Counted from the stretch's first letter, positions 1 to 64,000 are shown. The stretch: DNA of 64,000 nucleotides from Candidatus Omnitrophota bacterium (GCA_029261065.1 JAJDCB010000011.1:111168-175167); one strand, 5' to 3'. Made by a program: numbers and translations. The notes: generated by a model not told the origin, from the sequence alone.

Positions 1-29
1 ATAAATCCTCAAGTCCTTTTACTAAGAAG

Positions 30-3000
30 TTGCTTCAAGAACTTCCAGCCAATTCTAAAGATAATTACCAGGTAGGTCTGATAAAAGATGTTGCGTTGTC
101 ATCTCCTTTGAAAGTGCGAAAAAAATCTAAGGTGCAAAAGAAGAAAAAAGCATTAACAGCAGACTTTGATGGAGAGTTAATCAGAAAAAAATTGGGAAGT
201 TCGGCTAGAGCACTTTCGTTGCTTAATGGGTCGGATTTAGAAACAAACCTCGTGCAAGTGAATAGTAGAGAGAGAAGAGTCATTCATCGATTGATTAAAA
301 CGGTATCTGAGTTCCATCTTATTACGATTCTTTCACTTTCAAAGCTTGAACAGGCCCCTGGTCGCGACGTTATAGAGCGTTTTTATCAAAGTCCAGACGC
401 AAAATATCGAGTTGCTAAACTTTTACAGCTTGTCGAGGTTGCGAAATATATTCTTTCCAACGTGGAGAGTGTAATTCAAAAGAGAGAAAACATAGAAATA
501 TTGCGAGGAAAATATGTAAAGATTCTTGATGAAAATATATGGTCGCAGGATGAATTACAAGAGATTAGTATTCATCTTGATTATGCAATAACAGATTCCC
601 AAATAGTAAAATTTTCAAAAAAGAAAATAGTTGTTCCCGAAGAAAATAACTTAAAGGCTCTGGAACTCCTTATGGTAGAGATTGAGAAAAGAAGTGTTGG
701 GGATGATGGTATCTCCTTAGAAACCTTTTATAACCAGCTTAGAGCAATAATTGATACACAAGAAGCCAGTTTTAGTAGTCTGGCTCGTTTATCAACTTCA
801 TTTGAATATTCTTTTACCGAGATTGCTGTCAGGCGTTTGTTGAATACTAAAGGAGAAGATTTAAAAAATTACAAAATTACGGCTAACACAGCTAGAGGTT
901 TTATTGCGGTTATTGATTTTTATCAAACATACAACTTATTGGCTCTTGGAGTTCAATTAGTTAATTTTATGGAACTAAGGCCTTCTTTGGAATGGGACGC
1001 TTTAAGCGACTCACAAATAGAAAAAATTATGGTTATGAAGCACATATGGCAAGAACATTACGAGCTATATCAGTATATGATTAATTTAAGTAGAACGATG
1101 AACGGGAAGGCAATTGTTGTACATTTTCAAGAAAAACATCAGATGTTATCAAAAGAATTAGAATATTTAGAAGCACAGGCCATACAATTAGAAGAAGAGG
1201 GTAAAAAACTTGTAGAAGATATCATGGTCACGGTCGAGCCTCTTATTTATGAAGCTCAAAGCTTAATATACAAATTTTTTAGAAGAGACACAATTAATGA
1301 AGAAGCCATAGCTTATTATACTCAAGTGGTTTTTGCAAAAGAGGCCGTTGATCGAATTTTAAAAGAAGAGAAAGTTACAGAAGGGACAACAAAAGATTTC
1401 ATCTGGGATCACATGAGAGATTTCGCTCAAACGCCTCCACAAAGCTCAAGCTCAGTTTTGACATTGGAAACTGCGATGCTAATTTTATCACTTTTGATGC
1501 CTTTCGTTCTGGTAGTAGTATTTGCACATTTAATTTACAAACATGTCGGTGAAGAAAATGATCAAAAAATTCTGCACGCATCTAAAGAAAAAGGGGTTGA
1601 TAGAACGGATGTAAAAGTATTTTTTATGACAATATTTTTATTGGGATTAGTTGTTTACAGGCTGCTGTTTGCTGATGCTGTTGTTATTGAGGATAGCGTC
1701 ATTCAAATAATTAACAAAAGATGGTTTAATGATTTACTTGCTGTGATAACGGTGACAATAATTATTAATATTTTTATAAATATAGTCAGATTAGTGGAGG
1801 GTATAAAAAGTTTTGATGTCCAAGTGATGTTGAGAGCTACTACATATAGTTACTTGATTACCGAATTGTTTATAGAAACATTCCAAAGGGGATCTCCTTT
1901 CATTGATCTTTTTCTTGGATATTTTTATTATAGTGACTACATTGCGTTTGGTATAAGTCTTGCTTTATCGGAGTTGTTCATTTTTAAAGCTTATCCAGAA
2001 GGAAGTCGTAAATTTTTTGAGAAGATTACAATAAATTTAAGAAAAAGTAAAGACACTGAAACAAGCGGATCCAGCCCCTTAAACAAGAAAGATAAGAACG
2101 CGCAAATTGTTATCAGTACTCTAAAGCATCTAAATTTCCCCGAAAGGTATCGTAGGCGAATATCCAAAGTTTTATTAGAAGTTTTTGATAAGAAAGGGGT
2201 TGATTTAGTAAAATTTGAAATAAATCATCAGTCATTAGCAAAGAGAACAATATTTTTTAATAAGTTAAAAGATTTTATTGAATCACTCGCAAGTTATGAA
2301 AATGGAATATTTACATTTAGAGTTCAAGATAATACAAAAATAGGCAAATATCTATTTTTACCATTTGATTTAACGCGTGAGATTGAATATGCCTTTAAAT
2401 ATAAGAATGCAGTAACTGATGAATTATATGCCCTTATGGAGAGTCTTGCCATGAGGGAATGTATCTGCGATCCGTTTATTTTACATGTATTGTTATATTC
2501 TATTGGGTATAGAAACTTTAAATATTATATGATAAATGAGCATATAGTCCTAGCCGTAATCTACAAAGGAAAGTTAATGTTTGTTGATACGGCTGCTGAA
2601 TCAGTTAGTCAGGCATTTTATATAGATGAATACTATCAAAAGTATGGGCAGATATGGAGACTTCGTGATGAAAAGAAGGAAAGGTTTTTTCGCCACGTAC
2701 TTTCAGACTATAGCGCATCTGTTAAAGTTGATCACGTAACTCTTGAGGAGATTCACAGTATTTATGAAATTGTGAACCATAATATTGCACTTCATCACAT
2801 GGAGTCTGATAGATACCAAGAGGCTATGGAGCAATTGAATTTGGGCCTTTCTTATAATCCTAACAATTCCGAAATGCTTTATACCTTAGGTTTAGCATTC
2901 CAAAAAACAGGTCAACTTCAAGAGGCGCTTAAATACTTTAAGCAATCCGCTAAAATTAATCCAATGGATCCTGACGTCTGTATTTGCCTAGGAAATATTT

Positions 3001-6000
3001 ATATTGATCTTCAAAAATATGCTTTGGCCAGTCGTTACTATAATCGTGCTGAGCAGTTAACAAACAAGACATCTAGTTCTTTAAAAGAGAAAAGTAATTC
3101 ACCCATGATTGGTTTTGCAAGAACGAAAAGCGGTCTGCTTTTAACAGAACATGAGATTGATATTGATATATTGGAAAACTACGATGGAAGAATTATTACT
3201 AAAGAGCAGATAGTGTATTTGGAGAGCGCTCTTAAATTAGTTCAATATTATTTAGGAAGAGAACGCGTAGATCTTCTTGTTGCTTTTGAAAAATTAAAGA
3301 AGATGGTGGATCTTGGTTTGATAAGAGCAGCCCCATTTGATCGTATTTATGGAACTATTAAAGAAGACCGGACATATGTTCATGGGCATGCAGGTGTAGA
3401 AAAAGGTATTTACTTAGATAACGTTATTCTTCAAAATCCGCTTGAGTTAATTTTTACTTTGATAAATTTGGTTGGCAGCCTTCACGGACAATCTCATTCT
3501 GAAAATAGTGCTTTAAAGTTTGATTTTATTTTAGATAACGGATTCTATGAGGGATTAGTTGAAAGTGGAATCGTTAATCAAACAAAAAAAGATTCTGCTG
3601 ATCAGCCTTCGATAAAATTATTGCAGAATATCATTGTAAGATTCAATCAAGAGTCTCTTCTTATTCGTCAATCTGTAGAAATTCCTAAATATTTACATAC
3701 GGTTGATCTTCAAGCAATTATAAATCACTACCTGTTTGCAATATTACTGAGAATCGCATCAGGGGAGGTTGTTATTTCAGATCGATTAAGGACTTCCATG
3801 AAGCAGGCAATACCACCATTGGAGAATATTCCAGATCATTTGGTTATTGTTGCGGTTCCAGGCACATTTGATCCACCTCATTTTAATCATATTATTGCTT
3901 TGTTACAGGCTATGCTATTTGCAATGCAAAATGAGAAAGGAAGGCGGGTGACATTTATAGGATTTTTAAAAAATAATTTATTCGATGATGAGGAAATAGG
4001 TTATAAACCGTTTAAATCAAAAGCCTATCACAGAGAAGCCATGGCCAAGCAATTAACGGACATATTTTTTCCTTTAATCAATTTTGCAGGTGCCGATTTA
4101 GGATACCTTCAATCGCATTACTATCAAGAAAGTAGCTTAAGACTGATTGATTTGAATCGTTATCAAACAATGGGTTCTCCTAAACCTGTAAGTTTTTACT
4201 TAGGCTCTGGTGCAGACAATTTTGTTAGAAATCGAAAGGCCTTGCATTACATGCTAGGAGAAAGACATGGTGAATTTGAAAACGTAACATTTAGGATTGT
4301 TATGATTGATGCGCGTTTTAATTCTACATTGGAAGGTGGCTCTGTACATGAGATTCCCTTTGATCAATCCAAATTCAGGCAACTCACACAATATTATAGA
4401 AGACCATATGAAATTCATGCGATCGTAGGACTTCAGGCGACACATTTTAGATCAACAGATCTAAGAGGAGGGTTTGGGGACAGTCATGTGCCGGTATCTA
4501 TACGGAATTATTTTAGAATGAATGCATTATATTCTTTGGACAGAATAAGACAAAGCGCACAAAATACAACTTTAGATGATACGGCATTAATTAGATTTTC
4601 CAGTATATATTCTCCAGGCTATGGCGTTAGTGATCATTTAGAATCTCTTAATTGGGAGTTGTTGCAGGAGTTTGAACTGACAATACATCAATTTTATCTT
4701 TTTCACGGTGATGAAAAAGTGCAAGGCTATACTGAACTGAAAATAGGAAAGGGAACTCTAGTTTATATCCCGTTACCGAATTTAGAAGGTCACCCTGAGG
4801 AATTGTTTAATTTTCAAAAGGCTCTAAGAGATCGTTTACGTTCCCTTTACAGCAGACATCAGGAGGGAGCCTTTAAGCAACCCATCATTTATGTTAATCA
4901 TGATCCGGGTAAACCGGCTTCCCTTGTATTTGATCAAGAGGTAGCTCAGTATCCGGATATTCGTCAGTCGATTGAGTATCATTGGGGCAGAGGCTATGTT
5001 GAACACGACCTTCTTTATCAATTAACAAGCAACGTTCCTTCAGCTAGCGTAACGGTATTAGGATTGGAGGACATATTACCTGAATCGACTGTTGAATTAG
5101 GCAATGGCGTTGATGTTGTCTATTTTAATCCAGCTGATGTAACGAAAGGACGTTTTAGAAAGGAATATGCTGTTTCTGAAAATCAGCTTATTGTTTTTGC
5201 TCCGGCAAGGTTAGTTAGAGAAAAAGGTCATATGGATATACTGCAGGTTGCTTTATTACTGCAAAAACAGGGTCAATTTAAGGATGTTACCTTTGTGTTT
5301 GCGGGCTTAGATGATGATCAGAATTTTTTAACAGAAATGAAGAGGTTTATAAAGTTGCAGAAATTGCAGTATAGATTTTTATTTGTTGGAAATCTTAAGG
5401 GGCATCGGTTATTAGAAGGTTATCGAGATTCGGATATAGGATTATTAGCATCACATAGTGAAGGGACGCCTAGATCAGTTATCGAAATGCAGGCAATGGG
5501 TCTGCCCGTTATTGCAACAAATGTTGGAGGAACGGCAAATGTTATTCTAGATGGGGATTCCGGTTATATAGTAGAAAAGGAAGATGTTCCTGACATCTTC
5601 TTTAGATTAAAGGTGTTGCTCTCAAGTCAGGTTATCCGTACAGAATTTGGTGCTGTAGGCCGGGCAAACACTGTTAACAAATTCTCATTAGAAAAATTAG
5701 CTCAAAGGCATACAACTTTTTACACATCGTTATTATCCTCGGAAGATAATGGAAAGATAGATCCATCGAAGAGACAATCTTCACCGATGGAGTCATTATT
5801 CCTACCGCATGACGGCAATGTCATCGAAGACATCGTTTTTGATCCAACCGATAAAGATGCTGAAATAGTTTATAAAAGTGGAAGACGTGAAGAGATAGTT
5901 TCTAATTACATGCCTGAATTTGACTCAGAAATTGTTAAATTTTATAGCTACAGCAAAAGATCAGCCGCTGTTACCTATATCAATGAAAAAGGATTGGTAT

Positions 6001-9000
6001 CTTTAGCCGTGAAACTTAAAGACGCGCCACCGTTTGAGATGTTCACTCCTTTTGATTTCGTTCGTGGAGTGACCGACGTTCGGTTTAATTTAACAGAGAG
6101 TGGCATAGCAGCTATATTCGATTTTAATTATGATCCTGTAAATCCACCGGTACGTATTAAAATAGTTAATATGATAGATTCCAAATTGATTGAAGATATG
6201 TTTACAGGAGCTGGAATCAAAAGGCAGCTATCGGAGCGTTTAGGAAAAGAAGTTCATCCTAATATTGAAGTCCGCTTTTTTGAATCATCATATGAAGGTT
6301 TTGTGATAGTAACCTATAACACACTAGAAGAGAGGAAACGCAAAGTAACAGTTGTACAACTAACAAGCTCACCATTATCTTTAGAAGATCAAGGAAAGAC
6401 GGGTACATATAATAAATCATCACTCATCATGCCTCAGAATGTAGAAGCTGGAGTTGCAACTTTAGCACCAAGCAGTGCAACTTTTACTCTAACCGAACGA
6501 TTAAAATTGATGTTAAGCACTCGCGCTCCTCCAACAGGGTTTAGCACATTTGTTCTTTTAACTATCTTATCAGCCTTAATGTTTTTAACATCCCCCGCAG
6601 CATTACAAGCACAAGAATCTTTTAATCCAATCCATCCAAATATTCATTTGGTTCATGACAATAAAAATAAAAGAATTGTTCCTTGGTCCACACCAATAGA
6701 ACTGCACGATGAAAATAACAAGTGGGTTATGAATTATTTTAGTGGCATGCCCCTTGATTTGTTATTGAATTTTGAACAAAGACAAATTAAAGCACAGAAG
6801 GCTAGAACGAAACAAGCTTTTCCTGAGCCGATTCAAGTTAGGCGAACGAAATCATTAACGATTCACTTTAAGTATATAGAAGAAGGAACGATTAACATCA
6901 TTTTACACGATGCCCATGATGCAACACGAGACATTAGATTGCCACCAGCGCACCTGCAAACAAGCGATAAAGCTTCCGTTACTTTGTTTGTCTCGAAAAT
7001 TCCATGGAAGAATATGAAAGAAGTAGGCGCTATTTCGATCGAATGGGATAAAAGCGAAGAGGCTGGTGTAACGGTTGATACTTTAGAAGGTTTAAAAGTT
7101 CGCCCAATCATCGTTATTCCGTCAGTAATAATAGTAGAATTTTTAGATTTTTTTGAAGCAAAATTAAATCAACCATGGTTGCAAAGTAAATATCAAAAGC
7201 AGGAAAAAGATTATCCGCATAGTTCAAGCCCGGTAGGTACGGAAACAATAAGTTTGATTTCATTGTTCATTGATCCTGCCTTCGTTGTTGGAGCAGTAGT
7301 GATATTAAGTGCTTGGTTCTGGAAGACGCGATTACGTCATCGTGTATTCAATACATATGTAGACGATTTCATCATTGGGATTTTACATTTCGTTGGAGGA
7401 TTGGTTTTTGTAATTGTCTCAGGATCTTTTCTAGATTTCCCTTCGGAACAGCCTGATTTTGAAAAAATAGGTCCGTTTGGATTTTTAATAGCGACTATTG
7501 TTTTACTTATAAGCGGGCTTTTTACAGGAATTATTGGATTTACTTTATTAAAAGGGTTTGTTGGGTATACCCTAACCTTTAATCCGAAACGTATTTTAAC
7601 TTATAAAGATAACTGGAATAATATGGGGTTTCGCTATTTTCGTTATAATACGGATCTATATAGAGATTACTTAGAGACATTAGTTCCAGAAAAATTTGAA
7701 TTGGCTATAAACAATGGAATAAATGAATTGAGAAATCAATTATTTATTGAAAATGAAAAAGGTGAGGGAAGTGATGAAGCAAATTGGACGCAGCATGAAC
7801 AATGGATTAAAAATTATGCTTCCTTGGCAGCCAGTGAATATATAGATCCGATACAACGTGAGTTTATACGGAATGAGGTAATCAATCTTTTCAGGTGGGC
7901 TTATGAGCTTACTGAAATAGCAAATATTAAAACGGGTATTATTCAAGAATTAAAAACTATCGGTGGAGATGAAGCGGTGCAGATGATTGACGATATTATT
8001 TCTTCAAAGGATGATAGATATGATATGGAGGAATTAGTAGGTGTATTAGGGAAAATAACTGGACCTACAGAAGGAATTTCTACACTAGAGAAAGCAATTA
8101 AAGGTTCAGGAAAGAGGACAGCAAAAAGTGCCGTTCAACTTTTAGGCAAAAAAGAAGGTTCGCAAGTAAATCAAATTCTTTTCAATATTATTAAAGAAAG
8201 ACGTCAAGGTTTAGTGTACGACGCTGTTGTTGGCCTTGGGAAAAATATGAGGGAGGACGTCTTATCAGAGCTGATTGATATTTTGAGAAACACGCCTGAA
8301 AGGGTAGGGGAGGAAGCTGCACATGCATTGGGTTCCATTGGAGATGTGAAACACATTCCTGATTTAATGACAGTTCACATATTAAATCGTGGTCCAGGTT
8401 CCTATTCAAATGTTCACCCCTTTAGTGAAGCATTCAAAAAAATATGGAATCGAAATAAAGATAAGACAAATGCTGTAAATCAAGATTATATGGGGCTTGC
8501 CGTTATTTTGGCCTTTATGCATTCAGGAGATCTATTGCACACACCATTATTTGAAGCTCGAAATAAGGGAATAATTACGGGCTATCTATTTAATCATGCC
8601 GAACATCGGCAAGTTACCAATCGTGGTTTTGTTCCGTTAACTCTAGAGCCGGGAATATTAACAGCATCTTATGGGTTTGTTTTTGAACGTAAAGAATTTA
8701 GCATTGAGAAAATGGCGAATAAGCTTGGAATTGCGCCAACATTAATATTGGAAGTTAATGAATCTGGCGAAAAGGACTCTCTTGTGTGGGGGGATGGATT
8801 ACTTCGTGGGAAGGTATCCAATGAACAGATATATCTATATTTACCTTCTGTTCAACTAATACATAATGCCCAGAAGGGTATTTTTGATGGTTTCAACGAC
8901 GTTAAGCTGTTGGGTATTGCACCTAATTTAAGTAAAGTATTTTATGTAATGCCTTATGGGGAAGTATTTAGTTGTTGCATGTTAGGGAACGAATCTATTA

Positions 9001-12000
9001 ATAGAATACAATTAACAGCTAAAGCACATATGAAAAGATTCAAACAGACCTTGAAGAAAAATATTAAGGATTATTTGAATGGACTTACACCAATACAAAG
9101 GGAGAAGTATTTTACGATTGTACCGGTTTCTGGTGAAGGTCAGGAGCCTAGATTAGGAAGAGTTGAAAAGAAAGATCATGAACCCGTATATCTTGAAAAA
9201 GGTGTTCTTTATCAGTTGAATAATAAATTGATAGAGAAGCTACAAGCTGAATTCAGTAAAACCGAAGATAAAGTACTACAAGCACTAGATTTTATTTTCT
9301 GGGAAACTATTTATGAAAATCCTTTAAGAGGATTGCTGCTTGATCTGGAAGATTTCAATGGCCGGTATGGGGTATCCGGACATATGGAAGCAGGTAAGGA
9401 ACGATTAATTCAAGTTTCAGCGAAATTTGATCTTAAAGGATTGAATATAGTTGTAGAGAATGAGGAGATACTATTAGAAGAGGAAGAAAAAAGCACAACG
9501 GCTATTAATGGATTTATTGATCCTAGTCAGGTTATCTATAGAGGGGATGAGAGGACAATACCTGTTAGAAACTTATATGATGTTTTAAGTGTAGTTGCTA
9601 TTTATCATGATTCAACAACCGGCATGGTTATTTATGAAAAAGTTCTTAAAGGAAAAGCGATCATAACAGTTAATGATCAAATTATAAAGATAGATGGTAG
9701 GGAAAGTTTGAGTCAATTGGTTCCAGAAGGAAGTAGAGTTATTATTGAGGAAAAAGAAAAGGTATCAAGCAAGGAACCCCAGTCTCCTGGCATCTCTGAT
9801 CGAACGCCAAGAATCAGTGCCGAAGGAGAAAGAAACTCCTCACCACTAGAGAACCATCTGATGCGCAAAGTTAATAGATTAATGGTCTATTCCAGGAAAG
9901 CAATACGAGCAAAGAGTTACACATTAAAGGAGCATAATGCTCTTCATCGCAGCGCTTATGATCAATTTAATGATTTGATCCGCAACCACAGGCAATTTTT
10001 ACTTAATCCACCAGAGAAGCACAAAAGCAGAGTGATTGACATGCTTATCTCAATGACTGTGGCATTTCCATCGATGCATTATGATTCACAAGTTGATGTA
10101 ACGGACAATATATATAAAACTCAGCATTATTTAAAAGAATTATTATTAATGGATGAAAATATGTTGCGGCAAAGAGCCTTATTAAGGCGGATTGCAATTG
10201 AATTGAACAAATATAAAACCTCCATTGATTCAGTTTATCCTAAATTTAGGATGGGTGTTTCGGCTGTGGTTGATCCATTTGACTATATTCATGATTTGTG
10301 GGAATTGCAGAATATGATAGGATCAGTTGAAATAAGCCTGTCAACGCATCCGCTTTCGTCAAAGAAAAATGTGTTGCTTTTGTCCGTCGGGCAAGAATAT
10401 AATGCGCCACAAAAGTTTACTCACTTCACACTATTTTCCGGACATACGCATCATTTTGAATTTAAATTTGTTCTTTCCGATAAAGATACAGCCATTGCGT
10501 CGGATTATTTGGCTAAGGGATTGACAAGTTATGTTCTAAGATTCACCCGTGATCGAGAAATACATTTAGCTATTTATAATCAAATCACTAATAAATGGAG
10601 AATAGTTTATGAACAAAATGAGGTATCCAAGAATTTATATGATTTCGGAATACTCTCATCGATAAATAATAGACTTACATCGGATAAATTTCCAACATCC
10701 CGTGATACTTTTCACTCAAGCCCTATCAATACTGCCGTGATGTTTATGGGGCGTCCTGTTATGAAGCTTTATACGGGGCATGCACGCGTGCTTTATGAAT
10801 CAGGTCTACCGGAGACGGTCGAACTGTTTAAGAAAGTTGCGGTGGCCTTGGATACACTTGATCCTCAGCAAGAAGAAAACGGGCTTGAAAGAGTTTTCAA
10901 TGTGACTAAGGAAAACGATCCAAGAGCTTTCTATGTTCTTTTTAGCATTCTTCAGGTGGCAGAGTACTTTAAGTTGAGACATTTGATTAAGCAAAATCAA
11001 TGGGCCATTGATATTAATACTTTTATAGGATACAGCCAAGGATTATATGCTGCGGCTTTCTCGGCAGGATCTTTATCCGTTGAGGATTTTGTTAAATTGT
11101 TAATTAATAGTTACAACTATGACACAAAGAATCCATCTAACGAAGAAGAGCGGGTGGGTATCATTATTGAAGGGGAAGATGTGGGCGCAAATAATAATCT
11201 TGTATTTAGGTTACAGCATGTTTTTCCATTATTTGAAACCATTCAATATTTATCTCCAGATATGATTAATGGACGTATTTTGAGTAGGCAGCTCGGTCAG
11301 CTGAAAGATTATCTGTTTACTAGATATGGAAAAGATGTTCAAGTTTCCCTAGATATGGTAGCAAACACGATCACACATTCTACTGGATTAATTGACAAAC
11401 GAAGATTGTTTGAACAATCCATAAAAGATGATGGCATTCAATTTCAAAAGCCTCAAATTCCTATTGTATCGATGAGTGGAGAGCAACTTATAACAGAACC
11501 TCGTCACATTGTTGATGAGTTAGGTGGAATCTTTGATACTAAAATTTTTATTGCCGATGCCATGTCCCAATTAACCCAACGCAATCTGGACTTTGTTTTT
11601 AATCTATCTTTAGAAAAAGATAAATTTATCAAGCGACTTTTTAGACTGCATGATTTAAGAATTCCTTTGGGCACATTTCAGGATTATTTGAGTGAGAGCG
11701 GTGCATTTGGCAGGAGCGGTTCGCCTTTTAAGGCTAATATTTCCAATCTTAAACATCCATCGTTAAGACAAAATTCTTCTCCTCATAAAACAAGAAAAAA
11801 TAGAGATGAAAGAAATCATTCGTCACAAATAATAACGAGTGAGGTGCAACAGTCTTCAACTGTCGATTTGTATACACAACTAGATGAAACAATAGAAAAA
11901 ACGAATAATTTATACTTAAAGAAATACACGATAGGTATAGGCAAGGATGTATACAGCATAGCTACTGATCCGTTAGGTGGTTATTTGCGTGTGGGGCCGG

Positions 12001-15000
12001 TTGTTATTATAAATAGAGAGCATTTAACGCAAAGTATTTCAAATTTGTATCAACAGCATATTTCAATGACAGTTACAGATTTAAATATTAAATGGAGATC
12101 ATTTGTTATTCCAATCATTGCCGCTATGGTACATCATCGTGACGCAATTAAAGATTCTGTTGTCTTTGAATTTGGTTCTGGCCGTGGACTCCTGATTCAC
12201 GAGGCGCTTAAATTGGGTGCTAAGCGGGTGATAGGAATTGATAACAATATCGAAGAACTAGAAAGATCTGTTCAATTGTTTCGAGGATTGAAATATCCTG
12301 TAAAACTTATTCTTGGTTTGGATAATTTGAAGAATGTAAATATGCAAGAAAATTTATTAATACACGATAATATTGAGAGATGGTTGACGCTGAATGCCAA
12401 AGAGCGTCAACAAATTATGGGCACTGATGTACCTCTGTATATTGGAAATATCGGCGAGTTTTATGTAGTTCATGACATGTTGATAGATAGTTTTGTAAAT
12501 CAATCCCGTTTAACTTTCGATTTATCTATTTTGGGAGGCTATGATGGTTCAATAGGTTTTGGCACTGCAGTAACGATTGATAGGTTAAGAAAATTTGGTT
12601 GGAAGGTCAATTTGGTTCCTTCTCAAACGGGAGAGTTAGGTTTTTATGCGATTGTCTTTGGATCTGATTCGAAAATGAAAAGCTCAAACCCGCTCCATTC
12701 AAAGAGGTCAAGGTTATCTAATTCCAGCTCTATGCAAAAAAATAATCCGGAGAAGCTTGTTGAAGCTGGCTTTGTAGGTATCGGTATCGCAAAGGATAAA
12801 CAAACGGCTCAGGAATTTCGGGAAGCTCGTGCACATATTGTTATTCATGGCGATTATCGCAATAAGGATAAATTGTTATTAGCTATAGGGCATTCTTCTT
12901 CATCAAGTGCCATTATGTCTTCAGAGTACAGAAGGACACCAACGTCTTCCCCATTTATTGCGATACACGAAAAAAGAAAAGGTATTGAAGAAAATAAACA
13001 TATAACAAAATTCCTCCAATTACTAACTTTTGGCACGACCTTATTGATATCTGGCGTAGCCCATGCACAGACAGGGGATAGTGCCAATTTGGAAAACAAC
13101 GAATACGGGGCGATAGAATTTCCTGGGTTGCCGATAATTATGGAGCATACAAAACGGGTAAATATTTATACACAAGAAGGGTTTATTATTCCTGGATTTA
13201 CACCGACAGAAGAGATTGCCTTTATGAGTGTATTATTAATTTCGTTGATATTATCTGCGAAAATAATTTTTACTTACATAAAGAATAAGACAAAAGAAAA
13301 AAAGAAGGTTTATAGCGCGAAAGATATCCTTAAATTTATTTTTTCAGTGACTATTTTGGCAATCGCTTTTGATCATTTAGCGAAATTTTTAGCTGTAACT
13401 ATATTTCTAGAAACATTAGGAGATATTACTTTACATTACGTATTACGATTTCAAAGCGTTACGATTGTCATTCAACAGACATTTGAATTTGCATTAGGGG
13501 TTATCTCAATAACGTTATTAGCAAACAAATACAAGATGTTCACAGTAAAAAGTATTCAAGTCGCGATGATATCCCTTGCTCTGATCTTTGCTGGCATACC
13601 ACAAAGATTTTCTGCCAGAGGGTTACCCGTGATAGATTTTATTCCCTTAAAATTTACTCTCGGGTTTAGTCCTGCGGATTTTATGGTGGTAGTAGGTGGT
13701 ATAATTTTTCCTATTGTTGTTTTCTGGAAGTTGTATATGTGGGGCTTAAATAAAATGTTTGGTCATAAAATAGAAAATAGGGTGTTTACAATTCTATTAT
13801 TGATCAACGCAGGCTTTATAGGAGCGCTGGATTTTTACGCGCCAAGTACACTGGAGCAGTATGAGAGTATTTTGTCATGGATAAGTCTTCCCGTATTATA
13901 TGGTTCAACAAAAATTATTAGTCATTTCATCAGAAAAGTATTTGATCAACCATTAGGCAGCTCTTCTCCTCTTACAAAAATAGATCTCAAACGAATAGAT
14001 AGATTAAAAGAGCATATTGAAATAGATTACAAAACAGGAAGATTTAGGCTTATTCAATCAGTGAAAATGATGTTTCACTTCATCATGGTTCGTCATGGAC
14101 TCACCTTCGCAAATATAAAAAAGATAAATCAAGGCCTAAAATATTTTGGACCTCTTGGAAATTTATCGCCCCCTGGAATAAAGACCATTCACACGCATTT
14201 AATTTCAAATTTATACAATTATTATGAACGATACGCTTTAGAGAAAAGGTTAGTGATGGTTTCAAGTGAAATTTCAAGAGCCATCCAAACGCGAGAATTG
14301 ATTGCAGAACAATTAAGGCCGTTATACCGAGAAAGAATTGAGACGTCTGAAAGTCATTTGGCCAATGAAATGAACTTTGGAACTTTGGAGGGAAAGGCAT
14401 TTTCTGAAATAACTCCATATGAAACTCGGATGTATGAACGGATATGGGTGGATAGAAATTATTTATTGCCCTATCCACAAGGGTACAATTTTTTAAGGTT
14501 GTTTGATCAAGCTTATGAACTGCTTAACACAATTAATACAAGCTCTCATCAAACAATGACCACTCTAGTTTCTCATGGTGTCATGATCCAGGTCGCGAGA
14601 GCTCTATTGGGAGACAAGGAAATTGTCGACCAAGATGGTTGGATCGATTTGGGCCAAGGAATGTTACCAAATGCTCAATTAATTTTTATAGAGAAGGATA
14701 CGGGGCGAATAGAAATGCCATCAATATCTTTAACTTCAAGCCCTTTAACTAATGCCTTCAATCCCACAAAGCCAACTGTTCTTATGTGGGTAAGAAAAGG
14801 GGGCAGCACCCTATTTCAAACACAGGGGAATAGGACAAAAGGAATTAGGGCGCGGATCTCTAATCTTTATTCTTCTTCATCGCTAATCGACGGTGGTCGA
14901 ATACCAATACTAATAGCAGATCCTTACAAAAGTCTAATCATAGAATGGGCGAATAAGCCTGATCAAAGCCAAGACTTTTATTTAGGGGAAATACAATTAC

Positions 15001-18000
15001 GTGAGGAAGGTAGTACGGATAAAACATCGAAAAAACGATTCGTCTATGTTCGAGAAACAAAAAGAAGAGGGGCTCATGGCGATAGCGAGTCAAACTTTAA
15101 ACTTATGTTTTCTTCCAAGGAGATAAAGGTCGACAATGATGAATTTATAGAGGAATTTGGACAATTTGTTAGATTGTACAAAAAAGATGATGGTTGGCAA
15201 TTGGAGCGGTTTTATCCACTTGGTTCGAAAAGCGATATGGTTAATCCGTATGGTGGAACAGGCGTGGATACCCTCATTTGGGAGTATTTTACGACGGCCA
15301 TTAAATCACAATATCACGGTTTTTATAATTCAGGAACAGAAAATTATAGAGCTGTTAGAAGCTATCTAATCAATAGTGCGCGGGGTAATGGCTTACTTCA
15401 ATCGATAAAAATAGGACACAGTAGAAGGCAAAATTTAGAAAAAGTAAAAATGGATGGAAGGTTTTTCGGAGAGGAAAATTTTAGGGCGCTGTATATACAG
15501 AATATGAGTAGAAAAATAAAATTATTTTCATTAATAGCGCTAGGAGAAAACGAATACCAGGCGCACACGATTGATGAGTCATTTTTAGGAACGGAATTTT
15601 TAATTGATGGAGATAGGGTAGTAGTTACCTTCCCTTCAGGTGACGTCATTAAAGACGGAATAAAGGTTGGGCATATTCAAGAAGTTACAAGAACTATTTA
15701 TGTAAACAGCAAGCCAGTTTCTTCACCACTAGTAAAAATATTCTACGATAGCTTAAGCAATTCCACTCGTCAATTCTCCGGTAAGCAAAGCGAAGAAACA
15801 CAAAGAGCCATAGATGGTCAATTTACTCGTGTTGCTGGACAAAACGAGATGGATATCTTCTTAAGAGATTATGATCCAATCTTAATGGAGGTGAGGCGTT
15901 CATTACAAAATTTAATGGGTCAAATGTTTATGCAAACATCGGAGCTTCTTTCAAACGGGTTTTATTATATCAATTCGAATACACCTTCACCGAGAGATGA
16001 TTTCAACATGAAATCAAGACAGAATATTGTTTTTCGACGGTTCGGTGTCGGTGATTTAGGTTTACTTGGGCTGCACAGATCAGCAATGGTGAATAATATA
16101 GACATTAAAGGAACTGGAGACGATGGCATCTATCCATTTCTTCTCAACGATCCTTTAAAAGGTTTCAACTCAAGATTTTTAGAATTTGGTAACTTACGAT
16201 GGTTAGCAAGAGGAGAAGCATTAGTGGCATTACGTTTACAAGAAGTTGCCCTAGAAGCATTAGGTGAACCGATCATGATTTCTACGCCTTTTGATATTAT
16301 TTCGACACAATACATTCCATTTAATGGAAGTATTATTTCGTTAGAAGATTATTTTATAAACTATATTGAGCAGCATCCCCAAGCCAGAAACTATTTTGCA
16401 CAATTTAATGCAGGTAAATCTGAAAAAGTGACCAACACAAAATCTATTCAAGAAGACATAAAATATTTTTTATCAACATACGGTGTGGCGCAGCTACGTT
16501 CATGGTTGCCAACAGATATGCGATCCGCGATAACAGACATTGCGACATCAAAGGGTTTAGAGGTATTATTTGAAGAACTTTTTCGTCTTCATAATGAAGA
16601 TTTCGTTAAACCTCTTGAAGCGGGTGACCCGAATCAATATCGTTCTTTGATCAAGAAGTACAATATGTCTCAAATAATTAGCATATTAAACAAATCCGCC
16701 ATTCATTTGGGTCGTGCCATTGGTGTTATTTTAGGAATTGGAGCAAACGTTGAGCAATCTTTTGCTAAAAGAAATTTAACGGGTTTCTTTATAGGTAAAG
16801 ACTACGATGATGGATATGTACCATCAAGGTTTCAAGAGCAGTTTATTTATAAAAGAGTAGCTGAGCCAGGATTAAAATGGCACGTTTCACAAGGAGTACT
16901 CACGTTACAGGATTTGGGTGAATTTTTATTGGGCCGTGATGCAGAGAATGTGACGCGTGCTGCAGAAAAAATACTAAAAGAAACGGTATACGAAACGTAT
17001 ATACAAGTCCAAGAAACCATCATCGAAGACCCAAATCAAATTGTTTTTCAACCAGCCTTTATTAAAGGTCTTAGACAATGGCGAGACCAGAAAGGTTTTG
17101 CATTGTTGAAAGCCAAGACATCATCAGCATTAAGTCTTATTCAATCAATAAGTTATCGAGAATTGACACCATTTATTTCTGACAGCACCTCCAGCCCGTT
17201 AGTGAAATTTGATGCTAGATCCGCAACAAGTTCTTCGCCATTAAAATCCAAAGTTCTTAAAATATTTCCAAAGGAAAAAGAGACGGTTTTATATCAGTTT
17301 TTAAATAAACTAAAATCAATTATTCCTGAAAATCTCATTGATTCTGTAGATCGGGCTAGTACTTATGAGGCCTGGGACGTTCATCCGGAATATGGTTATC
17401 CTAGACGGAAGCAGGTGGAACTCAAAATTTTATTGGACAATTATAAGTATGACGCGCACACATTAAATGAGGCGGACGAAGAAAAGGCTGTTACGGATAT
17501 TCTTAAACTAGCTGCATGGATTGTTATTGGACATAAAAGTGTTTTAGGTCCAAATATAAATGAAGATAATAGGATTTTCCTTGAAAGTGTTGATGAAGTT
17601 ATGGCCCATATAAAAAATAAAAATAATATATTTAAGGTTGTTGAATATTTTAAATTAAATCGGTATAGATACTTGCCAACTATTTTAAGGGCACGTGTCG
17701 CATTTCATCTTTATAAGTCCGGAGATACAGTAAATGCAAAAAGATTGTTTATATCTGCAATGAGACAAGCACAAAAACATACTTTAGAAATAAATGATGC
17801 TTTTCGTTTATATGTTTATATTGCTCATCAACATTTATTGTTAGGCAGAATTGCTACAGGGAGGCGAATATTACGGAGAATAATGTCTGATGGGAAAATA
17901 GAAAAATCATTTGAATTGACTGTGGCTTTAAATTATTTAGATTCCGGCTATGGGTTCCATGCTTTAAAAATTGTTCAGCCTATGGGAGCAGAAGATCAAT

Positions 18001-21000
18001 TTAACTTTTATTTGCATATGGCCAGGAGAGAAGTTGATCATGGTCAATTTGATCAAATGATTAAATCAACACTTCCGATTTTAAATAATTTGATAAGGGA
18101 AGGACCTTATATTAGTAACGGATCATTTCATATGTATAACTTATTAATTCATGCGACTCAAAAGCTTAATGCGGCACAACGCATCGATGCTGCTCATCTG
18201 ATGATGAAAGAAGCAACCAGATTTGCAAAAGAAGTGAGTTTTCCTCCTGATTCAATTAAATCATTGGAACTAGAACGTTTAGTTTTGAAAATTCTCTTAA
18301 AGGTAACAAGATCAAAAAATAAATACCAAGAGATAAATAGGGCTTATTTTGCCTTGGATCAAATTCGATTAGGACAATTAGATCAAGCTATGGAGACGAT
18401 AGGTGAGATAAAATTGATTCATAATAAAATTGTCCTGGAAATCTTCATGGCAAGTTATCTGTTAATGTCAAGAAATGAAAGAAAAGCAGATTTATTAATT
18501 AGAGAGATAAAGAAACGTATGAATGAAAAAATTCGTCGAGTAGGTGTTCGTTTAATCCTTTATACATATCTTTTTGTAAAATTAGTTGAGTCAGGCTATC
18601 TCAATAAAGCTAAACAAATAGCTAATATTATTTTTAGAGAAATTCGTCAATTAAGAAAAATTGACAATGTATGGGTGGCTCGTATCAGCCAAATTATTAA
18701 ACAGGCGTTGTTAGTGACCTTGCCTGAACATGATAGGCCTTTGAGGGAATTAGGTGGATTATATCAGCATATTGAAAGGGGTATGAGTTTAGGGATTAAC
18801 GCTGCTTTTAAATTAATGATTGATATTTCTGGAAAGTTTCCAATCAATTCAGAAAATGAACAGTTATTTAGCAAGGAGGTGCACAATGCATCGAATTGGA
18901 TTCAGCACTATAAAGATGACATTGGTTTTATGTATCTATTCTATCCCGAATTTAAGCAATACGAAACCTTAGCTGAGTTTGACCAAGCTTTTCAAAAACA
19001 ATCTCAGGATCTTATTTTGAATGGATTTCCATTGGAATCTTCTAGAAGAACACAAATCCTTGTCTTTATGGGAATACGGTTTGCTGGAATTAAGACGATA
19101 GAATTAAAAGAGCTCGAGGACCGTTGGGACAAAATTCAACATTTTGAAAATAATAATCCTGGTTCATTTGCACGTGCATTTAATGATCGTGGATATCCCA
19201 TTTTGTTTATAAAATCGCTTCGTAGAAAAGTTAGAGCCGATGAGGTGAAATGGGGTAAGCTCTGGGCTCATTGGCGTCCGATTTATCATATGCAATATCA
19301 TTTGCTTCACGGAAAAACGGATGACGTTGTTATGGATGGCTTCGCAGAAGGAAAGCGTATGCCTATTTTAGATGAGAAGACAAGGGATCGGTTTTTTAGA
19401 AGAAGTTACGCTTACGTGTTGATTGAAGAGCAGTTACATAAGGATTCCTCATTAGCTGATCGTATTGGAATAATGAATACAAGAAAGTTAGATCTGTTTC
19501 TTTTTCATCATCCAGAATTGGAGAATATTCAGGATATTATATTTGAAAGAAGATCAGATGAAGAGTTTCAAAAAAGGTTTAGAAAGGCCATGTTTAAAGT
19601 GACATTGTGGATGAGTAATTTTTTTACAAATGATAAGAGCGGCCAATTTGCAAGATTGGCTCGGCTGATATTGTTTTCTTATGAATTTAATAAAGAATGG
19701 CATATGAAATTTAACGATTCTGAGAATCCGGATGATCAATTTGCTTCCTTTTATGCCTTTTTCAATGACGCCATCAATCATTTACCCAACCAACTCAATT
19801 TCTCAATCAGCCAATTTAAGAAATTAGAGGAGAGCATAAATGAATTTAGAAATCCAATATTTGAGGAAATGAATGCCGCTCATGTTGATGAGTATGAAGA
19901 TATTGATGGTGGTTTCTGGTTAGTCCCTGTTGGATTTTTAGGTTTAGCTCGAGGAAAGGCGGGCCTTGGTGATTGTTCCTTTAATTGTGGATCCGCTGGC
20001 GATCCTTTTAGCCGATTTATGAGTCAGGATGCCATAAACTATTTTGTTTATGAGGGTAATAGAGATCTAAATAGAAAAGTTACTGAAAGGTTAAAGACTA
20101 ATGAGCATGGTTTAACGGCATTTGATTTTGCTTCGGGTCAAAATCTGAAAGGTTATATTGGTTTGCATGAAGCTCAAAGTTTAAATGGAAGAAGAAAAGT
20201 GATGGCCATGGACACCATTGGAACCCCACAGATTATTGTCGAGCAACAAATTAGAGAATTATTAAAACAGGTTGAACAAGTTGCCCATGCCAAGGGTTTT
20301 GAATCAACGGCCTTACCGCACAACTTAGGACCTTCATTTACACATCAAAATAAAGAAGTCATTCAAAAAATGCCCGAATTCCGCAAGAAACGGATGATCA
20401 AATTAAGATCGTTGCACGATAGTAAGTGGCAGAAGTTTACAGAAATGTTCGGGAAAGATAAATATCATTCCATCGAAGACGGACGCTTTAGACTAGTTAA
20501 ATTGGAGGAAGAAGTATCAAGTCTAATGACACTCAGAGGTTCTTCCCCGCTTAACCGCATTGATTTCATCATCGAATTTCTTCTAGCCGGCGAACTAGAT
20601 GTAGCCCTAAAAGCTTTTCACAGAAAACCACCACAATCATCATATGATTTTGATTTTAAGACAATCATGATGGCGCTTAATATAAAATTGCCTGAAAGGG
20701 CAGGCCATGCGATTCTTGGAGCACTTGATCATCAAAGACAAGCGCATGTTATAACCAGACAATTTGTAGAACGCATTAATACAACGAGTAGAGTTGTATC
20801 AGAAGATTTACTCGTAGAAGAGAGGGTTTTACTGGAGCATACAATAGAGGTGGCCGCTTGGATATTTGACGAAATTGAACAAATTGACCCTGTCTATCAA
20901 TTGCCTCGAGATAAAGTGTTTTCTTCCTTTGGCATTTCGGGTCTTCATATCGAGAGAGACATCCATGATTTAGAACTAGATCGTAGAGCCTTAGAATGGC

Positions 21001-23405
21001 ATTTAGTAACCATCGAGAATGGGCGATTTGGGCCAGCCGTTAAAGAGTTTAATCAGTTTTTATTAAGCTTAGGCATTCGTTCCGTAGAAGATTTGAATGA
21101 AAATTTTGAAATAGTTATTTTCCCATCCCTGCATGAACGGTTATCAGAAGAAGAAATAATAATCTGGCGGAATCAAATGAGTTTAAGACAATACCGATCT
21201 GAAATTCTTGCAGCCATGTACTTGAAATCTGTCGTCATTTTAAAAAACGTCAAGTCTGTAATAAATAAGGAAACAGAACGAACCGTTACTCCTTTTGATA
21301 ACAACATTCAAAGAACACAGCTCGAGATTGCCAAACATGCCGCTTTGCAAATAGTTAGAATGTTTAAACTAGGTGAGTTTAATTATGGTCGAGGAGATGG
21401 AGTACAAAAGTTAGTTCAAAGCATAGATCGCGCTATTGCCTTTCAGCGTTCTTTTGTATCTTCTGCATTAAAGAAAAGCGTTTCACGTTTAGAAATTAGC
21501 AATATCAAAGCGCACATTTCAGGAATGCTTGGTTTCTTGCTGTTCCCAGTGCTTGAAGTTCCAGATGAGATTGTTGCGCTTAAGAAAATCTCTTCCCATC
21601 ATAATATTCTCAGTATTGGTGGCGCGGTCACACCTTACTATTTTCTCGAGCATGCGAACACCGTGGATGTCGTTGATCATGCGCCAGAACAAATATGGTT
21701 CCTTCGCATACTACAAACAGCCATTAAAAAGCAATCGACGGAAGAATTAATGGAAGATCTTAGAGGGATTATCCGTAGGCAAGGATTGTCCGAGGTACAA
21801 GAGCGGATAATACTTAAGAGCTTTGAACAAGCTTATGGATTTATTGTAAACAAAGAGCGAAGACAGAACCTAGAAGGAAAAGTTGATCGCATCAAATTGG
21901 TCGAATCAAATATTATTTCTGTCCCACGAGACACCAAATACGACATAGTTTATTATTCAACGTTACCGTTTGTCTATGAACAAGCAGAAGATGCGCAGTC
22001 ATTAGAGAGTCTCATGAAGAGAATTAATGTTGATCTAGAGAACGGAATAACTGTTATTTATGCCACGTTTTATATGCGTAATCCACTAAGGTCACTGGAA
22101 AGTTATATTCCAAATGCTCTTAATAAATATGAAATCAAAGTTGTTCCATCCAAGATATATCCTGTGACATCTTATGTTGTGCTTTCTATTAAAAATTCTA
22201 TTTTTGAAAAGGGGCGCTCAAAATCATCTTTTGATACTACTACCACTTTAAATGTTGCAGGATCTTTAAGTGTTGAAAAATATGCATCAGGTCAAACAAC
22301 CCTTCGACGGAGTAAGAAGTTGGCACGAGAAGTTAGTGTTCGTCAACTCAAAAATTCTTCCCTTCCACAATCATCTTCATCCCTTAGACTTGAAGAAATT
22401 TTAAAGCTTGTTGAAGAAGGTGAAGTTGATATGGCTGTTTGGAAATTTGTAAATAAAGAGTTTCAAGGTCAACATTATGCGGATTATGTTAAGGTGCGCG
22501 ATGTATTATTAAGGCGTCTTGAGACGAGAGTTTTTCTACTTAGAAATAAAATTTTAAATCTATCGGTAAGGAGTGGCGATTATATATTGGGGTTTATATC
22601 TGGTGTAATAGTGAGTCGGGAAATAGTAGATCGTAGAGTTTATAGGATAGCTAAGAGTGATCATAATCTAGCTTATAAAAGACTTGAAGATGAATTCAGT
22701 CAAAGGGATGCTGAGAAGGTAGCTATCCATGCACAAATTATTGCTGATCCTGTGAATATGTTTAGAGAGTCTTTAGATAGTGTTTTTGTTAAAATGTCAA
22801 CTGGCGTATATGAGATAGATAATTCGACAAGTAGAAATAGTTTTAAGTTAGATAAATTTGAACTTATTCAAGAGAACATTAACGAACTTCTACACCGAAA
22901 TCTACATTTAGAAGTATCCTTGACACAAGCAGAGTTAAATAAAATATTGCTACGTGTACAAGCAACAATATATATTAACGCACTACGCGGTGTATTTGAA
23001 GATCGTACTTATGACAGACTAAATTTTATGACATTAAGGGAAAGTCCAATAAAAAATTTAAAACGGACTCAATATTATTTCAATATTCTTTTAAATAGTG
23101 GTGTAGTTACCTCACAGTTGAAAGATCAAATAGAAAAAGACAAATGGCAAGTTTCAGAAGCCATTCGATACAATGAATCATCTTCGCCTATGCGAACGTT
23201 GGGTACGAAATTAAAAGAATGGATAAAAGTGCGTTATGAAAAAAATAGGGGGCTTTTCTCGAAGGAATTTATTATTCATTGGATAGATGAGATATTTATT
23301 GAATTAAATGTTTTTAGATTGCAATTACTAGATTGGATGTATCAATTATTACATATTCGTGAATGGTTTTATCGATTAAGACGATTAATGTTTGGTTGGG
23401 GATGA
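30..23405 (+). CDS. Giant multidomain, polytopic membrane-anchored protein (7,791 aa) with TPR, HxGH nucleotidyltransferase-like, GT-B glycosyltransferase, HEAT-like, acyltransferase-like, SAM-methyltransferase and histidine-phosphatase modules
   Basis: A single open frame of 7,792 codons in an AT-rich genome, where stops are frequent by chance. It is preceded by an in-frame TAA at 24-26 and ends with TGA at 23403-23405. The only candidate starts are TTG at 30 and GTG at 114, so the start is uncertain. Recognisable motifs are listed as separate 'other' features. All antisense and alternate-frame ORFs inside it are short. Confidence 0.85.
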   Translation: MLQELPANSKDNYQVGLIKDVALSSPLKVRKKSKVQKKKKALTADFDGELIRKKLGSSARALSLLNGSDLETNLVQVNSRERRVIHRLIKTVSEFHLITILSLSKLEQAPGRDVIERFYQSPDAKYRVAKLLQLVEVAKYILSNVESVIQKRENIEILRGKYVKILDENIWSQDELQEISIHLDYAITDSQIVKFSKKKIVVPEENNLKALELLMVEIEKRSVGDDGISLETFYNQLRAIIDTQEASFSSLARLSTSFEYSFTEIAVRRLLNTKGEDLKNYKITANTARGFIAVIDFYQTYNLLALGVQLVNFMELRPSLEWDALSDSQIEKIMVMKHIWQEHYELYQYMINLSRTMNGKAIVVHFQEKHQMLSKELEYLEAQAIQLEEEGKKLVEDIMVTVEPLIYEAQSLIYKFFRRDTINEEAIAYYTQVVFAKEAVDRILKEEKVTEGTTKDFIWDHMRDFAQTPPQSSSSVLTLETAMLILSLLMPFVLVVVFAHLIYKHVGEENDQKILHASKEKGVDRTDVKVFFMTIFLLGLVVYRLLFADAVVIEDSVIQIINKRWFNDLLAVITVTIIINIFINIVRLVEGIKSFDVQVMLRATTYSYLITELFIETFQRGSPFIDLFLGYFYYSDYIAFGISLALSELFIFKAYPEGSRKFFEKITINLRKSKDTETSGSSPLNKKDKNAQIVISTLKHLNFPERYRRRISKVLLEVFDKKGVDLVKFEINHQSLAKRTIFFNKLKDFIESLASYENGIFTFRVQDNTKIGKYLFLPFDLTREIEYAFKYKNAVTDELYALMESLAMRECICDPFILHVLLYSIGYRNFKYYMINEHIVLAVIYKGKLMFVDTAAESVSQAFYIDEYYQKYGQIWRLRDEKKERFFRHVLSDYSASVKVDHVTLEEIHSIYEIVNHNIALHHMESDRYQEAMEQLNLGLSYNPNNSEMLYTLGLAFQKTGQLQEALKYFKQSAKINPMDPDVCICLGNIYIDLQKYALASRYYNRAEQLTNKTSSSLKEKSNSPMIGFARTKSGLLLTEHEIDIDILENYDGRIITKEQIVYLESALKLVQYYLGRERVDLLVAFEKLKKMVDLGLIRAAPFDRIYGTIKEDRTYVHGHAGVEKGIYLDNVILQNPLELIFTLINLVGSLHGQSHSENSALKFDFILDNGFYEGLVESGIVNQTKKDSADQPSIKLLQNIIVRFNQESLLIRQSVEIPKYLHTVDLQAIINHYLFAILLRIASGEVVISDRLRTSMKQAIPPLENIPDHLVIVAVPGTFDPPHFNHIIALLQAMLFAMQNEKGRRVTFIGFLKNNLFDDEEIGYKPFKSKAYHREAMAKQLTDIFFPLINFAGADLGYLQSHYYQESSLRLIDLNRYQTMGSPKPVSFYLGSGADNFVRNRKALHYMLGERHGEFENVTFRIVMIDARFNSTLEGGSVHEIPFDQSKFRQLTQYYRRPYEIHAIVGLQATHFRSTDLRGGFGDSHVPVSIRNYFRMNALYSLDRIRQSAQNTTLDDTALIRFSSIYSPGYGVSDHLESLNWELLQEFELTIHQFYLFHGDEKVQGYTELKIGKGTLVYIPLPNLEGHPEELFNFQKALRDRLRSLYSRHQEGAFKQPIIYVNHDPGKPASLVFDQEVAQYPDIRQSIEYHWGRGYVEHDLLYQLTSNVPSASVTVLGLEDILPESTVELGNGVDVVYFNPADVTKGRFRKEYAVSENQLIVFAPARLVREKGHMDILQVALLLQKQGQFKDVTFVFAGLDDDQNFLTEMKRFIKLQKLQYRFLFVGNLKGHRLLEGYRDSDIGLLASHSEGTPRSVIEMQAMGLPVIATNVGGTANVILDGDSGYIVEKEDVPDIFFRLKVLLSSQVIRTEFGAVGRANTVNKFSLEKLAQRHTTFYTSLLSSEDNGKIDPSKRQSSPMESLFLPHDGNVIEDIVFDPTDKDAEIVYKSGRREEIVSNYMPEFDSEIVKFYSYSKRSAAVTYINEKGLVSLAVKLKDAPPFEMFTPFDFVRGVTDVRFNLTESGIAAIFDFNYDPVNPPVRIKIVNMIDSKLIEDMFTGAGIKRQLSERLGKEVHPNIEVRFFESSYEGFVIVTYNTLEERKRKVTVVQLTSSPLSLEDQGKTGTYNKSSLIMPQNVEAGVATLAPSSATFTLTERLKLMLSTRAPPTGFSTFVLLTILSALMFLTSPAALQAQESFNPIHPNIHLVHDNKNKRIVPWSTPIELHDENNKWVMNYFSGMPLDLLLNFEQRQIKAQKARTKQAFPEPIQVRRTKSLTIHFKYIEEGTINIILHDAHDATRDIRLPPAHLQTSDKASVTLFVSKIPWKNMKEVGAISIEWDKSEEAGVTVDTLEGLKVRPIIVIPSVIIVEFLDFFEAKLNQPWLQSKYQKQEKDYPHSSSPVGTETISLISLFIDPAFVVGAVVILSAWFWKTRLRHRVFNTYVDDFIIGILHFVGGLVFVIVSGSFLDFPSEQPDFEKIGPFGFLIATIVLLISGLFTGIIGFTLLKGFVGYTLTFNPKRILTYKDNWNNMGFRYFRYNTDLYRDYLETLVPEKFELAINNGINELRNQLFIENEKGEGSDEANWTQHEQWIKNYASLAASEYIDPIQREFIRNEVINLFRWAYELTEIANIKTGIIQELKTIGGDEAVQMIDDIISSKDDRYDMEELVGVLGKITGPTEGISTLEKAIKGSGKRTAKSAVQLLGKKEGSQVNQILFNIIKERRQGLVYDAVVGLGKNMREDVLSELIDILRNTPERVGEEAAHALGSIGDVKHIPDLMTVHILNRGPGSYSNVHPFSEAFKKIWNRNKDKTNAVNQDYMGLAVILAFMHSGDLLHTPLFEARNKGIITGYLFNHAEHRQVTNRGFVPLTLEPGILTASYGFVFERKEFSIEKMANKLGIAPTLILEVNESGEKDSLVWGDGLLRGKVSNEQIYLYLPSVQLIHNAQKGIFDGFNDVKLLGIAPNLSKVFYVMPYGEVFSCCMLGNESINRIQLTAKAHMKRFKQTLKKNIKDYLNGLTPIQREKYFTIVPVSGEGQEPRLGRVEKKDHEPVYLEKGVLYQLNNKLIEKLQAEFSKTEDKVLQALDFIFWETIYENPLRGLLLDLEDFNGRYGVSGHMEAGKERLIQVSAKFDLKGLNIVVENEEILLEEEEKSTTAINGFIDPSQVIYRGDERTIPVRNLYDVLSVVAIYHDSTTGMVIYEKVLKGKAIITVNDQIIKIDGRESLSQLVPEGSRVIIEEKEKVSSKEPQSPGISDRTPRISAEGERNSSPLENHLMRKVNRLMVYSRKAIRAKSYTLKEHNALHRSAYDQFNDLIRNHRQFLLNPPEKHKSRVIDMLISMTVAFPSMHYDSQVDVTDNIYKTQHYLKELLLMDENMLRQRALLRRIAIELNKYKTSIDSVYPKFRMGVSAVVDPFDYIHDLWELQNMIGSVEISLSTHPLSSKKNVLLLSVGQEYNAPQKFTHFTLFSGHTHHFEFKFVLSDKDTAIASDYLAKGLTSYVLRFTRDREIHLAIYNQITNKWRIVYEQNEVSKNLYDFGILSSINNRLTSDKFPTSRDTFHSSPINTAVMFMGRPVMKLYTGHARVLYESGLPETVELFKKVAVALDTLDPQQEENGLERVFNVTKENDPRAFYVLFSILQVAEYFKLRHLIKQNQWAIDINTFIGYSQGLYAAAFSAGSLSVEDFVKLLINSYNYDTKNPSNEEERVGIIIEGEDVGANNNLVFRLQHVFPLFETIQYLSPDMINGRILSRQLGQLKDYLFTRYGKDVQVSLDMVANTITHSTGLIDKRRLFEQSIKDDGIQFQKPQIPIVSMSGEQLITEPRHIVDELGGIFDTKIFIADAMSQLTQRNLDFVFNLSLEKDKFIKRLFRLHDLRIPLGTFQDYLSESGAFGRSGSPFKANISNLKHPSLRQNSSPHKTRKNRDERNHSSQIITSEVQQSSTVDLYTQLDETIEKTNNLYLKKYTIGIGKDVYSIATDPLGGYLRVGPVVIINREHLTQSISNLYQQHISMTVTDLNIKWRSFVIPIIAAMVHHRDAIKDSVVFEFGSGRGLLIHEALKLGAKRVIGIDNNIEELERSVQLFRGLKYPVKLILGLDNLKNVNMQENLLIHDNIERWLTLNAKERQQIMGTDVPLYIGNIGEFYVVHDMLIDSFVNQSRLTFDLSILGGYDGSIGFGTAVTIDRLRKFGWKVNLVPSQTGELGFYAIVFGSDSKMKSSNPLHSKRSRLSNSSSMQKNNPEKLVEAGFVGIGIAKDKQTAQEFREARAHIVIHGDYRNKDKLLLAIGHSSSSSAIMSSEYRRTPTSSPFIAIHEKRKGIEENKHITKFLQLLTFGTTLLISGVAHAQTGDSANLENNEYGAIEFPGLPIIMEHTKRVNIYTQEGFIIPGFTPTEEIAFMSVLLISLILSAKIIFTYIKNKTKEKKKVYSAKDILKFIFSVTILAIAFDHLAKFLAVTIFLETLGDITLHYVLRFQSVTIVIQQTFEFALGVISITLLANKYKMFTVKSIQVAMISLALIFAGIPQRFSARGLPVIDFIPLKFTLGFSPADFMVVVGGIIFPIVVFWKLYMWGLNKMFGHKIENRVFTILLLINAGFIGALDFYAPSTLEQYESILSWISLPVLYGSTKIISHFIRKVFDQPLGSSSPLTKIDLKRIDRLKEHIEIDYKTGRFRLIQSVKMMFHFIMVRHGLTFANIKKINQGLKYFGPLGNLSPPGIKTIHTHLISNLYNYYERYALEKRLVMVSSEISRAIQTRELIAEQLRPLYRERIETSESHLANEMNFGTLEGKAFSEITPYETRMYERIWVDRNYLLPYPQGYNFLRLFDQAYELLNTINTSSHQTMTTLVSHGVMIQVARALLGDKEIVDQDGWIDLGQGMLPNAQLIFIEKDTGRIEMPSISLTSSPLTNAFNPTKPTVLMWVRKGGSTLFQTQGNRTKGIRARISNLYSSSSLIDGGRIPILIADPYKSLIIEWANKPDQSQDFYLGEIQLREEGSTDKTSKKRFVYVRETKRRGAHGDSESNFKLMFSSKEIKVDNDEFIEEFGQFVRLYKKDDGWQLERFYPLGSKSDMVNPYGGTGVDTLIWEYFTTAIKSQYHGFYNSGTENYRAVRSYLINSARGNGLLQSIKIGHSRRQNLEKVKMDGRFFGEENFRALYIQNMSRKIKLFSLIALGENEYQAHTIDESFLGTEFLIDGDRVVVTFPSGDVIKDGIKVGHIQEVTRTIYVNSKPVSSPLVKIFYDSLSNSTRQFSGKQSEETQRAIDGQFTRVAGQNEMDIFLRDYDPILMEVRRSLQNLMGQMFMQTSELLSNGFYYINSNTPSPRDDFNMKSRQNIVFRRFGVGDLGLLGLHRSAMVNNIDIKGTGDDGIYPFLLNDPLKGFNSRFLEFGNLRWLARGEALVALRLQEVALEALGEPIMISTPFDIISTQYIPFNGSIISLEDYFINYIEQHPQARNYFAQFNAGKSEKVTNTKSIQEDIKYFLSTYGVAQLRSWLPTDMRSAITDIATSKGLEVLFEELFRLHNEDFVKPLEAGDPNQYRSLIKKYNMSQIISILNKSAIHLGRAIGVILGIGANVEQSFAKRNLTGFFIGKDYDDGYVPSRFQEQFIYKRVAEPGLKWHVSQGVLTLQDLGEFLLGRDAENVTRAAEKILKETVYETYIQVQETIIEDPNQIVFQPAFIKGLRQWRDQKGFALLKAKTSSALSLIQSISYRELTPFISDSTSSPLVKFDARSATSSSPLKSKVLKIFPKEKETVLYQFLNKLKSIIPENLIDSVDRASTYEAWDVHPEYGYPRRKQVELKILLDNYKYDAHTLNEADEEKAVTDILKLAAWIVIGHKSVLGPNINEDNRIFLESVDEVMAHIKNKNNIFKVVEYFKLNRYRYLPTILRARVAFHLYKSGDTVNAKRLFISAMRQAQKHTLEINDAFRLYVYIAHQHLLLGRIATGRRILRRIMSDGKIEKSFELTVALNYLDSGYGFHALKIVQPMGAEDQFNFYLHMARREVDHGQFDQMIKSTLPILNNLIREGPYISNGSFHMYNLLIHATQKLNAAQRIDAAHLMMKEATRFAKEVSFPPDSIKSLELERLVLKILLKVTRSKNKYQEINRAYFALDQIRLGQLDQAMETIGEIKLIHNKIVLEIFMASYLLMSRNERKADLLIREIKKRMNEKIRRVGVRLILYTYLFVKLVESGYLNKAKQIANIIFREIRQLRKIDNVWVARISQIIKQALLVTLPEHDRPLRELGGLYQHIERGMSLGINAAFKLMIDISGKFPINSENEQLFSKEVHNASNWIQHYKDDIGFMYLFYPEFKQYETLAEFDQAFQKQSQDLILNGFPLESSRRTQILVFMGIRFAGIKTIELKELEDRWDKIQHFENNNPGSFARAFNDRGYPILFIKSLRRKVRADEVKWGKLWAHWRPIYHMQYHLLHGKTDDVVMDGFAEGKRMPILDEKTRDRFFRRSYAYVLIEEQLHKDSSLADRIGIMNTRKLDLFLFHHPELENIQDIIFERRSDEEFQKRFRKAMFKVTLWMSNFFTNDKSGQFARLARLILFSYEFNKEWHMKFNDSENPDDQFASFYAFFNDAINHLPNQLNFSISQFKKLEESINEFRNPIFEEMNAAHVDEYEDIDGGFWLVPVGFLGLARGKAGLGDCSFNCGSAGDPFSRFMSQDAINYFVYEGNRDLNRKVTERLKTNEHGLTAFDFASGQNLKGYIGLHEAQSLNGRRKVMAMDTIGTPQIIVEQQIRELLKQVEQVAHAKGFESTALPHNLGPSFTHQNKEVIQKMPEFRKKRMIKLRSLHDSKWQKFTEMFGKDKYHSIEDGRFRLVKLEEEVSSLMTLRGSSPLNRIDFIIEFLLAGELDVALKAFHRKPPQSSYDFDFKTIMMALNIKLPERAGHAILGALDHQRQAHVITRQFVERINTTSRVVSEDLLVEERVLLEHTIEVAAWIFDEIEQIDPVYQLPRDKVFSSFGISGLHIERDIHDLELDRRALEWHLVTIENGRFGPAVKEFNQFLLSLGIRSVEDLNENFEIVIFPSLHERLSEEEIIIWRNQMSLRQYRSEILAAMYLKSVVILKNVKSVINKETERTVTPFDNNIQRTQLEIAKHAALQIVRMFKLGEFNYGRGDGVQKLVQSIDRAIAFQRSFVSSALKKSVSRLEISNIKAHISGMLGFLLFPVLEVPDEIVALKKISSHHNILSIGGAVTPYYFLEHANTVDVVDHAPEQIWFLRILQTAIKKQSTEELMEDLRGIIRRQGLSEVQERIILKSFEQAYGFIVNKERRQNLEGKVDRIKLVESNIISVPRDTKYDIVYYSTLPFVYEQAEDAQSLESLMKRINVDLENGITVIYATFYMRNPLRSLESYIPNALNKYEIKVVPSKIYPVTSYVVLSIKNSIFEKGRSKSSFDTTTTLNVAGSLSVEKYASGQTTLRRSKKLAREVSVRQLKNSSLPQSSSSLRLEEILKLVEEGEVDMAVWKFVNKEFQGQHYADYVKVRDVLLRRLETRVFLLRNKILNLSVRSGDYILGFISGVIVSREIVDRRVYRIAKSDHNLAYKRLEDEFSQRDAEKVAIHAQIIADPVNMFRESLDSVFVKMSTGVYEIDNSTSRNSFKLDKFELIQENINELLHRNLHLEVSLTQAELNKILLRVQATIYINALRGVFEDRTYDRLNFMTLRESPIKNLKRTQYYFNILLNSGVVTSQLKDQIEKDKWQVSEAIRYNESSSPMRTLGTKLKEWIKVRYEKNRGLFSKEFIIHWIDEIFIELNVFRLQLLDWMYQLLHIREWFYRLRRLMFGWG
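1450..2000 (+). other. Cluster of about 4 predicted transmembrane helices within the giant protein (aa ~475-655)
   Basis: Hydrophobic stretches LILSLLMPFVLVVVFAHLIY, VFFMTIFLLGLVVYRLLF, LLAVITVTIIINIFINIV and GYFYYSDYIAFGISLALSELFIF. Further TM clusters lie at nt ~7240-7560 and ~13000-13850. Confidence 0.5.
2812..3060 (+). other. TPR repeat region of the giant protein
   Basis: YQEAMEQLNLGLSYNPNNSEMLYTLGLAFQKTGQLQEALKYFKQSAKINPMDPDVCICLGNIYIDLQKYALASRYYNRAEQL fits the 34-residue TPR pattern (W/LG/Y ... A..F..A..P). Confidence 0.6.
3838..4300 (+). other. Cytidylyl/adenylyl-transferase-like (HxGH nucleotidyltransferase) module of the giant protein
   Basis: VIVAVPGTFDPPHFNHIIAL matches the (G)GxFDxxHxGH signature of the cytidylyltransferase superfamily (NadD, CoaD and TagD-like). 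The domain extent is estimated. Confidence 0.45.
5100..5640 (+). other. GT-B fold glycosyltransferase (GT1/GT4, RfaG-like) C-terminal domain of the giant protein
   Basis: LIVFAPARLVREKGHMDILQVA...FVGNLKG...LASHSEGTPRSVIEMQAMGLPVIATNVGGTANVILDGDSGYIV is the classic GT4 C-terminal signature (E-x7-E region, EGF/TP...EAMA.G.PVIAT). Confidence 0.75.
7950..8370 (+). other. HEAT / PBS-lyase-like repeats in the giant protein
   Basis: Repeated ~30-aa units such as ELKTIGGDEAVQMIDDII, ...AVQLLGKKEGSQVNQILFNII... and ERVGEEAAHALGSIGDVKHIPDL. Confidence 0.45.
10900..11560 (+). other. Acyltransferase (FabD / PKS-AT)-like module with a GxSxG nucleophile motif in the giant protein
   Basis: FIGYSQGLYAAAFSAGSLSVEDFVKLL aligns closely with the FabD active-site block GHSLGEYSALVAAGALSFEDALRLV. 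A downstream THSTG sits where the FabD catalytic His lies. Confidence 0.4.
12090..12450 (+). other. Class I SAM-dependent methyltransferase module in the giant protein
   Basis: Motif I VVFEFGSGRGLL (hh[DE]xGxGxG) is followed by motif II VIGIDNN with an acidic end to beta-2. Confidence 0.6.
14070..14640 (+). other. Histidine phosphatase (phosphoglycerate-mutase superfamily) module in the giant protein
   Basis: FHFIMVRHGLTFAN carries the RHG catalytic motif, and a second conserved His lies in TLVSHGVMIQ about 165 aa downstream. Confidence 0.55.
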
Positions 23406-23430
23406 TATGGACGGCTTGTTTGGAAACTTT

Positions 23431-24003
23431 TTACATCCCATACTGTTTCCATAGGTCTTCGAATTCTTTGTGAACATCTTTGCCGTAATTGGCTGTTAGT
23501 TCTTTAAGTAGGGATAAGTTAATTTTATCTGCGGAAATTTTTATAATTCCAATCGCATCGTTGATGTCTTTAGAGCTTCCAGCAAAAATTTTCATGGCGA
23601 TGAGATCTTCCATACTAATGATTTTAATCGAAGAGTTCTGGAAGTTTGCTTGGTTTGTTCGTGTTAAGGCATCTTCTTTCATGCCTTTAATACCGAATAA
23701 AAGATCAACACGATTTTTAAACGTATCTTCAACATTGATGACCGCTGCAATGGGATCATCGAAGTCTCCTGTTCTATGATTTACCTGAAGACCTGCTTCA
23801 GTAAGAGCTTTGACAGTGTTTTGTAATCCGTGCTTGGAATCATCGAAATAAATAATGGCGTCAGTATCCATACTAGCTCTAACGACACCGTAAAAGGATG
23901 CTGCAAATGCTCCAATAATGGCGTAGGAGACGTTTATTTTGGATAAGATTTCGATGACATCAAGAAGTAAGAGTGGTGATTGTCCAGGGGTGGTTGTTCT
24001 CAT
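23431..24003 (-). CDS. Hypothetical protein with a nucleotidyltransferase (Pol-beta superfamily) fold
   Basis: 190 aa. GAFAASFYGVVRASMDTDAI fits the G[SA]-x9-D-x-D minimal nucleotidyltransferase signature. Its ATG overlaps the upstream small ORF by 4 nt (ATGA coupling). Confidence 0.5.
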   Translation of the reverse strand: MRTTTPGQSPLLLLDVIEILSKINVSYAIIGAFAASFYGVVRASMDTDAIIYFDDSKHGLQNTVKALTEAGLQVNHRTGDFDDPIAAVINVEDTFKNRVDLLFGIKGMKEDALTRTNQANFQNSSIKIISMEDLIAMKIFAGSSKDINDAIGIIKISADKINLSLLKELTANYGKDVHKEFEDLWKQYGM

Positions 24004-24167
24004 TTGTTAGATCTTGAAGCTTGGTTGCGGAATTTTGATCCTGCAAGGTAGACTTGCGTCATTAATTGAGAATGGTTGTAGAAGGCTTCAAGACGTTCTT
24101 CGGGGGTCATGCTTTTGCTGATACGGATAAGGTCGTCTTGGTCTTGTTGTAATATTTTTGAATGCAT
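24000..24167 (-). CDS. Small hypothetical protein (55 aa) translationally coupled to the nucleotidyltransferase-fold gene
   Basis: MHSKILQQDQDDLIRISKSMTPEERLEAFYNHSQLMTQVYLAGSKFRNQASRSNK. The longer ORF in the track, running to 24338, reads into the REP-like element. Confidence 0.35.
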   Translation of the reverse strand: MHSKILQQDQDDLIRISKSMTPEERLEAFYNHSQLMTQVYLAGSKFRNQASRSNK

Positions 24168-24218
24168 GATGTTAATATAGCATATATTTAGGAAAATATC
24201 CAAATGAGCTATAAACAT

Positions 24219-24290
24219 GTCATTCCCGCGTAAATGGAGGACAAGTAGTAGTTGTTTTGGCTCACGGATTCCCGCTTGCGCGGGAATGAC
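24219..24290. repeat. REP-like palindromic doublet (copy 1), between mutL 3' end and the small-ORF pair
   Basis: GTCATTCCCGCGTAAATGGAGGA ...spacer... GGATTCCCGCTTGCGCGGGAATGAC. Two inverted hairpin-forming units, the same family as the copies at 32773, 47633 and 53494. Confidence 0.7.
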
Positions 24291-24300
24291 ATGATTACTA

Positions 24301-26118
24301 TTACGTGCGCAAGAATTGCTTATCCAAAAACCCCTCACTCATCTCAATAACCGTCGGCCTTCCATGAGGGCAGGTAAAGGGATCTAAACATTGAAGTAAT
24401 TGTTCGCGTTGATATTCGGCTTGTTGTTGATTGAGTTTATCTCCAGCCATGATGGATGAGCGGCAGGCTCGGCGGGCGATCGTGTCATGGTCGCATTTGG
24501 AGATGTTTTCACCAGCCAAGAGATGGCGGACGGCTTTCTCGACATCTTTGATGAGTTGTGGGTAGGTGTGAATGGCTATTGTGTCATCATCCCATTGTGT
24601 ACTTTCTAATCCCATTTCTTTTAGTTTTTCTTTCGATTCTTCCCACACCAAAATTTCTTGAGGAGTAAGTTTTATTGATACAGGGGCAAGAAGATGTTGC
24701 ACTTCTAAGTTGTTGTTTTGCATTTGGCGAATTAATTGTTCGTAGGTGATGCGTTCGGCAGCGGCATGTTGGTCGACAACTAAAAGGGAATGACCCGATT
24801 CAAACAAGATGAATTTATTGATAAAGGATCCGATGTATCGCGCTTGTTCTAATTTTAATTGCAAACTATCCTGACTTTGTGCGTTTAAAGCATCATCGGG
24901 AATAAACATCTCTTGAGTTTGTCCGCCACGGGGATAAGCGTATTCTTCTAACGCAACTTCTCTTCTTGGAGACGCGCTGGAAGAAGAGGAATCAAATAAT
25001 CGTTCGGGGGGGCTGTCTGGTTGTCGCTCATAAGGGTTGCTTGCCGAAAGCGCGCGCGAAATAGTGTTGTTACCGGTGGCATCGTCATCATCATCAGCGA
25101 CAACCGCTTGTTTACTTTGACCTTTTGACATTAACGTGTTCTGACATAAGATTCGTAATAACGAACATAACCCACGTTCATCTTTAATTTTAACCTCACG
25201 CTTGGTGGGGTGAATATTAACATCCACCTCATCAGCGGGAATGGTGAGGTCGATCATAAAAAAGGGAAAGAAATCTGGCGGCAAAATTAGACGGAACACT
25301 TGGTTTAAGTGAAAAGAAATACTTTTGTTAAAGACTGGGCGGCCATTGATAAAAACAAATTGCATGTCACGTCTGGGGCGCCGAATATTCATATCTCCTA
25401 AAACAACTTTGACCTTACAGCCGCGATCCGGAATGTCTTCTTCGGCTTCAAGGAGATGTTTAGAATCAAAATTAAGAGCCTCAGAAATACGGGTGACAAG
25501 ATTTTCTTGTGGCATAACATCAACAAGCGTTTTACCTTGATGCGTTAAAAGAAAACGAATGTCTTTATGATAGAGTGTGTAGGGGATAAAAGTATCGAGA
25601 ACTTGATGAATTTCTGTAGAATTTGTTTTTAAGAAATTTTTACGCGCAGGTGTATTAAAGAAAAGTTCTTTAATCTCAATTTCTGTTCCTTTGGTGTTAA
25701 AGGCGCAAGGTTTAATATGTTGCTTCTCAGAACCCCGTAAATAAATTTCCCAGCCAGATTCTTGAGCATCTGTTTTTGAACGTAAAATAATATCAGAAAT
25801 AGCAGCTACACTATATAACGCCTCACCACGAAAACCCAAAGACATGATGTTGAATAAATCATCAAGCGATTGAATCTTACTAGTCGCATGACGTAAAAAA
25901 ATTGTCTCAAGATCATCTTTACCGATACCAGAACCATTATCTTTAATATGGATAAGAGACTTACCTGCATCTTTAAGGTGTAGTTCGATAGATGTTGATT
26001 CGGCATCAATGGAGTTTTCCATTAATTCTTTAACGACGGATGCCGGACGCTCGATGATTTCACCGGCGGCGATTTTGCTGATGATGTCGGGGGGTAATAT
26101 GTGGACTTTATTTTTCAT
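24301..26118 (-). CDS. mutL: DNA mismatch repair protein MutL
   Basis: The N-terminus MKNKVHILPPDIISKIAAGEIIERPASVVKELMENSIDA is the canonical MutL GHKL ATPase start. The C-terminal dimerisation region ends ...GRPTVIEMSEGFLDKQFLRT. The 5' extension to 26229 in the track reads into the MITE-like element. Confidence 0.9.
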   Translation of the reverse strand: MKNKVHILPPDIISKIAAGEIIERPASVVKELMENSIDAESTSIELHLKDAGKSLIHIKDNGSGIGKDDLETIFLRHATSKIQSLDDLFNIMSLGFRGEALYSVAAISDIILRSKTDAQESGWEIYLRGSEKQHIKPCAFNTKGTEIEIKELFFNTPARKNFLKTNSTEIHQVLDTFIPYTLYHKDIRFLLTHQGKTLVDVMPQENLVTRISEALNFDSKHLLEAEEDIPDRGCKVKVVLGDMNIRRPRRDMQFVFINGRPVFNKSISFHLNQVFRLILPPDFFPFFMIDLTIPADEVDVNIHPTKREVKIKDERGLCSLLRILCQNTLMSKGQSKQAVVADDDDDATGNNTISRALSASNPYERQPDSPPERLFDSSSSSASPRREVALEEYAYPRGGQTQEMFIPDDALNAQSQDSLQLKLEQARYIGSFINKFILFESGHSLLVVDQHAAAERITYEQLIRQMQNNNLEVQHLLAPVSIKLTPQEILVWEESKEKLKEMGLESTQWDDDTIAIHTYPQLIKDVEKAVRHLLAGENISKCDHDTIARRACRSSIMAGDKLNQQQAEYQREQLLQCLDPFTCPHGRPTVIEMSEGFLDKQFLRT

Positions 26119-26134
26119 GGTTTTAAATAATGCT

Positions 26135-26354
26135 GCAAGGAATAACCAAGTTACAAGGTACAAGATATCCGGCCTACGGCCGGACCACTGTGGGCAAAAA
26201 AGAAACAATACCCAATTCCAAATAATCAAACATTTGGTAATTTGGTTATTTTCTGGTTATTTTGTAATTGATTGTTGGTTATTTTTTGCCCCGCTTTTTG
26301 CGGGGTCCCGCCAAAGGCGGGATAACTTGTACCTTGTAACTTGGTTATTCTTGC
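26135..26354. repeat. MITE-like element copy A (~220 bp), with terminal inverted repeats and internal GC-rich hairpins, between mutS stop and mutL start
   Basis: TIR GCAAGGAATAACCAAGTTACAAGGTACAAG...CTTGTACCTTGTAACTTGGTTATTCTTGC. Internal hairpins CCGGCCTACGGCCGG, CCCCGCTTTTTGCGGGG and CCCGCCAAAGGCGGG. Reverse-complementary to copy B. Confidence 0.7.
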
Positions 26355-26371
26355 GAGTTTTAGTAAATAAG

Positions 26372-28975
26372 CTATCTGTTTTTATTTATTTCTTTCTGCC
26401 ACGTCACCACCCAATTAACCACCTCAACCGGCGTCATCTCATTAACATCTAACGCCTCAATCGCCTCACGCATCTTGGCAGCTACAGGGTCTGGTGCAGG
26501 TGAAAACAAATTTAATTGATCTTCACTTGATGGTTTTGTATCAATTTGATTCTTAACATCACTCTTTAATTCTAATTGTGTCAAAATTTCTTTAGCGCGA
26601 TTGATGATATTATGAGGAATACCAGCGAGTTTTGCAACATAAATACCATAGCTATCATCTGTACTACCAGGCACAATTTTATGAAGGAAGATTATTTCAT
26701 CTTTCCATTCTTTAACGGCAACATTATAATTTTTTACACCAGGATGCTTCTCAGCTAAGACGGTTAGTTCGTGAAAATGGGTGGCAAATAATGTTCGTGC
26801 TTTTGTATGAGAAAAATGTTCCGCTAAAGCCCAAGCCAAACTTAATCCATCATAAGTGCTTGTCCCACGACCAATTTCATCAAGAATAATTAAGCTGCGA
26901 TCTGTAAAATTATTGAGGATGTCGGCGGTCTCATTCATCTCAACCATAAACGTGCTTTGTCCTTTACTAATATCATCATGCGCACCAATGCGTGTAAAAA
27001 TTTTATCCACGATACCAATATGAGCGCTTTGGGCAGGAATAAAACTGCCTACTTGAGCCATGATGGTAAGAATTGCTGTCTGGCGGATATAAGTCGATTT
27101 ACCGGCCATGTTAGGTCCAGTAAGAATAACAAGATGGTCGTCGTTGGAATCAAGTAAGGTGTCATTAGCGACAAAAGTCTCCGTTGTCGTCCGTTCCACA
27201 AAGGGATGCCGTCCCGCTTTAATATCAAGAAGCGCGTCTTCGTGAATGTGTGGGCACACATAATTATGTGATTGCGCTAAAACAGTGAAGGAATAAATAC
27301 AATCAATGGTTGCGATGTTGTGACAGAATTTGTGTAATTCGATGGAGTGATCAAGAATACGTTTTTGAATTTCTTGGATGATGCGATGTTCGATCTTTAA
27401 AATTTTATCTTGGGCAGTAAGAATTTTTTCTTCGTATTCTTTGAGTTTTGGTGTGATGTAACGCTCGGCGTTAACGAGTGTTTGTTTGCGAATAAAATCG
27501 GCTGGAACGTTTTTGGAATGTAGCTTTGTCACTTCGATGTAATAGCCAAAGACTCTGTTAAATCCAATTTTAAGCGAATTAATACCGCTGCGTTTGATTT
27601 CTTCCGCTTGCAAACTTTTAAGCCAACCTTGTCCTGTTTCTTGGATCGCACGCAACTCATCTAATTCTTTATCATATCCCTTTTTAATCACTTTGCCTTC
27701 GGGTTTGGATAAAGGAATGTCTTCATTAATCGTCTCTAGTAAAAATTTACGAAGTTCGGGGATATCATCTAATTGAAATAAACTATTGCTACCTTTAAGA
27801 GGTTTGATAACGTCATTGATTTTTGGTAATAGGTTTAATGTGTTTCGAATAGCCAGGAGATCTTTTGCATGAGTATAGCCGCAGCTTAGTCGTGAAATGT
27901 TTTTTTCGATATCAGGAATTTGATCAAGACATTCTTTTAGCTGCTGTTGAATTTCAGTGTGATCTTTAAGATGTTTGGTTGCTTCTTGACGTTGTTTGAT
28001 TGAATTTTCTTTTTTCAAAGGATGTAGGTACCAATAGGAAAATAATCGTCGTCCTAAGGGCGTTAATGTTTCATCAAGGGTTTTGATAAGCGTGTGTAAT
28101 TCTAGTCCGTGATAAGCGGCAGGAGAGATGTAAACAAAATTTTCGCTTGTATAAAGGGAAAGTTTATCCACATGTTGTAAGGGTTGTTTGTTCATCGCCT
28201 TTAGATACTCGATTAATGCACCCGTACTAGATATAGCAGAGTTTCGATCCTCGATTCCAAAACCGTTTAAATTTTTAACATGAAAATGATTCAGCAAAGT
28301 TTGTTTAGCCATATCAAGACTAAAGGTCCAATCGTCGCATGGGCTTAATGTGATAGTTTTGGATTGAAGAAGGGGGTTTTTAAAAATTTCTTGTATGATT
28401 TCTTCTTTAGATTCTGGATAAATACATTCATAAACAGGAAGTTTGGTTAGAAGTTCGATAAGTCGATGTTGATTTAAGGGAAATTGATTTGTTTGGACTT
28501 GACCGATCGCTGGATCAATAAAAGAAATTCCCATGTGTTTGGAATCAGGGCTAAGCGCAAAAATATAACGGGAGGCTGTTGAGTTTTCATCGAGGTAGGT
28601 TCCTGATGTAATGGTGCGAATGACATCTCGTTTGACAATGCCTTGAGCGGTAGCCGGATCTTCAACTTGTTCGCAGATAGCGACTTTGTGTCCTGCTTTA
28701 ATGAGACGCGCAATATAATTTTCAGCCGAATGATGAGGAACTCCGCACATCGGCACACGATTTGCACTTCCTTTTCCACGAGCTGTCAAAACAAGATCGA
28801 GGACCTTCGAACCGATCTTGGCATCTTCAAAAAACATTTCATAGAAATCACCTAGTCGATAAAAAAGAATACTACCTGGATGTTTGGCTTTGAGGGCTTG
28901 ATACTGGCGAAGCATGGGAGTTGTTGATGCTTCAGAGGACGTTTTTGAGGGCACGGTGGAGCTGGGCACGTTCAT
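26372..28975 (-). CDS. mutS: DNA mismatch repair protein MutS
   Basis: The start MNVPSS...TPMLRQYQALKAKHPGSILFYRLGDFYEMFFEDA matches the MutS N-terminal mismatch-binding block. A Walker A GPNMAGKSTYIRQ is present, and the C-terminal region is intact. The longer ORF to 29248 reads into repeat copy B. Confidence 0.9.
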   Translation of the reverse strand: MNVPSSTVPSKTSSEASTTPMLRQYQALKAKHPGSILFYRLGDFYEMFFEDAKIGSKVLDLVLTARGKGSANRVPMCGVPHHSAENYIARLIKAGHKVAICEQVEDPATAQGIVKRDVIRTITSGTYLDENSTASRYIFALSPDSKHMGISFIDPAIGQVQTNQFPLNQHRLIELLTKLPVYECIYPESKEEIIQEIFKNPLLQSKTITLSPCDDWTFSLDMAKQTLLNHFHVKNLNGFGIEDRNSAISSTGALIEYLKAMNKQPLQHVDKLSLYTSENFVYISPAAYHGLELHTLIKTLDETLTPLGRRLFSYWYLHPLKKENSIKQRQEATKHLKDHTEIQQQLKECLDQIPDIEKNISRLSCGYTHAKDLLAIRNTLNLLPKINDVIKPLKGSNSLFQLDDIPELRKFLLETINEDIPLSKPEGKVIKKGYDKELDELRAIQETGQGWLKSLQAEEIKRSGINSLKIGFNRVFGYYIEVTKLHSKNVPADFIRKQTLVNAERYITPKLKEYEEKILTAQDKILKIEHRIIQEIQKRILDHSIELHKFCHNIATIDCIYSFTVLAQSHNYVCPHIHEDALLDIKAGRHPFVERTTTETFVANDTLLDSNDDHLVILTGPNMAGKSTYIRQTAILTIMAQVGSFIPAQSAHIGIVDKIFTRIGAHDDISKGQSTFMVEMNETADILNNFTDRSLIILDEIGRGTSTYDGLSLAWALAEHFSHTKARTLFATHFHELTVLAEKHPGVKNYNVAVKEWKDEIIFLHKIVPGSTDDSYGIYVAKLAGIPHNIINRAKEILTQLELKSDVKNQIDTKPSSEDQLNLFSPAPDPVAAKMREAIEALDVNEMTPVEVVNWVVTWQKEINKNR

Positions 28976-29040
28976 AGGGAAGATGATAGCATAATGGGGC
29001 AGGGGTGGCGAGTAAAAATTAGAAAGTGAGGCAGGAATAA

Positions 29041-29288
29041 CCAAGATACAAGATATCCCGCCTTTGGCGGGACCAAGGCAAGATACTCCGCTTTTAGCGG
29101 GGCCCCGCGAAAAGCGGGGCAAAAAATAACCAATAATCAATTTTAAAATAACCAGAGAATGATCAATCAACCAAACGTTTGAATATTTGGAATTGGGTAT
29201 TGTTTCTTTTTTGCCCGGCCCCGCCAAGGCGGGCCGAGGTCCGGCCAAAGGCCGGATTTCTTGTATCTTGTATCTTGGTTATTCCTGC
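29041..29288. repeat. MITE-like element copy B (~248 bp), inverted relative to copy A, in the mutS upstream region
   Basis: TIR GCAGGAATAACCAAGATACAAGATA...TATCTTGTATCTTGGTTATTCCTGC. Internal hairpins CCCGCCTTTGGCGGG, CCGCTTTTAGCGG, CCCCGCGAAAAGCGGGG and TCCGGCCAAAGGCCGGA. Contains the reverse complement of GGGCAAAAAAGAAACAATACCCAATTCC found in copy A. Confidence 0.7.
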
Positions 29289-29402
29289 CAGTTTTACCCC
29301 CAGTACTCGGACATCCCCCCCCTTGCACCCCTATATATTAATGGTATACTTCCATCAGACGTTAAATTTAGGCAATAATCTTCCAAAATAAATGGGAGCA
29401 AT

Positions 29403-30494
29403 ATGATGAAAATTTTAAATATCACTGTTTATATATTTGTTGCAACATTTTTGTTTTCAAGTACTTACGATGTATCAGCTTTAGAGGAAAATCGTAGGAC
29501 CCCAGCGGATTTTCTTGTGGAGGTGGGCAAAACTGACCTTCAAAAGGGGAATATCCAGCAGGCCATTCATGAGTTTAGTAAGGCCCTTATGATGGACCCT
29601 CATCATAAGGAAGCCAAGCAGCTTTTAGTCCAATTTGGCATTGAAGATGGGCTGTATACTAAGCAAAAGACGCATTTAAGCCGCATTTCCGATATGGGTG
29701 ATCATATCCGCTCTTACCGCGCCAAACTAGAAGATTTAGAGCGTCAAAAGGCTGACCTTAAAAATCAATTTGCACGATTACAGGTTGAGCATTTTTCAAT
29801 TATCAGAGAAAATAAAAATAAAGACCTAGAGATTTCAAAGCTCAAAACCACAATCACCGCGATCCAAAAGACAGCCAATCATAATAAGGGTATTTATGAA
29901 GGCAAGGTCGGTCAAATGGATCAGGCAAACGAATATCATCGTGAAAGTCTGCTTGATATGCAGGAGGCGATGAACCAAGAAAAGGAAGCTGCATTAGCAC
30001 CGCTTGCTAATCATAGAAAATTGAAGCAAAATTATGAAGCATATCACGATAAATTCGATAAGAGTATTGAGTATTCTGCGTATTTAGAAGAGGAGTTATT
30101 AAGCCTTTCCGATAAATATCATTCCTTAAACAGTCAAATTTCTGATCAGTATGTTCATCAAGATAAACTGATTCATGTATTAGAAGATTATCTTAAGCTT
30201 CGTGAAGCAAGTTTAGACGATGCTTTGGATGAGGCGTTATATAAGCACGTTGATTTGACTCAGGCGGACAGTATGGTTTTAGCCAAATTAAATGAGCTTA
30301 TTGACTTACATGATGATGTGGATCAAAAACGAAATCGTATTGATGATCTTCATGATGATCTGATGATTAGTAAAGATATGATCTTGGATCGCAATAAGGA
30401 GATTAATGATTTACAAGAAGAAATACAAGGGGCGGATCATTATATTCAAATCCTCTTGGATGAGCAGCGCGAGAAGAGAGAAATGTTAGAATAA
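29403..30494 (+). CDS. Secreted or membrane-anchored coiled-coil protein (hypothetical)
   Basis: N-terminal signal/anchor MMKILNITVYIFVATFLFSSTYDVSALEE, a TPR-like segment, then a long heptad-rich region. Followed by an intrinsic terminator. Confidence 0.55.
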   Translation: MMKILNITVYIFVATFLFSSTYDVSALEENRRTPADFLVEVGKTDLQKGNIQQAIHEFSKALMMDPHHKEAKQLLVQFGIEDGLYTKQKTHLSRISDMGDHIRSYRAKLEDLERQKADLKNQFARLQVEHFSIIRENKNKDLEISKLKTTITAIQKTANHNKGIYEGKVGQMDQANEYHRESLLDMQEAMNQEKEAALAPLANHRKLKQNYEAYHDKFDKSIEYSAYLEEELLSLSDKYHSLNSQISDQYVHQDKLIHVLEDYLKLREASLDDALDEALYKHVDLTQADSMVLAKLNELIDLHDDVDQKRNRIDDLHDDLMISKDMILDRNKEINDLQEEIQGADHYIQILLDEQREKREMLE

Positions 30495-30555
30495 GAAATT
30501 CTGGCTAATCGTTCTACTCATGCTATAATTTATTTACCATAAATTATTCAACTTT

Positions 30556-30592
30556 ACCATTCCCCCTTATGAGGGAATGGTTTTATTTTTTT
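30556..30592 (+). terminator. Rho-independent terminator after the coiled-coil gene
   Basis: A perfect 9-bp stem ACCATTCCC / GGGAATGGT with an 8-nt loop, followed by TTTTATTTTTTT. Confidence 0.6.
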
Positions 30593-30594
30593 CT

Positions 30595-30909
30595 ATGAAA
30601 AAATGTCCTATATGTGAAGGTGAGTTTAAAGATACAGCAACACATTGCACACGATGCGTTGTTGAATTAGAAGAAATGAGCAAGGAAGAGGCCTTTGAAA
30701 AAGGTTTAAGCTCCTTAGATGACGACTACTCTTATTCTCAAGAAGGTCAGGAAGATGAGGGTGATGACAAAGATGAAGGGAAAGAAATCACCGTTTCTGG
30801 CTATCGCAAAGAAGAAGATGAGTTTTCTATGAGTATGGTAAAAGTCATTGTTATTTTTCTTGGTCTAGCTTTTCTCATGAATTTAATTTTCGTTATGTTT
30901 ATCAGGTAA
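30595..30909 (+). CDS. Small zinc-ribbon protein with an acidic linker and a C-terminal transmembrane helix (hypothetical)
   Basis: MKKCPICEGEF...HCTRCVV forms a CxxC...CxxC pair; the C-terminus is VIVIFLGLAFLMNLIFVMFI. The start was moved to the ATG just after the terminator; the track ORF begins at 30577, inside the terminator. Confidence 0.45.
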   Translation: MKKCPICEGEFKDTATHCTRCVVELEEMSKEEAFEKGLSSLDDDYSYSQEGQEDEGDDKDEGKEITVSGYRKEEDEFSMSMVKVIVIFLGLAFLMNLIFVMFIR

Positions 30910-31077
30910 TTTCGAAGCTTTAACGAAATTTCAGGTTGGTTTAATAACCCTGTAGTTTGTTTTGGGGTTCATAACTTTGATTAAGTAATTGTTATCCTCT
31001 ACAATGCCGAGACGTTATCCCGAGTTTAACTGTTTTTCATTTGTGAGAAATCATAAATTAGGAGAAGGCTGTTTCAC

Positions 31078-32802
31078 ATGAACCCAAAGGCCAATTCTCG
31101 GATTACGTTTCATTGGAATCTAAAATCTATTCTCGCCCTTTTAGTATTAATCTTTTCAGCGTTTTTATTGTATTTTCATACGCGTGATTTCAAATTAACT
31201 TATCTAGATGATAACGTTTGGATTCTTGATTATCATTGGTATTTAAAAGACATTAAAAACGTTCCCGCATTATTCACCAGTCCTGATTTTTTGTCAGGCG
31301 TTTTTTATCGCCCCATTCAAAACCTTTCTTTTATGCTTAATTCGTGGAGCACGGGACAAAACGTGGCTGCTTTTCGAATATCGAATATGGTTGTTCATTC
31401 CTTTAACATTTGTTTTATATTTTTAATTTTAAAAGCTATGAAGTATTCTTTAGAGGCTTGCTTTTGGGCAACACTTATTTTTTGTGTGCATCCGCTATTA
31501 ACCTCAGCTGTTGTATGGATTCCCGGTCGGACAGATGCTTTTTTGGCGTTCTTTGTATTATTGTCATTTTTATCTTTTTTGAAGTATCACAGCTCGAATC
31601 GTTTTCATTTTTTAATATGGCACATATTATGTTTTATTTTAGCTTTATTAACAAAAGAAACCGCTGTTGCGATTCCTGTAATGTCATTTTTGTATATTGC
31701 TTTTTTTTCAAAAGATAACATTAAACAAAAGCCCTATGTGTGGCTCTATTGTTGTTGGGCTCTTGTTATCGTAACTTTTCTCATTATTAGAGCTGTGATT
31801 CTTAAAGATTCTAGTGGTGTCAATGTGGCCGTTGCTTTTTCGTCAATGCTGTCCAATGCCCCTGCCATGATCTCTTATTTTGGAAAAGCTTTTCTGCCCG
31901 TCAATGTCTCAGTGCTTCCTATATTAAAAGATTTAACGTTAACATACGGTTTTATGGCTTTTGCTATTTGCGTCTGGGGTTTAAGTGTCTCCAAACGTAG
32001 ACGAACGTCCAATGTCCTCTATGGATTTTTATGGTTTCTGATTTTTTTAGCCCCATCCTTAGTGCTTAGTTTCTTGAAGCATGAATATAGGGTGTATATA
32101 CCTTTGTTTGGTTTGCTTCTTATTTTTTTGGAAATGGATTTATTTCGTTTTGATAACACCGTAGAGGATTCGAGTCAACGTAAAACGGTGGCTCGATTGA
32201 TTTGTGTGATTATTGTTGTTTGTTTTGCTGGGGTCACACTTACACATAGTCAACACTACAAAGACAGATTTGCGTTTTGGAATAATGCTGTTAAACATTC
32301 CCCTCATTCTCCTTTGGCCCAGCGTAACTTAGGGGCCATGTTATATTTAGAAGGGGATTTAATGCAGGCTGAGAAACATTTTCAAAAGGCGCTTGAGCTT
32401 AATCCTAAAGAACGAATGGCGCATAATAATTTGGGATTGATTTATGTGCAACAAAAACGATACAAGGATGCTGAGAGGGAATATAATTTAGAAATTAACA
32501 TAAATCCAACTTATGATAATGTATACTACAATTTAGGTCTGCTCTATTACTTTAATGGTCCGAAACAAAAGTCGAAAGAGCTTTGGCAAAAGGCTGTTGA
32601 ACTAAATCCCAAAAATGCGGGTGCTTATCTTAATTTGGCAAAGCTTGCGATGGAAGAAGGGCGTCTAAGGCAGGCTAAAGAATATTTAGATATTTTGCGT
32701 GAGAAGGGTGCGATTGGGGATGAGGAATATCAGAAGTATTTGCAGTTTATTGGACGTATAAAAAGTAATCGTGTCATCCCCGTGGAAGCGGGGAGCAAGT
32801 AA
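31078..32802 (+). CDS. TPR-containing GT-C family glycosyltransferase (TMTC / PMT_2-like O-mannosyltransferase homologue)
   Basis: N-terminal TM helix, then FKLTYLDDNVW...YRPIQNLSFMLNSW...NMVVHSFN, followed by ~10 TM helices and C-terminal TPRs (NLGAMLYLEGDLMQAEKHFQKALELNPK...). The C-terminal codons VIPVEAGSK are supplied by a REP-like element. Confidence 0.7.
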   Translation: MNPKANSRITFHWNLKSILALLVLIFSAFLLYFHTRDFKLTYLDDNVWILDYHWYLKDIKNVPALFTSPDFLSGVFYRPIQNLSFMLNSWSTGQNVAAFRISNMVVHSFNICFIFLILKAMKYSLEACFWATLIFCVHPLLTSAVVWIPGRTDAFLAFFVLLSFLSFLKYHSSNRFHFLIWHILCFILALLTKETAVAIPVMSFLYIAFFSKDNIKQKPYVWLYCCWALVIVTFLIIRAVILKDSSGVNVAVAFSSMLSNAPAMISYFGKAFLPVNVSVLPILKDLTLTYGFMAFAICVWGLSVSKRRRTSNVLYGFLWFLIFLAPSLVLSFLKHEYRVYIPLFGLLLIFLEMDLFRFDNTVEDSSQRKTVARLICVIIVVCFAGVTLTHSQHYKDRFAFWNNAVKHSPHSPLAQRNLGAMLYLEGDLMQAEKHFQKALELNPKERMAHNNLGLIYVQQKRYKDAEREYNLEININPTYDNVYYNLGLLYYFNGPKQKSKELWQKAVELNPKNAGAYLNLAKLAMEEGRLRQAKEYLDILREKGAIGDEEYQKYLQFIGRIKSNRVIPVEAGSK

Positions 32803-32845
32803 TAGTTGTTATCGTGCACGGGTCCCCGCTTTCGCGGGGATGACA
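32773..32845. repeat. REP-like palindromic doublet (copy 2)
   Basis: GTCATCCCCGTGGAAGCGGGGAGC ... GGGTCCCCGCTTTCGCGGGGATGAC. Overlaps the last 10 codons of the upstream gene and ends 14 nt before the next start. Confidence 0.7.
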
Positions 32846-32858
32846 TTACGATTAATTT

Positions 32859-34067
32859 ATGAAAACATATCATCCTCTTAAAAAATTTATATTTACCGTC
32901 GCAGCATTTTTTATGTTTGCGCTATTTATTTTTATTATCGCCGAAATTGCTTTTCGTATTTTTCGCGGCCCACCCAACCCTCTTTCAGAGATTACCCAAA
33001 AACATTCTTCTTTCCTTTTTCAACCTAATACTGTTATGGAAAAATCTTCATCTAAAGAAGGGGAGTTTAGTTATACAGCACGTATTAATAATTTTGGATT
33101 TCGTGGAGATAAGATAGCGCTTGAGAAAACACCGGGTAAGCTGCGTATTATGACCGTTGGTGATTCCTTCACGTTTGGTGTTGGGGCAGAAGATAATGAA
33201 ACGATTGCTACGGTTATTCAACAAAGACTGATGAATCAAGGCGTTGCTGTTGAGATGATTAATGCAGGTATTGGTCATGCCTCTCCGATAACTCATTATG
33301 TGAATCTACGTGATAACCATTTAAAATTAAAACCAGATGTTGTGATTCTTTTGTTGGATTTAACAGACCTTTGGGATGATTGGCATACGGAGCGTAATGC
33401 TGTTTATGACAGAGATGGTGATATTGTTCGTTTTGATCCGATGTTTATTAATGGTAAAAGGGATTGGTGGATTACAGCTATTCATCATAGTGCCTTTTGT
33501 AAATATATTCAGAATAAAGTTGTGCGTACATTTAAAAAAATAGGAGAGCTGGGATTTAAAAATTATTTTAAAGCGGTTGTTGAAGGAAAGAGAGCCAAGG
33601 CTGTCATTATTAATACAAAGAAAAATATCTCTCAAGAAGCACAGATTGAGTATGATGGATTATTGATGATGCGAGGGAAGGAAAAAAAAGATTTAATTGA
33701 AAAACATTGGGTACGCAGCGCTGGTTATTTAAAAAAGATTAAAGGGATGTTGGATGAGCGCAACATTCCTATGATTCTAGTAACTTATCCTCATGGAATT
33801 TATGTCGGAGCCGATGAGTGGGAAAAGGGTCGCGAGACATGGGGTTTTGAATTGGGAAAACGTTATACGGATTATTATCCATTTGAATTGGTTGCAAGTT
33901 TTGCAAAAAAAGAAGGAATTGCCTTTATAAATACCGTCGACAAATTTCCGATTAGTGAAGGACAAATATATTTCTATAATTGGGATGGGCATATGACACC
34001 TAAAGGATATCAAACAGTGGCTGAGGGTATTGTTTCAAACCATGTATTTAAAGATATTGTGAAATAA
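32859..34067 (+). CDS. Membrane-anchored SGNH/GDSL-family hydrolase
   Basis: N-terminal TM helix, then LRIMTVGDSFTFGVG, which is the GDS(L) block I of SGNH hydrolases. ~400 aa. Confidence 0.6.
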   Translation: MKTYHPLKKFIFTVAAFFMFALFIFIIAEIAFRIFRGPPNPLSEITQKHSSFLFQPNTVMEKSSSKEGEFSYTARINNFGFRGDKIALEKTPGKLRIMTVGDSFTFGVGAEDNETIATVIQQRLMNQGVAVEMINAGIGHASPITHYVNLRDNHLKLKPDVVILLLDLTDLWDDWHTERNAVYDRDGDIVRFDPMFINGKRDWWITAIHHSAFCKYIQNKVVRTFKKIGELGFKNYFKAVVEGKRAKAVIINTKKNISQEAQIEYDGLLMMRGKEKKDLIEKHWVRSAGYLKKIKGMLDERNIPMILVTYPHGIYVGADEWEKGRETWGFELGKRYTDYYPFELVASFAKKEGIAFINTVDKFPISEGQIYFYNWDGHMTPKGYQTVAEGIVSNHVFKDIVK

Positions 34068-34095
34068 GTTTGTATGATTTAAAAAGGGGGAAGAT

Positions 34096-34593
34096 ATGGC
34101 TAAAACGAACAGTATGTTTGTCACAATCGGTCTAATTATTTGTATGGTGTTATTTGCTGTTCTTCTGCGTGAAACAAAATTAAAAATTGCGGGAGATGAG
34201 TCGTTACGTGAAACGTATTTAGAAAAAATGCAGAGTTCGATGTTTCATGGAGGCGCTTGGCAAGAGTGGAGTGAGAAGGAGAAAAAAACTTATCTTTTTG
34301 GACTTGAGGATGGCGCATTGAATGTGGCTGCCTATTACAAATTATCATGGGATGAACGTAATCGCGCTGTTAAGTCTTTACCGAGTTTTGGCGCCGCCGT
34401 TAGTCGCGATATGCTCATCCAAACGCTGGATGATTTTTATTCTGACCCCAATAATATCAACGTCGCGATCCCCCATGCTGTATTAAGAATCACCAACCAA
34501 GTCCTGGGCATCGAGGATCCCTTAGAAGAAAAACAAAATACATATTTCAGCCAAGAATTACAAAAATTCCACGACAATCAAAAAAACCCTTAG
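34096..34593 (+). CDS. Hypothetical protein with an N-terminal transmembrane anchor
   Basis: MAKTNSMFVTIGLIICMVLFAVLLRE..., with an RBS-like GGGGGAAG upstream. No recognisable motif. Confidence 0.45.
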   Translation: MAKTNSMFVTIGLIICMVLFAVLLRETKLKIAGDESLRETYLEKMQSSMFHGGAWQEWSEKEKKTYLFGLEDGALNVAAYYKLSWDERNRAVKSLPSFGAAVSRDMLIQTLDDFYSDPNNINVAIPHAVLRITNQVLGIEDPLEEKQNTYFSQELQKFHDNQKNP

Positions 34594-34605
34594 GGTGAGT
34601 ATTTT

Positions 34606-36138
34606 TCATCCCCACCACCCCCGATCCAAACATCGATATTGAATCGCCTCGGCCATGTGATGCGGTTCGATGTTGGTTTTATGTTCCATATCAGCAATGG
34701 TCCGTGAAACTTTTAGGATTTTATCGTAAGAGCGCGCGGATAGCCCAAGTTCGTCGATTGCTTTTTTAAGAAGCTCTTTGCAATCCTGGCTAAGAGGGCA
34801 GGAGGTTTTGATTTGACGATGTGTCATATACGAGTTGGCATGAATCGTTGATCCTAAAAATCGTTGATGTTGTATCTCGCGGGTTTGTGTTGTGCGTTGT
34901 TTGATTTCTTTTGAACTTTCAGATTTTTGTTGTGACATGATTTGAAGCGATGGAAGAGAAGGGACTTCTAGATGGATATCAATTCTATCAAGGAGTGGCC
35001 CTGAAATTTTAGACATATATTTTTGAATTTGTTGCGGATGACATTGGCACTTTTTTTTAGGGTCGGTGTACCAACCACACGGACAAGGATTCATCGCACA
35101 GATCAACATAAAATGTGAGGGAAAGCGAACAGTCTTTGTGGCACGGGATATGGTGACATAGTGATCTTCGAGCGGTTGACGTAAGGCTTCTAAGACGTTG
35201 CGATTAAACTCGGGAAGTTCATCAAGAAAAAGAACACCGTTGTGACTTAAAGTGACCTCACCTGGTTTAGGATTGGATCGACCACCAACGATAGCAACAT
35301 CTGAGGTGGTGTGATGAGGCGAGCGAAAAGGTCTGTGGGTGAGCAATGATTCCCCCCTATTGAGTAATCCCATGACGGAATGAATTTTGGTTGTTTCAAG
35401 CGCCTCTTCTAAATTCATATCCGGCAAGATAGAGGGGATACGTTTAGCGAGCATGCTTTTGCCACTTCCAGGAGGACCGATGAGCAAGCAGTTGTGCGCG
35501 CCCGCCGCTGCAATCTCTAAACCACGTTTGACATGGCTTTGCCCTTTGACTTCACTAAAATCAATGTCTAGGGATTGTTTCTTTATAAGATAACTTGCCG
35601 TATCAACATCAACGGGTTTTATAGAATCGGAGTTATCTAAAAAGTAGACGACATCGTTAAGTGTTTTAACAGGATAAATATGGGTGTGATCAACGATCGC
35701 TGCTTCTTGAGCATTTTTATCTGGAAGGATAAGACCTTGAAATTTATCTTTGGGCATATTAAGCGCCACAGATAAAGCCCCGTTAATCGGTTGAATGCGT
35801 CCATCAAGAGAAAGTTCGCCAAGATAAACATATTGTCCCAAGGCCTGTGGATTGATTTGCTCCGTTGCCGCAAGCACTCCTAAAGCAATCGCTAAATCAA
35901 AAGACGGGCCTTCTTTTTTGGTATCAGCGGGAGATAAGTTGATTGTTATTCGCCGTGTTGGAAGTTTAAATCCTGTATTCTTAATGGCTGAACGCACGCG
36001 CTCCTTACTTTCTCGAATCGCACTATCTGGTAAACCGACAATAATAATTCCTGGCAAGCCACGCGAGACGTCGACTTCAATGACAACCTTAAAGGCATCT
36101 AATCCAGAAATTCCATATGAATATGTTTTGGCTAGCAT
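34606..36138 (-). CDS. comM: YifB/ComM family Mg-chelatase-like AAA+ ATPase
   Basis: N-terminal Lon-like MLAKTYSYGISGLDAFKVVIEVDVSRGLPGIIIVGLPDSAIRESKERVRSAI, Walker A LLIGPPGSGKSMLAKR and a C-terminal Mg-chelatase domain. Confidence 0.9.
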   Translation of the reverse strand: MLAKTYSYGISGLDAFKVVIEVDVSRGLPGIIIVGLPDSAIRESKERVRSAIKNTGFKLPTRRITINLSPADTKKEGPSFDLAIALGVLAATEQINPQALGQYVYLGELSLDGRIQPINGALSVALNMPKDKFQGLILPDKNAQEAAIVDHTHIYPVKTLNDVVYFLDNSDSIKPVDVDTASYLIKKQSLDIDFSEVKGQSHVKRGLEIAAAGAHNCLLIGPPGSGKSMLAKRIPSILPDMNLEEALETTKIHSVMGLLNRGESLLTHRPFRSPHHTTSDVAIVGGRSNPKPGEVTLSHNGVLFLDELPEFNRNVLEALRQPLEDHYVTISRATKTVRFPSHFMLICAMNPCPCGWYTDPKKKCQCHPQQIQKYMSKISGPLLDRIDIHLEVPSLPSLQIMSQQKSESSKEIKQRTTQTREIQHQRFLGSTIHANSYMTHRQIKTSCPLSQDCKELLKKAIDELGLSARSYDKILKVSRTIADMEHKTNIEPHHMAEAIQYRCLDRGWWG

Positions 36139-36548
36139 GATTTATCCTTTTTCTTGTTAGGTGTAAATCCAATAGGATTTTTTTGTTTAGAGGGAGGATC
36201 AATTAATCGTTTGATTGCATTAAAAACAATTCGTAATTGATGGCCGTATTTTTTCTCCATCGTTTTGATTTTGCGTCTTAAGTCTTTGTGCGTCGTCATT
36301 AATTCTCGAAGTTTAGTGAACGTTCGCATAATTTGGATATTGACCTGAATGGCTTGTGTGCTATTTAAGACACTAGAAAGCATTAAAATACCATGCTCCG
36401 TAAAGGCCAAGGGTAGTTTTCGAGTACCATCCCAACTTGATGTGCCAAAATGGCACTTCAAGTCTGTAAACTTAAATTTTAAGTTTCTCCTTGTGACAAT
36501 TGGAACACGAAGTCCACAAGGTATAGTTGTTTTTAAAAATTTAGGCAA
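36132..36548 (-). CDS. ORF6N-domain protein (phage/plasmid-associated; possibly N-terminally truncated)
   Basis: KLPLAFTEHGILMLSSVLNSTQAIQVNIQIMRTFTKLRE matches the ORF6N core (YAFTEQGVAMLSSVL...AVQVNI.IMRAF..LRE). The usual N-terminal IRGQKVMLD block is not evident. Confidence 0.45.
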   Translation of the reverse strand: MPKFLKTTIPCGLRVPIVTRRNLKFKFTDLKCHFGTSSWDGTRKLPLAFTEHGILMLSSVLNSTQAIQVNIQIMRTFTKLRELMTTHKDLRRKIKTMEKKYGHQLRIVFNAIKRLIDPPSKQKNPIGFTPNKKKDKSC

Positions 36549-36948
36549 AATGAATTTCTATGAGAATTTGTCTAGTTTTTTGGGAAGTATTTATAATTTG
36601 GGGAAATTTTTTTGGGGTAGGGGTATTCCGAATTGACTAAAGATAGCACACAATAGATTTTTGGTCAAGGATGGGATAAGTTTGACTTTGGAGTTTCTGG
36701 AGGGTGAGGTTATGAATGCCGTAAAAATTTGTGCTTTTTTCAGCCTGCAAAAGCCCTTGCATTTTTGAAGCTCAAGTTTATAATGTAGATTACTATTACG
36801 TCCTTGGAGGCTATCTGTGGGTCATTTGTTTTGAGGTTTTGAGTGTTGAAAACATTACGTTTACAACAAAAAATACCATAAAATAAAACATTTACGGATG
36901 GCAACTTATCGATACTAATCAATACCAAATACACGAAATGTCCCCAAA

Positions 36949-37392
36949 TTGAGCGATTTGCTGAATAACAAAATTTTGATAACTACCTTAGCTGTTTGGG
37001 CTATTGCACAGACCCTAAAGGTGGTATTGGGGGTATTTAGGGAAAAACGGTTTAATTTTAAATGGTTTATCGGGACTGGCGGGATGCCTTCCAGTCATGC
37101 GGCTGGTGCGACGGCGTTGGCAACGAGTTGTGGGCTTCATGAAGGGTTTGGATCTGTAGCTTTTGCGTTATCAACAGTTTTTGCTCTTGTTACAATGTTT
37201 GATGCTCAAGGGGTTAGGCGTTCAGCTGGTCAGCAAGCCGTCATCTTAAATCAAATATTAGATGATATGTATTGGAAAGGCAAGATTGAAGCAGAACGTT
37301 TGTTTGAATTGATAGGACATTCTCCTCTTCAGGTTATTGCTGGAGGTGTTTTAGGTGTTGTCTTGGCGGCATATTTTTTTCAAGTTTGGTAA
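36949..37392 (+). CDS. Divergent PAP2 / DUF212 family membrane protein (YuiD-like)
   Basis: TGGMPSSHAAGATALA is the DUF212 signature; the protein has 4 TM segments and is 147 aa. Confidence 0.7.
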   Translation: MSDLLNNKILITTLAVWAIAQTLKVVLGVFREKRFNFKWFIGTGGMPSSHAAGATALATSCGLHEGFGSVAFALSTVFALVTMFDAQGVRRSAGQQAVILNQILDDMYWKGKIEAERLFELIGHSPLQVIAGGVLGVVLAAYFFQVW

Positions 37393-37517
37393 TAAATTTT
37401 TTGTAATAAGAATTTTGAAGTCTATTATTTAGTTTTTTCAACAAAGTTAAAGAGGATCAATACGAAAACGGGGTTACCCTGTGATCATAATTACAAACTT
37501 AGCCAGGAGGGCGATAC

Positions 37518-38363
37518 GTGTTTAATTTAAGAAATATTATCATCGGGGCTGTTGGCATTGTATTAGTTGTTGTTATTTTAGTTGGTGTGGGACGTAATAA
37601 AGGATCGGAGAATGTCGTAACGGTTTCAGCAGATGATTCAACTTCTTCTAGCCAAGTTGACTCCACAGCACAACAACTGTTTGAGAAAGCAGAAAGCCTA
37701 AAGCGTGATAATAATCTTGTAGAGGCCAGAACACATTTCCAAGAAATTTCAAATGATTATCCTGATTTTGAAAATATTGAATATATAGAAAAAGAATTAG
37801 CGAAAATTAATATGAAAATTATTTTCTCTAATACGCCCACGGAAAAAGGAATTGTACATGAAGTTGTTTCTGGGGATACTTTAGGTAAGTTGGCTAAGAA
37901 ATATGGAACAACAATTGAGTTAATTAAAATTAGTAATCATCTTAAAAGTGATGTCATACGTTTAGGTGCAAAATTAAGAATTTGGACAGGGACATTTAAT
38001 ATCTACGTTGATAAATCGCAGAATATCCTTATTTTAAAAGATGAAGATAGTGTTGTTAAGGTTTATGATGTATCAACGGGAAAAAATAATAGTACGCCAG
38101 TTGGAGAATTTAAGATTACGACAAGGCTTATTGATCCTGTTTGGTTTAATCAAGGCGCTGTTGTTCCTGCCGAAAGCCCACAAAATGTATTAGGAACGCG
38201 TTGGTTAGGTTTTGATATACCTGGATATGGCATTCACGGTACGGTAGAACCTGGTACAATCGGTCAGCAAGTAACGGCGGGATGTGTCAGAATGAAGAAC
38301 GAGGATGTCGAGGAATTATATAGTATTATCCCTCTTAAAACTAAAGTTGTTATTACAGATTAA
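37518..38363 (+). CDS. LysM-domain L,D-transpeptidase (YkuD family)
   Basis: N-terminal TM anchor, the LysM block HEVVSGDTLGKLAKKYGTTIELIKISNHL, and the catalytic GYGIHGT...GCVRM (His/Cys) motif. Confidence 0.8.
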   Translation: MFNLRNIIIGAVGIVLVVVILVGVGRNKGSENVVTVSADDSTSSSQVDSTAQQLFEKAESLKRDNNLVEARTHFQEISNDYPDFENIEYIEKELAKINMKIIFSNTPTEKGIVHEVVSGDTLGKLAKKYGTTIELIKISNHLKSDVIRLGAKLRIWTGTFNIYVDKSQNILILKDEDSVVKVYDVSTGKNNSTPVGEFKITTRLIDPVWFNQGAVVPAESPQNVLGTRWLGFDIPGYGIHGTVEPGTIGQQVTAGCVRMKNEDVEELYSIIPLKTKVVITD

Positions 38364-38479
38364 CAAAGAGTTATGAGCTTAGAGTATGATGCTTTCAATA
38401 ACATTATTTTCTAAGTTTTTGCTCTTATTGACATTTTCTTTAATATAAGGAAATGACAAATAATGGGGTGGTTGTTGTG

Positions 38480-39430
38480 ATGTTAGAATTTGAAAAACCC
38501 ATATATGAATTAGAAGTTAAGATTGAAGAGCTTAGGAATTTTGGATCTGATAAAAATATTAAATTGGATCCGGAAATAAAGAAGCTTGAAGAAAAATTGG
38601 AAAAAATGAAGAGAGAGATTTATTCCAATCTTTCTACGTGGCAACGTGTGCAAATTGCACGTCATCCTGATAGGCCTTATACACTAGATTATGTCCGTTT
38701 GATTATGACAGATTTTGTGGAATTGCATGGCGATCGGCAATTTGCTGATGATCATGCTATGGTTGCTGGCTTTGCTAAGTTGGGTGATACGAAGGTTCTT
38801 GTTATTGGTCAGCAAAAGGGGCGTGATACCAAAGAATCTTTAGTGCGCAATTTCGGTTGTGCTCATCCTGAAGGTTATCGCAAGGCGATTCGGCTAATGC
38901 AGTTGGCTGAAAAGTTTCAACTTCCGGTTGTTATATTTATCGATACACCAGGCGCCTATCCAGGGATGGGGGCGGAGGAGCGAGGTCAGGCACAAGCGAT
39001 CGCAGAAAATTTAAAAGACATGGCGAACATTAGTGTCCCAATCGTTGCAACAGTAATTGGTGAGGGAGGAAGCGGTGGTGCATTAGGTATTGGCATTGCA
39101 GACCGTGTTTTTATTTTAGAACATGCGTATTATTCAGTCATTTCTCCCGAGGGCTGCGCATCCATTCTTTGGCGAAATGCTGTTAAGGCTCCTGAAGCAG
39201 CTGAAGTCTTAAAAATTACCTCAGAACATTTATTAAAATTTGGTATCGTTGAAGCAATCATTAAAGAACCTCTCGGTGGCGTTCACCATGATCCAGTCTC
39301 TTTATCCCATCAGTTAAAAGATGTTATTCTTAAAAATATTCAAGAACTTTCGAAATTACCAAAAGAAGAATTGTTAGAACAGCGTTACCAGAAGTTTCGA
39401 AAAGTAGGCGAATATATCGAAGAAGCATAA
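38480..39430 (+). CDS. accA: Acetyl-CoA carboxylase carboxyltransferase alpha subunit
   Basis: MLEFEKPIYELEVKIEELR aligns with the AccA N-terminus; FIDTPGAYPG and GEGGSGGAL motifs are present. The start is chosen at the internal ATG; the track ORF starts 27 nt upstream. Confidence 0.85.
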   Translation: MLEFEKPIYELEVKIEELRNFGSDKNIKLDPEIKKLEEKLEKMKREIYSNLSTWQRVQIARHPDRPYTLDYVRLIMTDFVELHGDRQFADDHAMVAGFAKLGDTKVLVIGQQKGRDTKESLVRNFGCAHPEGYRKAIRLMQLAEKFQLPVVIFIDTPGAYPGMGAEERGQAQAIAENLKDMANISVPIVATVIGEGGSGGALGIGIADRVFILEHAYYSVISPEGCASILWRNAVKAPEAAEVLKITSEHLLKFGIVEAIIKEPLGGVHHDPVSLSHQLKDVILKNIQELSKLPKEELLEQRYQKFRKVGEYIEEA

Positions 39431-39445
39431 ATAAAAAACGAAATT

Positions 39446-40480
39446 ATGACGACCATAAAAGATATTAGAGAATTATCTTATCCTGAGCTAGTGGACTATT
39501 GTTTATCCATCAATGAGCCTGATTACCGTGCTACTCAAATTTTTGAATGGATCTATCAAAAGAGTACTAGTTCTTTTGATGAGATGAGAAATTTATCAGA
39601 AACGTTAAAAAATCAATTAAATAAAGACTTTGTTTTTAAACCATTAGATATCGAGAAAAAAGAGGTGTCGGAAGATGGAACAACAAAGTTTTTATTTAAT
39701 TTAGATGATGGGCAACGTGTCGAAACGGTTTTGATTCCAGCGAAGACGAGAACAACAGTGTGCGTCTCAACCCAAGCAGGGTGTAAGTTTGGATGTAAGT
39801 TTTGTGCGAGTGGAATTGGAGGGTGGACGCGTAATTTAGCAACAGCGGAAATTTTAGCCCAGATATTGCATGTCAAAGAAGAGTCCCTTAAACATAAAAA
39901 GCCATTATCGCATGTAGTATTTATGGGGGTTGGTGAGCCGCTTGATAATTTTGATTATTTAATGAAAGCGATTAGAATGATTAATAATAAAAAGGCATTA
40001 AATATTGGTGCAAGACGGATAACAGTCTCGACATGTGGTGTTATTCCTAAGATTCATGATTTAGGAAAACAAGGATTGCAAATTGAACTCGCCATATCTT
40101 TACACGGATTTGATAATGATTCACGAAATGTTTTAATGCCCGTCAATAAAAAGTATCCTTTTAATGAATTGATGAAGGCTTGTCGTGAGTACATAAAATC
40201 TACTAAACGACAAATTACCTTCGAATATATCTTGATCAAGGATGTGACCTGTTCGAATGAAGCCGTTCAGTCATTAAAGAAGGCCTTTCAGGGGATGATT
40301 TGTAAAATGAACTTAATTCCTTACAACCCTGTAAAAGAGTTTGATCATCAGACACCTACGCGGCAAGAAATTTATCAGTTTAAAGATCAATTGGAAAAGT
40401 TTGGTGTGCATGCCACTGTGCGCATGCCAAGAGGGCGCGACATTTCAGGCGCTTGTGGGCAATTGCGACTTAGACAGTAA
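39446..40480 (+). CDS. rlmN: 23S rRNA/tRNA m2A methyltransferase RlmN (radical SAM)
   Basis: CVSTQAGCKFGCKFCASG carries the CxxxCxxC radical-SAM cluster plus an extra Cys, and MGVGEPLDN is present. 344 aa. Confidence 0.85.
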   Translation: MTTIKDIRELSYPELVDYCLSINEPDYRATQIFEWIYQKSTSSFDEMRNLSETLKNQLNKDFVFKPLDIEKKEVSEDGTTKFLFNLDDGQRVETVLIPAKTRTTVCVSTQAGCKFGCKFCASGIGGWTRNLATAEILAQILHVKEESLKHKKPLSHVVFMGVGEPLDNFDYLMKAIRMINNKKALNIGARRITVSTCGVIPKIHDLGKQGLQIELAISLHGFDNDSRNVLMPVNKKYPFNELMKACREYIKSTKRQITFEYILIKDVTCSNEAVQSLKKAFQGMICKMNLIPYNPVKEFDHQTPTRQEIYQFKDQLEKFGVHATVRMPRGRDISGACGQLRLRQ

Positions 40481-40569
40481 TTATCGAGGTATTCATCATT
40501 AATATATTTTTAGATAAGTTAAAAAGGATATCGGATAGTCCCGCTAAAAGTATAGGGGTTATCGTATTT

Positions 40570-42222
40570 TTGACACTTTGTGCCTTTGGTAATATTTATT
40601 TTAACGATTTTGTTTTAGATGATATCGACTTTATCGTTAACTGGCCTCTCATTCGCGATCTTCGAAATATTCCAAAATTTTTTATTGGATACACCCCACC
40701 TGTTGGACAAGAAGGCGTTTATTCTCCTCTTAAGACATTAATTCATGCCATTAATTACAATTTATTTAAAGAAAATCCTTTTGGATATCATGTTATTGCG
40801 ATTGCAATTCACCTTCTCGGGACGGTATTTGCTTACAAAATAATTTCCCTTTTAACAAAGAACAATTTAGTTTCCTTTTTAAGTGCATTATTTTTTGGAT
40901 TGCATCCTGTCCATGCTGGCGTCATCACAAACTTAACTGGCAGTGTTGATGCTGCTGGTATGGCATTTATGTTTATTGCTTTTTATTACTATATGCAAAC
41001 AAGCGCAGATACCTCTGCTTTTAAAGAAAAAAGTTATTGGAAGTCAATCGTGTTTGCTTTTTTAGCTGTCTATACGCATGAACTTGTTATCACATTGCCA
41101 TTGGTCATTTTTTGGTATGACTTGTGTTTTAAGAGATATAGAAAATCGGTAACTGAATGTGCGATTCGCGTGGCACCATTTTTCTTAATCGTTGGCACAT
41201 ATGTAATCGCCAAGTTTTTAAATTTCGGAACAATATTAAGAGGCGGGTATCTTTATGATAATTTTATATTAACGCAACTTGTTATTATTAAGGCGTTGTG
41301 GAAATATGTGATGATTTGTTTTTTTCCTTTCAAGTTAACGCATAATCATGTCATTTCACCAGGTATTTATTCGTTTTCATTCGATGATTTCGATAAAGCA
41401 TCCGTCTTATCACAGTCTTTTTTTGAATGGAAGGTTATATTATCCATATGTCTTTTGATTGGCCTGTTGTATTGGGCGATCAAATCTTGGAAGAAAAATC
41501 CTCTTATCACGTTTTCTATTGGGTGGTTTTATATATGTTTACTTCCGGTTTTACAACTTGTCCCTAGCGCCGTTTTGTTTGCTGAAAGATATTTATATCC
41601 TGGATCCATGACATTTTGTTTACTGTTAGCCTTATGTTTATCTAAGGGTTTGGAGCAAGCGAATAAGTCTATTAAGACGTTATCTGTGTTGTTTTTTATT
41701 TTTTGCGTTATTTTTTATTCGGGCAGAACATGGATGCGCAGTGCAGATTTTAAAGATGAGATCACCCTTTTTGAAACGGTTGTAAAAGCTAACCCCAAAA
41801 GTGCTCTTATGCGCACAGATTTAGGGGTGGTTTATACACGTTTCGAACAGAACCAAAAAGCCTTGAATAGTTTTCATGAAGCTCTTAAAATTCGTCAGGA
41901 CGATGCTGACATTTATTTTTTAATGTCAGAGCCATATATTCAGTTAAATGATCATGATAAAGCACGCGAAGCTTTATTAAAGGCGATTGAGTTAAATCCA
42001 GATTATGCGGATGCCTATTATAATTTAGCTGGTTTGTATGCCATGAGCGAAGAGGAGGACAAAGCTATGGCTGCAATTAATACATCCATGAATTTGTATC
42101 ACACCCAAGGGCGCGATCAAGAGGCAACGGAGTATCTAGCCGTTTTCTTAAATTATTTTTACCCCGAGCTTAACAAAGAGTTAATGGAAGGTTTAATTCA
42201 AGAAATGATAGAAAAACAATAG
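40570..42222 (+). CDS. Second TPR-containing GT-C glycosyltransferase (TMTC / PMT_2-like paralogue); start uncertain
   Basis: NDFVLDD...YSPL...YHVIAIAIH parallels the 31078 gene; multiple TMs; C-terminal TPRs (LGVVYTRFEQNQKALNSFHEALKIRQDD...). The expected N-terminal TM helix (SIGVIVFLTLCAFGNIYF) is encoded in-frame upstream of the TTG at 40570, but no ATG/GTG/TTG start precedes it before the in-frame TAA at 40516. Confidence 0.6.
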   Translation: MTLCAFGNIYFNDFVLDDIDFIVNWPLIRDLRNIPKFFIGYTPPVGQEGVYSPLKTLIHAINYNLFKENPFGYHVIAIAIHLLGTVFAYKIISLLTKNNLVSFLSALFFGLHPVHAGVITNLTGSVDAAGMAFMFIAFYYYMQTSADTSAFKEKSYWKSIVFAFLAVYTHELVITLPLVIFWYDLCFKRYRKSVTECAIRVAPFFLIVGTYVIAKFLNFGTILRGGYLYDNFILTQLVIIKALWKYVMICFFPFKLTHNHVISPGIYSFSFDDFDKASVLSQSFFEWKVILSICLLIGLLYWAIKSWKKNPLITFSIGWFYICLLPVLQLVPSAVLFAERYLYPGSMTFCLLLALCLSKGLEQANKSIKTLSVLFFIFCVIFYSGRTWMRSADFKDEITLFETVVKANPKSALMRTDLGVVYTRFEQNQKALNSFHEALKIRQDDADIYFLMSEPYIQLNDHDKAREALLKAIELNPDYADAYYNLAGLYAMSEEEDKAMAAINTSMNLYHTQGRDQEATEYLAVFLNYFYPELNKELMEGLIQEMIEKQ

Positions 42223-42235
42223 GCTGGAATCCATT

Positions 42236-42940
42236 ATGAAGTATTCTTTTCTCTTTCCTGTCTACAATGCCGAATCCCTTTTAAATAATACTTATCGTCA
42301 GATAAAAACGTTTGCTGATACGTTAGATCAAGACTATGAAATCATTTTTTGGGATGATGGAAGTCGTGATGAGTCAGTAAAGAAGTTAGCGGAGATATCA
42401 AAATTATCTAAATCTGTTTTTTTTGGTCGTAATGATCGAAATAGAGGATTAGGTTTCACATTAAGAAAGTTGTTTGACAAAGCGCAAGGTGAGATAGTCA
42501 TCTACTGTGATTGTGATTTGCCTTTTGGGATTGAAGGTATTGAAAAACTGATAGCTAAAATACCTTTAGCTGATATTGTTGTGGCTTCAAGGTATCAGTC
42601 TATTGGGCCTGAAGTCTCATGGATTCGACAAAGGTGTAGTCGCATGTATTATTTTCTAATGAAATGTTTGTTTGCTATTACGGTTAAAGACATCGGTTCT
42701 GGTACGGTGGCCTTTCGATCAGATGTTCTTAAGGGATTGAATCTCAGTCGAGATGGATTTGACATCCATACAGAAATTTTTGTTAAAGCTAGTGATAGAA
42801 AATTTCAAGTAATGGAGGTGGCAGCCCAATCATTTTCTCAAAAATATTCTACATTTAAGATTTTAAAACATGGACCGAAGGTGATATTATCTACGTTAAA
42901 ATTTTGGTTAGATAATAATAAAAAAGAAGTGACCGTTTGA
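42236..42940 (+). CDS. GT2 family glycosyltransferase (polyprenyl-phosphate sugar synthase; Dpm1/GtrB/ArnC-like)
   Basis: SFLFPVYNAE...IIFWDDGSRDES and the DxD motif IYCDCDLPF. 234 aa. Confidence 0.8.
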   Translation: MKYSFLFPVYNAESLLNNTYRQIKTFADTLDQDYEIIFWDDGSRDESVKKLAEISKLSKSVFFGRNDRNRGLGFTLRKLFDKAQGEIVIYCDCDLPFGIEGIEKLIAKIPLADIVVASRYQSIGPEVSWIRQRCSRMYYFLMKCLFAITVKDIGSGTVAFRSDVLKGLNLSRDGFDIHTEIFVKASDRKFQVMEVAAQSFSQKYSTFKILKHGPKVILSTLKFWLDNNKKEVTV

Positions 42941-42965
42941 AGTTGAGTTTGGGGTAAGTTATTTA

Positions 42966-43514
42966 CTACTGCATGGTCGCTTGGATTTGGTTCATGAGTT
43001 GTTTAAGCTTTGGATTTTGCATGAGTTTTTGAACCTTAGCATTGCCTTCCAAACGTGAGGGATCGTAACTTAGTAAATCGCTCATGAGTTCTTGATCAGC
43101 TAGAAGAGCCGCAATTTCAGGATCGCTAAGCAGGGTTTGAATTTGATCCATGAATTGAGGGTTGCTTAAGATGGATCCCTGCAATTGCTGAATCTGTGAT
43201 TCAAATTCAGAATTACCCCCAGCCCCTCCTAAGGCACTTAGTCCGCCAAATCCACTTAAAAGAGAGCTATTACTACCAGATAATGAGGATGCTGCACTAT
43301 TTGTGACATTAATGCTGACAATGTTGGAATCATCAACGGAGAGTTCTCCTAAATTTTTTGTTTTAATCGTATATTGACCATTTCCAAATCCAACGACCTC
43401 TCCCTTGATGACTGTACCGTCTTTAAGGGTGATCGTTTTTTGCGTCTCGGCATAGGCTGGGTTGCCTAGGATTAGGATGAGTGAAAGTATGAGAAAGGGT
43501 GTTCTAATTTTCAT
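42966..43514 (-). CDS. Secreted hypothetical protein with a Gly/Ser-rich linker and an STI1/DP-like C-terminal repeat
   Basis: Signal peptide MKIRTPFLILSLILILGNPAYA-ET. NPQFMDQIQTLLSDPEIAALLADQ...NPKLKQLMNQIQ resembles STI1 (Hop DP) repeats. Confidence 0.45.
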   Translation of the reverse strand: MKIRTPFLILSLILILGNPAYAETQKTITLKDGTVIKGEVVGFGNGQYTIKTKNLGELSVDDSNIVSINVTNSAASSLSGSNSSLLSGFGGLSALGGAGGNSEFESQIQQLQGSILSNPQFMDQIQTLLSDPEIAALLADQELMSDLLSYDPSRLEGNAKVQKLMQNPKLKQLMNQIQATMQ

Positions 43515-43570
43515 AGTATAAGTGTACTTTATAACACCATTGGCGTCAATGCCAGGGGAGCTAAATATGT

Positions 43571-45049
43571 CTATTTCTTGGTTAGTCGGTAAAGGTTGTT
43601 GGTATATATAAGATTATGATATGCCCCTTTGTACCATCCTTCTGAGATTTGTTCTCCGACATAATTCAGATTGTAGTGTTCTTTAACAAAATTGGAAAAT
43701 TTGTGTTCGAGATCATAAGAACTTAAACTGAGTGCCGTGATATATACAGGTATGTTTGACTCAAGGTTTTCATCAACACTTTTTTTAAAGTCATCAAGCA
43801 TATGCTCCTTTATAGTATATGCAAGAGGACGGCCAAGGACAGCACGGTTACCATAATAACTATAGAATTTAGAATTGTCCGTTATGATTATTTTAGCATT
43901 TTCTTCAGTTGAGTCAGTTACCCAACGGACAAATTCTGGAAGAATAGCATTTTGGTTACGAATATACAAAATAGGATGCGCGCTTGAAAAGAGATATAAG
44001 AAAATGGCAAGGTAACATACGTAGGCAGGTAACTTTGTAAAAAAAGAAAATTCAGTCATTTTTTTGTAAAACATTCCTTGTGCTATGAACAAGGGGGGGA
44101 GAATGATAGCTAAGAAACGGGGGGCAGAGGTGATAAGGTTTCCATAAAAGAGAAGGGGAACGATTGTCCAAAGCAATAAGAATAGAGATAATTTATAATT
44201 GGTTTTAAAAAGAATGATAAATCCAAGACATGAAAAGATTAATCCAACAAGAGTTGTCGTCTCAGTTAAATAGGTTAGTGAGATGAATAAAATAGGTGAT
44301 AAGAAGCCCATAAAGTTTTGTTTCAATCCTGATTCCCAAAATGTAGAGAATTGTCCGTAGAACAAGTTTCGCGATTTAGTTAAAAGATAGGGGGCATGAA
44401 ATAGAGCAGCAATAACAAAAGCGATGGCAAAGAATTGCAGGAGATGTTTCCAATGTATTTTGTCTTTTTTAAGAAGCAAGAAAAGTGAGGCTAACGGAAT
44501 GATCATCAAAATCATATCTTGTACGCGAGCCGCCCCCATTAAACCGAAAAAAATACTACCCCAAAGCAGAAGACGTTTGTTTCTATTTTCAAAGTAATAA
44601 ATCAAACAAAGGATGCACAAAAAAAGCAAAAACAAACTGGGTGTATGGCTTTTTCCGTAAACGGATAATCCAAGAAAGATGGGTGAGATAGAGAATGTGA
44701 CAGCGCCAAGGAGAGCAGAAAAGGGGTCTGATAGTTTTTTGGCGATGAAATAAAAAAGAGGAATACTTAAGGCGCTTAAAACGACACTCATAAGATTTAC
44801 ACTAAAGACAGGGTCATCAATAGAAAAAAGACGTGTTAGAAAAATAAAAAATGAACCGAGAATAACGGTTAAAGGGTAACCAGGTCCGAAAAGATAGTGA
44901 AGTTGAAAGGTGTCTAATGTTTTCTCGGCATTAATGGCTAAATTGAGACAGTCAAGATGGAAGGGGCCTTTACTTATGAGATGAAGGCGGAGTAGGAGGC
45001 TTAAAAAAAATAGAATAAATGGAATCGTATATTTTTTAAGTGATGTCAT
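43571..45049 (-). CDS. Polytopic membrane protein, probable GT-C glycosyltransferase (ArnT/PMT GT39/GT83-like)
   Basis: 492 aa with more than 10 TM helices. The N-terminal LLRLHLISKGPFHLDCLNLAINAEKT lies where ArnT/PMT enzymes carry the DE(A) loop. The assignment rests on topology plus genomic context next to the GT2 gene. Confidence 0.5.
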   Translation of the reverse strand: MTSLKKYTIPFILFFLSLLLRLHLISKGPFHLDCLNLAINAEKTLDTFQLHYLFGPGYPLTVILGSFFIFLTRLFSIDDPVFSVNLMSVVLSALSIPLFYFIAKKLSDPFSALLGAVTFSISPIFLGLSVYGKSHTPSLFLLFLCILCLIYYFENRNKRLLLWGSIFFGLMGAARVQDMILMIIPLASLFLLLKKDKIHWKHLLQFFAIAFVIAALFHAPYLLTKSRNLFYGQFSTFWESGLKQNFMGFLSPILFISLTYLTETTTLVGLIFSCLGFIILFKTNYKLSLFLLLWTIVPLLFYGNLITSAPRFLAIILPPLFIAQGMFYKKMTEFSFFTKLPAYVCYLAIFLYLFSSAHPILYIRNQNAILPEFVRWVTDSTEENAKIIITDNSKFYSYYGNRAVLGRPLAYTIKEHMLDDFKKSVDENLESNIPVYITALSLSSYDLEHKFSNFVKEHYNLNYVGEQISEGWYKGAYHNLIYTNNLYRLTKK

Positions 45050-45068
45050 TGATACCTAATCTAAGAAA

Positions 45069-45155
45069 TGGTGCTGGAGGAGGGAATCGAACCCTCATGG
45101 CCTTGCGACCGCTGGATTTTGAATCCAGTGCGTCTACCAATTTCACCACTCCAGC
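45069..45155 (-). tRNA. tRNA-Leu (anticodon CAA), class II with long variable arm, CCA encoded
   Basis: The reverse complement reads GCTGGAGTGGTGAAATTGGTAGACGCACTGGATTCAAAATCCAGCGGTCGCAAGGCCATGAGGGTTCGATTCCCTCCTCCAGCACCA. It has a 7-bp acceptor stem, anticodon loop UUCAAAA, T-loop GGTTCGATTCC, and is 87 nt long. Confidence 0.85.
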
Positions 45156-45330
45156 GATAATACTCTATTTCTTGCAAATCGCTGGAATCCTTCGAAGCTC
45201 AAACACGAAAGTATTTGAGCGAAGTAGGATCCAGCAACCTATATATTACATTATTGTAAAGTTTGCAATTTTGCTACACTTAAATACTTTCGTGTTTGAG
45301 CTTCGAAGAACGAGCAATCTATAAGCTACA

Positions 45331-45585
45331 TTATTGTAAAGGATGCAACAACCTCTTTTTAAGAAATGCAAACCCAGAACCAGATTTCAAATATCTTTCC
45401 AAATCAGCTGCTAATTTTTTATTCTTAAGAGCAATATACGTTTCAATCTCCCAGGGAGAGTAGCGTTTGCTAAAAATTACTTTATTACTGTTGTGTTCTT
45501 TTATACGTTTTTCTAAATCTTGAGTGAATCCAATATAAATTTGTCCGGTTTGTTTTAAGCTTTTTAGAATGTAAACGTAGTACAT
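45331..45585 (-). CDS. GIY-YIG nuclease superfamily protein (small, stand-alone)
   Basis: MYYVYILKSLKQTGQIYIGFTQDLEKRIKEHN carries the GIY...YIG motifs and the conserved R and E. Shortened from the 105-aa track ORF to the ATG preceding YVYIL. Confidence 0.7.
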   Translation of the reverse strand: MYYVYILKSLKQTGQIYIGFTQDLEKRIKEHNSNKVIFSKRYSPWEIETYIALKNKKLAADLERYLKSGSGFAFLKKRLLHPLQ

Positions 45586-45672
45586 TTTTGCCTTTTTGAT
45601 GTAATTTGTAAAGGGGCAATGTAATACGCGTAATTTTTGATAGAGCAACTAGCTTATTTTTGTTCAAATAGA

Positions 45673-46075
45673 GCAAGAGCTCTTCTACGTTCCAATACTT
45701 TCGTGTTGGAACTACGAAGAAGCATTCTCTACGCTCAAATTATTAAATTAGAAGGACTTGTTTCTTCGAAGCTGAAACATATGCGTGCAATGCGTAACCT
45801 TAATATTCGCAAGAGCTCTTCTACGTTCCAATACTTTCGTGTTGGAACTACGAAGAAGCATTCTCTACGCTCAAATTACTAAATTAGAAGGACTTGTTTC
45901 TTCGAAGCTGAAACATATGCGTGCAATGCGTAACCTTAATATTCGCAAGAGTTCTTCTACGTTCCAATACTTTCGTGTTGGAACTACGAAGAAGCATTCT
46001 CTACGCTCAAATTACTAAATTAGAAGGACTTGTTTCTTCGAAGCTCAAACACGGAAGTATTTGAGCGTAGAAGAA
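45673..46075. repeat. Tandem repeat, ~136-bp unit x ~3 copies, abutting the 3' end of tRNA-Ala
   Basis: Units start at 45673, 45809 and 45945 with GCAAGAGCTCTTCTACGTTCCAATACTTTCGTGTTGGAACTACGAAGAAGCATTCTCTACGCTCAAATTACTAAATTAGAAGGACTTGTTTCTTCGAAGCTGAAACATATGCGTGCAATGCGTAACCTTAATATTC. Each unit carries a GTTCCAA...TTGGAAC hairpin. The last unit diverges into CTTCGAAGCTCAAACACGGAAGTATTTGAGCG, which also occurs in inverted pairs at 45190-45305. Confidence 0.8.
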
Positions 46076-46148
46076 TGGACCCGAGGGGGTTCGAACCCCT
46101 GACTTCTACAATGCCATTGTAGCACTCTCCCAACTGAGCTACGGGCCC
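46076..46148 (-). tRNA. tRNA-Ala (anticodon GGC), CCA not encoded
   Basis: The reverse complement reads GGGCCCGTAGCTCAGTTGGGAGAGTGCTACAATGGCATTGTAGAAGTCAGGGGTTCGAACCCCCTCGGGTCCA. It has the G3:U70 Ala identity pair, anticodon loop AUGGCAU and T-loop GGTTCGAAC. Confidence 0.8.
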
Positions 46149-46252
46149 AAATAAAGTCTTTTTTTTTGCAGCATATATCCGAATGATGGATCAATATATC
46201 ATCGCCGCTAGTTCTTGTCAACTTTATCAGGGGTGGTGGTGATATGCTAATC

Positions 46253-46373
46253 TTGTGAGCTCACGGTGCCAGCGAGGCACAGTATTCCAGGCGAGTTACG
46301 ACCCCGCCATAGAAAGGCGGGGGAGTTGTTTGAGCTTGGAATATTGTGCCTCGCTGGCACCGTGAGCTCACAA
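46253..46373. repeat. 121-nt near-perfect palindrome with a nested GC hairpin; candidate structured RNA or regulatory/recombination site
   Basis: Left arm TTGTGAGCTCACGGTGCCAGCGAGGCACAGTATTCCAGG and right arm CTTGGAATATTGTGCCTCGCTGGCACCGTGAGCTCACAA form ~38-bp arms with 2 mismatches. The ~43-nt spacer holds CCCCGCCATAGAAAGGCGGGGG. The mirror ORFs at 46261-46451 on both strands are artefacts of this symmetry. Confidence 0.7.
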
Positions 46374-46425
46374 AAGGGCGGTATGTTGCGCGTGTCATTA
46401 CAGTCAACCTGTTATTTGAATTTGG

Positions 46426-46454
46426 TTGACAATGAAATTGGTACACGTTAAAAT
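46426..46454 (+). promoter_or_regulatory. Sigma70-like promoter for the cysteine desulfurase gene
   Basis: TTGACA (46426-31), a 17-nt spacer, then TAAAAT (46449-54). The RBS AAGGAAT lies ~8 nt before the ATG at 46483. Confidence 0.45.
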
Positions 46455-46482
46455 TGAGTCGATTTTAATTAAGGAATAGTCT

Positions 46483-47622
46483 ATGGAAAAAATATATTTT
46501 GATTATGCGGCCACCACGCCAACCGACCCCGAAGTGATTAAGGCGATGCAACCCTATTTTTTTGAACACTTTGGGAACGCTTCAAGTCCCCACTCTATTG
46601 GGCGGGAATCTCAAAAGGCCTTGGAAGATGCTAGAGGGGTTGTTTCTCAATTTGTGGGAGCTAATCCTAATGATATCGTTTTTAATTCTGGGGCCACGGA
46701 AGGTAATAATCATGCGATTAGTGGGATTGTTTACCATGCGATGGATCGGGGAAATCATATTGTTGTGTGTTCAGCAGAACATCATTCTGTACTCGTACCA
46801 ATCGAACAATTACAACGGGATGGTTTTAAAGTCACGTATTTGCCCGTTGATTCAAATGGGCTTGTTGATCCTGCATCGGTCAAAGCGGCTATAAATGATC
46901 AAACTATCTTGATTGCTGTCATGCATGCCAACAATGAAGTGGGTAGTATTCAACCTATTAAAGAGATAAGCGTCATTGCCAAAGAAAGAAATATTCCTTT
47001 CTTAGTTGATGCTTGTCAGAGCGTGGGTCATTTGTCTTTGGATGTTAATGAATTGGGTTGCGATCTATTAACTTTTTCGGCACATAAATTTTATGGGCCT
47101 AAGGGTGTTGGCGCAATATATATAAGAGAAGGTATTAAGGTTTCTTCATTTTTGTTGGGAGGTGATCAAGAAAGAGATCGGCGGGCCTCTACACAAAATA
47201 TTTCGGCCATAGTTGGGATGGCAAAGGCCATCGAGCTTTGTAAAGATGAGTTGTTAACAGAGTATGCACGAGAAGAAAAAATGCGTGACAGGCTTATTGA
47301 AGAAATACCAAAACGGATTGATGGGGTTAAGGTTAATGGCGATTTGAAAAACCGTTTAGCGAACAACGCACATTTTTCTTTTGAAAATCTTGAGGGCGAA
47401 TCCTTATTAATGAGTTTGGATATGCAAGGTATTTGTGCCTCAATGGGATCAGCATGCACATCCGGTGCGATGGAACCATCGCATGTGTTACGGGCTATGG
47501 GATTAGATGATGCTCTTGCTTATGGATCGTTACGGATTACGCTGGGGCGATGGACAACGGATGAGAATATTGATTTTTTACTAGAGCAGTTGCCGCAATT
47601 GGTGGGAAGTTTACGTTTGTAA
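46483..47622 (+). CDS. iscS: Cysteine desulfurase (NifS/IscS family, class V aminotransferase)
   Basis: IYFDYAATTP at the N-terminus, the PLP-lysine block SAHKFYGPKGVGAIY and the active-site loop MGSACTSG. 379 aa. Confidence 0.85.
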   Translation: MEKIYFDYAATTPTDPEVIKAMQPYFFEHFGNASSPHSIGRESQKALEDARGVVSQFVGANPNDIVFNSGATEGNNHAISGIVYHAMDRGNHIVVCSAEHHSVLVPIEQLQRDGFKVTYLPVDSNGLVDPASVKAAINDQTILIAVMHANNEVGSIQPIKEISVIAKERNIPFLVDACQSVGHLSLDVNELGCDLLTFSAHKFYGPKGVGAIYIREGIKVSSFLLGGDQERDRRASTQNISAIVGMAKAIELCKDELLTEYAREEKMRDRLIEEIPKRIDGVKVNGDLKNRLANNAHFSFENLEGESLLMSLDMQGICASMGSACTSGAMEPSHVLRAMGLDDALAYGSLRITLGRWTTDENIDFLLEQLPQLVGSLRL

Positions 47623-47632
47623 GTTATCGCAC

Positions 47633-47693
47633 GGATCCCCGCTTTCGTGGGGATGACAAGGCTTTCTGTCATTCCCGCGAAAGCGGGGATCAC
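47633..47693. repeat. REP-like palindromic doublet (copy 3), between iscS and birA
   Basis: GGATCCCCGCTTTCGTGGGGATGACA ... GTCATTCCCGCGAAAGCGGGGATCAC. Confidence 0.7.
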
Positions 47694-47699
47694 TTAATC

Positions 47700-48653
47700 A
47701 TGAAAATAAAAATTCTTCAACATCTCAAAAATACCTCCACCCACATCTCCGGTGAACAGATAAGTAAACAGCTTAAGATTAGCCGTAGTGCGATCTGGAA
47801 AAATATTGAAGAACTTCGTAAAGACGGTTATCTCATCGAGGCCACACCACATTTAGGTTACACCCTTAAATCCATTCCTGATAAACTTCTCGCCCATGAA
47901 ATTCAAGATCAACTTCAAACTAAGTTTGTTGGAAAAAATTTTGTATGGCATGATTCTTTAGAATCCACCATGAGTCTAGCCTTCAAACTAGGCTTAGAAG
48001 GCGCCCAAGAAGGCACAGTTGTGTGCGCAGAAGGGCAAACCAAAGGGAAAGGGCGTTTAGGTCGTGTATGGAACTCTCCAAAAAGAAAGGGCATTTACCT
48101 TTCAATCATTTTACGACCATCTCTTAGTCTTCAAGATGTTTCTAAGTTAACACTTTTAACAGCCGTTGCTCTATGTGAAGCTATCACTAAACAAACACGT
48201 TTATCCGGGTTTATTAAATGGCCCAATGATATATTAATGAATCAGAAAAAAGTTTCTGGAATTCTAACAGAATTGCATGCTGAGCTTGATCAAGTGCGGT
48301 TTGTTGTTATTGGTATTGGGATTAATGTTAATGCATCACTGCAACAATTGCCTGAAAATGCAACATCTCTTAAATGCGAGAAGGGGGATGCGATTAATCG
48401 GATTGCTTTAACACAAGAGGTCTTAAGGTATGTTGAAAATTGGTATGAACATGTTTTAGAACATGGCTTTGATTTAATCATGAAAAGATGGAAAGAATTG
48501 TCTTTAACGATTGGTCATCAAATTGAATTTGTTGATCAAAATGGAAAGGTTCGTGGTAAGGCTATTGATGTTGATGAGTATGGAGGTTTGATTATTGAGG
48601 ATCATTCAGGAATAAGGGTTAAAAAAATGTCGGGTGAAGTCATTCAACTTTAG
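47700..48653 (+). CDS. birA: Bifunctional biotin--[acetyl-CoA-carboxylase] ligase and biotin-operon repressor BirA
   Basis: N-terminal HTH (ISGEQISKQLKISRSAIWKNIEELRKDGY), the ligase core GRLGRVWNSP...KWPNDIL and a C-terminal SH3-like tail. Confidence 0.85.
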   Translation: MKIKILQHLKNTSTHISGEQISKQLKISRSAIWKNIEELRKDGYLIEATPHLGYTLKSIPDKLLAHEIQDQLQTKFVGKNFVWHDSLESTMSLAFKLGLEGAQEGTVVCAEGQTKGKGRLGRVWNSPKRKGIYLSIILRPSLSLQDVSKLTLLTAVALCEAITKQTRLSGFIKWPNDILMNQKKVSGILTELHAELDQVRFVVIGIGINVNASLQQLPENATSLKCEKGDAINRIALTQEVLRYVENWYEHVLEHGFDLIMKRWKELSLTIGHQIEFVDQNGKVRGKAIDVDEYGGLIIEDHSGIRVKKMSGEVIQL

Positions 48654-48662
48654 AATTGATTT

Positions 48663-49802
48663 ATGAAAAAAGAAAATTTAAAACGAACGTTGCGAAAGGT
48701 TAAGGGAGCTCAGGATCGTACTATCGTTCTTGAAGGAAAAGAGCTTCTTAATTTTTGTTCGAATAATTATTTAGGATTAGCAAATGACAAACGTCTTTTA
48801 AAAGCAGCGCAAGAAAGTATGAAAACGGAAGGTTTCGGAGCTGGAGCTTCAAGATTGGTTTGTGGTAATATGGCTGCTCATCAGGAACTTGAGGAGAAGA
48901 TGTGTCAGTTTAAAAAAAGCGAAGGGTGCCTTGTCTTTAGTAGTGGCTACATGGCCAATATCGGCATTATCTCAGCGTTGTTTTCTAAAGACGACATTAT
49001 TTTCTCAGATCGTCTTAATCATGCCTCGATAGTTGATGGTATTAAGTTAAGCGGTGCGAAATTTAAACGTTATCCTCACTCTGATATGAAGGCGCTTGAG
49101 AAAATGCTTAAAGAATTTAAGGAGATCAAACGAAAAGTAATTATTACGGATAGTATTTTTAGTATGGATGGCGATATTGCCCCACTTGATGAGATTGTCA
49201 GGCTTGCTAAGAAATATAAAAGTTTAGTGATGATTGATGAGGCGCATGCCTTAGGCGTGATTGGAAAAAATGGAAGAGGGTTAGCTGAGCATTTTGATGT
49301 TGAGAAAGATATTGATATTCAGATGGGTACTTTCTCAAAAGCTGTTGGATCTTTTGGAGCTTATTGTTGTGGCAAAAAGGAATTGATGGATGAATTAATT
49401 AATAAAGCGAGAAGCTTTATCTATACAACGGGCTTACCTCCAGCAGTTTGTGCCGCGTCGTCTAAGGGGATTGATATTATTCAACAAGAAGAAGCGTTAA
49501 GAAAGAAATTGTGGGATAATACTTACTTCATTCGAGGAGAGTTAACAAGTGCGGGATTTGACACGCAATATTCTCAAACACCTATTATTCCTATTGTTGT
49601 TAAAGACTCCGATCTTGCTTTAGAGTTTTCAAAGAGATTAGTGAAAGAAGGCGTTTTTATAAGCGCCATACGGCCTCCGACGGTTCCAAATAATACTGCA
49701 CGCATGCGTTTGTCGATTACGGCGAAGCATACTAAAGATGATTGTGAAAAAGTTGTTGAGGTGTTGAAAAAAGTTGGTGGAGAATTGAAAATTATTAATT
49801 AA
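48663..49802 (+). CDS. bioF: 8-amino-7-oxononanoate synthase (KAPA synthase)
   Basis: NNYLGLANDKRL, GAGASRLVCG and the PLP-Lys block GTFSKAVGSFG. 379 aa. Confidence 0.85.
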   Translation: MKKENLKRTLRKVKGAQDRTIVLEGKELLNFCSNNYLGLANDKRLLKAAQESMKTEGFGAGASRLVCGNMAAHQELEEKMCQFKKSEGCLVFSSGYMANIGIISALFSKDDIIFSDRLNHASIVDGIKLSGAKFKRYPHSDMKALEKMLKEFKEIKRKVIITDSIFSMDGDIAPLDEIVRLAKKYKSLVMIDEAHALGVIGKNGRGLAEHFDVEKDIDIQMGTFSKAVGSFGAYCCGKKELMDELINKARSFIYTTGLPPAVCAASSKGIDIIQQEEALRKKLWDNTYFIRGELTSAGFDTQYSQTPIIPIVVKDSDLALEFSKRLVKEGVFISAIRPPTVPNNTARMRLSITAKHTKDDCEKVVEVLKKVGGELKIIN

Positions 49803-49829
49803 TAAAAGGGAAGTAATTTCCAAGTTACA

Positions 49830-50660
49830 TTGCCCGAAAGGTTCGCAACATTGCCAGAATTTAAAACACAATCCGGTATCACCTGGAATTTTATTCACGA
49901 AGGAACGGGCGAAGCTCTCGTTTTTATTCATGGTTGGGGTATGGATGGTCGCATATGGCGTCAGCAGATAAAACATTTTTCAGAAAAGTTTCAGGTGATT
50001 TCTCTAGATTTACCGGGTCATGGTAAGAGCAGTTGGCAAAAAGTTGATTTAAAAACAATGGTGATGGACATTAAGAAGTTGCTTGAGGCGCTAGAGATAA
50101 AGAAGGTAAATTTTGTTGGGAGCTCACTTGGTGGTTTGGTTATGCTTAAATATTATGAAGCGTTCCCGAAAGACGTTTCCCGAATGATCTTTGTGGGATC
50201 TATGCCGAAGTTTTCTAAATCAGAAGATTATCCTTTCGGACTTGATGTTCCTAAAATGAGAAAGTTAGGCGATCAGGTTGAGGATGCTTATCCAGCGATT
50301 GTCGATGTCTTTTTTCGTTCGCTTTTTACACGAGAAGAAAGAGAGTCCCGACGTTTTAAATGGATGCAAAAGTTTCGACGTACCACCGATGCCCCTATGC
50401 AGGCATCCTTAATTGAATATCTTGATATTTTAGAACAAGAAGATTTAAGAAATGTTTTACCAACAATTGCAGTTCCCGCGCAATTTATGAATGGCCGTGA
50501 AGATCAGATTTGTACCTTTGATGCGGTTGAGTTTATCAAAACGTTATTACCACAAGCCCATTATCATTATTTTGAGAAGTGTGGTCATTTCCCTTTTCTT
50601 AGCAAGGCTTACGAATTTAATGAAGTATTAGATCAGTTTATCCTGGAATCAAAAACATGA
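49830..50660 (+). CDS. bioH: Pimeloyl-[ACP] methyl ester esterase BioH-like alpha/beta hydrolase
   Basis: LVFIHGWGMDGRIWRQQ...LDLPGHGKS, nucleophile elbow VGSSLGG, and the late His in KCGHFPFL. The start is TTG, so uncertain. Confidence 0.7.
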   Translation: MPERFATLPEFKTQSGITWNFIHEGTGEALVFIHGWGMDGRIWRQQIKHFSEKFQVISLDLPGHGKSSWQKVDLKTMVMDIKKLLEALEIKKVNFVGSSLGGLVMLKYYEAFPKDVSRMIFVGSMPKFSKSEDYPFGLDVPKMRKLGDQVEDAYPAIVDVFFRSLFTREERESRRFKWMQKFRRTTDAPMQASLIEYLDILEQEDLRNVLPTIAVPAQFMNGREDQICTFDAVEFIKTLLPQAHYHYFEKCGHFPFLSKAYEFNEVLDQFILESKT

Positions 50661-51454
50661 AAATAGTTTCTCCCTTAAAATTGATTGATGCTAAGGTTCG
50701 CGAGGCGTTTTCTGATGCGGCCATTCAATATGACGTCTTGTCATCGTTGCATCGTGAAATTGGTCGTGAATTAACTAAAAGACTGGTTACAGAAAAACCA
50801 TGCAAGGCTCTGTTAGATGTTGGTTCAGGTACCGGGTGGATGACGAACAGGATGTCGAATGTTTTCGCTGATGCCAAAGTTGTTGGTCTTGATCATGCTC
50901 CGGGGATGATAAAGCAAGCAAAAGAAAAATATGAAGGTTTAACATTTGTTGAGGCAAATGCAAATAAGTTGCCTTTTAAAGCGGATACTTTTGATATCAT
51001 CACATCTAATTTAGCTTACCAATGGATTGGTAATTTAAGAGAAGGTTTTAAGGAGTGTTTTGATAAGTTAGCGGATGAAGGGTTGTTGTGTTTAACGATG
51101 TTTGGTCATGAAACGTTTAAGGAATTGTTTCAAACTTTAGAAGAGGTTTCTCCACGAAAAGAAGATCAGTTGCCCATTGTGCGATTAGCCCGATGGCAAG
51201 ATGTTCGATCGACTTTAAACGAAGTTGGTTTTAAAGAGGTTAGTGTTGAATGCGAACAGATAAAAGTGCGGTTTCATGATATGTTGAGTTTGATTAAGTG
51301 GATTAAGGAGATAGGGGCGAATGCCCTAACGCGTGATTTTTTTGTAGGCAAAGATTTATTAAAAAGAGCGAGCGAACATTACAATCATGTTTATAAAGAT
51401 CGTTTAGGGGTTTATGCAACATTTGAGGTTATTTGGGTTAAGGGGTGTAAGTAA
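50657..51454 (+). CDS. bioC: Malonyl-[ACP] O-methyltransferase BioC
   Basis: Motif I LLDVGSGTGWMT and ...FDIITSNLAYQWI. Overlaps bioH by 4 nt. 265 aa. Confidence 0.8.
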   Translation: MKIVSPLKLIDAKVREAFSDAAIQYDVLSSLHREIGRELTKRLVTEKPCKALLDVGSGTGWMTNRMSNVFADAKVVGLDHAPGMIKQAKEKYEGLTFVEANANKLPFKADTFDIITSNLAYQWIGNLREGFKECFDKLADEGLLCLTMFGHETFKELFQTLEEVSPRKEDQLPIVRLARWQDVRSTLNEVGFKEVSVECEQIKVRFHDMLSLIKWIKEIGANALTRDFFVGKDLLKRASEHYNHVYKDRLGVYATFEVIWVKGCK

Positions 51455-51466
51455 CCGGTTTGTTAT

Positions 51467-53506
51467 ATGAAAAAGAATAACGCAATTTTTATCACCGGCA
51501 CGGACACCGGAGTTGGTAAGACAATAGCAACTTATGCCCTTGGTGTTCTTTTGCAGAGCAAAGGAATCGATATAGGTGTCATGAAACCCGTACAATGTGC
51601 GGGGGATGATGCACTTTTTTTAAAAGAAAAACTAAATATCGATGACCCGTTAGATGACATCAATCCCTACTTTGCAAATGAACCTTTATCACCTCATCTT
51701 GCTTTCTCCCGTGCAAAGAAAAAAATTAATTCTTCTCGTATTATAAATATTTATCAAGCCATTAAACAAAAGCATGATCTTACTCTTATCGAGGGCGCCG
51801 GTGGTTTGATGGTGCCATTGGGAAAAGATTGTTTAGTCGCGGATCTGATTCGTGCTATGAATGCTCCAATCATTATTGTTGCGCGCCTAGGATTGGGAAC
51901 AATCAACCATACGTTATTAACCATTAGCCAAGCGCAAAGCTATGGATTAAAAGTATGTGGTGTTGTTTTTTGTGAGACGACTCGCATCAAGAAAGGTGTC
52001 GCGGAACAAACGAATCCAGAAGCTATTGAAAAGTTTGGTGGTGTTCCTGTTTTGGGTACAGTTCCATTTTTAAAAACAAAATCACGTAAAGAAATTGTCA
52101 ATCGTTGTGATTTGAATATCACTAAGTTAACATCTTCATTAAGAGATACCAAAACAAAGAAGCTTGCTGCCTTAGATAAGAAATACATGTGGCACCCTTT
52201 TACTCAAATGAAAGATTGGCAAGAGCAGGAGCCTCTCGTCATTGATCAAGCAGATGGTTGTTATCTGATCGATACAAAAGGAAAAAAGTATATTGATGGT
52301 GTTTCAAGTTTGTGGGTTAATGTGCATGGGCATCGAAAGAAAGAGTTAGATGTCGCCATCACCTCGCAGCTTAATCGGGTTTCTCACTCAACACTGCTTG
52401 GTTTATCAAACACGCCTTCTATAGAATTATCTAAAGCTCTTGTTGATATAACACCTAAGGGATTAAACAAAGTATTTTATTCTGACAATGGATCAACTTC
52501 TGTTGAAATCGGCATCAAGATGGCTTATCAGTATTGGCAAAATATGGGTAAGGCAAAGAAAAAGCAAATTGCGCATCTAGCTAATTCCTATCATGGCGAC
52601 ACATTAGGAAGTGTTAGTATTGGCGGCATTGATTTATTTCATAAGGTGTATCGCGATTTAATTTTTAAAACGATTAAAATTGATTTCCCAGATTGCTATC
52701 GTGCTCCTATAGATAAAGAGTATCCTTCTTATGCTTTTGAGTGTTTGGATAAGTTTGAGAAGCTGCTAGAAAAGAATCATGAATCCATCGCCGCGTTAGT
52801 TGTTGAGCCCATTGTGCAAGGGGCTGCTGGTATGATTGTTTGGCCAAAAGGAATATTAAAGAAGATAGCTCAACTTTGTCGTAAATATGATGTTTTTCTG
52901 ATATGCGATGAGGTGGCGACCGGTTTTGGGCGAACGGGTAAGATGTTTGCCTGTGAACATGAGGATGTTTCTCCTGATATTATGTGCTTATCTAAAGGAA
53001 TCACAGGGGGCTATCTGCCTCTGGCAGTTACACTTACAACAGATAAAATCTATGAGGGATTTTGTGGGCCTTATCAAGATTTAAAGACTTTTTTTCACGG
53101 TCATACCTATACCGGAAATCCATTATGTTGCGCGGTAGCCCTTGAAAATATCAATATCTTCAAAAAAGAGAAGACGTTACAGAAATTAGCTCCGAAGATA
53201 AAGTTTTTGGACAAAAGACTGAAAATGTTCTATAATTTGGCCTCTGTTGGTGATATTCGACAGATGGGTTTTATGGTTGGCATTGAGCTCGTTAAGGATA
53301 AAAATACGAAAGAACCGTATCCTTGGGAAGAGAAGATTGGCGTTCGGGTTTGTCAGCGATTGAGGGAAAAGGGTATTATTTTGCGCCCCTTAGGGAATGT
53401 TATTGTGATTATGCCGCCGTTGGTTATTTCGCAAACAGAGTTAAAGCGGCTTTTGGATGCGACGTATGATGCGGTTGAAGAGGTAACGCACCTGTCATCC
53501 CTGTGA
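51467..53506 (+). CDS. bioDA: Fused dethiobiotin synthetase (BioD, N-terminal) and adenosylmethionine-8-amino-7-oxononanoate aminotransferase (BioA, C-terminal)
   Basis: The N-terminal ~225 aa carry the BioD P-loop IFITGTDTGVGKT and LIEGAGG. The C-terminal ~450 aa carry the BioA blocks YMWHPFTQM, LICDEVATGFGRTGKMFACEH and the PLP-Lys SKGITGGYLPL. Confidence 0.85.
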   Translation: MKKNNAIFITGTDTGVGKTIATYALGVLLQSKGIDIGVMKPVQCAGDDALFLKEKLNIDDPLDDINPYFANEPLSPHLAFSRAKKKINSSRIINIYQAIKQKHDLTLIEGAGGLMVPLGKDCLVADLIRAMNAPIIIVARLGLGTINHTLLTISQAQSYGLKVCGVVFCETTRIKKGVAEQTNPEAIEKFGGVPVLGTVPFLKTKSRKEIVNRCDLNITKLTSSLRDTKTKKLAALDKKYMWHPFTQMKDWQEQEPLVIDQADGCYLIDTKGKKYIDGVSSLWVNVHGHRKKELDVAITSQLNRVSHSTLLGLSNTPSIELSKALVDITPKGLNKVFYSDNGSTSVEIGIKMAYQYWQNMGKAKKKQIAHLANSYHGDTLGSVSIGGIDLFHKVYRDLIFKTIKIDFPDCYRAPIDKEYPSYAFECLDKFEKLLEKNHESIAALVVEPIVQGAAGMIVWPKGILKKIAQLCRKYDVFLICDEVATGFGRTGKMFACEHEDVSPDIMCLSKGITGGYLPLAVTLTTDKIYEGFCGPYQDLKTFFHGHTYTGNPLCCAVALENINIFKKEKTLQKLAPKIKFLDKRLKMFYNLASVGDIRQMGFMVGIELVKDKNTKEPYPWEEKIGVRVCQRLREKGIILRPLGNVIVIMPPLVISQTELKRLLDATYDAVEEVTHLSSL

Positions 53507-53570
53507 AAACGGGGAACCATTAATAGTGGATGGCTTCAAGAGGTCCCCGATAAAAACATTCGGGGATGAC
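53494..53570. repeat. REP-like palindromic doublet (copy 4), between bioDA and mnmA
   Basis: GTCATCCCTGTGAAAACGGGGAAC ... GGTCCCCGATAAAAACATTCGGGGATGAC. The first hairpin overlaps the bioDA stop. Confidence 0.7.
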
Positions 53571-53582
53571 ACGATTAATATT

Positions 53583-54707
53583 ATGATTAAGAACAACACA
53601 AATAAAAAAGTTTTTGTCGCAATGAGCGGTGGCGTGGACTCATCCGTTGTTGCGGCCCTCATGAAAGAGCAAGGTTACGATGTTGTTGGGGTGACGATGT
53701 GTTTTAGCATCACACACCCCGAAAGCAAGAAACCATCCTGTTGCGGGGTTGATGGGATTCAAGATGCTAAGCGCGCCGCGCAAATTCTAGACATTCCTCA
53801 TTATGTTTTAGATTTCGCGAAAGATATCAATGAGCATATCATTGATAATTTCACCAGCGAATATCTTAACGGTCGCACACCCAATCCGTGTGTGCGTTGT
53901 AATCAACATTTAAAATTTGGAACACTATATAGCCAAGTCATGAGCCTCGGCGCTGATTTTTTAGCGACGGGCCATTATGCTAAAATTCATTTTAATGAAA
54001 CAGATGATAATTTCGAGATGAAAAAAGCGGTAGATGATCGCAAAGATCAATCATATTTTCTTTACAGCATGAATAAAGAGACGCTTAAGAAAGTATTATT
54101 TCCGTTAGGGGGTATGACAAAGAATGAAGTCCGGGAGTTAGCTGAGAAGTATAAATTAAATACAGCCAACAAACCCGAAAGCCAAGATATCTGTTTTGTG
54201 CCGGACTCAGGTTATAAAAAGTTTATTGAAGACCGTGTGGGGAAATCTGTATTTATCCCGGGACCTTTTGTTAATGAAAAGGGAGATGTTGTGGGCGAAC
54301 ATAAAGGCATTGCCAATTATACAATCGGTCAACGTGATAAATTAGGGTTGGCCTTAGGTTTTCCTGTCTATGTTTATAAAATCGATAAAGATTCCAATAC
54401 TGTTTATGTTGGCCCCAAAGAATGCTTATATTCCAAAGGCCTTTATGCGACACAATTTAATCCTGTCAGCATGGACATCCCTAAAGAAACGATCGAAGTC
54501 TATGCACGGATTCGTTACAACTCCCCAGAAGTCCTCGCCTACTTAACCTATTTAGGTGAAGGCCAAATCAAACTAGAATTCGCCCAACCCCAAAAATCTG
54601 TTACTCCAGGACAATCAGCCGTATTTTATCGCGATGATGTGGTTTTATCCGGCGCGATTATTGAGAAGCCAATTGCCTTGGAGGCGACACAAGAGGTGTC
54701 TTTGTAA
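53583..54707 (+). CDS. mnmA: tRNA-specific 2-thiouridylase MnmA
   Basis: PP-loop VFVAMSGGVDSSV, and the catalytic Cys context PNPCVRCN...QDICFV. The start is moved to the ATG after the REP element; the track ORF starts at 53526. Confidence 0.85.
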   Translation: MIKNNTNKKVFVAMSGGVDSSVVAALMKEQGYDVVGVTMCFSITHPESKKPSCCGVDGIQDAKRAAQILDIPHYVLDFAKDINEHIIDNFTSEYLNGRTPNPCVRCNQHLKFGTLYSQVMSLGADFLATGHYAKIHFNETDDNFEMKKAVDDRKDQSYFLYSMNKETLKKVLFPLGGMTKNEVRELAEKYKLNTANKPESQDICFVPDSGYKKFIEDRVGKSVFIPGPFVNEKGDVVGEHKGIANYTIGQRDKLGLALGFPVYVYKIDKDSNTVYVGPKECLYSKGLYATQFNPVSMDIPKETIEVYARIRYNSPEVLAYLTYLGEGQIKLEFAQPQKSVTPGQSAVFYRDDVVLSGAIIEKPIALEATQEVSL

Positions 54708-55696
54708 TGTATGCGGTCATTTTATATTACTACTTCGCACGTATTACTGACCCCGATGAATTTTGTCGTGAACATAAACGTAAATGCCAAGAATTAAATC
54801 TATTTGGTCGTATTTATATTGCGAGTGAAGGGATTAATGGAACATTATCTGGGGGTGTTGAGCAGATTGAAGAATATAAGAATTATTTGCGTTCGTTAGA
54901 TGGATTTGCGCAAACAGAATTTAAAGAAGAACGCATCGATCATGTTCCGTTTGTTAAATTAGTTGTTAAGACACGTAAAGAAATTGTGACTCTTAAATCT
55001 AAGGTGTCTATTGATTCAACTGAAGAAAAAGGCAAACACCTTTCTCCCTTAGAATGGCGCGAACATTTAGAAAACGAAGAAGACATTTTGCTTATTGATG
55101 TGCGTAATAATTATGAATCTGAAATTGGACATTTTAAAGGGGCTGTGAAGCCGGACATTAAAAATTTTTATGATTTTGAAGGTTGGGTGGACCGTTCAGA
55201 GTTGGATAAGAATAAAAAAGTTCTTATGTATTGCACCGGTGGGATTCGTTGTGAGAAATTTTCTGTTCTTATGGAAAAAAAAGGATTTAAAGATGTTTAT
55301 CAACTTCAAGGTGGTATCATTAACTATGCGCAACAAGAAGATGGCGCGCATTTTAAAGGAAAATGTTTTGTCTTTGATGATCGTTTAGCGGTTGAAGTTG
55401 AAAAAAATCAAAAAGAGCCATTAGGCAAGTGTGCGATTTCAGGCGTTCCCTGTGATACCTATATCAATTGTCATAACATGGATTGCAATCAATTGTTTAT
55501 CTGCTCCAAAGAGGCAGCGATAGAATTTCAGGGATGTTGCAGCAAAGAATGCATGACCTCCGTCCGTTGTCGTCCTTTTTTACCTGATAATATCTATATG
55601 CCCTCAAGAAAATGGTATCAATATTATGATGAAAATCAGTGGTTAGATATTCGTGAGAAACGCGAACAACAAACAACTTATACGAAGGAAGGATAG
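54707..55696 (+). CDS. trhO: Rhodanese-domain tRNA U34 hydroxylase TrhO (YceA/UPF0176 family)
   Basis: The N-terminal YceA-like domain reads ...LNLFGRIYIASEGINGTLSG; the rhodanese Cys loop is YCTGGIRCEK; the C-terminus is Cys-rich. 329 aa. Confidence 0.8.
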   Translation: MYAVILYYYFARITDPDEFCREHKRKCQELNLFGRIYIASEGINGTLSGGVEQIEEYKNYLRSLDGFAQTEFKEERIDHVPFVKLVVKTRKEIVTLKSKVSIDSTEEKGKHLSPLEWREHLENEEDILLIDVRNNYESEIGHFKGAVKPDIKNFYDFEGWVDRSELDKNKKVLMYCTGGIRCEKFSVLMEKKGFKDVYQLQGGIINYAQQEDGAHFKGKCFVFDDRLAVEVEKNQKEPLGKCAISGVPCDTYINCHNMDCNQLFICSKEAAIEFQGCCSKECMTSVRCRPFLPDNIYMPSRKWYQYYDENQWLDIREKREQQTTYTKEG

Positions 55697-55699
55697 ATC

Positions 55700-56971
55700 A
55701 TGAGCATCATTTTTAATCGGGAACATCTTAAGGGATTTATTGAACAAAAAGATATTAACAAAATTTCTTCTCGTATCGAAAAAGCGCATAATGATTTGGA
55801 GCAGGGGACAGGATCTGGTGGCGAGATAACGGGCTGGAAAGATTTGCCTTCTAGGATAGAGAATAATTTTATTGACGAGTTAGTCAAGTTGGGCGAAGAG
55901 GTTCGTTCGTATTCGGATTGTGTGATTAGTATTGGGATTGGTGGATCTTATTTGGGTATTCGTTCATCAGTCGAATTTTTACGTGAATATAAGATTCCTA
56001 TTCATTATGCTGGAAACAATATGAGCGTAGATTATTTGCATCATTTGTTAGAATCTGTCAAAGATAAGAGTGTGAGTGTGGTTGTTATCTCTAAATCCGG
56101 AGCAACCACGGAACCGGCTATCGCTTTTCGTATTGTTAAGCAGATGTTAAAAGAGAAATATAGTGAAGAGGAGTTAAAGAAAAGAATTATTTGTGTGACG
56201 GATGGCGAAAAAGGTGCTCTTCGGCACATTGCCGATACTAATGGCTATCGATCTTTTGTGATTCCAGATGATGTGGGGGGGCGATTTTCAATTCTTACTC
56301 CTGTTGGATTAGTTCCTTTAGCGATTGCAGGGGTGGATATCAAAAGTTTGGTGGATGGGGCGAGAAAAGGGGAAGAAGAATATTCTAAATTTGATTTAGA
56401 AAATAACATTGCGTATCAATATGCCGCGACACGATACCTTCTTTCAAAGAAGGGAAAGCATATTGAGGTGACCGCATCTTTTTATGACAACTTGTATTAT
56501 GTGCTCGAGTGGTGGAAACAACTTTATGGGGAAAGTGAAGCCAAAGATGGTAAAGGAATTTTTCCAGCGTCTCTCATTATGTCCACGGATCTTCATTCCA
56601 TGGGCCAGCTTATGCAGGAAGGCGCGCGCAATGTTTTTGAGACCTTTATTGATATCGAACGACCTAATCATAGTATCCTTGTGCCAAAAGATGATGAGGA
56701 TCTTGATGAATTTAATATTGTTGCGGGCAAAGATCTTGATTATGTTAACACCCAAGCGTACAAAGCAACCGCATCCGCTCATTTTGAGGGTGGTGTTCCC
56801 AACATGACATTAACACTTTGTCAAGCAGATGCCTTTCACTTAGGTCAGCTCTATTACTTTTATGAACGGGCCGTTGCCATTTCGGGTTATTTATTGGGAG
56901 TCAATCCCTTTAATCAACCAGGAGTCGAGGCCTACAAGAAAAAGATGTTTGCCCTTCTTGGAAAAAAATAA
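55700..56971 (+). CDS. pgi: Glucose-6-phosphate isomerase (short, Firmicutes/archaeal-type)
   Basis: The SIS-domain signature VVVISKSGATTEP and GGRFSILTPVGL. 423 aa. Confidence 0.8.
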   Translation: MSIIFNREHLKGFIEQKDINKISSRIEKAHNDLEQGTGSGGEITGWKDLPSRIENNFIDELVKLGEEVRSYSDCVISIGIGGSYLGIRSSVEFLREYKIPIHYAGNNMSVDYLHHLLESVKDKSVSVVVISKSGATTEPAIAFRIVKQMLKEKYSEEELKKRIICVTDGEKGALRHIADTNGYRSFVIPDDVGGRFSILTPVGLVPLAIAGVDIKSLVDGARKGEEEYSKFDLENNIAYQYAATRYLLSKKGKHIEVTASFYDNLYYVLEWWKQLYGESEAKDGKGIFPASLIMSTDLHSMGQLMQEGARNVFETFIDIERPNHSILVPKDDEDLDEFNIVAGKDLDYVNTQAYKATASAHFEGGVPNMTLTLCQADAFHLGQLYYFYERAVAISGYLLGVNPFNQPGVEAYKKKMFALLGKK

Positions 56972-56979
56972 ATCTTTGC

Positions 56980-57750
56980 ATGAAGACATGTTTTCTTATC
57001 CTTATAGCGCTTTTTTTGTGTCATCCTACCCAGGCGGAGATTATTTCTCTTAAATCAGGAGAAGTCATCCATGGTGCCATTTCTAAAGAACATGATGATT
57101 ATATTCAAGTTGAGAATCGATGGGGTATTCCTTTAACCTATTATAGAGAAAGTATCGAATCCATAGAGCCAGATCCTGTAATTGTTCCAGAAATTGTTCC
57201 TGATGTGGTTGAAGAACAAGATCTAAAAGACTTTGTTGTTGAAGAGCGTCGTGGGGTTTATCTTAAAAAGGATAAAGAAGAAGGTTTATTGGGTGATTTT
57301 AATCATGTTCATGGAGAAGTTCATGCCGATGAACTAGTAAATACATCAAATCCACAAGATACGAATGCTTGGGCAATTGAGGTGTTACGCATGTTATCTA
57401 TGGCAGCGGAATTTTATGCTCAAGATCAAGGTGGTATATATCCCGATGATATTGCTTTATTAACAGATTCTGAAAAAGTTTATATCGCTAGAAATTATTG
57501 CGATACAACAGAGAATGGTTATGAATTTTCCTGTAAATTAGGGGATAAATCTTATCTTTTTACGGCTGCACCTGTCGATAAAAATAGAACCAATGCCACC
57601 ACGTTTATGGTGACAACAAAAGGATCTTTGAGTGTTCAACGCCATGGCGTTAAAGATCTTCATGATCCTTCCAAAGAAGTTAATATTATTTCAAAGAAGC
57701 CCACCTTAAACTTTTATCACATGTTAAGACAGATTGAATCGCCTTATTGA
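56980..57750 (+). CDS. Secreted hypothetical protein
   Basis: Signal peptide MKTCFLILIALFLCHPTQA-EI. No recognisable catalytic motif. Confidence 0.45.
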   Translation: MKTCFLILIALFLCHPTQAEIISLKSGEVIHGAISKEHDDYIQVENRWGIPLTYYRESIESIEPDPVIVPEIVPDVVEEQDLKDFVVEERRGVYLKKDKEEGLLGDFNHVHGEVHADELVNTSNPQDTNAWAIEVLRMLSMAAEFYAQDQGGIYPDDIALLTDSEKVYIARNYCDTTENGYEFSCKLGDKSYLFTAAPVDKNRTNATTFMVTTKGSLSVQRHGVKDLHDPSKEVNIISKKPTLNFYHMLRQIESPY

Positions 57751-57852
57751 ATCTTGTCGTAATTTTGCCATTTCGACTCTTCGGCCGGAATGACAGGTCG
57801 CACCGTTTGACAGATACATTCGCAATCCCTTTAGAGCTGGAATATAACACAT

Positions 57853-57881
57853 TGACAATTATATTTTTATGTGTTAAAAAT
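57853..57881 (+). promoter_or_regulatory. Sigma70-like promoter upstream of the 57922 gene
   Basis: TTGACA (57853-58), a 17-nt spacer, then TAAAAA (57876-81). Confidence 0.3.
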
Positions 57882-57921
57882 AAATTATTGTTAATGAGGT
57901 AATTATCCTACCAATTTTATT

Positions 57922-58410
57922 ATGAATAATAAAAACGTTAAAACCTCCCTTTTTGGGCTTACATTTATTGGCATGGCATTGATATGTCTTGTAAGCGCCT
58001 ATCTTATTTTTGATAAAAATCATCAATTATCCCTTATCGAAGGCAATTTATCCAAAGGTGACGTCAATCATACCAATAAAATTGACCGTAAAATTCTAAA
58101 AGATGTGATTGAAGAGGAGTCGGTGAGTTTAACCTCTTTAGTTAAAGAAGCGGAAGCTTATCATCCTGGTATCGATTTTGAAAAAAGTGACGGTTTTATG
58201 TGGATCGATCGTAAATCTTCGAAATATGTTGTCACTTTAGGCGCTGTGAATGGCATTTATCCTGGAAGCGTTCTTTCTGTATATAGTGGAGAAGATAAGA
58301 TAGGAGAGGTTCAAGTGGATACCTCTTTTGATGTTATTTCTTACGTTGTCCCTCAAACAAACTCCCTACCCTTGCTTGATCAAGACTATTATCGCGTTGA
58401 GATTGAGTAA
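57922..58410 (+). CDS. Hypothetical protein with an N-terminal transmembrane anchor
   Basis: MNNKNVKTSLFGLTFIGMALICLVSAYLIF... 162 aa. Confidence 0.4.
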   Translation: MNNKNVKTSLFGLTFIGMALICLVSAYLIFDKNHQLSLIEGNLSKGDVNHTNKIDRKILKDVIEEESVSLTSLVKEAEAYHPGIDFEKSDGFMWIDRKSSKYVVTLGAVNGIYPGSVLSVYSGEDKIGEVQVDTSFDVISYVVPQTNSLPLLDQDYYRVEIE

Positions 58411-58521
58411 AATTTATTTAAATACCTTAAAGCACCTTTTTTCATGATTGTTTTTCTTTTCTCTTGTGGGCAGAAGGACTTTTTCATACAATACTCGTTA
58501 GAAAGAGGAGAGATTTTTTAG

Positions 58522-59559
58522 ATGAAAGAGAAAAAATTAGCCTTAGAAGTTTATGGTCTTCTGCGGATGAGTGTTGGTGTTGCTCAGTTTGTTGGGTTAC
58601 TGTTTGCTTTTTATATGTTGGATTTTATTATTAAGTATCCAAGTGGTGCATTATTGTTTGTTTTGGATGAAGATTTTGTAGCGTTAATGTCTTTGGCTGT
58701 ATTATTTCGTAGTATTTTTCATATTGTATCTGGTATTGGCATAGCAAGTATGCAGAAGTGGGTCAGACCATGGTTATTTTTTGGTTGGCTATTCATTCTC
58801 ATCATTCATTTTGGTTTAGCGTTTTCATTATTTGAAAGTTGGAAAGAACAAGGTTATGTCAGCCATTTTCTTGAGGTGTTTTCGTTAGTCAAATTGTTTG
58901 CTTTTTTAGGGTTAATTGTTTTTGATGTTACTTTTGTACAAAGTGTCATTGGTCAGTATCATCAAACATCGGATTTGACTGATGAGATGAAGCCTCTGGG
59001 GGGCAGAAGAATCGGCTTTTCCTTTGCGGTCGTGGTGATTTGTTTTGTTGTTCTTTTATTCTTTGGTCGGCAATTAAATGGTGGTTTTCATAAAGGGTTT
59101 TATAAAAGTTCAGATACAAAGGTTTTAAAACCTAAAAGGATGAGTGAATCAAGTCAGAAAGTAAGTACAAAATTATCAATAGAAGGTTTAAATCGTTCTG
59201 AAATAGAGAGGCGTCAAGAAAGCCCCACGGCGATGGAGGTGGTTCAACAGCAGAAAAAGACCGTAAAAACGAAGGGGCTAGAACCAAGAAAAAGTAATTT
59301 GCCAACGGAGCTTGCTTATCTTAAGATGATCGGGTGGTTGGGCGGCATATGTTTGATATTTGGCTTTTTATTTCAAATATTTGAAATAAATAATGATGAA
59401 ATGCAGGGTAGAGGGGTTAGATCCGCTGGTTTCTTTATTGTGGCTTTTTGTTTTTGGATTATATATGGATTGGGTTTAAAATCATCCATTCTGGTCGCAA
59501 GCTGTGTTGGTTGTTTGTTGTTAAGCAGCATAATCTTAATACTAAATCTTAAAAAATAA
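58522..59559 (+). CDS. Hypothetical polytopic membrane protein
   Basis: 345 aa with ~6 TM helices at both ends and a charged central region. Confidence 0.45.
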   Translation: MKEKKLALEVYGLLRMSVGVAQFVGLLFAFYMLDFIIKYPSGALLFVLDEDFVALMSLAVLFRSIFHIVSGIGIASMQKWVRPWLFFGWLFILIIHFGLAFSLFESWKEQGYVSHFLEVFSLVKLFAFLGLIVFDVTFVQSVIGQYHQTSDLTDEMKPLGGRRIGFSFAVVVICFVVLLFFGRQLNGGFHKGFYKSSDTKVLKPKRMSESSQKVSTKLSIEGLNRSEIERRQESPTAMEVVQQQKKTVKTKGLEPRKSNLPTELAYLKMIGWLGGICLIFGFLFQIFEINNDEMQGRGVRSAGFFIVAFCFWIIYGLGLKSSILVASCVGCLLLSSIILILNLKK

Positions 59560-59566
59560 AGGCATT

Positions 59567-60166
59567 ATGTGTAAAGAGTTTATTGTAATTACGTTGTCTC
59601 TTGCGGGACTTCTTTTTTCAGCTGGCAATGGTTTATGCCAGGCATATGAGCAGGAGGATTTCAACGTAGAAAATCAAGAAGCATTTGATGAAGAAGCGTT
59701 TAATGAAGAGTATTTAACAGAAGAGAACCTTTTTGAATATCCTAAATATTATGGAACGAACGCAAATAGACCTGTGATGAATTTTTTTGAGATTTCCTCA
59801 TTAAATATTCAAAAACCAAGTTTGGGAGCATTTCATACCAAGGGTTATGTCGTTGATATCTATCAATGCCCAGTATGTGAAAAGGAAGAAGAATGTTCGC
59901 CATGTGTGTCGAATTATATTATATTATCAGAGAAGAAGAAGCTTTTGGATAAGTCGTTATTAGACAGTAGCGAAATTTTGATATTTGTGGATGATACGAG
60001 TATTTTTAAGATCGGGAAAGAATATACCGTTTTATTTCAGATTTTAGATGTCAAAACAATTGATCAAACGTTAAACAATCTCAAGCTTATTTATGCAACG
60101 GCTATTAAGGAAGAACCGATAGTGCCGTCAGATGACGATGTGGATATAAAGGAGTTTAAATATTAA
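59567..60166 (+). CDS. Secreted acidic hypothetical protein
   Basis: Signal peptide MCKEFIVITLSLAGLLFSAGNGLCQA-YE, an acidic EEAFNEEYLTEEN run and a CPVCEKEEECSPC Cys cluster. Confidence 0.4.
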   Translation: MCKEFIVITLSLAGLLFSAGNGLCQAYEQEDFNVENQEAFDEEAFNEEYLTEENLFEYPKYYGTNANRPVMNFFEISSLNIQKPSLGAFHTKGYVVDIYQCPVCEKEEECSPCVSNYIILSEKKKLLDKSLLDSSEILIFVDDTSIFKIGKEYTVLFQILDVKTIDQTLNNLKLIYATAIKEEPIVPSDDDVDIKEFKY

Positions 60167-60640
60167 ATGTTAGGTCTTCTTGGAAAGCTTCGCGAGAAAA
60201 TAATAGGTGTAAATGTTCAAAAAGAATTAACGCAAGAAAGAAGTTCTTGTGTTGATAATTATATCGCTTTAGGTGTTTTGTTGTGGGCTGTGGCGGAGGC
60301 TGACGGTAAGTTTTTAGCACAAGAGAAAGAGCAAATTACAGAAGTGCTTAAGAAGTATGATGATGTTTCAGATGAAGATATGTCGATTGTTTTAAGAACA
60401 ATCGAGGAGGCGGCTACAAGTCGCATTGACTTATTTTCGTTTACCAAAGAGGTCAATGAATCTATGGATCGGGACTGTAAGGTTGATATTGTGATGCATT
60501 TGTTTCGAGTGGCGTTTGTCGATCGTGACTTGGATGAAACGGAGCATGAAACCATTCGTCAAATATCGACATTGCTAAAGCTGGATCATCAAGATTTTAT
60601 TGAATCGAAGTTGAAGGTTAAAGAAGAAATGGGATTATAG
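60167..60640 (+). CDS. TerB-like (tellurite-resistance / DjlA N-terminal-type) domain protein
   Basis: LLWAVAEADGKFLAQEKEQITEVL and a second half HLFRVAFVDRDLDETEHETIRQI match the two-repeat TerB helical motif (A.ADG....E...I). Confidence 0.55.
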   Translation: MLGLLGKLREKIIGVNVQKELTQERSSCVDNYIALGVLLWAVAEADGKFLAQEKEQITEVLKKYDDVSDEDMSIVLRTIEEAATSRIDLFSFTKEVNESMDRDCKVDIVMHLFRVAFVDRDLDETEHETIRQISTLLKLDHQDFIESKLKVKEEMGL

Positions 60641-60653
60641 AGGGAGGTGGATT

Positions 60654-60845
60654 ATGGGTCGATTAGGTGTTCCGGAAATGATTATTATTGCGTTGGTCGT
60701 TATTCTTTTATTTGGCGCTAAGAAGTTGCCAGAAATTGCCAATGCTATGGGAAAGGCGATAAAAGAGTTTCGTAAAGCAGGCCGAGAAGATTTGGACGGT
60801 GATAAGAAAATTAGTCAAGAGACGAAAGATGAATCAAAATCCTAA
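60654..60845 (+). CDS. tatA: Twin-arginine translocase subunit TatA/E
   Basis: MGRLGVPEMIIIALVVILLFGAKKLPEIANAMGKAIKEFRKA. 63 aa. Confidence 0.85.
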   Translation: MGRLGVPEMIIIALVVILLFGAKKLPEIANAMGKAIKEFRKAGREDLDGDKKISQETKDESKS

Positions 60846-61536
60846 TGCGCTTTCTTTTCTTGATCATTTAGATGAGTTTCGATCAAGAGCGATTAAAATT
60901 GCTTTAGTTGCGATGTTGTGCTGCTTTTGCGTCTATCCATTTATAGACCGTGTTCTCGCCTTTATCATAAAACCGGTAGGAAAGATCGTCTTTACTTCTC
61001 CCGCTGAAGGGTTTATCGCCCATATGACTCTTACCATTTTGTGTGGAATATTAATTTCGATACCCTTTTTGTTTTTCCAAATCTGGCAATTTGTTGCTGT
61101 CGGTTTAAAAGAGAACGAAATGAAGTATATTATGTTACTTGCCCCCATTTCTTCTTTACTTTTTTTCTTGGGAGGTGCATTTGCATATTTTATTGCTTTA
61201 CCAATCTCGATTAAATTTCTTCTAGGGTTTTCAACGCCTTCCATGCTTCCTATGATAACAATCAAAAGTTATCTTTCTTTTATTGGTACTCTCGTTCTAG
61301 GTTTAGGTATTGTTTTTGAATTACCGTTAGTTCTTTTTTTTCTTACCAAGATTGGCATTGCTACACCAGCATTTTTGCAGCAAAAAAGAAGGTATGCGGT
61401 TGTATTGATTCTTGTTCTGTGCGCTATCATTACACCTCCGGATGTCATTACGCAATTGATTATGGCTGCTCCTTTGATTATATTATATGAGATTGGAATT
61501 TTGGTGTCGCGCTGGACTTATTCAAAGAATACTTAA
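60829..61536 (+). CDS. tatC: Twin-arginine translocase subunit TatC
   Basis: LSFLDHLDEFRSRAIK (the conserved hLxELRxRhh block) and 6 TM helices. The start is chosen at the ATG overlapping the tatA end by 17 nt; the track ORF begins at a GTG at 60799. Confidence 0.8.
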   Translation: MNQNPNALSFLDHLDEFRSRAIKIALVAMLCCFCVYPFIDRVLAFIIKPVGKIVFTSPAEGFIAHMTLTILCGILISIPFLFFQIWQFVAVGLKENEMKYIMLLAPISSLLFFLGGAFAYFIALPISIKFLLGFSTPSMLPMITIKSYLSFIGTLVLGLGIVFELPLVLFFLTKIGIATPAFLQQKRRYAVVLILVLCAIITPPDVITQLIMAAPLIILYEIGILVSRWTYSKNT

Positions 61537-61556
61537 AAATACATAAAATAGGTGTT

Positions 61557-63677
61557 ATGCAACAAAAGCGTTTTTCCACATTTGATGGCGTCTTTACACC
61601 CTGCCTTTTAAGTATTTTGGGTGTTATTATGTATTTAAGGCTCGGTTGGGTTGTTGGCCAAGTGGGGTTTGCAGGAACTTTGGGTATTATTTTTCTTGCC
61701 AATCTTATAACATTGGCTACAGCTCTTTCGATGTCGAGTATTGTTACGAACATTCGTATTGGGGCGGGCGGGGCTTACTCTATTATAGCGAAGTCTTTAG
61801 GGTTAGAAGCCGCTGGAGCAATCGGTGTTCCACTTTATATTTCTCAAGCCATCTCTGTAGCCTTTTATATCACGGGTTTTAGTGAGTGTTGGAGTTATGT
61901 TTTTCCTCATCATGTTCCTCTTTTTGTTTCCCTTCTTGTATGGTTTATTCTTTTTATTATAAGTTATCTAAGCGCTGAGTTTGGATTTAGGCTTCAACAT
62001 GTCGTTATGGGAATTATTGGTTTATCTATTGTTTCTATCATTTTTGGTAAAAATGTTGATGGAGGAGAAAGTCTTGGAGTTACTTTTTTCTCAACAGTTA
62101 ACTTTTGGCATGTGTTTGCTATTTTCTTTCCCGCTGTGACAGGCGTTTTAGCAGGAGCTTCTATGTCTGGAGAGCTCATTGAGCCAAAAAAGAATATACC
62201 ACAGGGGACATTGTGGGCTATAGTGGTGTCATTCTTAATTTATGTCATTTTGACATATTGTTTTGCTACCCAGGCTTCAGCTGAAGCCTTAAGTTCAAAT
62301 GTTTTTCTTGCTATTGATATGGGCCGGTGGAAAGGTATTGTTATTGCAGGCATTATGGGCGCGACATTATCTTCAGGATTAGCCATGTTTATTGGGGCCC
62401 CACGTGTTTTATTTGCTTTGGGAAAACATTCTTTAGTGCCATTTTCTTCATCATTTTATCAATCGAATAAAAAGGGTGAACCAACGAATGCTATTTTACT
62501 AACAGCGCTAATTTCTTTAGCTACCGTGTTGTTAGGAAATCTAAATCAAATTGCTGGATTGCTCACAATGTTTTTTCTAATTACATACGGCATGATTAAC
62601 GTTAGCGTTTTTATAGAACAGACTATTGGGATAGTAAGTTTTCGACCAAGTTTTCGGGTGTCTAAGTTTGTTCCTTTTTTAGGAGGCTTGGGTTGTCTCG
62701 TTGTCATGTTTTTGATTGATGCAAGATTTAGTATCATTGCTATTGTTGCGATTATCGTTATTTATATGATTTTAATTAAAAGAGAAGCTAACATTTATTC
62801 TCCGGATGTAAGAAGTGGTATGCTTGTATTTTTGGCAGAACGATTTGCAAATGCTGCGCATAGACTGCCCTATTATCCAAAGATTTGGAAACCCAACTTA
62901 ATTATTCCATTTGATAATGTCGCCAGCTTAACGTATTTAGCAACATTCATCCAGCACATCGTTGCTCCTGCCGGTCGAACAAGTTTTGTACATCTCGTTG
63001 ATTTGGAGAAGAAAAAGTTGGAGAAGAAAGTTGCTCGTGATGAGCTTAAACTGTCTGTTGAGAGTTTAACCTCAAGTGGGATATTCGTTGAGACGATTGT
63101 TGTGGATTCTGAACACAAAAAAACGGAATTGAAGACTGTTATTCAAACGATGCGAGGGATGGTCTTTACGCCCAACACGTTATTTTATATGCTTAATGAA
63201 ACAAAACAAAGAGATCCGGATGCTAAGGACATAATAAAATTAGCTTCGGAAGAGGGGATGGGAATCATTGTCTTAAATTATGATCGAATAGGATTTGGAG
63301 GTGAAAAGCGTATTAATCTTTGGATTAGGCAAAATAGTCCGAATGTGAATCTTGCAATTTTAATTGCATTACAATTACAACGTAATTGGGATGGACATGT
63401 GCGTATTTTACAGGTTGTTGAAGATAGCAGTGAAAGGGATTCTTCTATAAAACATTTGGAGAAATTAAAAGACATAAGCCGTATGCCTAGTCATGTGACG
63501 ATTGATGTTCTTGTTGGTACATTTATGGATAAGCTTAAAAATGCACCACAAGCGGATATTAATATTTTTGGTATGGCGCAAGAAACTAACATTGAACCAA
63601 TTTATGAAGTAACAAATCAAATCAAAACATCTGTTTTATATATAAAGGATTCGAGTCATGAAAGTGCTGTGGCGTAG
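61557..63677 (+). CDS. Cation-chloride cotransporter (SLC12/CCC-like, APC superfamily) homologue with a C-terminal cytoplasmic domain
   Basis: FDGVFTPCLLSILGVIMYLRLGWVVGQVG matches the CCC TM1 signature GVF.P...NI.GVI.FLRL.WIVG.AG. ~12 TM helices, plus a ~270-aa hydrophilic C-terminal domain. Confidence 0.75.
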   Translation: MQQKRFSTFDGVFTPCLLSILGVIMYLRLGWVVGQVGFAGTLGIIFLANLITLATALSMSSIVTNIRIGAGGAYSIIAKSLGLEAAGAIGVPLYISQAISVAFYITGFSECWSYVFPHHVPLFVSLLVWFILFIISYLSAEFGFRLQHVVMGIIGLSIVSIIFGKNVDGGESLGVTFFSTVNFWHVFAIFFPAVTGVLAGASMSGELIEPKKNIPQGTLWAIVVSFLIYVILTYCFATQASAEALSSNVFLAIDMGRWKGIVIAGIMGATLSSGLAMFIGAPRVLFALGKHSLVPFSSSFYQSNKKGEPTNAILLTALISLATVLLGNLNQIAGLLTMFFLITYGMINVSVFIEQTIGIVSFRPSFRVSKFVPFLGGLGCLVVMFLIDARFSIIAIVAIIVIYMILIKREANIYSPDVRSGMLVFLAERFANAAHRLPYYPKIWKPNLIIPFDNVASLTYLATFIQHIVAPAGRTSFVHLVDLEKKKLEKKVARDELKLSVESLTSSGIFVETIVVDSEHKKTELKTVIQTMRGMVFTPNTLFYMLNETKQRDPDAKDIIKLASEEGMGIIVLNYDRIGFGGEKRINLWIRQNSPNVNLAILIALQLQRNWDGHVRILQVVEDSSERDSSIKHLEKLKDISRMPSHVTIDVLVGTFMDKLKNAPQADINIFGMAQETNIEPIYEVTNQIKTSVLYIKDSSHESAVA

Positions 63678-64000
63678 TTATTTTATTGTTGTTTTTTTGT
63701 TGTCTTTTGCAGCCGGTGTCGTGTGTGCAAATGAAAAACGTTTACGCAGAAAAGAGGCTCTCATAGTTGCGGAACAAACAGGAGAAGTGGCGGCGCTGTA
63801 TGGGTTGAGGAATGGAGAGCTTACAAATTGTATCGAGAAATCTGTCAAACGACCATGTGAAAGTTCGTGGGTAACTTGTATTGAAGATGCTTGGGTGGTG
63901 GCCATAAATGTAGGGGAGATGTGTCCTGTTAAGCACGATGGGCGTTTGAGTGTCACGATTGTTGTCAATGATATTACAGGACAAATCATATCTAAATTTC
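63658..64000 (+). CDS. Partial ORF (5' part only) for a secreted hypothetical protein, running off the window end
   Basis: The ATG at 63658 overlaps the transporter stop. MKVLWRSYFIVVFLLSFAAGVVCANE... is signal-peptide-like. The frame is open to position 64000, which is why it is absent from the track. Confidence 0.4.
   Translation, partial: MKVLWRSYFIVVFLLSFAAGVVCANEKRLRRKEALIVAEQTGEVAALYGLRNGELTNCIEKSVKRPCESSWVTCIEDAWVVAINVGEMCPVKHDGRLSVTIVVNDITGQIISKF

Follow-up and report, generated by a model that had tools for sequence, protein, structure and literature searches.

Inverted repeats on either side of mutS in an Omnitrophota bacterium are probably ORF-less members of a hairpin-cassette family with PF05635-bearing relatives

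The mismatch-repair gene mutS of a Candidatus Omnitrophota bacterium is bracketed by two inverted copies of one repeat, which raises the question of whether the repeats form a device acting on mismatch repair or are there for reasons of their own. The DNA analysed (the window) is a single stretch of 64,000 nucleotides, for which a preliminary description had assigned mutS and mutL correctly. mutS (26372–28975, minus strand) encodes 867 amino acids from its MNVPSS start; the best public homologue, from Omnitrophota, is 71% identical, and the homologues contain all five Pfam MutS domains. mutL (24301–26118, minus strand; 605 amino acids) is encoded 3′ of mutS in the same orientation, with MutL domains present in the syntenic genes of relatives. 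A divergent neighbour gene (29403–30494, plus strand) gives a weak TPR match. When the exact MutS and MutL proteins were looked up for strain variants, neither was on record.

Copy A, a hairpin cassette of 220 bp that has no ORF, lies in the 253-nt spacer between mutS and mutL, 17 nt from the mutS stop codon and 16 nt from the mutL ATG; its extent, 26135–26354, is exactly that first reported. The existence of copy B also stands, with corrected limits of 29030–29289 in place of 29041–29288: the earlier left end fell 11 nt short, since a perfect 26-nt terminal inverted repeat (GGCAGGAATAACCAAGATACAAGATA) begins at 29030. This 260-bp cassette, likewise ORF-less and inverted with respect to copy A, occupies the divergent spacer of 427 nt that separates mutS from the TPR gene; the mutS ATG is 54 nt away and the ATG at 29403 is 113 nt away. 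Terminal inverted repeats, as proposed for both copies, take the form in copy A of 64-nt arms that are 80% complementary. Its left terminal arm (26135–26165, plus strand; GCAAGGAATAACCAAGTTACAAGGTACAAGA) is composed of 7-nt units and is matched by the arms HMM at 26138–26176 (E 3e-9), and its right terminal arm (26324–26354, minus strand; arms HMM 26351–26312, E 2.6e-8) is the reverse complement of the left. The terminal motif GGAATAACCAAGWTACAAG occurs four times in the window, at the four ends of copies A and B, where shuffles predict 0.04 occurrences; A and B are the only copies of the element within these 64 kb. By eye, two positions of the terminal repeat read T and G in copy A and A and A in copy B, in both arms of each.

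The inverted orientation is confirmed by an alignment of copy A with the reverse complement of copy B, which gives 84% column identity. An internal block of 138 nt is 87% complementary between the copies, the core palindrome of copy A (26192–26291) being 87% complementary to 29079–29216. The 5′ half of this core (..CCAAATAATCAAACA) is rich in A and C, the 3′ half (TTTGGTAATTTGGTTATT..) in G and T. A match to an IHF site at the centre of copy A (AATCAAACATTTG) was dropped because copy B does not have one. TAAATAA stands 5–10 nt beyond both ends of copy A, with nothing comparable at copy B, and no common direct repeat that could be a target-site duplication abuts the four ends of the two copies.

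Folding of the elements, which had been proposed as a check, predicts one long hairpin for each copy on either strand. Both are imperfect palindromes over their whole length, with three or five small GC hairpins nested within them, and have folding energies of −105 to −110 kcal/mol (copy A) and −139 kcal/mol (copy B). The z-scores of the folds are −10 to −12 against dinucleotide shuffles, and −13.5 and −16.5 against shuffles confined to each arm. The basal stem comprises 26–29 uninterrupted base pairs, out of about 90–100 pairs in total. G-U strand asymmetry was considered as a sign of RNA-level selection and was uninformative, both strands folding about equally. A covariation test on the terminal stems was given up, as the columns could not be reliably aligned because the 7-nt units slip register between the arms. 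Against Rfam, nothing reached the gathering threshold; only plant miRNA precursors were matched, as generic long hairpins, at 43 bits vs 200.

The count of three to five GC hairpins per copy was accurate, with three in copy A and five in copy B. In copy A they lie at 26168–26184 (TCCGGCCTACGGCCGGA), which has a U-rich heptamer tail on the minus strand and is terminator-like, and as two adjoining modules at 26289–26305 and 26306–26322 (CCCCGCTTTTTGCGGGG and TCCCGCCAAAGGCGGGA; together 26289–26322). The left arm of copy B holds three modules (29057–29119; individually 29057–29071, approximately 29087–29102, and 29103–29119) and its right arm two (29217–29256; individually 29217–29235 and 29240–29256), the outer of which combines with a U-rich tail into a terminator-like structure on the plus strand. 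One 23-nt module of the left arm has no counterpart in copy A and therefore represents a module-sized indel; one 16-nt module of the right arm is also missing from copy A. The pattern CCCGC-N3-6-GCGGG has eight matches in the window where 0.03 would be expected; copies A and B contain five of these, and none of the eight is in a coding region. Solo GC hairpins of similar style stand 3′ of genes at 24262, 32816 and 47629/47667, the last pair (47629–47691) forming an inverted, REPIN-like doublet. None of the 12 GC hairpins of the window has a GTAG or CGTC tag beside it. The small GC hairpins may be secondary modules, gained and lost inside the arms.

The arms themselves have relatives far beyond this genome. 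Ends of 20–25 nt (GAATAACCAAGATACAAGATACAA) are common to palindromes of 70–260 nt in MAGs of several phyla, labelled Chloroflexi, Planctomycetia, Parcubacteria, Saccharibacteria and Omnitrophota, these labels being those of the MAG record titles, in which binning errors are possible. What recurs is the terminal 20–30 nt of copies A and B together with a motif grammar of the arms, namely 7-nt units of ATACAAG and AATAACC/AATGACC, with A and C prevailing in the 5′ arm and G and T in the 3′ arm, whichever strand is read. The genome collection was scanned with an 18-base pattern of the terminal repeat, giving 17 matches. This number is of the order expected by chance, but extension of the loci showed most to be true palindromic relatives: at least 12 of the 17 genome loci contain palindromic elements, as do most of nine metagenome loci. 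Five loci (L003, L007, L010, L012 and L017) do look like chance matches, and two others (L023/L025) were excluded because the 25-mer lies inside FemAB-like coding sequence. The arms HMM scores the palindromic relatives at E 5e-11 to 3e-7. Their neighbours are unrelated housekeeping genes and include purC, hisB, nadE, etfB, a CoA-transferase gene, tsaB, folC, purH, pth and atpA, and one relative sits between tRNA-Leu and tRNA-Arg. Two or more copies per genome or contig, in some genomes on separate contigs, also occur elsewhere (L005 with L009, L011 with L014, and two each in L015 and L026). We found no description of the arms in the literature on these arm sequences, Omnitrophota repeats or PF05635 mobility.

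The nature of the element is indicated by those relatives that contain a gene. At five independent loci the same arms stand on both sides of a gene of approximately 115 codons for a PF05635 protein (23S_rRNA_IVP, a four-helix bundle). This gene is located in the hairpin loop, within operons, and is always co-oriented with its neighbours. The left arm abuts its ATG: in L026/L029 the arm leads directly into the start codon of the PF05635 gene (E 9e-13, above the Pfam cut-off), whose stop codon is in turn succeeded by the complementary right arm. The same arm–PF05635–arm layout is seen in L031/L032, L033–42 and L043–48. In L030 the right arm is likewise 3′ of a PF05635 gene and has GC hairpin modules resembling those of the window, and an ORF-less copy lies directly beside the ORF-bearing one. 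Cassettes are also found between two transketolase subunit genes. The flanks up- and downstream of the PF05635 genes pair at −41 to −62 kcal/mol, and the arms HMM finds matches in the flanks of every cassette examined, on both sides in most, on the plus strand upstream and the minus strand downstream. Relative to copies A and B, the cassette arms agree at 30/32 and 27/29 terminal positions and, internally, at about 75% of positions across 50–60 nt; similarity past the terminal ~25 nt lies in low-complexity sequence. The junction in the core of copy A corresponds to the position of the PF05635 ORF in the full-length relatives, as do the inner arm ends of both copies (..AATAATCAAAC / TTTGGT..). 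By tblastn, the 64-kb window contains no PF05635 gene. Many PF05635 homologues are on contigs shorter than 2 kb.

Because the same arms flank PF05635 genes at five loci, we consider that copies A and B are probably ORF-less members of a selfish family of hairpin-armed cassettes whose full form has a PF05635 gene in the loop. Since the ORF-bearing relatives carry PF05635 between the same arms, the label IVS-type hairpin cassette, ORF-less form, would describe them better than MITE. The two forms could be related through loss of the ORF by a cassette or through its capture by a hairpin. In copies A and B as in the ORF-bearing cassettes, complementary termini enclose the rest of the element in a long stem, an arrangement shared with the 23S rRNA intervening sequences (IVSs) of Coxiella burnetii and Leptospira. 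The Coxiella IVS is a selfish element of 428 nt with an S23p ORF that has a poor SD sequence, and it is excised by RNase III (PMC4990558); its 28-bp terminal stem compares with the base of 26–29 bp found here. Further likenesses are full forms with a PF05635 loop gene that has no good SD sequence, the existence of ORF-less forms (Salmonella and others), insertion in sense in transcribed DNA, a composition AT-richer than that of the host, and a sporadic distribution across lineages (PMC4990558). The sites differ: rRNA IVSs are located in helices 9, 25 and 45, whereas the elements described here are in spacers of mRNA and tRNA genes, beside mutS, other protein-coding genes or tRNAs and not in helices of 23S or 16S rRNA. 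The window contains no rRNA. The arms here are also much longer (60–120 nt), with 7-nt repeats, a strand-asymmetric composition and nested GC mini-hairpins. 23S_rRNA_IVP genes have been reported in rRNA insertions of CPR bacteria (PMC11270868) and between cmr2 and cmr3 (PMC3936711).

By analogy with the rRNA IVSs, for which excision by RNase III has been demonstrated and the cut ends are not religated, processing by this enzyme is the most likely behaviour of a transcribed stem. The arms would pair in the RNA to give a long duplex that RNase III cuts out, and the elements may be tolerated in transcribed spacers because this stem forms and is removed. At copy A, such processing would part the mutS message from that of mutL, and the outer GC hairpin with its U-rich heptamer tail could add partial termination; the mutS:mutL ratio would then be affected in a fixed, constitutive way and not switched. 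The transcript start of mutL must lie within or upstream of copy A. The preliminary description suggested strong attenuation or termination in the mutS–mutL spacer; since copy A has to be transcribed for mutL to be expressed, processing or partial termination there is plausible. An effect of copy B on the mutS leader, suggested alongside it, is doubtful because the best promoter-like site for mutS (28983–29011, minus strand; TCGCCA, a 17-nt spacer and a TG-extended TATCAT, a consensus match only) lies between copy B and the mutS ATG. Neither promoter-like nor terminator-like sites are more frequent in the region than in shuffles. Copy B, in its divergent spacer, is probably situated between two promoters and may not be transcribed at all, in which case the account at the level of RNA leaves it unexplained.

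A further possibility raised for the locus was a mutator switch, in which the inverted copies flip the 2.7-kb mutS segment, or direct sub-repeats delete it, and so turn repair off and on. Inverted homologous repeats do stand on both sides of a single gene, and their longest exact inverted tract, 33 nt, is within the reach of RecA. Nothing nevertheless supports inversion or element-mediated deletion: the copies are 16% diverged, and the longest exact direct tract is only 13 nt. Three relatives have mutS and mutL in this same order and orientation. An inversion would leave mutS intact, probably carrying its promoter-like site along. No recombinase adjoins the segment, the neighbours being a nucleotidyltransferase and the TPR protein. 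At family level the element has no association with mismatch-repair genes, its relatives adjoining unrelated genes and tRNAs, an outcome that the preliminary description had set against its own proposal. There is a known precedent in SpyCIM1 of Streptococcus pyogenes, a mobile island that interrupts the mutS–mutL operon and influences how mutL is expressed; that island is 13 kb long, phage-like and integrase-bearing, and is excised reversibly, whereas the 220 bp of copy A encode nothing and give no sign of excision. Modulation of mismatch repair by such a switch is extremely unlikely. The term MITE-like fared better: as regards form it is apt, the elements being short, non-coding, bounded by terminal inverted repeats and repeated, with relatives elsewhere. 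As an explanation, a classical MITE would be a deletion derivative of an IS, moved by a transposase in trans that recognises the terminal repeats of ~26–30 bp, with its position at mutS incidental. The good terminal repeats, the small size and the lack of an ORF would fit, as would the pair of diverged copies in the window, the several copies that other contigs or genomes contain, and the occurrence of the element in different genomes. Against this, the four ends show no consistent target-site duplication, no transposase lies between such ends in about 50 loci, the ORF-bearing relatives have PF05635 in place of a transposase, the palindrome is the whole element and not its ends alone, and collections of plasmids, phages and viruses contain no match. 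This origin is accordingly quite improbable. Correia elements of Neisseria are intergenic repeats of 100–160 bp bounded by terminal inverted repeats and co-transcribed with neighbouring genes, whose hairpin is processed by RNase III and can change the expression of the neighbour. They differ in having TA target duplications and in being limited to one genus, and we know of no ORF-bearing form of them with PF05635. Cyanobacterial heptanucleotide STRR repeats and Nezha-type MITEs may also be comparable, with their 7-nt tandem units and stable intergenic hairpins; one such unit, TTGGTCA, is present in L005 and L022 as well. Both Correia elements and Nezha are listed as MITEs in PMC3184786.

Selection by the host for a stem-loop between mutS and mutL in Omnitrophota, acting in processing, attenuation or stabilisation to set the mutS:mutL ratio, with copy A exapted locally to the purpose, is unlikely. 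Long stem-loops of unrelated sequence are present in all four of the mutS-then-mutL spacers examined in Omnitrophota, against stems of at least 13 bp in ~30% of other spacers, and the 3′ strand of the stem-loop ends 2–17 nt before the mutL ATG. These spacers measure 253 nt in the window, 280 nt in L027, where the arms are purine-rich and pyrimidine-rich, and 62 nt in L028, and that of L050 has a perfect stem of 20 bp; the terminator-like outer hairpin with its U-rich tail also fits. The comparison covers only four loci, however, L027 has long stems in most of its spacers anyway, the same element family adjoins many unrelated genes, terminator-like sites of the region are at shuffle frequency, and copy B is left unexplained. 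A mosaic of the REP/BIME type, in which a RAYT (Y1 transposase) mobilises the GC hairpins as REPs and the A/T-rich stretches serve as BIME-like linkers, would draw on the solo hairpins and the REPIN-like doublet, on the module-sized indels between copies A and B, and on an IS200-like Y1 fragment that adjoins mutL in L050. The hairpins lack the GTAG or CGTC tag, no RAYT or Y1 transposase was seen among those window ORFs that were scanned, and the conserved, widely shared part is the heptamer arm and not the GC hairpins, all of which make this reading very unlikely. Further likenesses to such families are the small GC hairpins in single form or as inverted doublets, as in REP/REPIN, and imperfect whole-length palindromes in transcribed spacers with longer variants through internal insertions, as in ERIC/IRU of proteobacteria. 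Both groups differ from the elements described here, which have no sequence similarity to them, no tag and no RAYT, and are spread across phyla.

Under the preferred reading, as ORF-less IVS-type cassettes, the bracketing of mutS would reflect two separate occupations of adjoining spacers, possibly at pre-existing hairpins, and no dedicated device. Replicative transposition within one molecule was rejected as the source of the inverted pair because the orientation of mutS is ancestral and the copies, at 84% identity, are old. On this reading the repeats at mutS are ordinary members of a selfish family and no evidence of a mismatch-repair switch.

The origin, mobility and function of rRNA IVSs and of the very abundant PF05635 four-helix-bundle proteins are treated as open questions (PMC4990558). 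The arm model combined with PF05635 adjacency provides a searchable signature for addressing how the cassettes move, whether RNase III renders them harmless, and what the protein does. Arms identical over ~25 nt among MAGs labelled Omnitrophota, Chloroflexi, Planctomycetia and CPR invite a broader reading, which we offer tentatively as possible and not as likely: that the rRNA IVS is the visible tip of a cross-phylum class of hairpin cassettes, with arms of a 7-nt grammar and either a PF05635 loop gene or no ORF, able to occupy any transcribed spacer (operons, tRNA clusters, rRNA) because they are removed through the long stem of the transcript. In this broader reading the PF05635 protein could be a mobility or maintenance factor of the element, and the stem-loop that recurs at the mutS–mutL junction of Omnitrophota could be a preferred landing site, its hairpin loop being used as loops are in rRNA helices. 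For annotation, the spurious N-terminal ORF extensions noted across copies A and B are real, and elements of this kind create such false extensions and break metagenome assemblies.

The mutS gene (26372–28975, minus strand; 867 aa from the MNVPSS start) lies between two mutually inverted, ORF-less hairpin elements, with mutL (24301–26118, minus strand) downstream of it. The best homologues of MutS are 60–71% identical, the named ones coming almost entirely from Candidatus Omnitrophota/Omnitrophica MAGs; look-ups returned no identical protein for either MutS or MutL. Copy A (26135–26354) is located within the 253-nt mutS–mutL spacer, and copy B (29030–29289) within the 427-nt spacer separating mutS from a divergent TPR-like gene that starts at 29403. 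The inverted pair reported in the preliminary description is borne out: copy A and the reverse-complemented copy B are 84% identical when aligned, complementarity is 87% over a 138-nt internal block, and the terminal inverted repeat (TIR) motif matches four times in 64 kb, at the four copy ends only (0.04 expected). Copy B itself was correctly recognised, though its left end lies 11 nt further left than first placed, since a perfect 26-nt terminal repeat, GGCAGGAATAACCAAGATACAAGATA, starts at 29030. The ORF-track extensions through both copies are, as suspected, artefacts arising from absent stop codons.

Each copy is one long imperfect palindrome over its full length. Folding of either strand, which had been suggested as a check, gives a single long hairpin for both elements (−105 to −110 kcal/mol for copy A, −139 kcal/mol for copy B; z between −10 and −12); shuffling confined to each arm yields z values of −13.5 and −16.5, which means that the fold is not simply a consequence of complementary arm composition. 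The three to five GC hairpins per copy noted previously are present, with three mini-hairpins in copy A and five in copy B. The pattern CCCGC-N3-6-GCGGG has eight matches in the window versus 0.03 expected, none in coding sequence, and the two larger indels between the copies are GC mini-hairpin modules of 16 and 23 nt. No Rfam family reached threshold for the elements. A single family of solo GC hairpins (GGATCCCCGCTTTCGYGGGGATGACA), similar to the nested modules, occurs shortly past gene ends at 24262–24291, 32816–32845 and 47629–47691; one lies 10 nt past the mutL stop, and those at 47629–47691 form an inverted doublet of REPIN-like appearance.

Judged from sequence, the decisive link for copies A and B is that their arms are shared with cassettes in which hairpin arms enclose a PF05635 (23S_rRNA_IVP, ~115 aa) gene. 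In the related locus L026, a second left arm leads directly into the ATG of such a gene (E 9e-13). A search with its product returned 1250 homologues, many on contigs of <2 kb and several, from Omnitrophota or Margulisiibacteriota, titled ‘four helix bundle protein’. In all the independent loci fetched (L029, L030, L031/L032, L033–42 and L043–48), the PF05635 gene is enclosed by an A/C-rich 5′ arm, which starts (G)AAATAACCAAGATACAAG... and runs up to the ATG, and a G/T-rich 3′ arm, which terminates ...CTTGTATCTTGGTTATTGG; these flanks pair with each other at −41 to −62 kcal/mol. A profile HMM of the arms, built without the cassette loci, hits at least one flank of each cassette, and in most cases both, in the expected orientations, and the cassette termini match copy B at 30/32 and 27/29 positions. 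All six cassettes lie inside operons and share the orientation of the genes on either side. One locus (L032, 642–2848) has a cassette between two transketolase subunit genes and another after them, in spacers a few nt long only; around the second PF05635 gene the design is the same but the arms differ, one being A-rich and the other T-rich. In L030 an ORF-less copy adjoins an ORF-bearing one, the right arm containing GC mini-hairpins like those in copies A and B. No PF05635 gene was found in the window, and the inner arms of copy A join between ..AATAATCAAACA and TTTGGTAATTTGG.., the ORF position in full forms.

An 18-base TIR pattern retrieved 17 genome loci, the window itself not being among the matches, and a 25-base pattern retrieved nine metagenome loci; the genome count by itself is about chance level. 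Most matches extend into palindromes (70–260 nt in total) sharing one grammar, with an A/C-rich 5′ arm of 7-nt units (ATACAAG, AAACAAG, AATAACC, AATGACC) and a G/T-rich 3′ arm of their complements (CTTGTAT, GGTTATT). The arm HMM scores these relatives at E 5e-11 to 3e-7, and it picks up a second copy in each of L015 and L026. The taxa given in the record titles are Chloroflexi/Dehalococcoidia, Planctomycetia, Parcubacteria, Saccharibacteria and Omnitrophota, and two MAGs have copies on two contigs apiece. Neighbouring genes encode SAICAR synthetase, IGP dehydratase, NAD synthase, ETF, a CoA-transferase, TsaB, a FolC-like ligase, PurH, peptidyl-tRNA hydrolase and ATP synthase alpha, and one copy fills a tRNA-Leu/tRNA-Arg spacer; none of the relatives' neighbours is linked to mismatch repair. 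No element match was found in the plasmids, phages and viral contigs searched. A FemAB-like gene found on two metagenome contigs (L023, 2760–2805 and 2977–3001; L025, ~6076–6100) carries an in-frame 25-nt stretch that matches the element TIR exactly, as well as a GC-rich palindrome (GCCTGCCTGTCCTGCCTGTCGGCAGGCAGGCGGCAGGGCAGGC), recalling the in-frame palindromic insertions of Rickettsia.

The architecture of the cassettes is a known one, that of the intervening sequences (IVSs) of 23S rRNA. In Coxiella, the IVS is a selfish element 428 nt long whose PF05635-family ORF (S23p) lacks a good SD sequence; a 28-bp stem closes the element, and RNase III excises it. The same ORF occurs in Leptospira and Brucella IVSs, other IVSs are ORF-less, and IVSs replace rRNA hairpin loops (PMC4990558). 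CPR rRNA insertions also contain 23S_rRNA_IVP genes (PMC11270868), which are likewise known between cmr genes (PMC3936711). Because the cassettes have the same architecture, copies A and B are most likely ORF-less members of an IVS-type family, residing outside rRNA whereas the 23S IVSs lie within it. The literature covered, which is incomplete, yielded no description of conserved arms of heptamer repeats enclosing PF05635 genes at non-rRNA sites, of ORF-less derivatives whose ends are near-identical across several phyla, or of nested GC modules.

As only 16 nt separate copy A from the mutL ATG, copy A would necessarily lie within the mutL transcript, where RNase III is predicted to act well on its 29-bp basal helix; a cut there would separate the mutS message from that of mutL. 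In both elements, the GC hairpin lying outermost, with its U-rich heptamer tail, gives a terminator-like call on the exit side, such sites being no commoner in the region than in shuffles. Copy B is probably flanked by the two divergent promoters, and the suggested effect on the mutS leader is doubtful, since the best mutS promoter-like site (28983–29011) falls between copy B and the ATG. This RNA-level account leaves the position of copy B unexplained.

Recombination between the copies had also been put forward as a mutator switch toggling mismatch repair, which we consider very improbable. In three relatives (L027, L028 and L050), mutS and mutL have an unchanged order and orientation, of ancestral type; in L049 mutL is not next to mutS. 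The copies are 16% diverged, with longest exact tracts of 33 nt (inverted) and 13 nt (direct), no recombinase adjoins the segment, and mutS would stay active upon its inversion. The switch is unsupported, and copies A and B are ordinary members of their repeat family. Each of the four mutS-then-mutL spacers examined contains a long stem-loop ending 2–17 nt before the mutL ATG, in unrelated sequences: the window spacer with copy A, the 280-nt spacer of L027, where one arm is rich in purines and the other in pyrimidines, the 62-nt spacer of L028, and the spacer of L050 with its 20-bp perfect stem. Stems of at least 13 bp occur in ~30% of other spacers at these loci, and the regularity, at n = 4 loci, is no more than suggestive, fitting either a selected hairpin or a preferred landing site. 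Upstream of mutS in L027, a near-perfect ~70-nt palindrome (5895–5975; CGAACCGTAAACGAACCTCGTAGGTTCGGAATTCCGAACCTACGAGGTTCGTTTACGGTTTG) occupies the position of copy B with unrelated sequence; in L050, another Omnitrophota relative, an IS200-like Y1 transposase fragment (7502–7906; Pfam E 1e-5) lies immediately downstream of mutL.

A 7791-aa ORF (30–23405, plus strand) occupies the first 23 kb and adjoins mutL, and the mutL-adjacent gene of the syntenic relative L027 (10896–14586) has an annotated length of 44,961 aa; within this Omnitrophota lineage, a giant gene next to mutSL seems to be a conserved feature. Two small overlapping genes lie between the giant ORF and mutL (23431–24338, minus strand); a DUF6036/DUF2204 nucleotidyltransferase among them suggests a possible toxin–antitoxin system. 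Upstream of the gene at 46483, a hairpin without an Rfam family match (46253–46373) has 40-nt arms, 95% complementary, and a 41-nt loop holding a GC hairpin. Between tRNA-Leu(CAA) and tRNA-Ala(GGC) (45069–46149, minus strand; ~920 nt apart), 43-nt inverted repeats (45268–45310 and 46034–46076) enclose a 105-aa GIY-YIG nuclease ORF (45331–45648; Pfam E 6e-14) and three tandem 136-nt repeats (45673–46080); this unit is another small selfish gene within a hairpin in a transcribed spacer.

Follow-up and report, generated by a model that had tools for sequence, protein, structure and literature searches.

Candidatus Omnitrophota carry a conserved D-E-F-G gene cluster, a probable envelope glycosylation module built around a distant relative of the animal TMTC enzymes

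Positions 31078–45049 of a sequence from a Candidatus Omnitrophota bacterium (GCA_029261065.1 JAJDCB010000011.1:111168-175167; the whole analyzed stretch of 64,000 nt is hereafter called the window) raise the question of whether the glycosyltransferase genes found there belong to a single 14-kb eukaryote-like O-mannosylation toolkit, as was proposed in the initial annotation, or whether a smaller set of them represents the conserved unit. The five genes on which that proposal was built (A, B, D, E, and G) were all present as open reading frames at the coordinates given below, with a corrected start for gene D. Approximately 6 kb of unrelated housekeeping genes (comM, DUF212, ykuD, accA, and rlmN; 34606–40480), which were absent from the earlier account, lie between genes A-B-C and genes D–G.

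Gene D (40498–42222, plus strand) encodes a TMTC-like GT-C glycosyltransferase, in which a membrane domain of ~390 aa is followed by C-terminal TPRs. Its frame is open from 40474, and the mechanically assigned TTG start is at 40570; a start at this position would truncate the first membrane helix, the N-termini of homologs align with residues upstream of it, and a GAGG sequence (40486–40489) is located 8 nt before an ATT codon at 40498. Consequently, the true start of D is probably a non-canonical codon near 40498 (ATT). The product carries the motifs F..LDD and YSPL, and in its family residues D42, P77, K79, T80, H136, P137, E195, E363, R364, and Y365 are invariant, while D41 is kept in at least 90% of the members. 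Several Pfam TPR models scored above their cut-offs at residues ~390–545 in both D and A, and the AF2 model of D (pLDDT 90) contained helical repeats from approximately residue 420. The family profile of the D membrane domain, taken without the TPRs, matched the TMTC3-like protein P0230 over 360 columns (hhalign 99.2%, E = 1.3e-19), and a phmmer match of D to TMTC was also obtained (E = 6e-24); judged by these sequence comparisons, the membrane domain of D is homologous to that of animal TMTC3. The D family also aligned with the G family (hhalign 92%), and no PMT or PMT_2 match was found for D in Pfam. A simple hydropathy count, which does not give orientation, yielded nine helices in D, and the helix list of the AF2 model corresponds to 11 membrane helices if 256–275 is counted as juxtamembrane, as in TMTCs. 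The TPRs of D are predicted to be periplasmic from the alignment to the 11-helix TMTC model and not from a computed topology.

Gene A (31078–32802, plus strand, 574 aa) encodes a second TMTC-like GT-C–TPR enzyme, which is a distant paralog of D (identity = 23% over the full length, E = 3e-21; hhalign of the family profiles 100%, E = 4e-51, 499 columns). The layout previously ascribed to both proteins was recovered, with F-x5-DD at residues 38–45 and YRPI at residues 77–80 of A in place of F..LDD and YSPL, and with C-terminal TPRs (TPR_1/2, ~64 bits in A). Residues D44 and D45 are invariant in the A family, which lacks a ~30-residue loop segment of D in the profile alignment and, with at least 545 metagenomic relatives, is much larger than the D family. 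The scores of A were just under the cut-off for PMT_2 (23.8–24.9 and 26.1 bits, respectively) and under that for PMT (21.7 and 22.7 bits), and no MIR domain was detected by Pfam in either A or D. Among the profiles named as a check in the initial annotation, GT2 was found in E and PMT_2 in G, whereas DUF1736 (PF08409) matched neither A nor D, even at E ≤ 10 with the membrane domains alone. Both families have hundreds of bacterial members, and the designation "eukaryote-like" was not upheld. It should be noted that gene A had no GT2 partner of its own at this locus and no conserved neighbors except mutL-mutS-TPR363 in one locus (L033); an A-like gene of 26% identity was found at the same position upstream of comM in only one of the 31 D-family loci (L009).

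Gene E (42236–42940, plus strand, 234 aa), which starts 13 nt after D, encodes a short GT2 of the Dpm1/DPMS/ArnC/GtrB type, in agreement with the earlier assignment. It matched Glycos_transf_2 (PF00535) with 80 bits, and its top five PDB matches were DPMS, ArnC, and GtrB (2e-15 to 4e-12), the best solved relative being Pyrococcus DPMS (5mlz, 2e-15), with whose DDDS and DAD (DXD motif) the E motifs DDGS and DCD align. Polyprenyl phosphate is the acceptor in all of these nearest solved relatives, and the E product is a predicted polyprenyl-phosphate sugar synthase. All NCBIfam equivalog scores were far under the cut-offs (ArnC, 60 of 529 bits; PgfS, the second-best, 54.5 of 500; PpgS, 22.7 of 370) and indicated no orthology to a named enzyme. 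No membrane helix was found in E, and none of its orthologs had C-terminal membrane helices such as those of GtrB and ArnC; the orthologs were mostly 226–245 aa long, and in two called ORFs of 270 and 320 aa the match was confined to a similar span.

Genes F (42966–43514) and G (43571–45049) are located on the minus strand. The former encodes a secreted protein of 182 aa composed of a signal peptide, a small beta domain, a variable low-complexity linker, and a conserved helical C-terminus resembling STI1/DP, which scored under the cut-off of the STI1-HOP_DP model (24.6 and 29.1 bits, respectively). The F family comprised 557 cluster representatives at E ≤ 1e-10; 14 copies of the N-terminal domain of F were present in one protein of 5,347 aa. 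The expectation that G is a polytopic GT-C enzyme was borne out both by Pfam (PMT_2, PF13231, 40.3 bits with a cut-off of 26.1; TMEM260-like, PF11028, at residues 48–197, 41.3 bits with a cut-off of 24.2) and by the fold of its AF2 model (pLDDT 91), for which the top Foldseek match was STT3/AglB/PglB (E = 4e-10, TM ~0.62), followed by ArnT (6e-8), ALG9/12, DPY19, and Pmt4. The acidic residue of the first loop, D33, is invariant in G, and the C-terminus is a mixed alpha/beta domain of ~110 aa (386–491), with no TPR matches in Pfam. Profile searches assigned none of the polytopic proteins to transporter families.

Conservation of gene order was analyzed in 31 D-family loci and in 22 Omnitrophota loci with an orthologous D. 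In 21 of the latter 22, E was at most 400 nt away from D; F was no farther than 6 kb from D in 16 of them and G no farther than 8 kb in 10, with G duplicated in three. The D-E adjacency was kept in six loci that had no rlmN flank and different flanking genes, and shuffled orders were also observed (E-D-F in L021, F-D-E in L017, and D-E-D'-D'' in L008). In the A family, separate short-type GT2 genes were found up to ~260 nt upstream in 11 of 80 loci and within ~2 kb in four more, and in one metagenomic relative (L079) a Dpm1-like GT2, whose best matches were also DPMS, ArnC, and GtrB, was fused with an A-type GT-C–TPR enzyme in one ORF. Since the comM-to-biotin block as a whole is conserved, the synteny is partly phylogenetic inertia. 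The conserved unit is D-E-F-G (40498–45049), in which no flippase or nucleotide-sugar genes and no GtrA- or ArnEF-like gene were found. The proposed combination of a lipid-linked donor synthase with a TPR-bearing GT-C enzyme is supported for D-E(-F)-G by the D-E linkage, the GT2 pairs of the A family, and the L079 fusion, but not for the whole stretch.

Gene B (32859–34067) encodes, as annotated, a membrane-anchored GDSL hydrolase with an N-terminal hydrophobic anchor, a marginal match to Lipase_GDSL_2 (PF13472; 34.2 bits with a cut-off of 32.9, residues 100–181 only), the block I GDS motif VGDSFTFG, and a PDB match to 7ddy (E = 7e-5). Genes A, B, and C run in the same direction with gaps of 29–57 nt and may be co-transcribed in this genome, which, together with the presence of all named genes with the proposed domain types, favors a connected toolkit spanning 31078–45049 in which the SGNH hydrolase would act as a glycan O-acyl enzyme and the upstream giant protein would be linked to the system. 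This explanation is nevertheless very unlikely and is largely refuted by synteny: the 2,219 ORFs of 111 related loci included no homolog of B or C, none of the 31 D-family loci had an A ortholog close to D, and the housekeeping genes separating A-B-C from D–G are themselves conserved. The absence of DUF1736 and the abundance of these families in bacteria also argue against it. The giant gene is set apart by two genes of the other strand, mutL and mutS, its product contains only cytoplasmic-type modules (GT1, TPR, HEAT, and His_Phos_1), and neither cadherin nor IPT, the domain types known as targets of TMTC/TMEM260 O-mannosylation, was detected in it. In the reading favored below, neither B nor C nor the giant gene is a component of the D-E-F-G module; they are its neighbors. 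The opposite explanation, that D, E, F, and G belong to unrelated pathways and adjoin by descent only as a result of slow genome rearrangement in the lineage, agrees with the synteny of the flanking housekeeping genes in many loci; we regard it as the least credible of all, given that D-E outlasts changed flanks and shuffled gene order and that the GT2/GT-C pairing also arose among A-family genes and, in one relative, by fusion into a single ORF.

The reading that we favor, with moderate confidence, is that D-E-F-G is a conserved Omnitrophota envelope glycosylation module operating on the standard bacterial three-step scheme. By homology with DPMS, Ppm1, GtrB, and ArnC, E would work on the cytoplasmic side of the inner membrane, loading polyprenyl phosphate with a single sugar taken from a nucleotide sugar. 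E is probably kept there through an amphipathic C-terminus or through D itself, and in one relative the two activities form a single polypeptide. The lipid-linked sugar would then be flipped to the periplasmic face, and D and G, which are both GT-C enzymes and share an invariant acidic position in the first periplasmic loop, would pass it to periplasmic acceptors. By analogy with TMTC1-4 and TMEM260, the TPRs of D probably select protein acceptors, leading to O-glycosylation of Ser/Thr, while G, having a small alpha/beta domain instead of TPRs, probably acts on another acceptor or extends the first sugar. The co-conserved periplasmic protein F could be an accessory component, serving as an adaptor, or itself an acceptor, and A, an orphan paralog, most likely shares the donor pool for other acceptors. 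The literature searched contained no biochemical characterization of any bacterial protein from families A, D, F, or G.

The acceptor is the point at which other interpretations diverge. The same donor and GT-C logic could serve non-protein acceptors, such as lipid A/LPS core, peptidoglycan, or surface polysaccharide (cf. ArnC/ArnT and GtrB/GtrX), with the TPRs docking on envelope machinery and not on client proteins. This possibility, although rather unlikely, is in line with the labeling of G as ArnT-family or GT39 by different sources and the presence of ArnT among its structural matches, with ArnC enzymes being the second-best relatives of E, with the syntenic envelope genes (YkuD L,D-transpeptidase and PAP2-like DUF212), and with the TPRs of the polysaccharide export proteins BcsC and PgaA, which gave weak matches here. 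However, the nearest characterized homologs of D by sequence are TMTCs, that is, protein O-mannosyltransferases, the scores of E and G are under the ArnC/ArnT equivalog thresholds, and no sugar-modifying genes of the ArnA/B/D type are located nearby. A more specific version of protein glycosylation, which we consider improbable, is that D-E-F is the bacterial equivalent of the O-mannosylation of unfolded proteins in the ER: F, through its STI1/DP-like domain, would capture secreted proteins that are unfolded or disordered and bind to the TPRs of D, which would add the sugar from the lipid-linked donor made by E. If so, this would constitute a glycosylation-coupled quality-control or maturation pathway in the periplasm, among whose clients might be the very large surface proteins that are typical of Omnitrophota.

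Animal TMTC-type enzymes attach O-mannose to cadherins, and disease results from defects in these enzymes; to our knowledge, enzymes of this type are functionally known only from animals. Bacterial relatives of TMTC are numerous, and in Omnitrophota the TMTC-like enzyme almost always adjoins a Dpm1-like synthase, to which it is once fused; another GT-C enzyme and a small secreted protein complete the set. D-E-F-G probably glycosylates envelope proteins by an ordinary bacterial scheme as distant kin of animal TMTC, and offers a small, testable set of four genes with which a TMTC-like reaction could be reconstituted in a heterologous host. These findings also suggest that glycosylation of proteins or of the envelope belongs to the core traits of the uncultured, possibly host-dependent phylum Omnitrophota.

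The animal protein O-mannosyltransferases TMTC1-4 (CAZy GT105; PMC7801869) resemble A and D in that C-terminal TPRs follow a GT-C membrane domain, and both systems rely on a lipid-phosphate sugar from a Dpm1-type GT2, which is predicted in the present case. The motifs that align are the first-loop DD (FDD in TMTC3), Y(R/S)P, HP.H.E, (K/H)E, and AER.LY. All human TMTCs match DUF1736 (PF08409) at E < 1e-30, except for the canonical TMTC1 isoform (3e-19), and their DUF1736 loop with the DW motif is located between TM7 and TM8 (PMC7801869); in D, NH occupies the position aligned with DW, and in A this position is missing. A and D are also smaller (~550–575 aa compared with ~850–950 aa), have fewer TPRs, and would act in the bacterial periplasm and not in the ER, with the donor synthase encoded next door or fused. 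Human TMEM260 shares the N-terminal GT-C module with G (PF11028 above the cut-off), whereas its C-terminus is a TPR-like luminal domain of ~300 aa, compared with the alpha/beta domain of G (PMC10214176).

Among bacterial systems, the catalytic domain of Ppm1 lacks membrane helices, as does E, and is tethered to a membrane partner, in M. tuberculosis by fusion. Actinobacterial Ppm1 and Pmt (GT39) likewise combine a polyprenyl-phosphate sugar synthase with an extracytoplasmic GT-C enzyme acting on secreted proteins (PMC5882110); Pmt belongs to the PMT/GT39 family, the cut-offs of which A does not reach and D does not match, and A and D differ from it in carrying TPRs. The ArnC/ArnT pair for lipid A aminoarabinose, a GT2 polyprenyl-phosphate transferase and a GT-C enzyme found among the relatives of E and G, differs from the present locus, where ArnA/B/D/E/F genes are absent and where D and A have TPRs that ArnT lacks. 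Streptococcal GtrB with PgtC2 and the Pgf system (PgfS/PgfM1/PgfE/PgfM2) also pair an Und-P-sugar synthase of the GtrB type with GT-C enzymes, which add O-linked glycans to disordered, Ser/Thr-rich parts of extracytoplasmic proteins, a chaperone among them (PMC12041528, PMC5856776). Pgf has two GT-C enzymes in one operon, as D-E-F-G has two; however, GtrB and PgfS possess C-terminal membrane helices that E lacks, the streptococcal GT-C enzymes have no TPRs, and the hosts belong to another phylum and envelope type than Omnitrophota. Since the scheme of a donor synthase with GT-C enzymes is already established in bacteria, D-E-F-G overturns no concept.

All of the genes named in the initial annotation, namely A (31078–32802), B (32859–34067), D (40498/40570–42222), and E (42236–42940) on the plus strand and G (43571–45049) on the minus strand, were found to be real, each with the type of domain proposed for it. 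A and D, two GT-C paralogues, both gave strong C-terminal TPR matches in Pfam and could be aligned end to end (23% identity, E-value = 3 × 10−21), while comparison of their family profiles covered 499 columns, including the whole membrane domain (hhalign probability 100%, E-value = 4 × 10−51). The motifs noted in the initial annotation proved to be the most conserved positions of the two families: D44, D45, Y77, R78, P79, H138, P139, K193, and E194 were invariant in the A family, and D42, P77, K79, T80, H136, P137, E195, E363, R364, and Y365 in the D family. An exact copy of protein A was present in the Logan assembly of SRR15505515 and in an NCBI contig, the window being from an Omnitrophota (candidate division OP3) genome; where homologues of A, D, and G carried a name, it was almost always Candidatus Omnitrophica/Omnitrophota. 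It should be noted that the mechanical call of the D start at TTG 40570 cuts off most of the first membrane helix. No stop codon interrupts the frame from 40474 onward, and no ATG, GTG, or TTG occurs in it before 40570; the homologues align with 24 residues upstream of 40570, which make up most of this helix, and GAGG (40486–40489) lies 8 nt ahead of ATT at 40498. Judging by these upstream residues and the GAGG, the start of D seems to be a non-canonical codon at about 40498 (ATT). The public gene calls of D (550 aa) represent a truncated protein.

The membrane domain of D alone gave no Pfam match of any kind at E ≤ 10, and PDB sequences yielded none at E ≤ 10 against the HMM of this domain and nothing meaningful against the G-family HMM; the PMT_2 and PMT scores of A were just under the Pfam cut-offs. 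The D-family profile stripped of its TPRs was aligned over the whole membrane domain (360 columns) with a horseshoe-crab TMTC3-like protein (hhalign probability 99.2%, E-value = 1.3 × 10−19), with the DD, Y(S/R)P, HP.H.E, (H/K)E, and AER.LY motifs in register. The same profile was aligned with the G family, whose GT-C nature is confirmed by structure, over 307 columns (92%, E-value = 6 × 10−7), D42 of the D family lying opposite the invariant D33 of the G family. In the AF2 model of D (pLDDT 90, pTM 0.86), the arrangement of helices agrees with the 11 helices of TMTCs (PMC7801869), provided that 256–275 is taken as the juxtamembrane helix within the long loop; hydropathy and the positive-inside count on these helices did not fix the topology. 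The homology of D to TMTCs, given both alignments and the fitting model, is real. The Pfam-defining feature of TMTCs, the DUF1736 loop with its DW motif, was undetected in A and D (Pfam, membrane domains alone, E ≤ 10); the aligned positions in D are NH, and the A family lacks the ~30-residue loop segment of D; therefore, A and D are TMTC-like and not members of the TMTC family.

G scored above cut-off with both the PMT_2 and the TMEM260-like Pfam models, and its AF2 model (pLDDT 91.3, pTM 0.90) had structural matches to STT3, AglB, PglB, ArnT, ALG9/12, DPY19, and Pmt4. E was assigned to GT2 (PF00535, 80 bits). Among solved structures, its five best relatives (Pyrococcus DPMS, ArnC, and GtrB) were without exception polyprenyl-phosphate glycosyltransferases, and its DDGS and DCD were aligned with the DDDS and DAD by which DPMS binds nucleotide and metal. 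The score of E was far under every NCBIfam equivalog cut-off and thus points to no particular sugar.

The linkage of these genes was assessed by searching with all proteins of the window in 31 genome loci harboring a D-family gene and 80 metagenome loci harboring an A-family gene. An orthologous D (≥43% identity) followed by 800 nt or more of sequence was present in 22 of the D-family loci; among these, an orthologue of E was found on the same strand within 400 nt of D in 21, F, a small secreted protein (42966–43514, minus strand), within 6 kb in 16, and G within 8 kb in 10, with two tandem copies in 3 loci. In many loci, synteny extends over the large block running from comM to the biotin genes, so that D, E, F, and G occur together partly through inheritance. 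That the linkage is real beyond inheritance is argued for by the D–E pair being kept in six loci without the rlmN flank, by shuffled orders in which the genes are still together (E-D-F in L021, F-D-E in L017, D-E-D′-D″ in L008, and D-E-D′-F in L016), and by the absence of E from five more distant D paralogues (32–42% identity).

Tandem copies were observed for both GT-C types: three D-type genes surround a single E in L008 (10001–15651), and two G-type genes occur at ~13200–16400 in each of three genomes (L019, L020, and L023). Such amplification suggests diversification of acceptor specificity around one donor synthase.

The A family provides independent support for the pairing of a GT2 with a TPR-GT-C enzyme. 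A different GT2 (~244 aa, no membrane helices, 20–26% identity to E) was located up to ~260 nt upstream in 11 of the 80 A-family loci and within ~2 kb in four more. The strongest single argument for the two enzymes acting in one pathway is an uninterrupted ORF (L079:7308–9587, ~758 aa from the first Met) in which a Dpm1-like GT2, whose best matches were again DPMS, ArnC, and GtrB, is fused to an A-type TMTC-like GT-C-TPR enzyme; this fusion is compatible with a cytoplasmic N-terminus of the latter.

B marginally passed Lipase_GDSL_2 and has an N-terminal anchor. No homologues of B or of the next ORF, C (34096–34593, plus strand), were found in the 111 related loci (2,219 ORFs; phmmer, E < 0.01), which removes this SGNH hydrolase from the toolkit in which it had been included. 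An A orthologue was never found near D in the D-family loci of other genomes; in L009 alone, the corresponding position is occupied by an A-like gene (26% identity), and the mutL-mutS-TPR363 context upstream of A (mutL, 24301–26229, and mutS, 26372–29248, minus strand; TPR/coiled-coil protein, 29403–30494, plus strand) is common only to L033. The giant ORF (30–23405, plus strand; 7,791 aa) has few recognizable modules (GT1 (GT-B) at residues 1708–1874, TPRs at residues ~920–1000, HEAT, and His_Phos_1 at residue ~4,700) and is compatible with the giant Omnitrophota proteins of the multi-enzyme class, reportedly the subject of recent preprints. No cadherin or IPT domains, the targets of TMTC and TMEM260, were found in it, nor do its domains point to an extracytoplasmic glycoprotein; together with mutL and mutS, which intervene on the opposite strand between it and A, this speaks against its suggested functional connection with the toolkit. 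Consequently, with B and C lacking homologues, A apart from D elsewhere, and the giant ORF separated, the region 31078–45049, presented initially as a single 14-kb O-mannosylation toolkit, splits into a conserved four-gene module (D-E-F-G), the orphan paralogue A, and unrelated neighbors.

Between C and D lie comM (Mg-chelatase-like; 34606–36138, minus strand), an ORF6N fragment (36132–36548, minus strand), and, on the plus strand, DUF212 (36949–37392), LysM-YkuD (37518–38363), accA (38453–39430), and rlmN (39446–40480). The ORF6N fragment, a 138-aa ORF with a partial KilA-N-like match (27.7 bits) and a 7-nt overlap with the 5′ end of comM, may be a mobile-element remnant. At higher coordinates than G lie, on the minus strand, tRNA-Leu(CAA) (45069–45155), an ORF for a GIY-YIG nuclease (45331–45648), and tRNA-Ala(GGC) (46075–46149); homologues of the nuclease ORF occupy the same position in L007 and L031 and are present also in L032 and L099. 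From 46483, nifS-like, birA, and biotin genes follow on the plus strand, with a compact biotin cluster at 47700–53506 (birA, bioF-like aminotransferase, bioH-like hydrolase, bioC-like methyltransferase, and a fused bioD-bioA of 679 aa), and four successive ORFs at 56980–60166 (256, 162, 345, and 199 aa) had no Pfam matches at E ≤ 1 × 10−5. Scanning for promoters and terminators was uninformative, with counts no different from those of shuffled sequence.

In F, a signal peptide is followed by a small beta domain (ITLKDGS..KG.V....G.Y.I.T..LG), a variable linker of low complexity, and a helical C-terminus that is conserved. The F family comprises 557 cluster representatives at E ≤ 1 × 10−10, almost all of 160–200 aa. 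The C-terminus weakly resembles STI1/Hop DP and SGT2/ubiquilin STI1; since the Pfam score is below the cut-off (24.6 vs. 29.1 bits) and the PDB E-values are 0.2–0.5, its STI1-like nature is only suggestive. The S+T content of the linker is modestly raised (mean 0.20 vs. 0.13 elsewhere) and differs between orthologues, giving weak support to a role as Ser/Thr-rich acceptor; F is a candidate adaptor or acceptor. Fourteen copies of the beta domain (F residues 24–78) occur in a 5,347-aa protein (P0307); the domain thus doubles as a repeat module in very large proteins.

The domain identities, homologies, and gene linkage of the D-E-F-G module are direct observations, and the following pathway may be proposed for it. 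E would make a polyprenyl-phosphate monosaccharide at the cytoplasmic face, and a flippase encoded outside the cluster would move the lipid-linked sugar across the membrane; no GtrA-like flippase was found among the small ORFs (45331–45648 matched the GIY-YIG nuclease, the others being unmatched), and no sugar-nucleotide genes among the downstream genes (biotin synthesis, mnmA, and pgi-like). D and G would then transfer the sugar in the periplasm, and A probably draws on the same donor. The main rival retains this chemistry and places the sugar on lipid A, LPS, peptidoglycan, or polysaccharide in the ArnC/ArnT or Gtr style; we consider it rather unlikely. In the preferred reading, protein glycosylation, D would select its protein acceptors through the TPRs, as suggested by analogous systems: TMTC and TMEM260 (PMC7801869, PMC10214176) and, among bacteria, Ppm1+Pmt (PMC5882110) and GtrB+PgtC2/Pgf (PMC12041528).

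The scheme of a donor synthase with a GT-C enzyme is already well known in bacteria, and existing automatic annotations of the A, D, and G families read TPR proteins, GT39, ArnT-like, or "protein O-mannosyl-transferase". The literature searched contained no experimental work on bacterial TPR-GT-C enzymes and none on the D-E-F-G cluster in Omnitrophota. Relative to these systems, the tight D-E-F-G linkage in Omnitrophota, the fusion of a GT2 to a TMTC-like enzyme, and the co-conserved, putatively STI1-like secreted protein F are new, and the value of the D-E-F-G module lies mainly in its being a compact prokaryotic model for TMTC-type enzymes.
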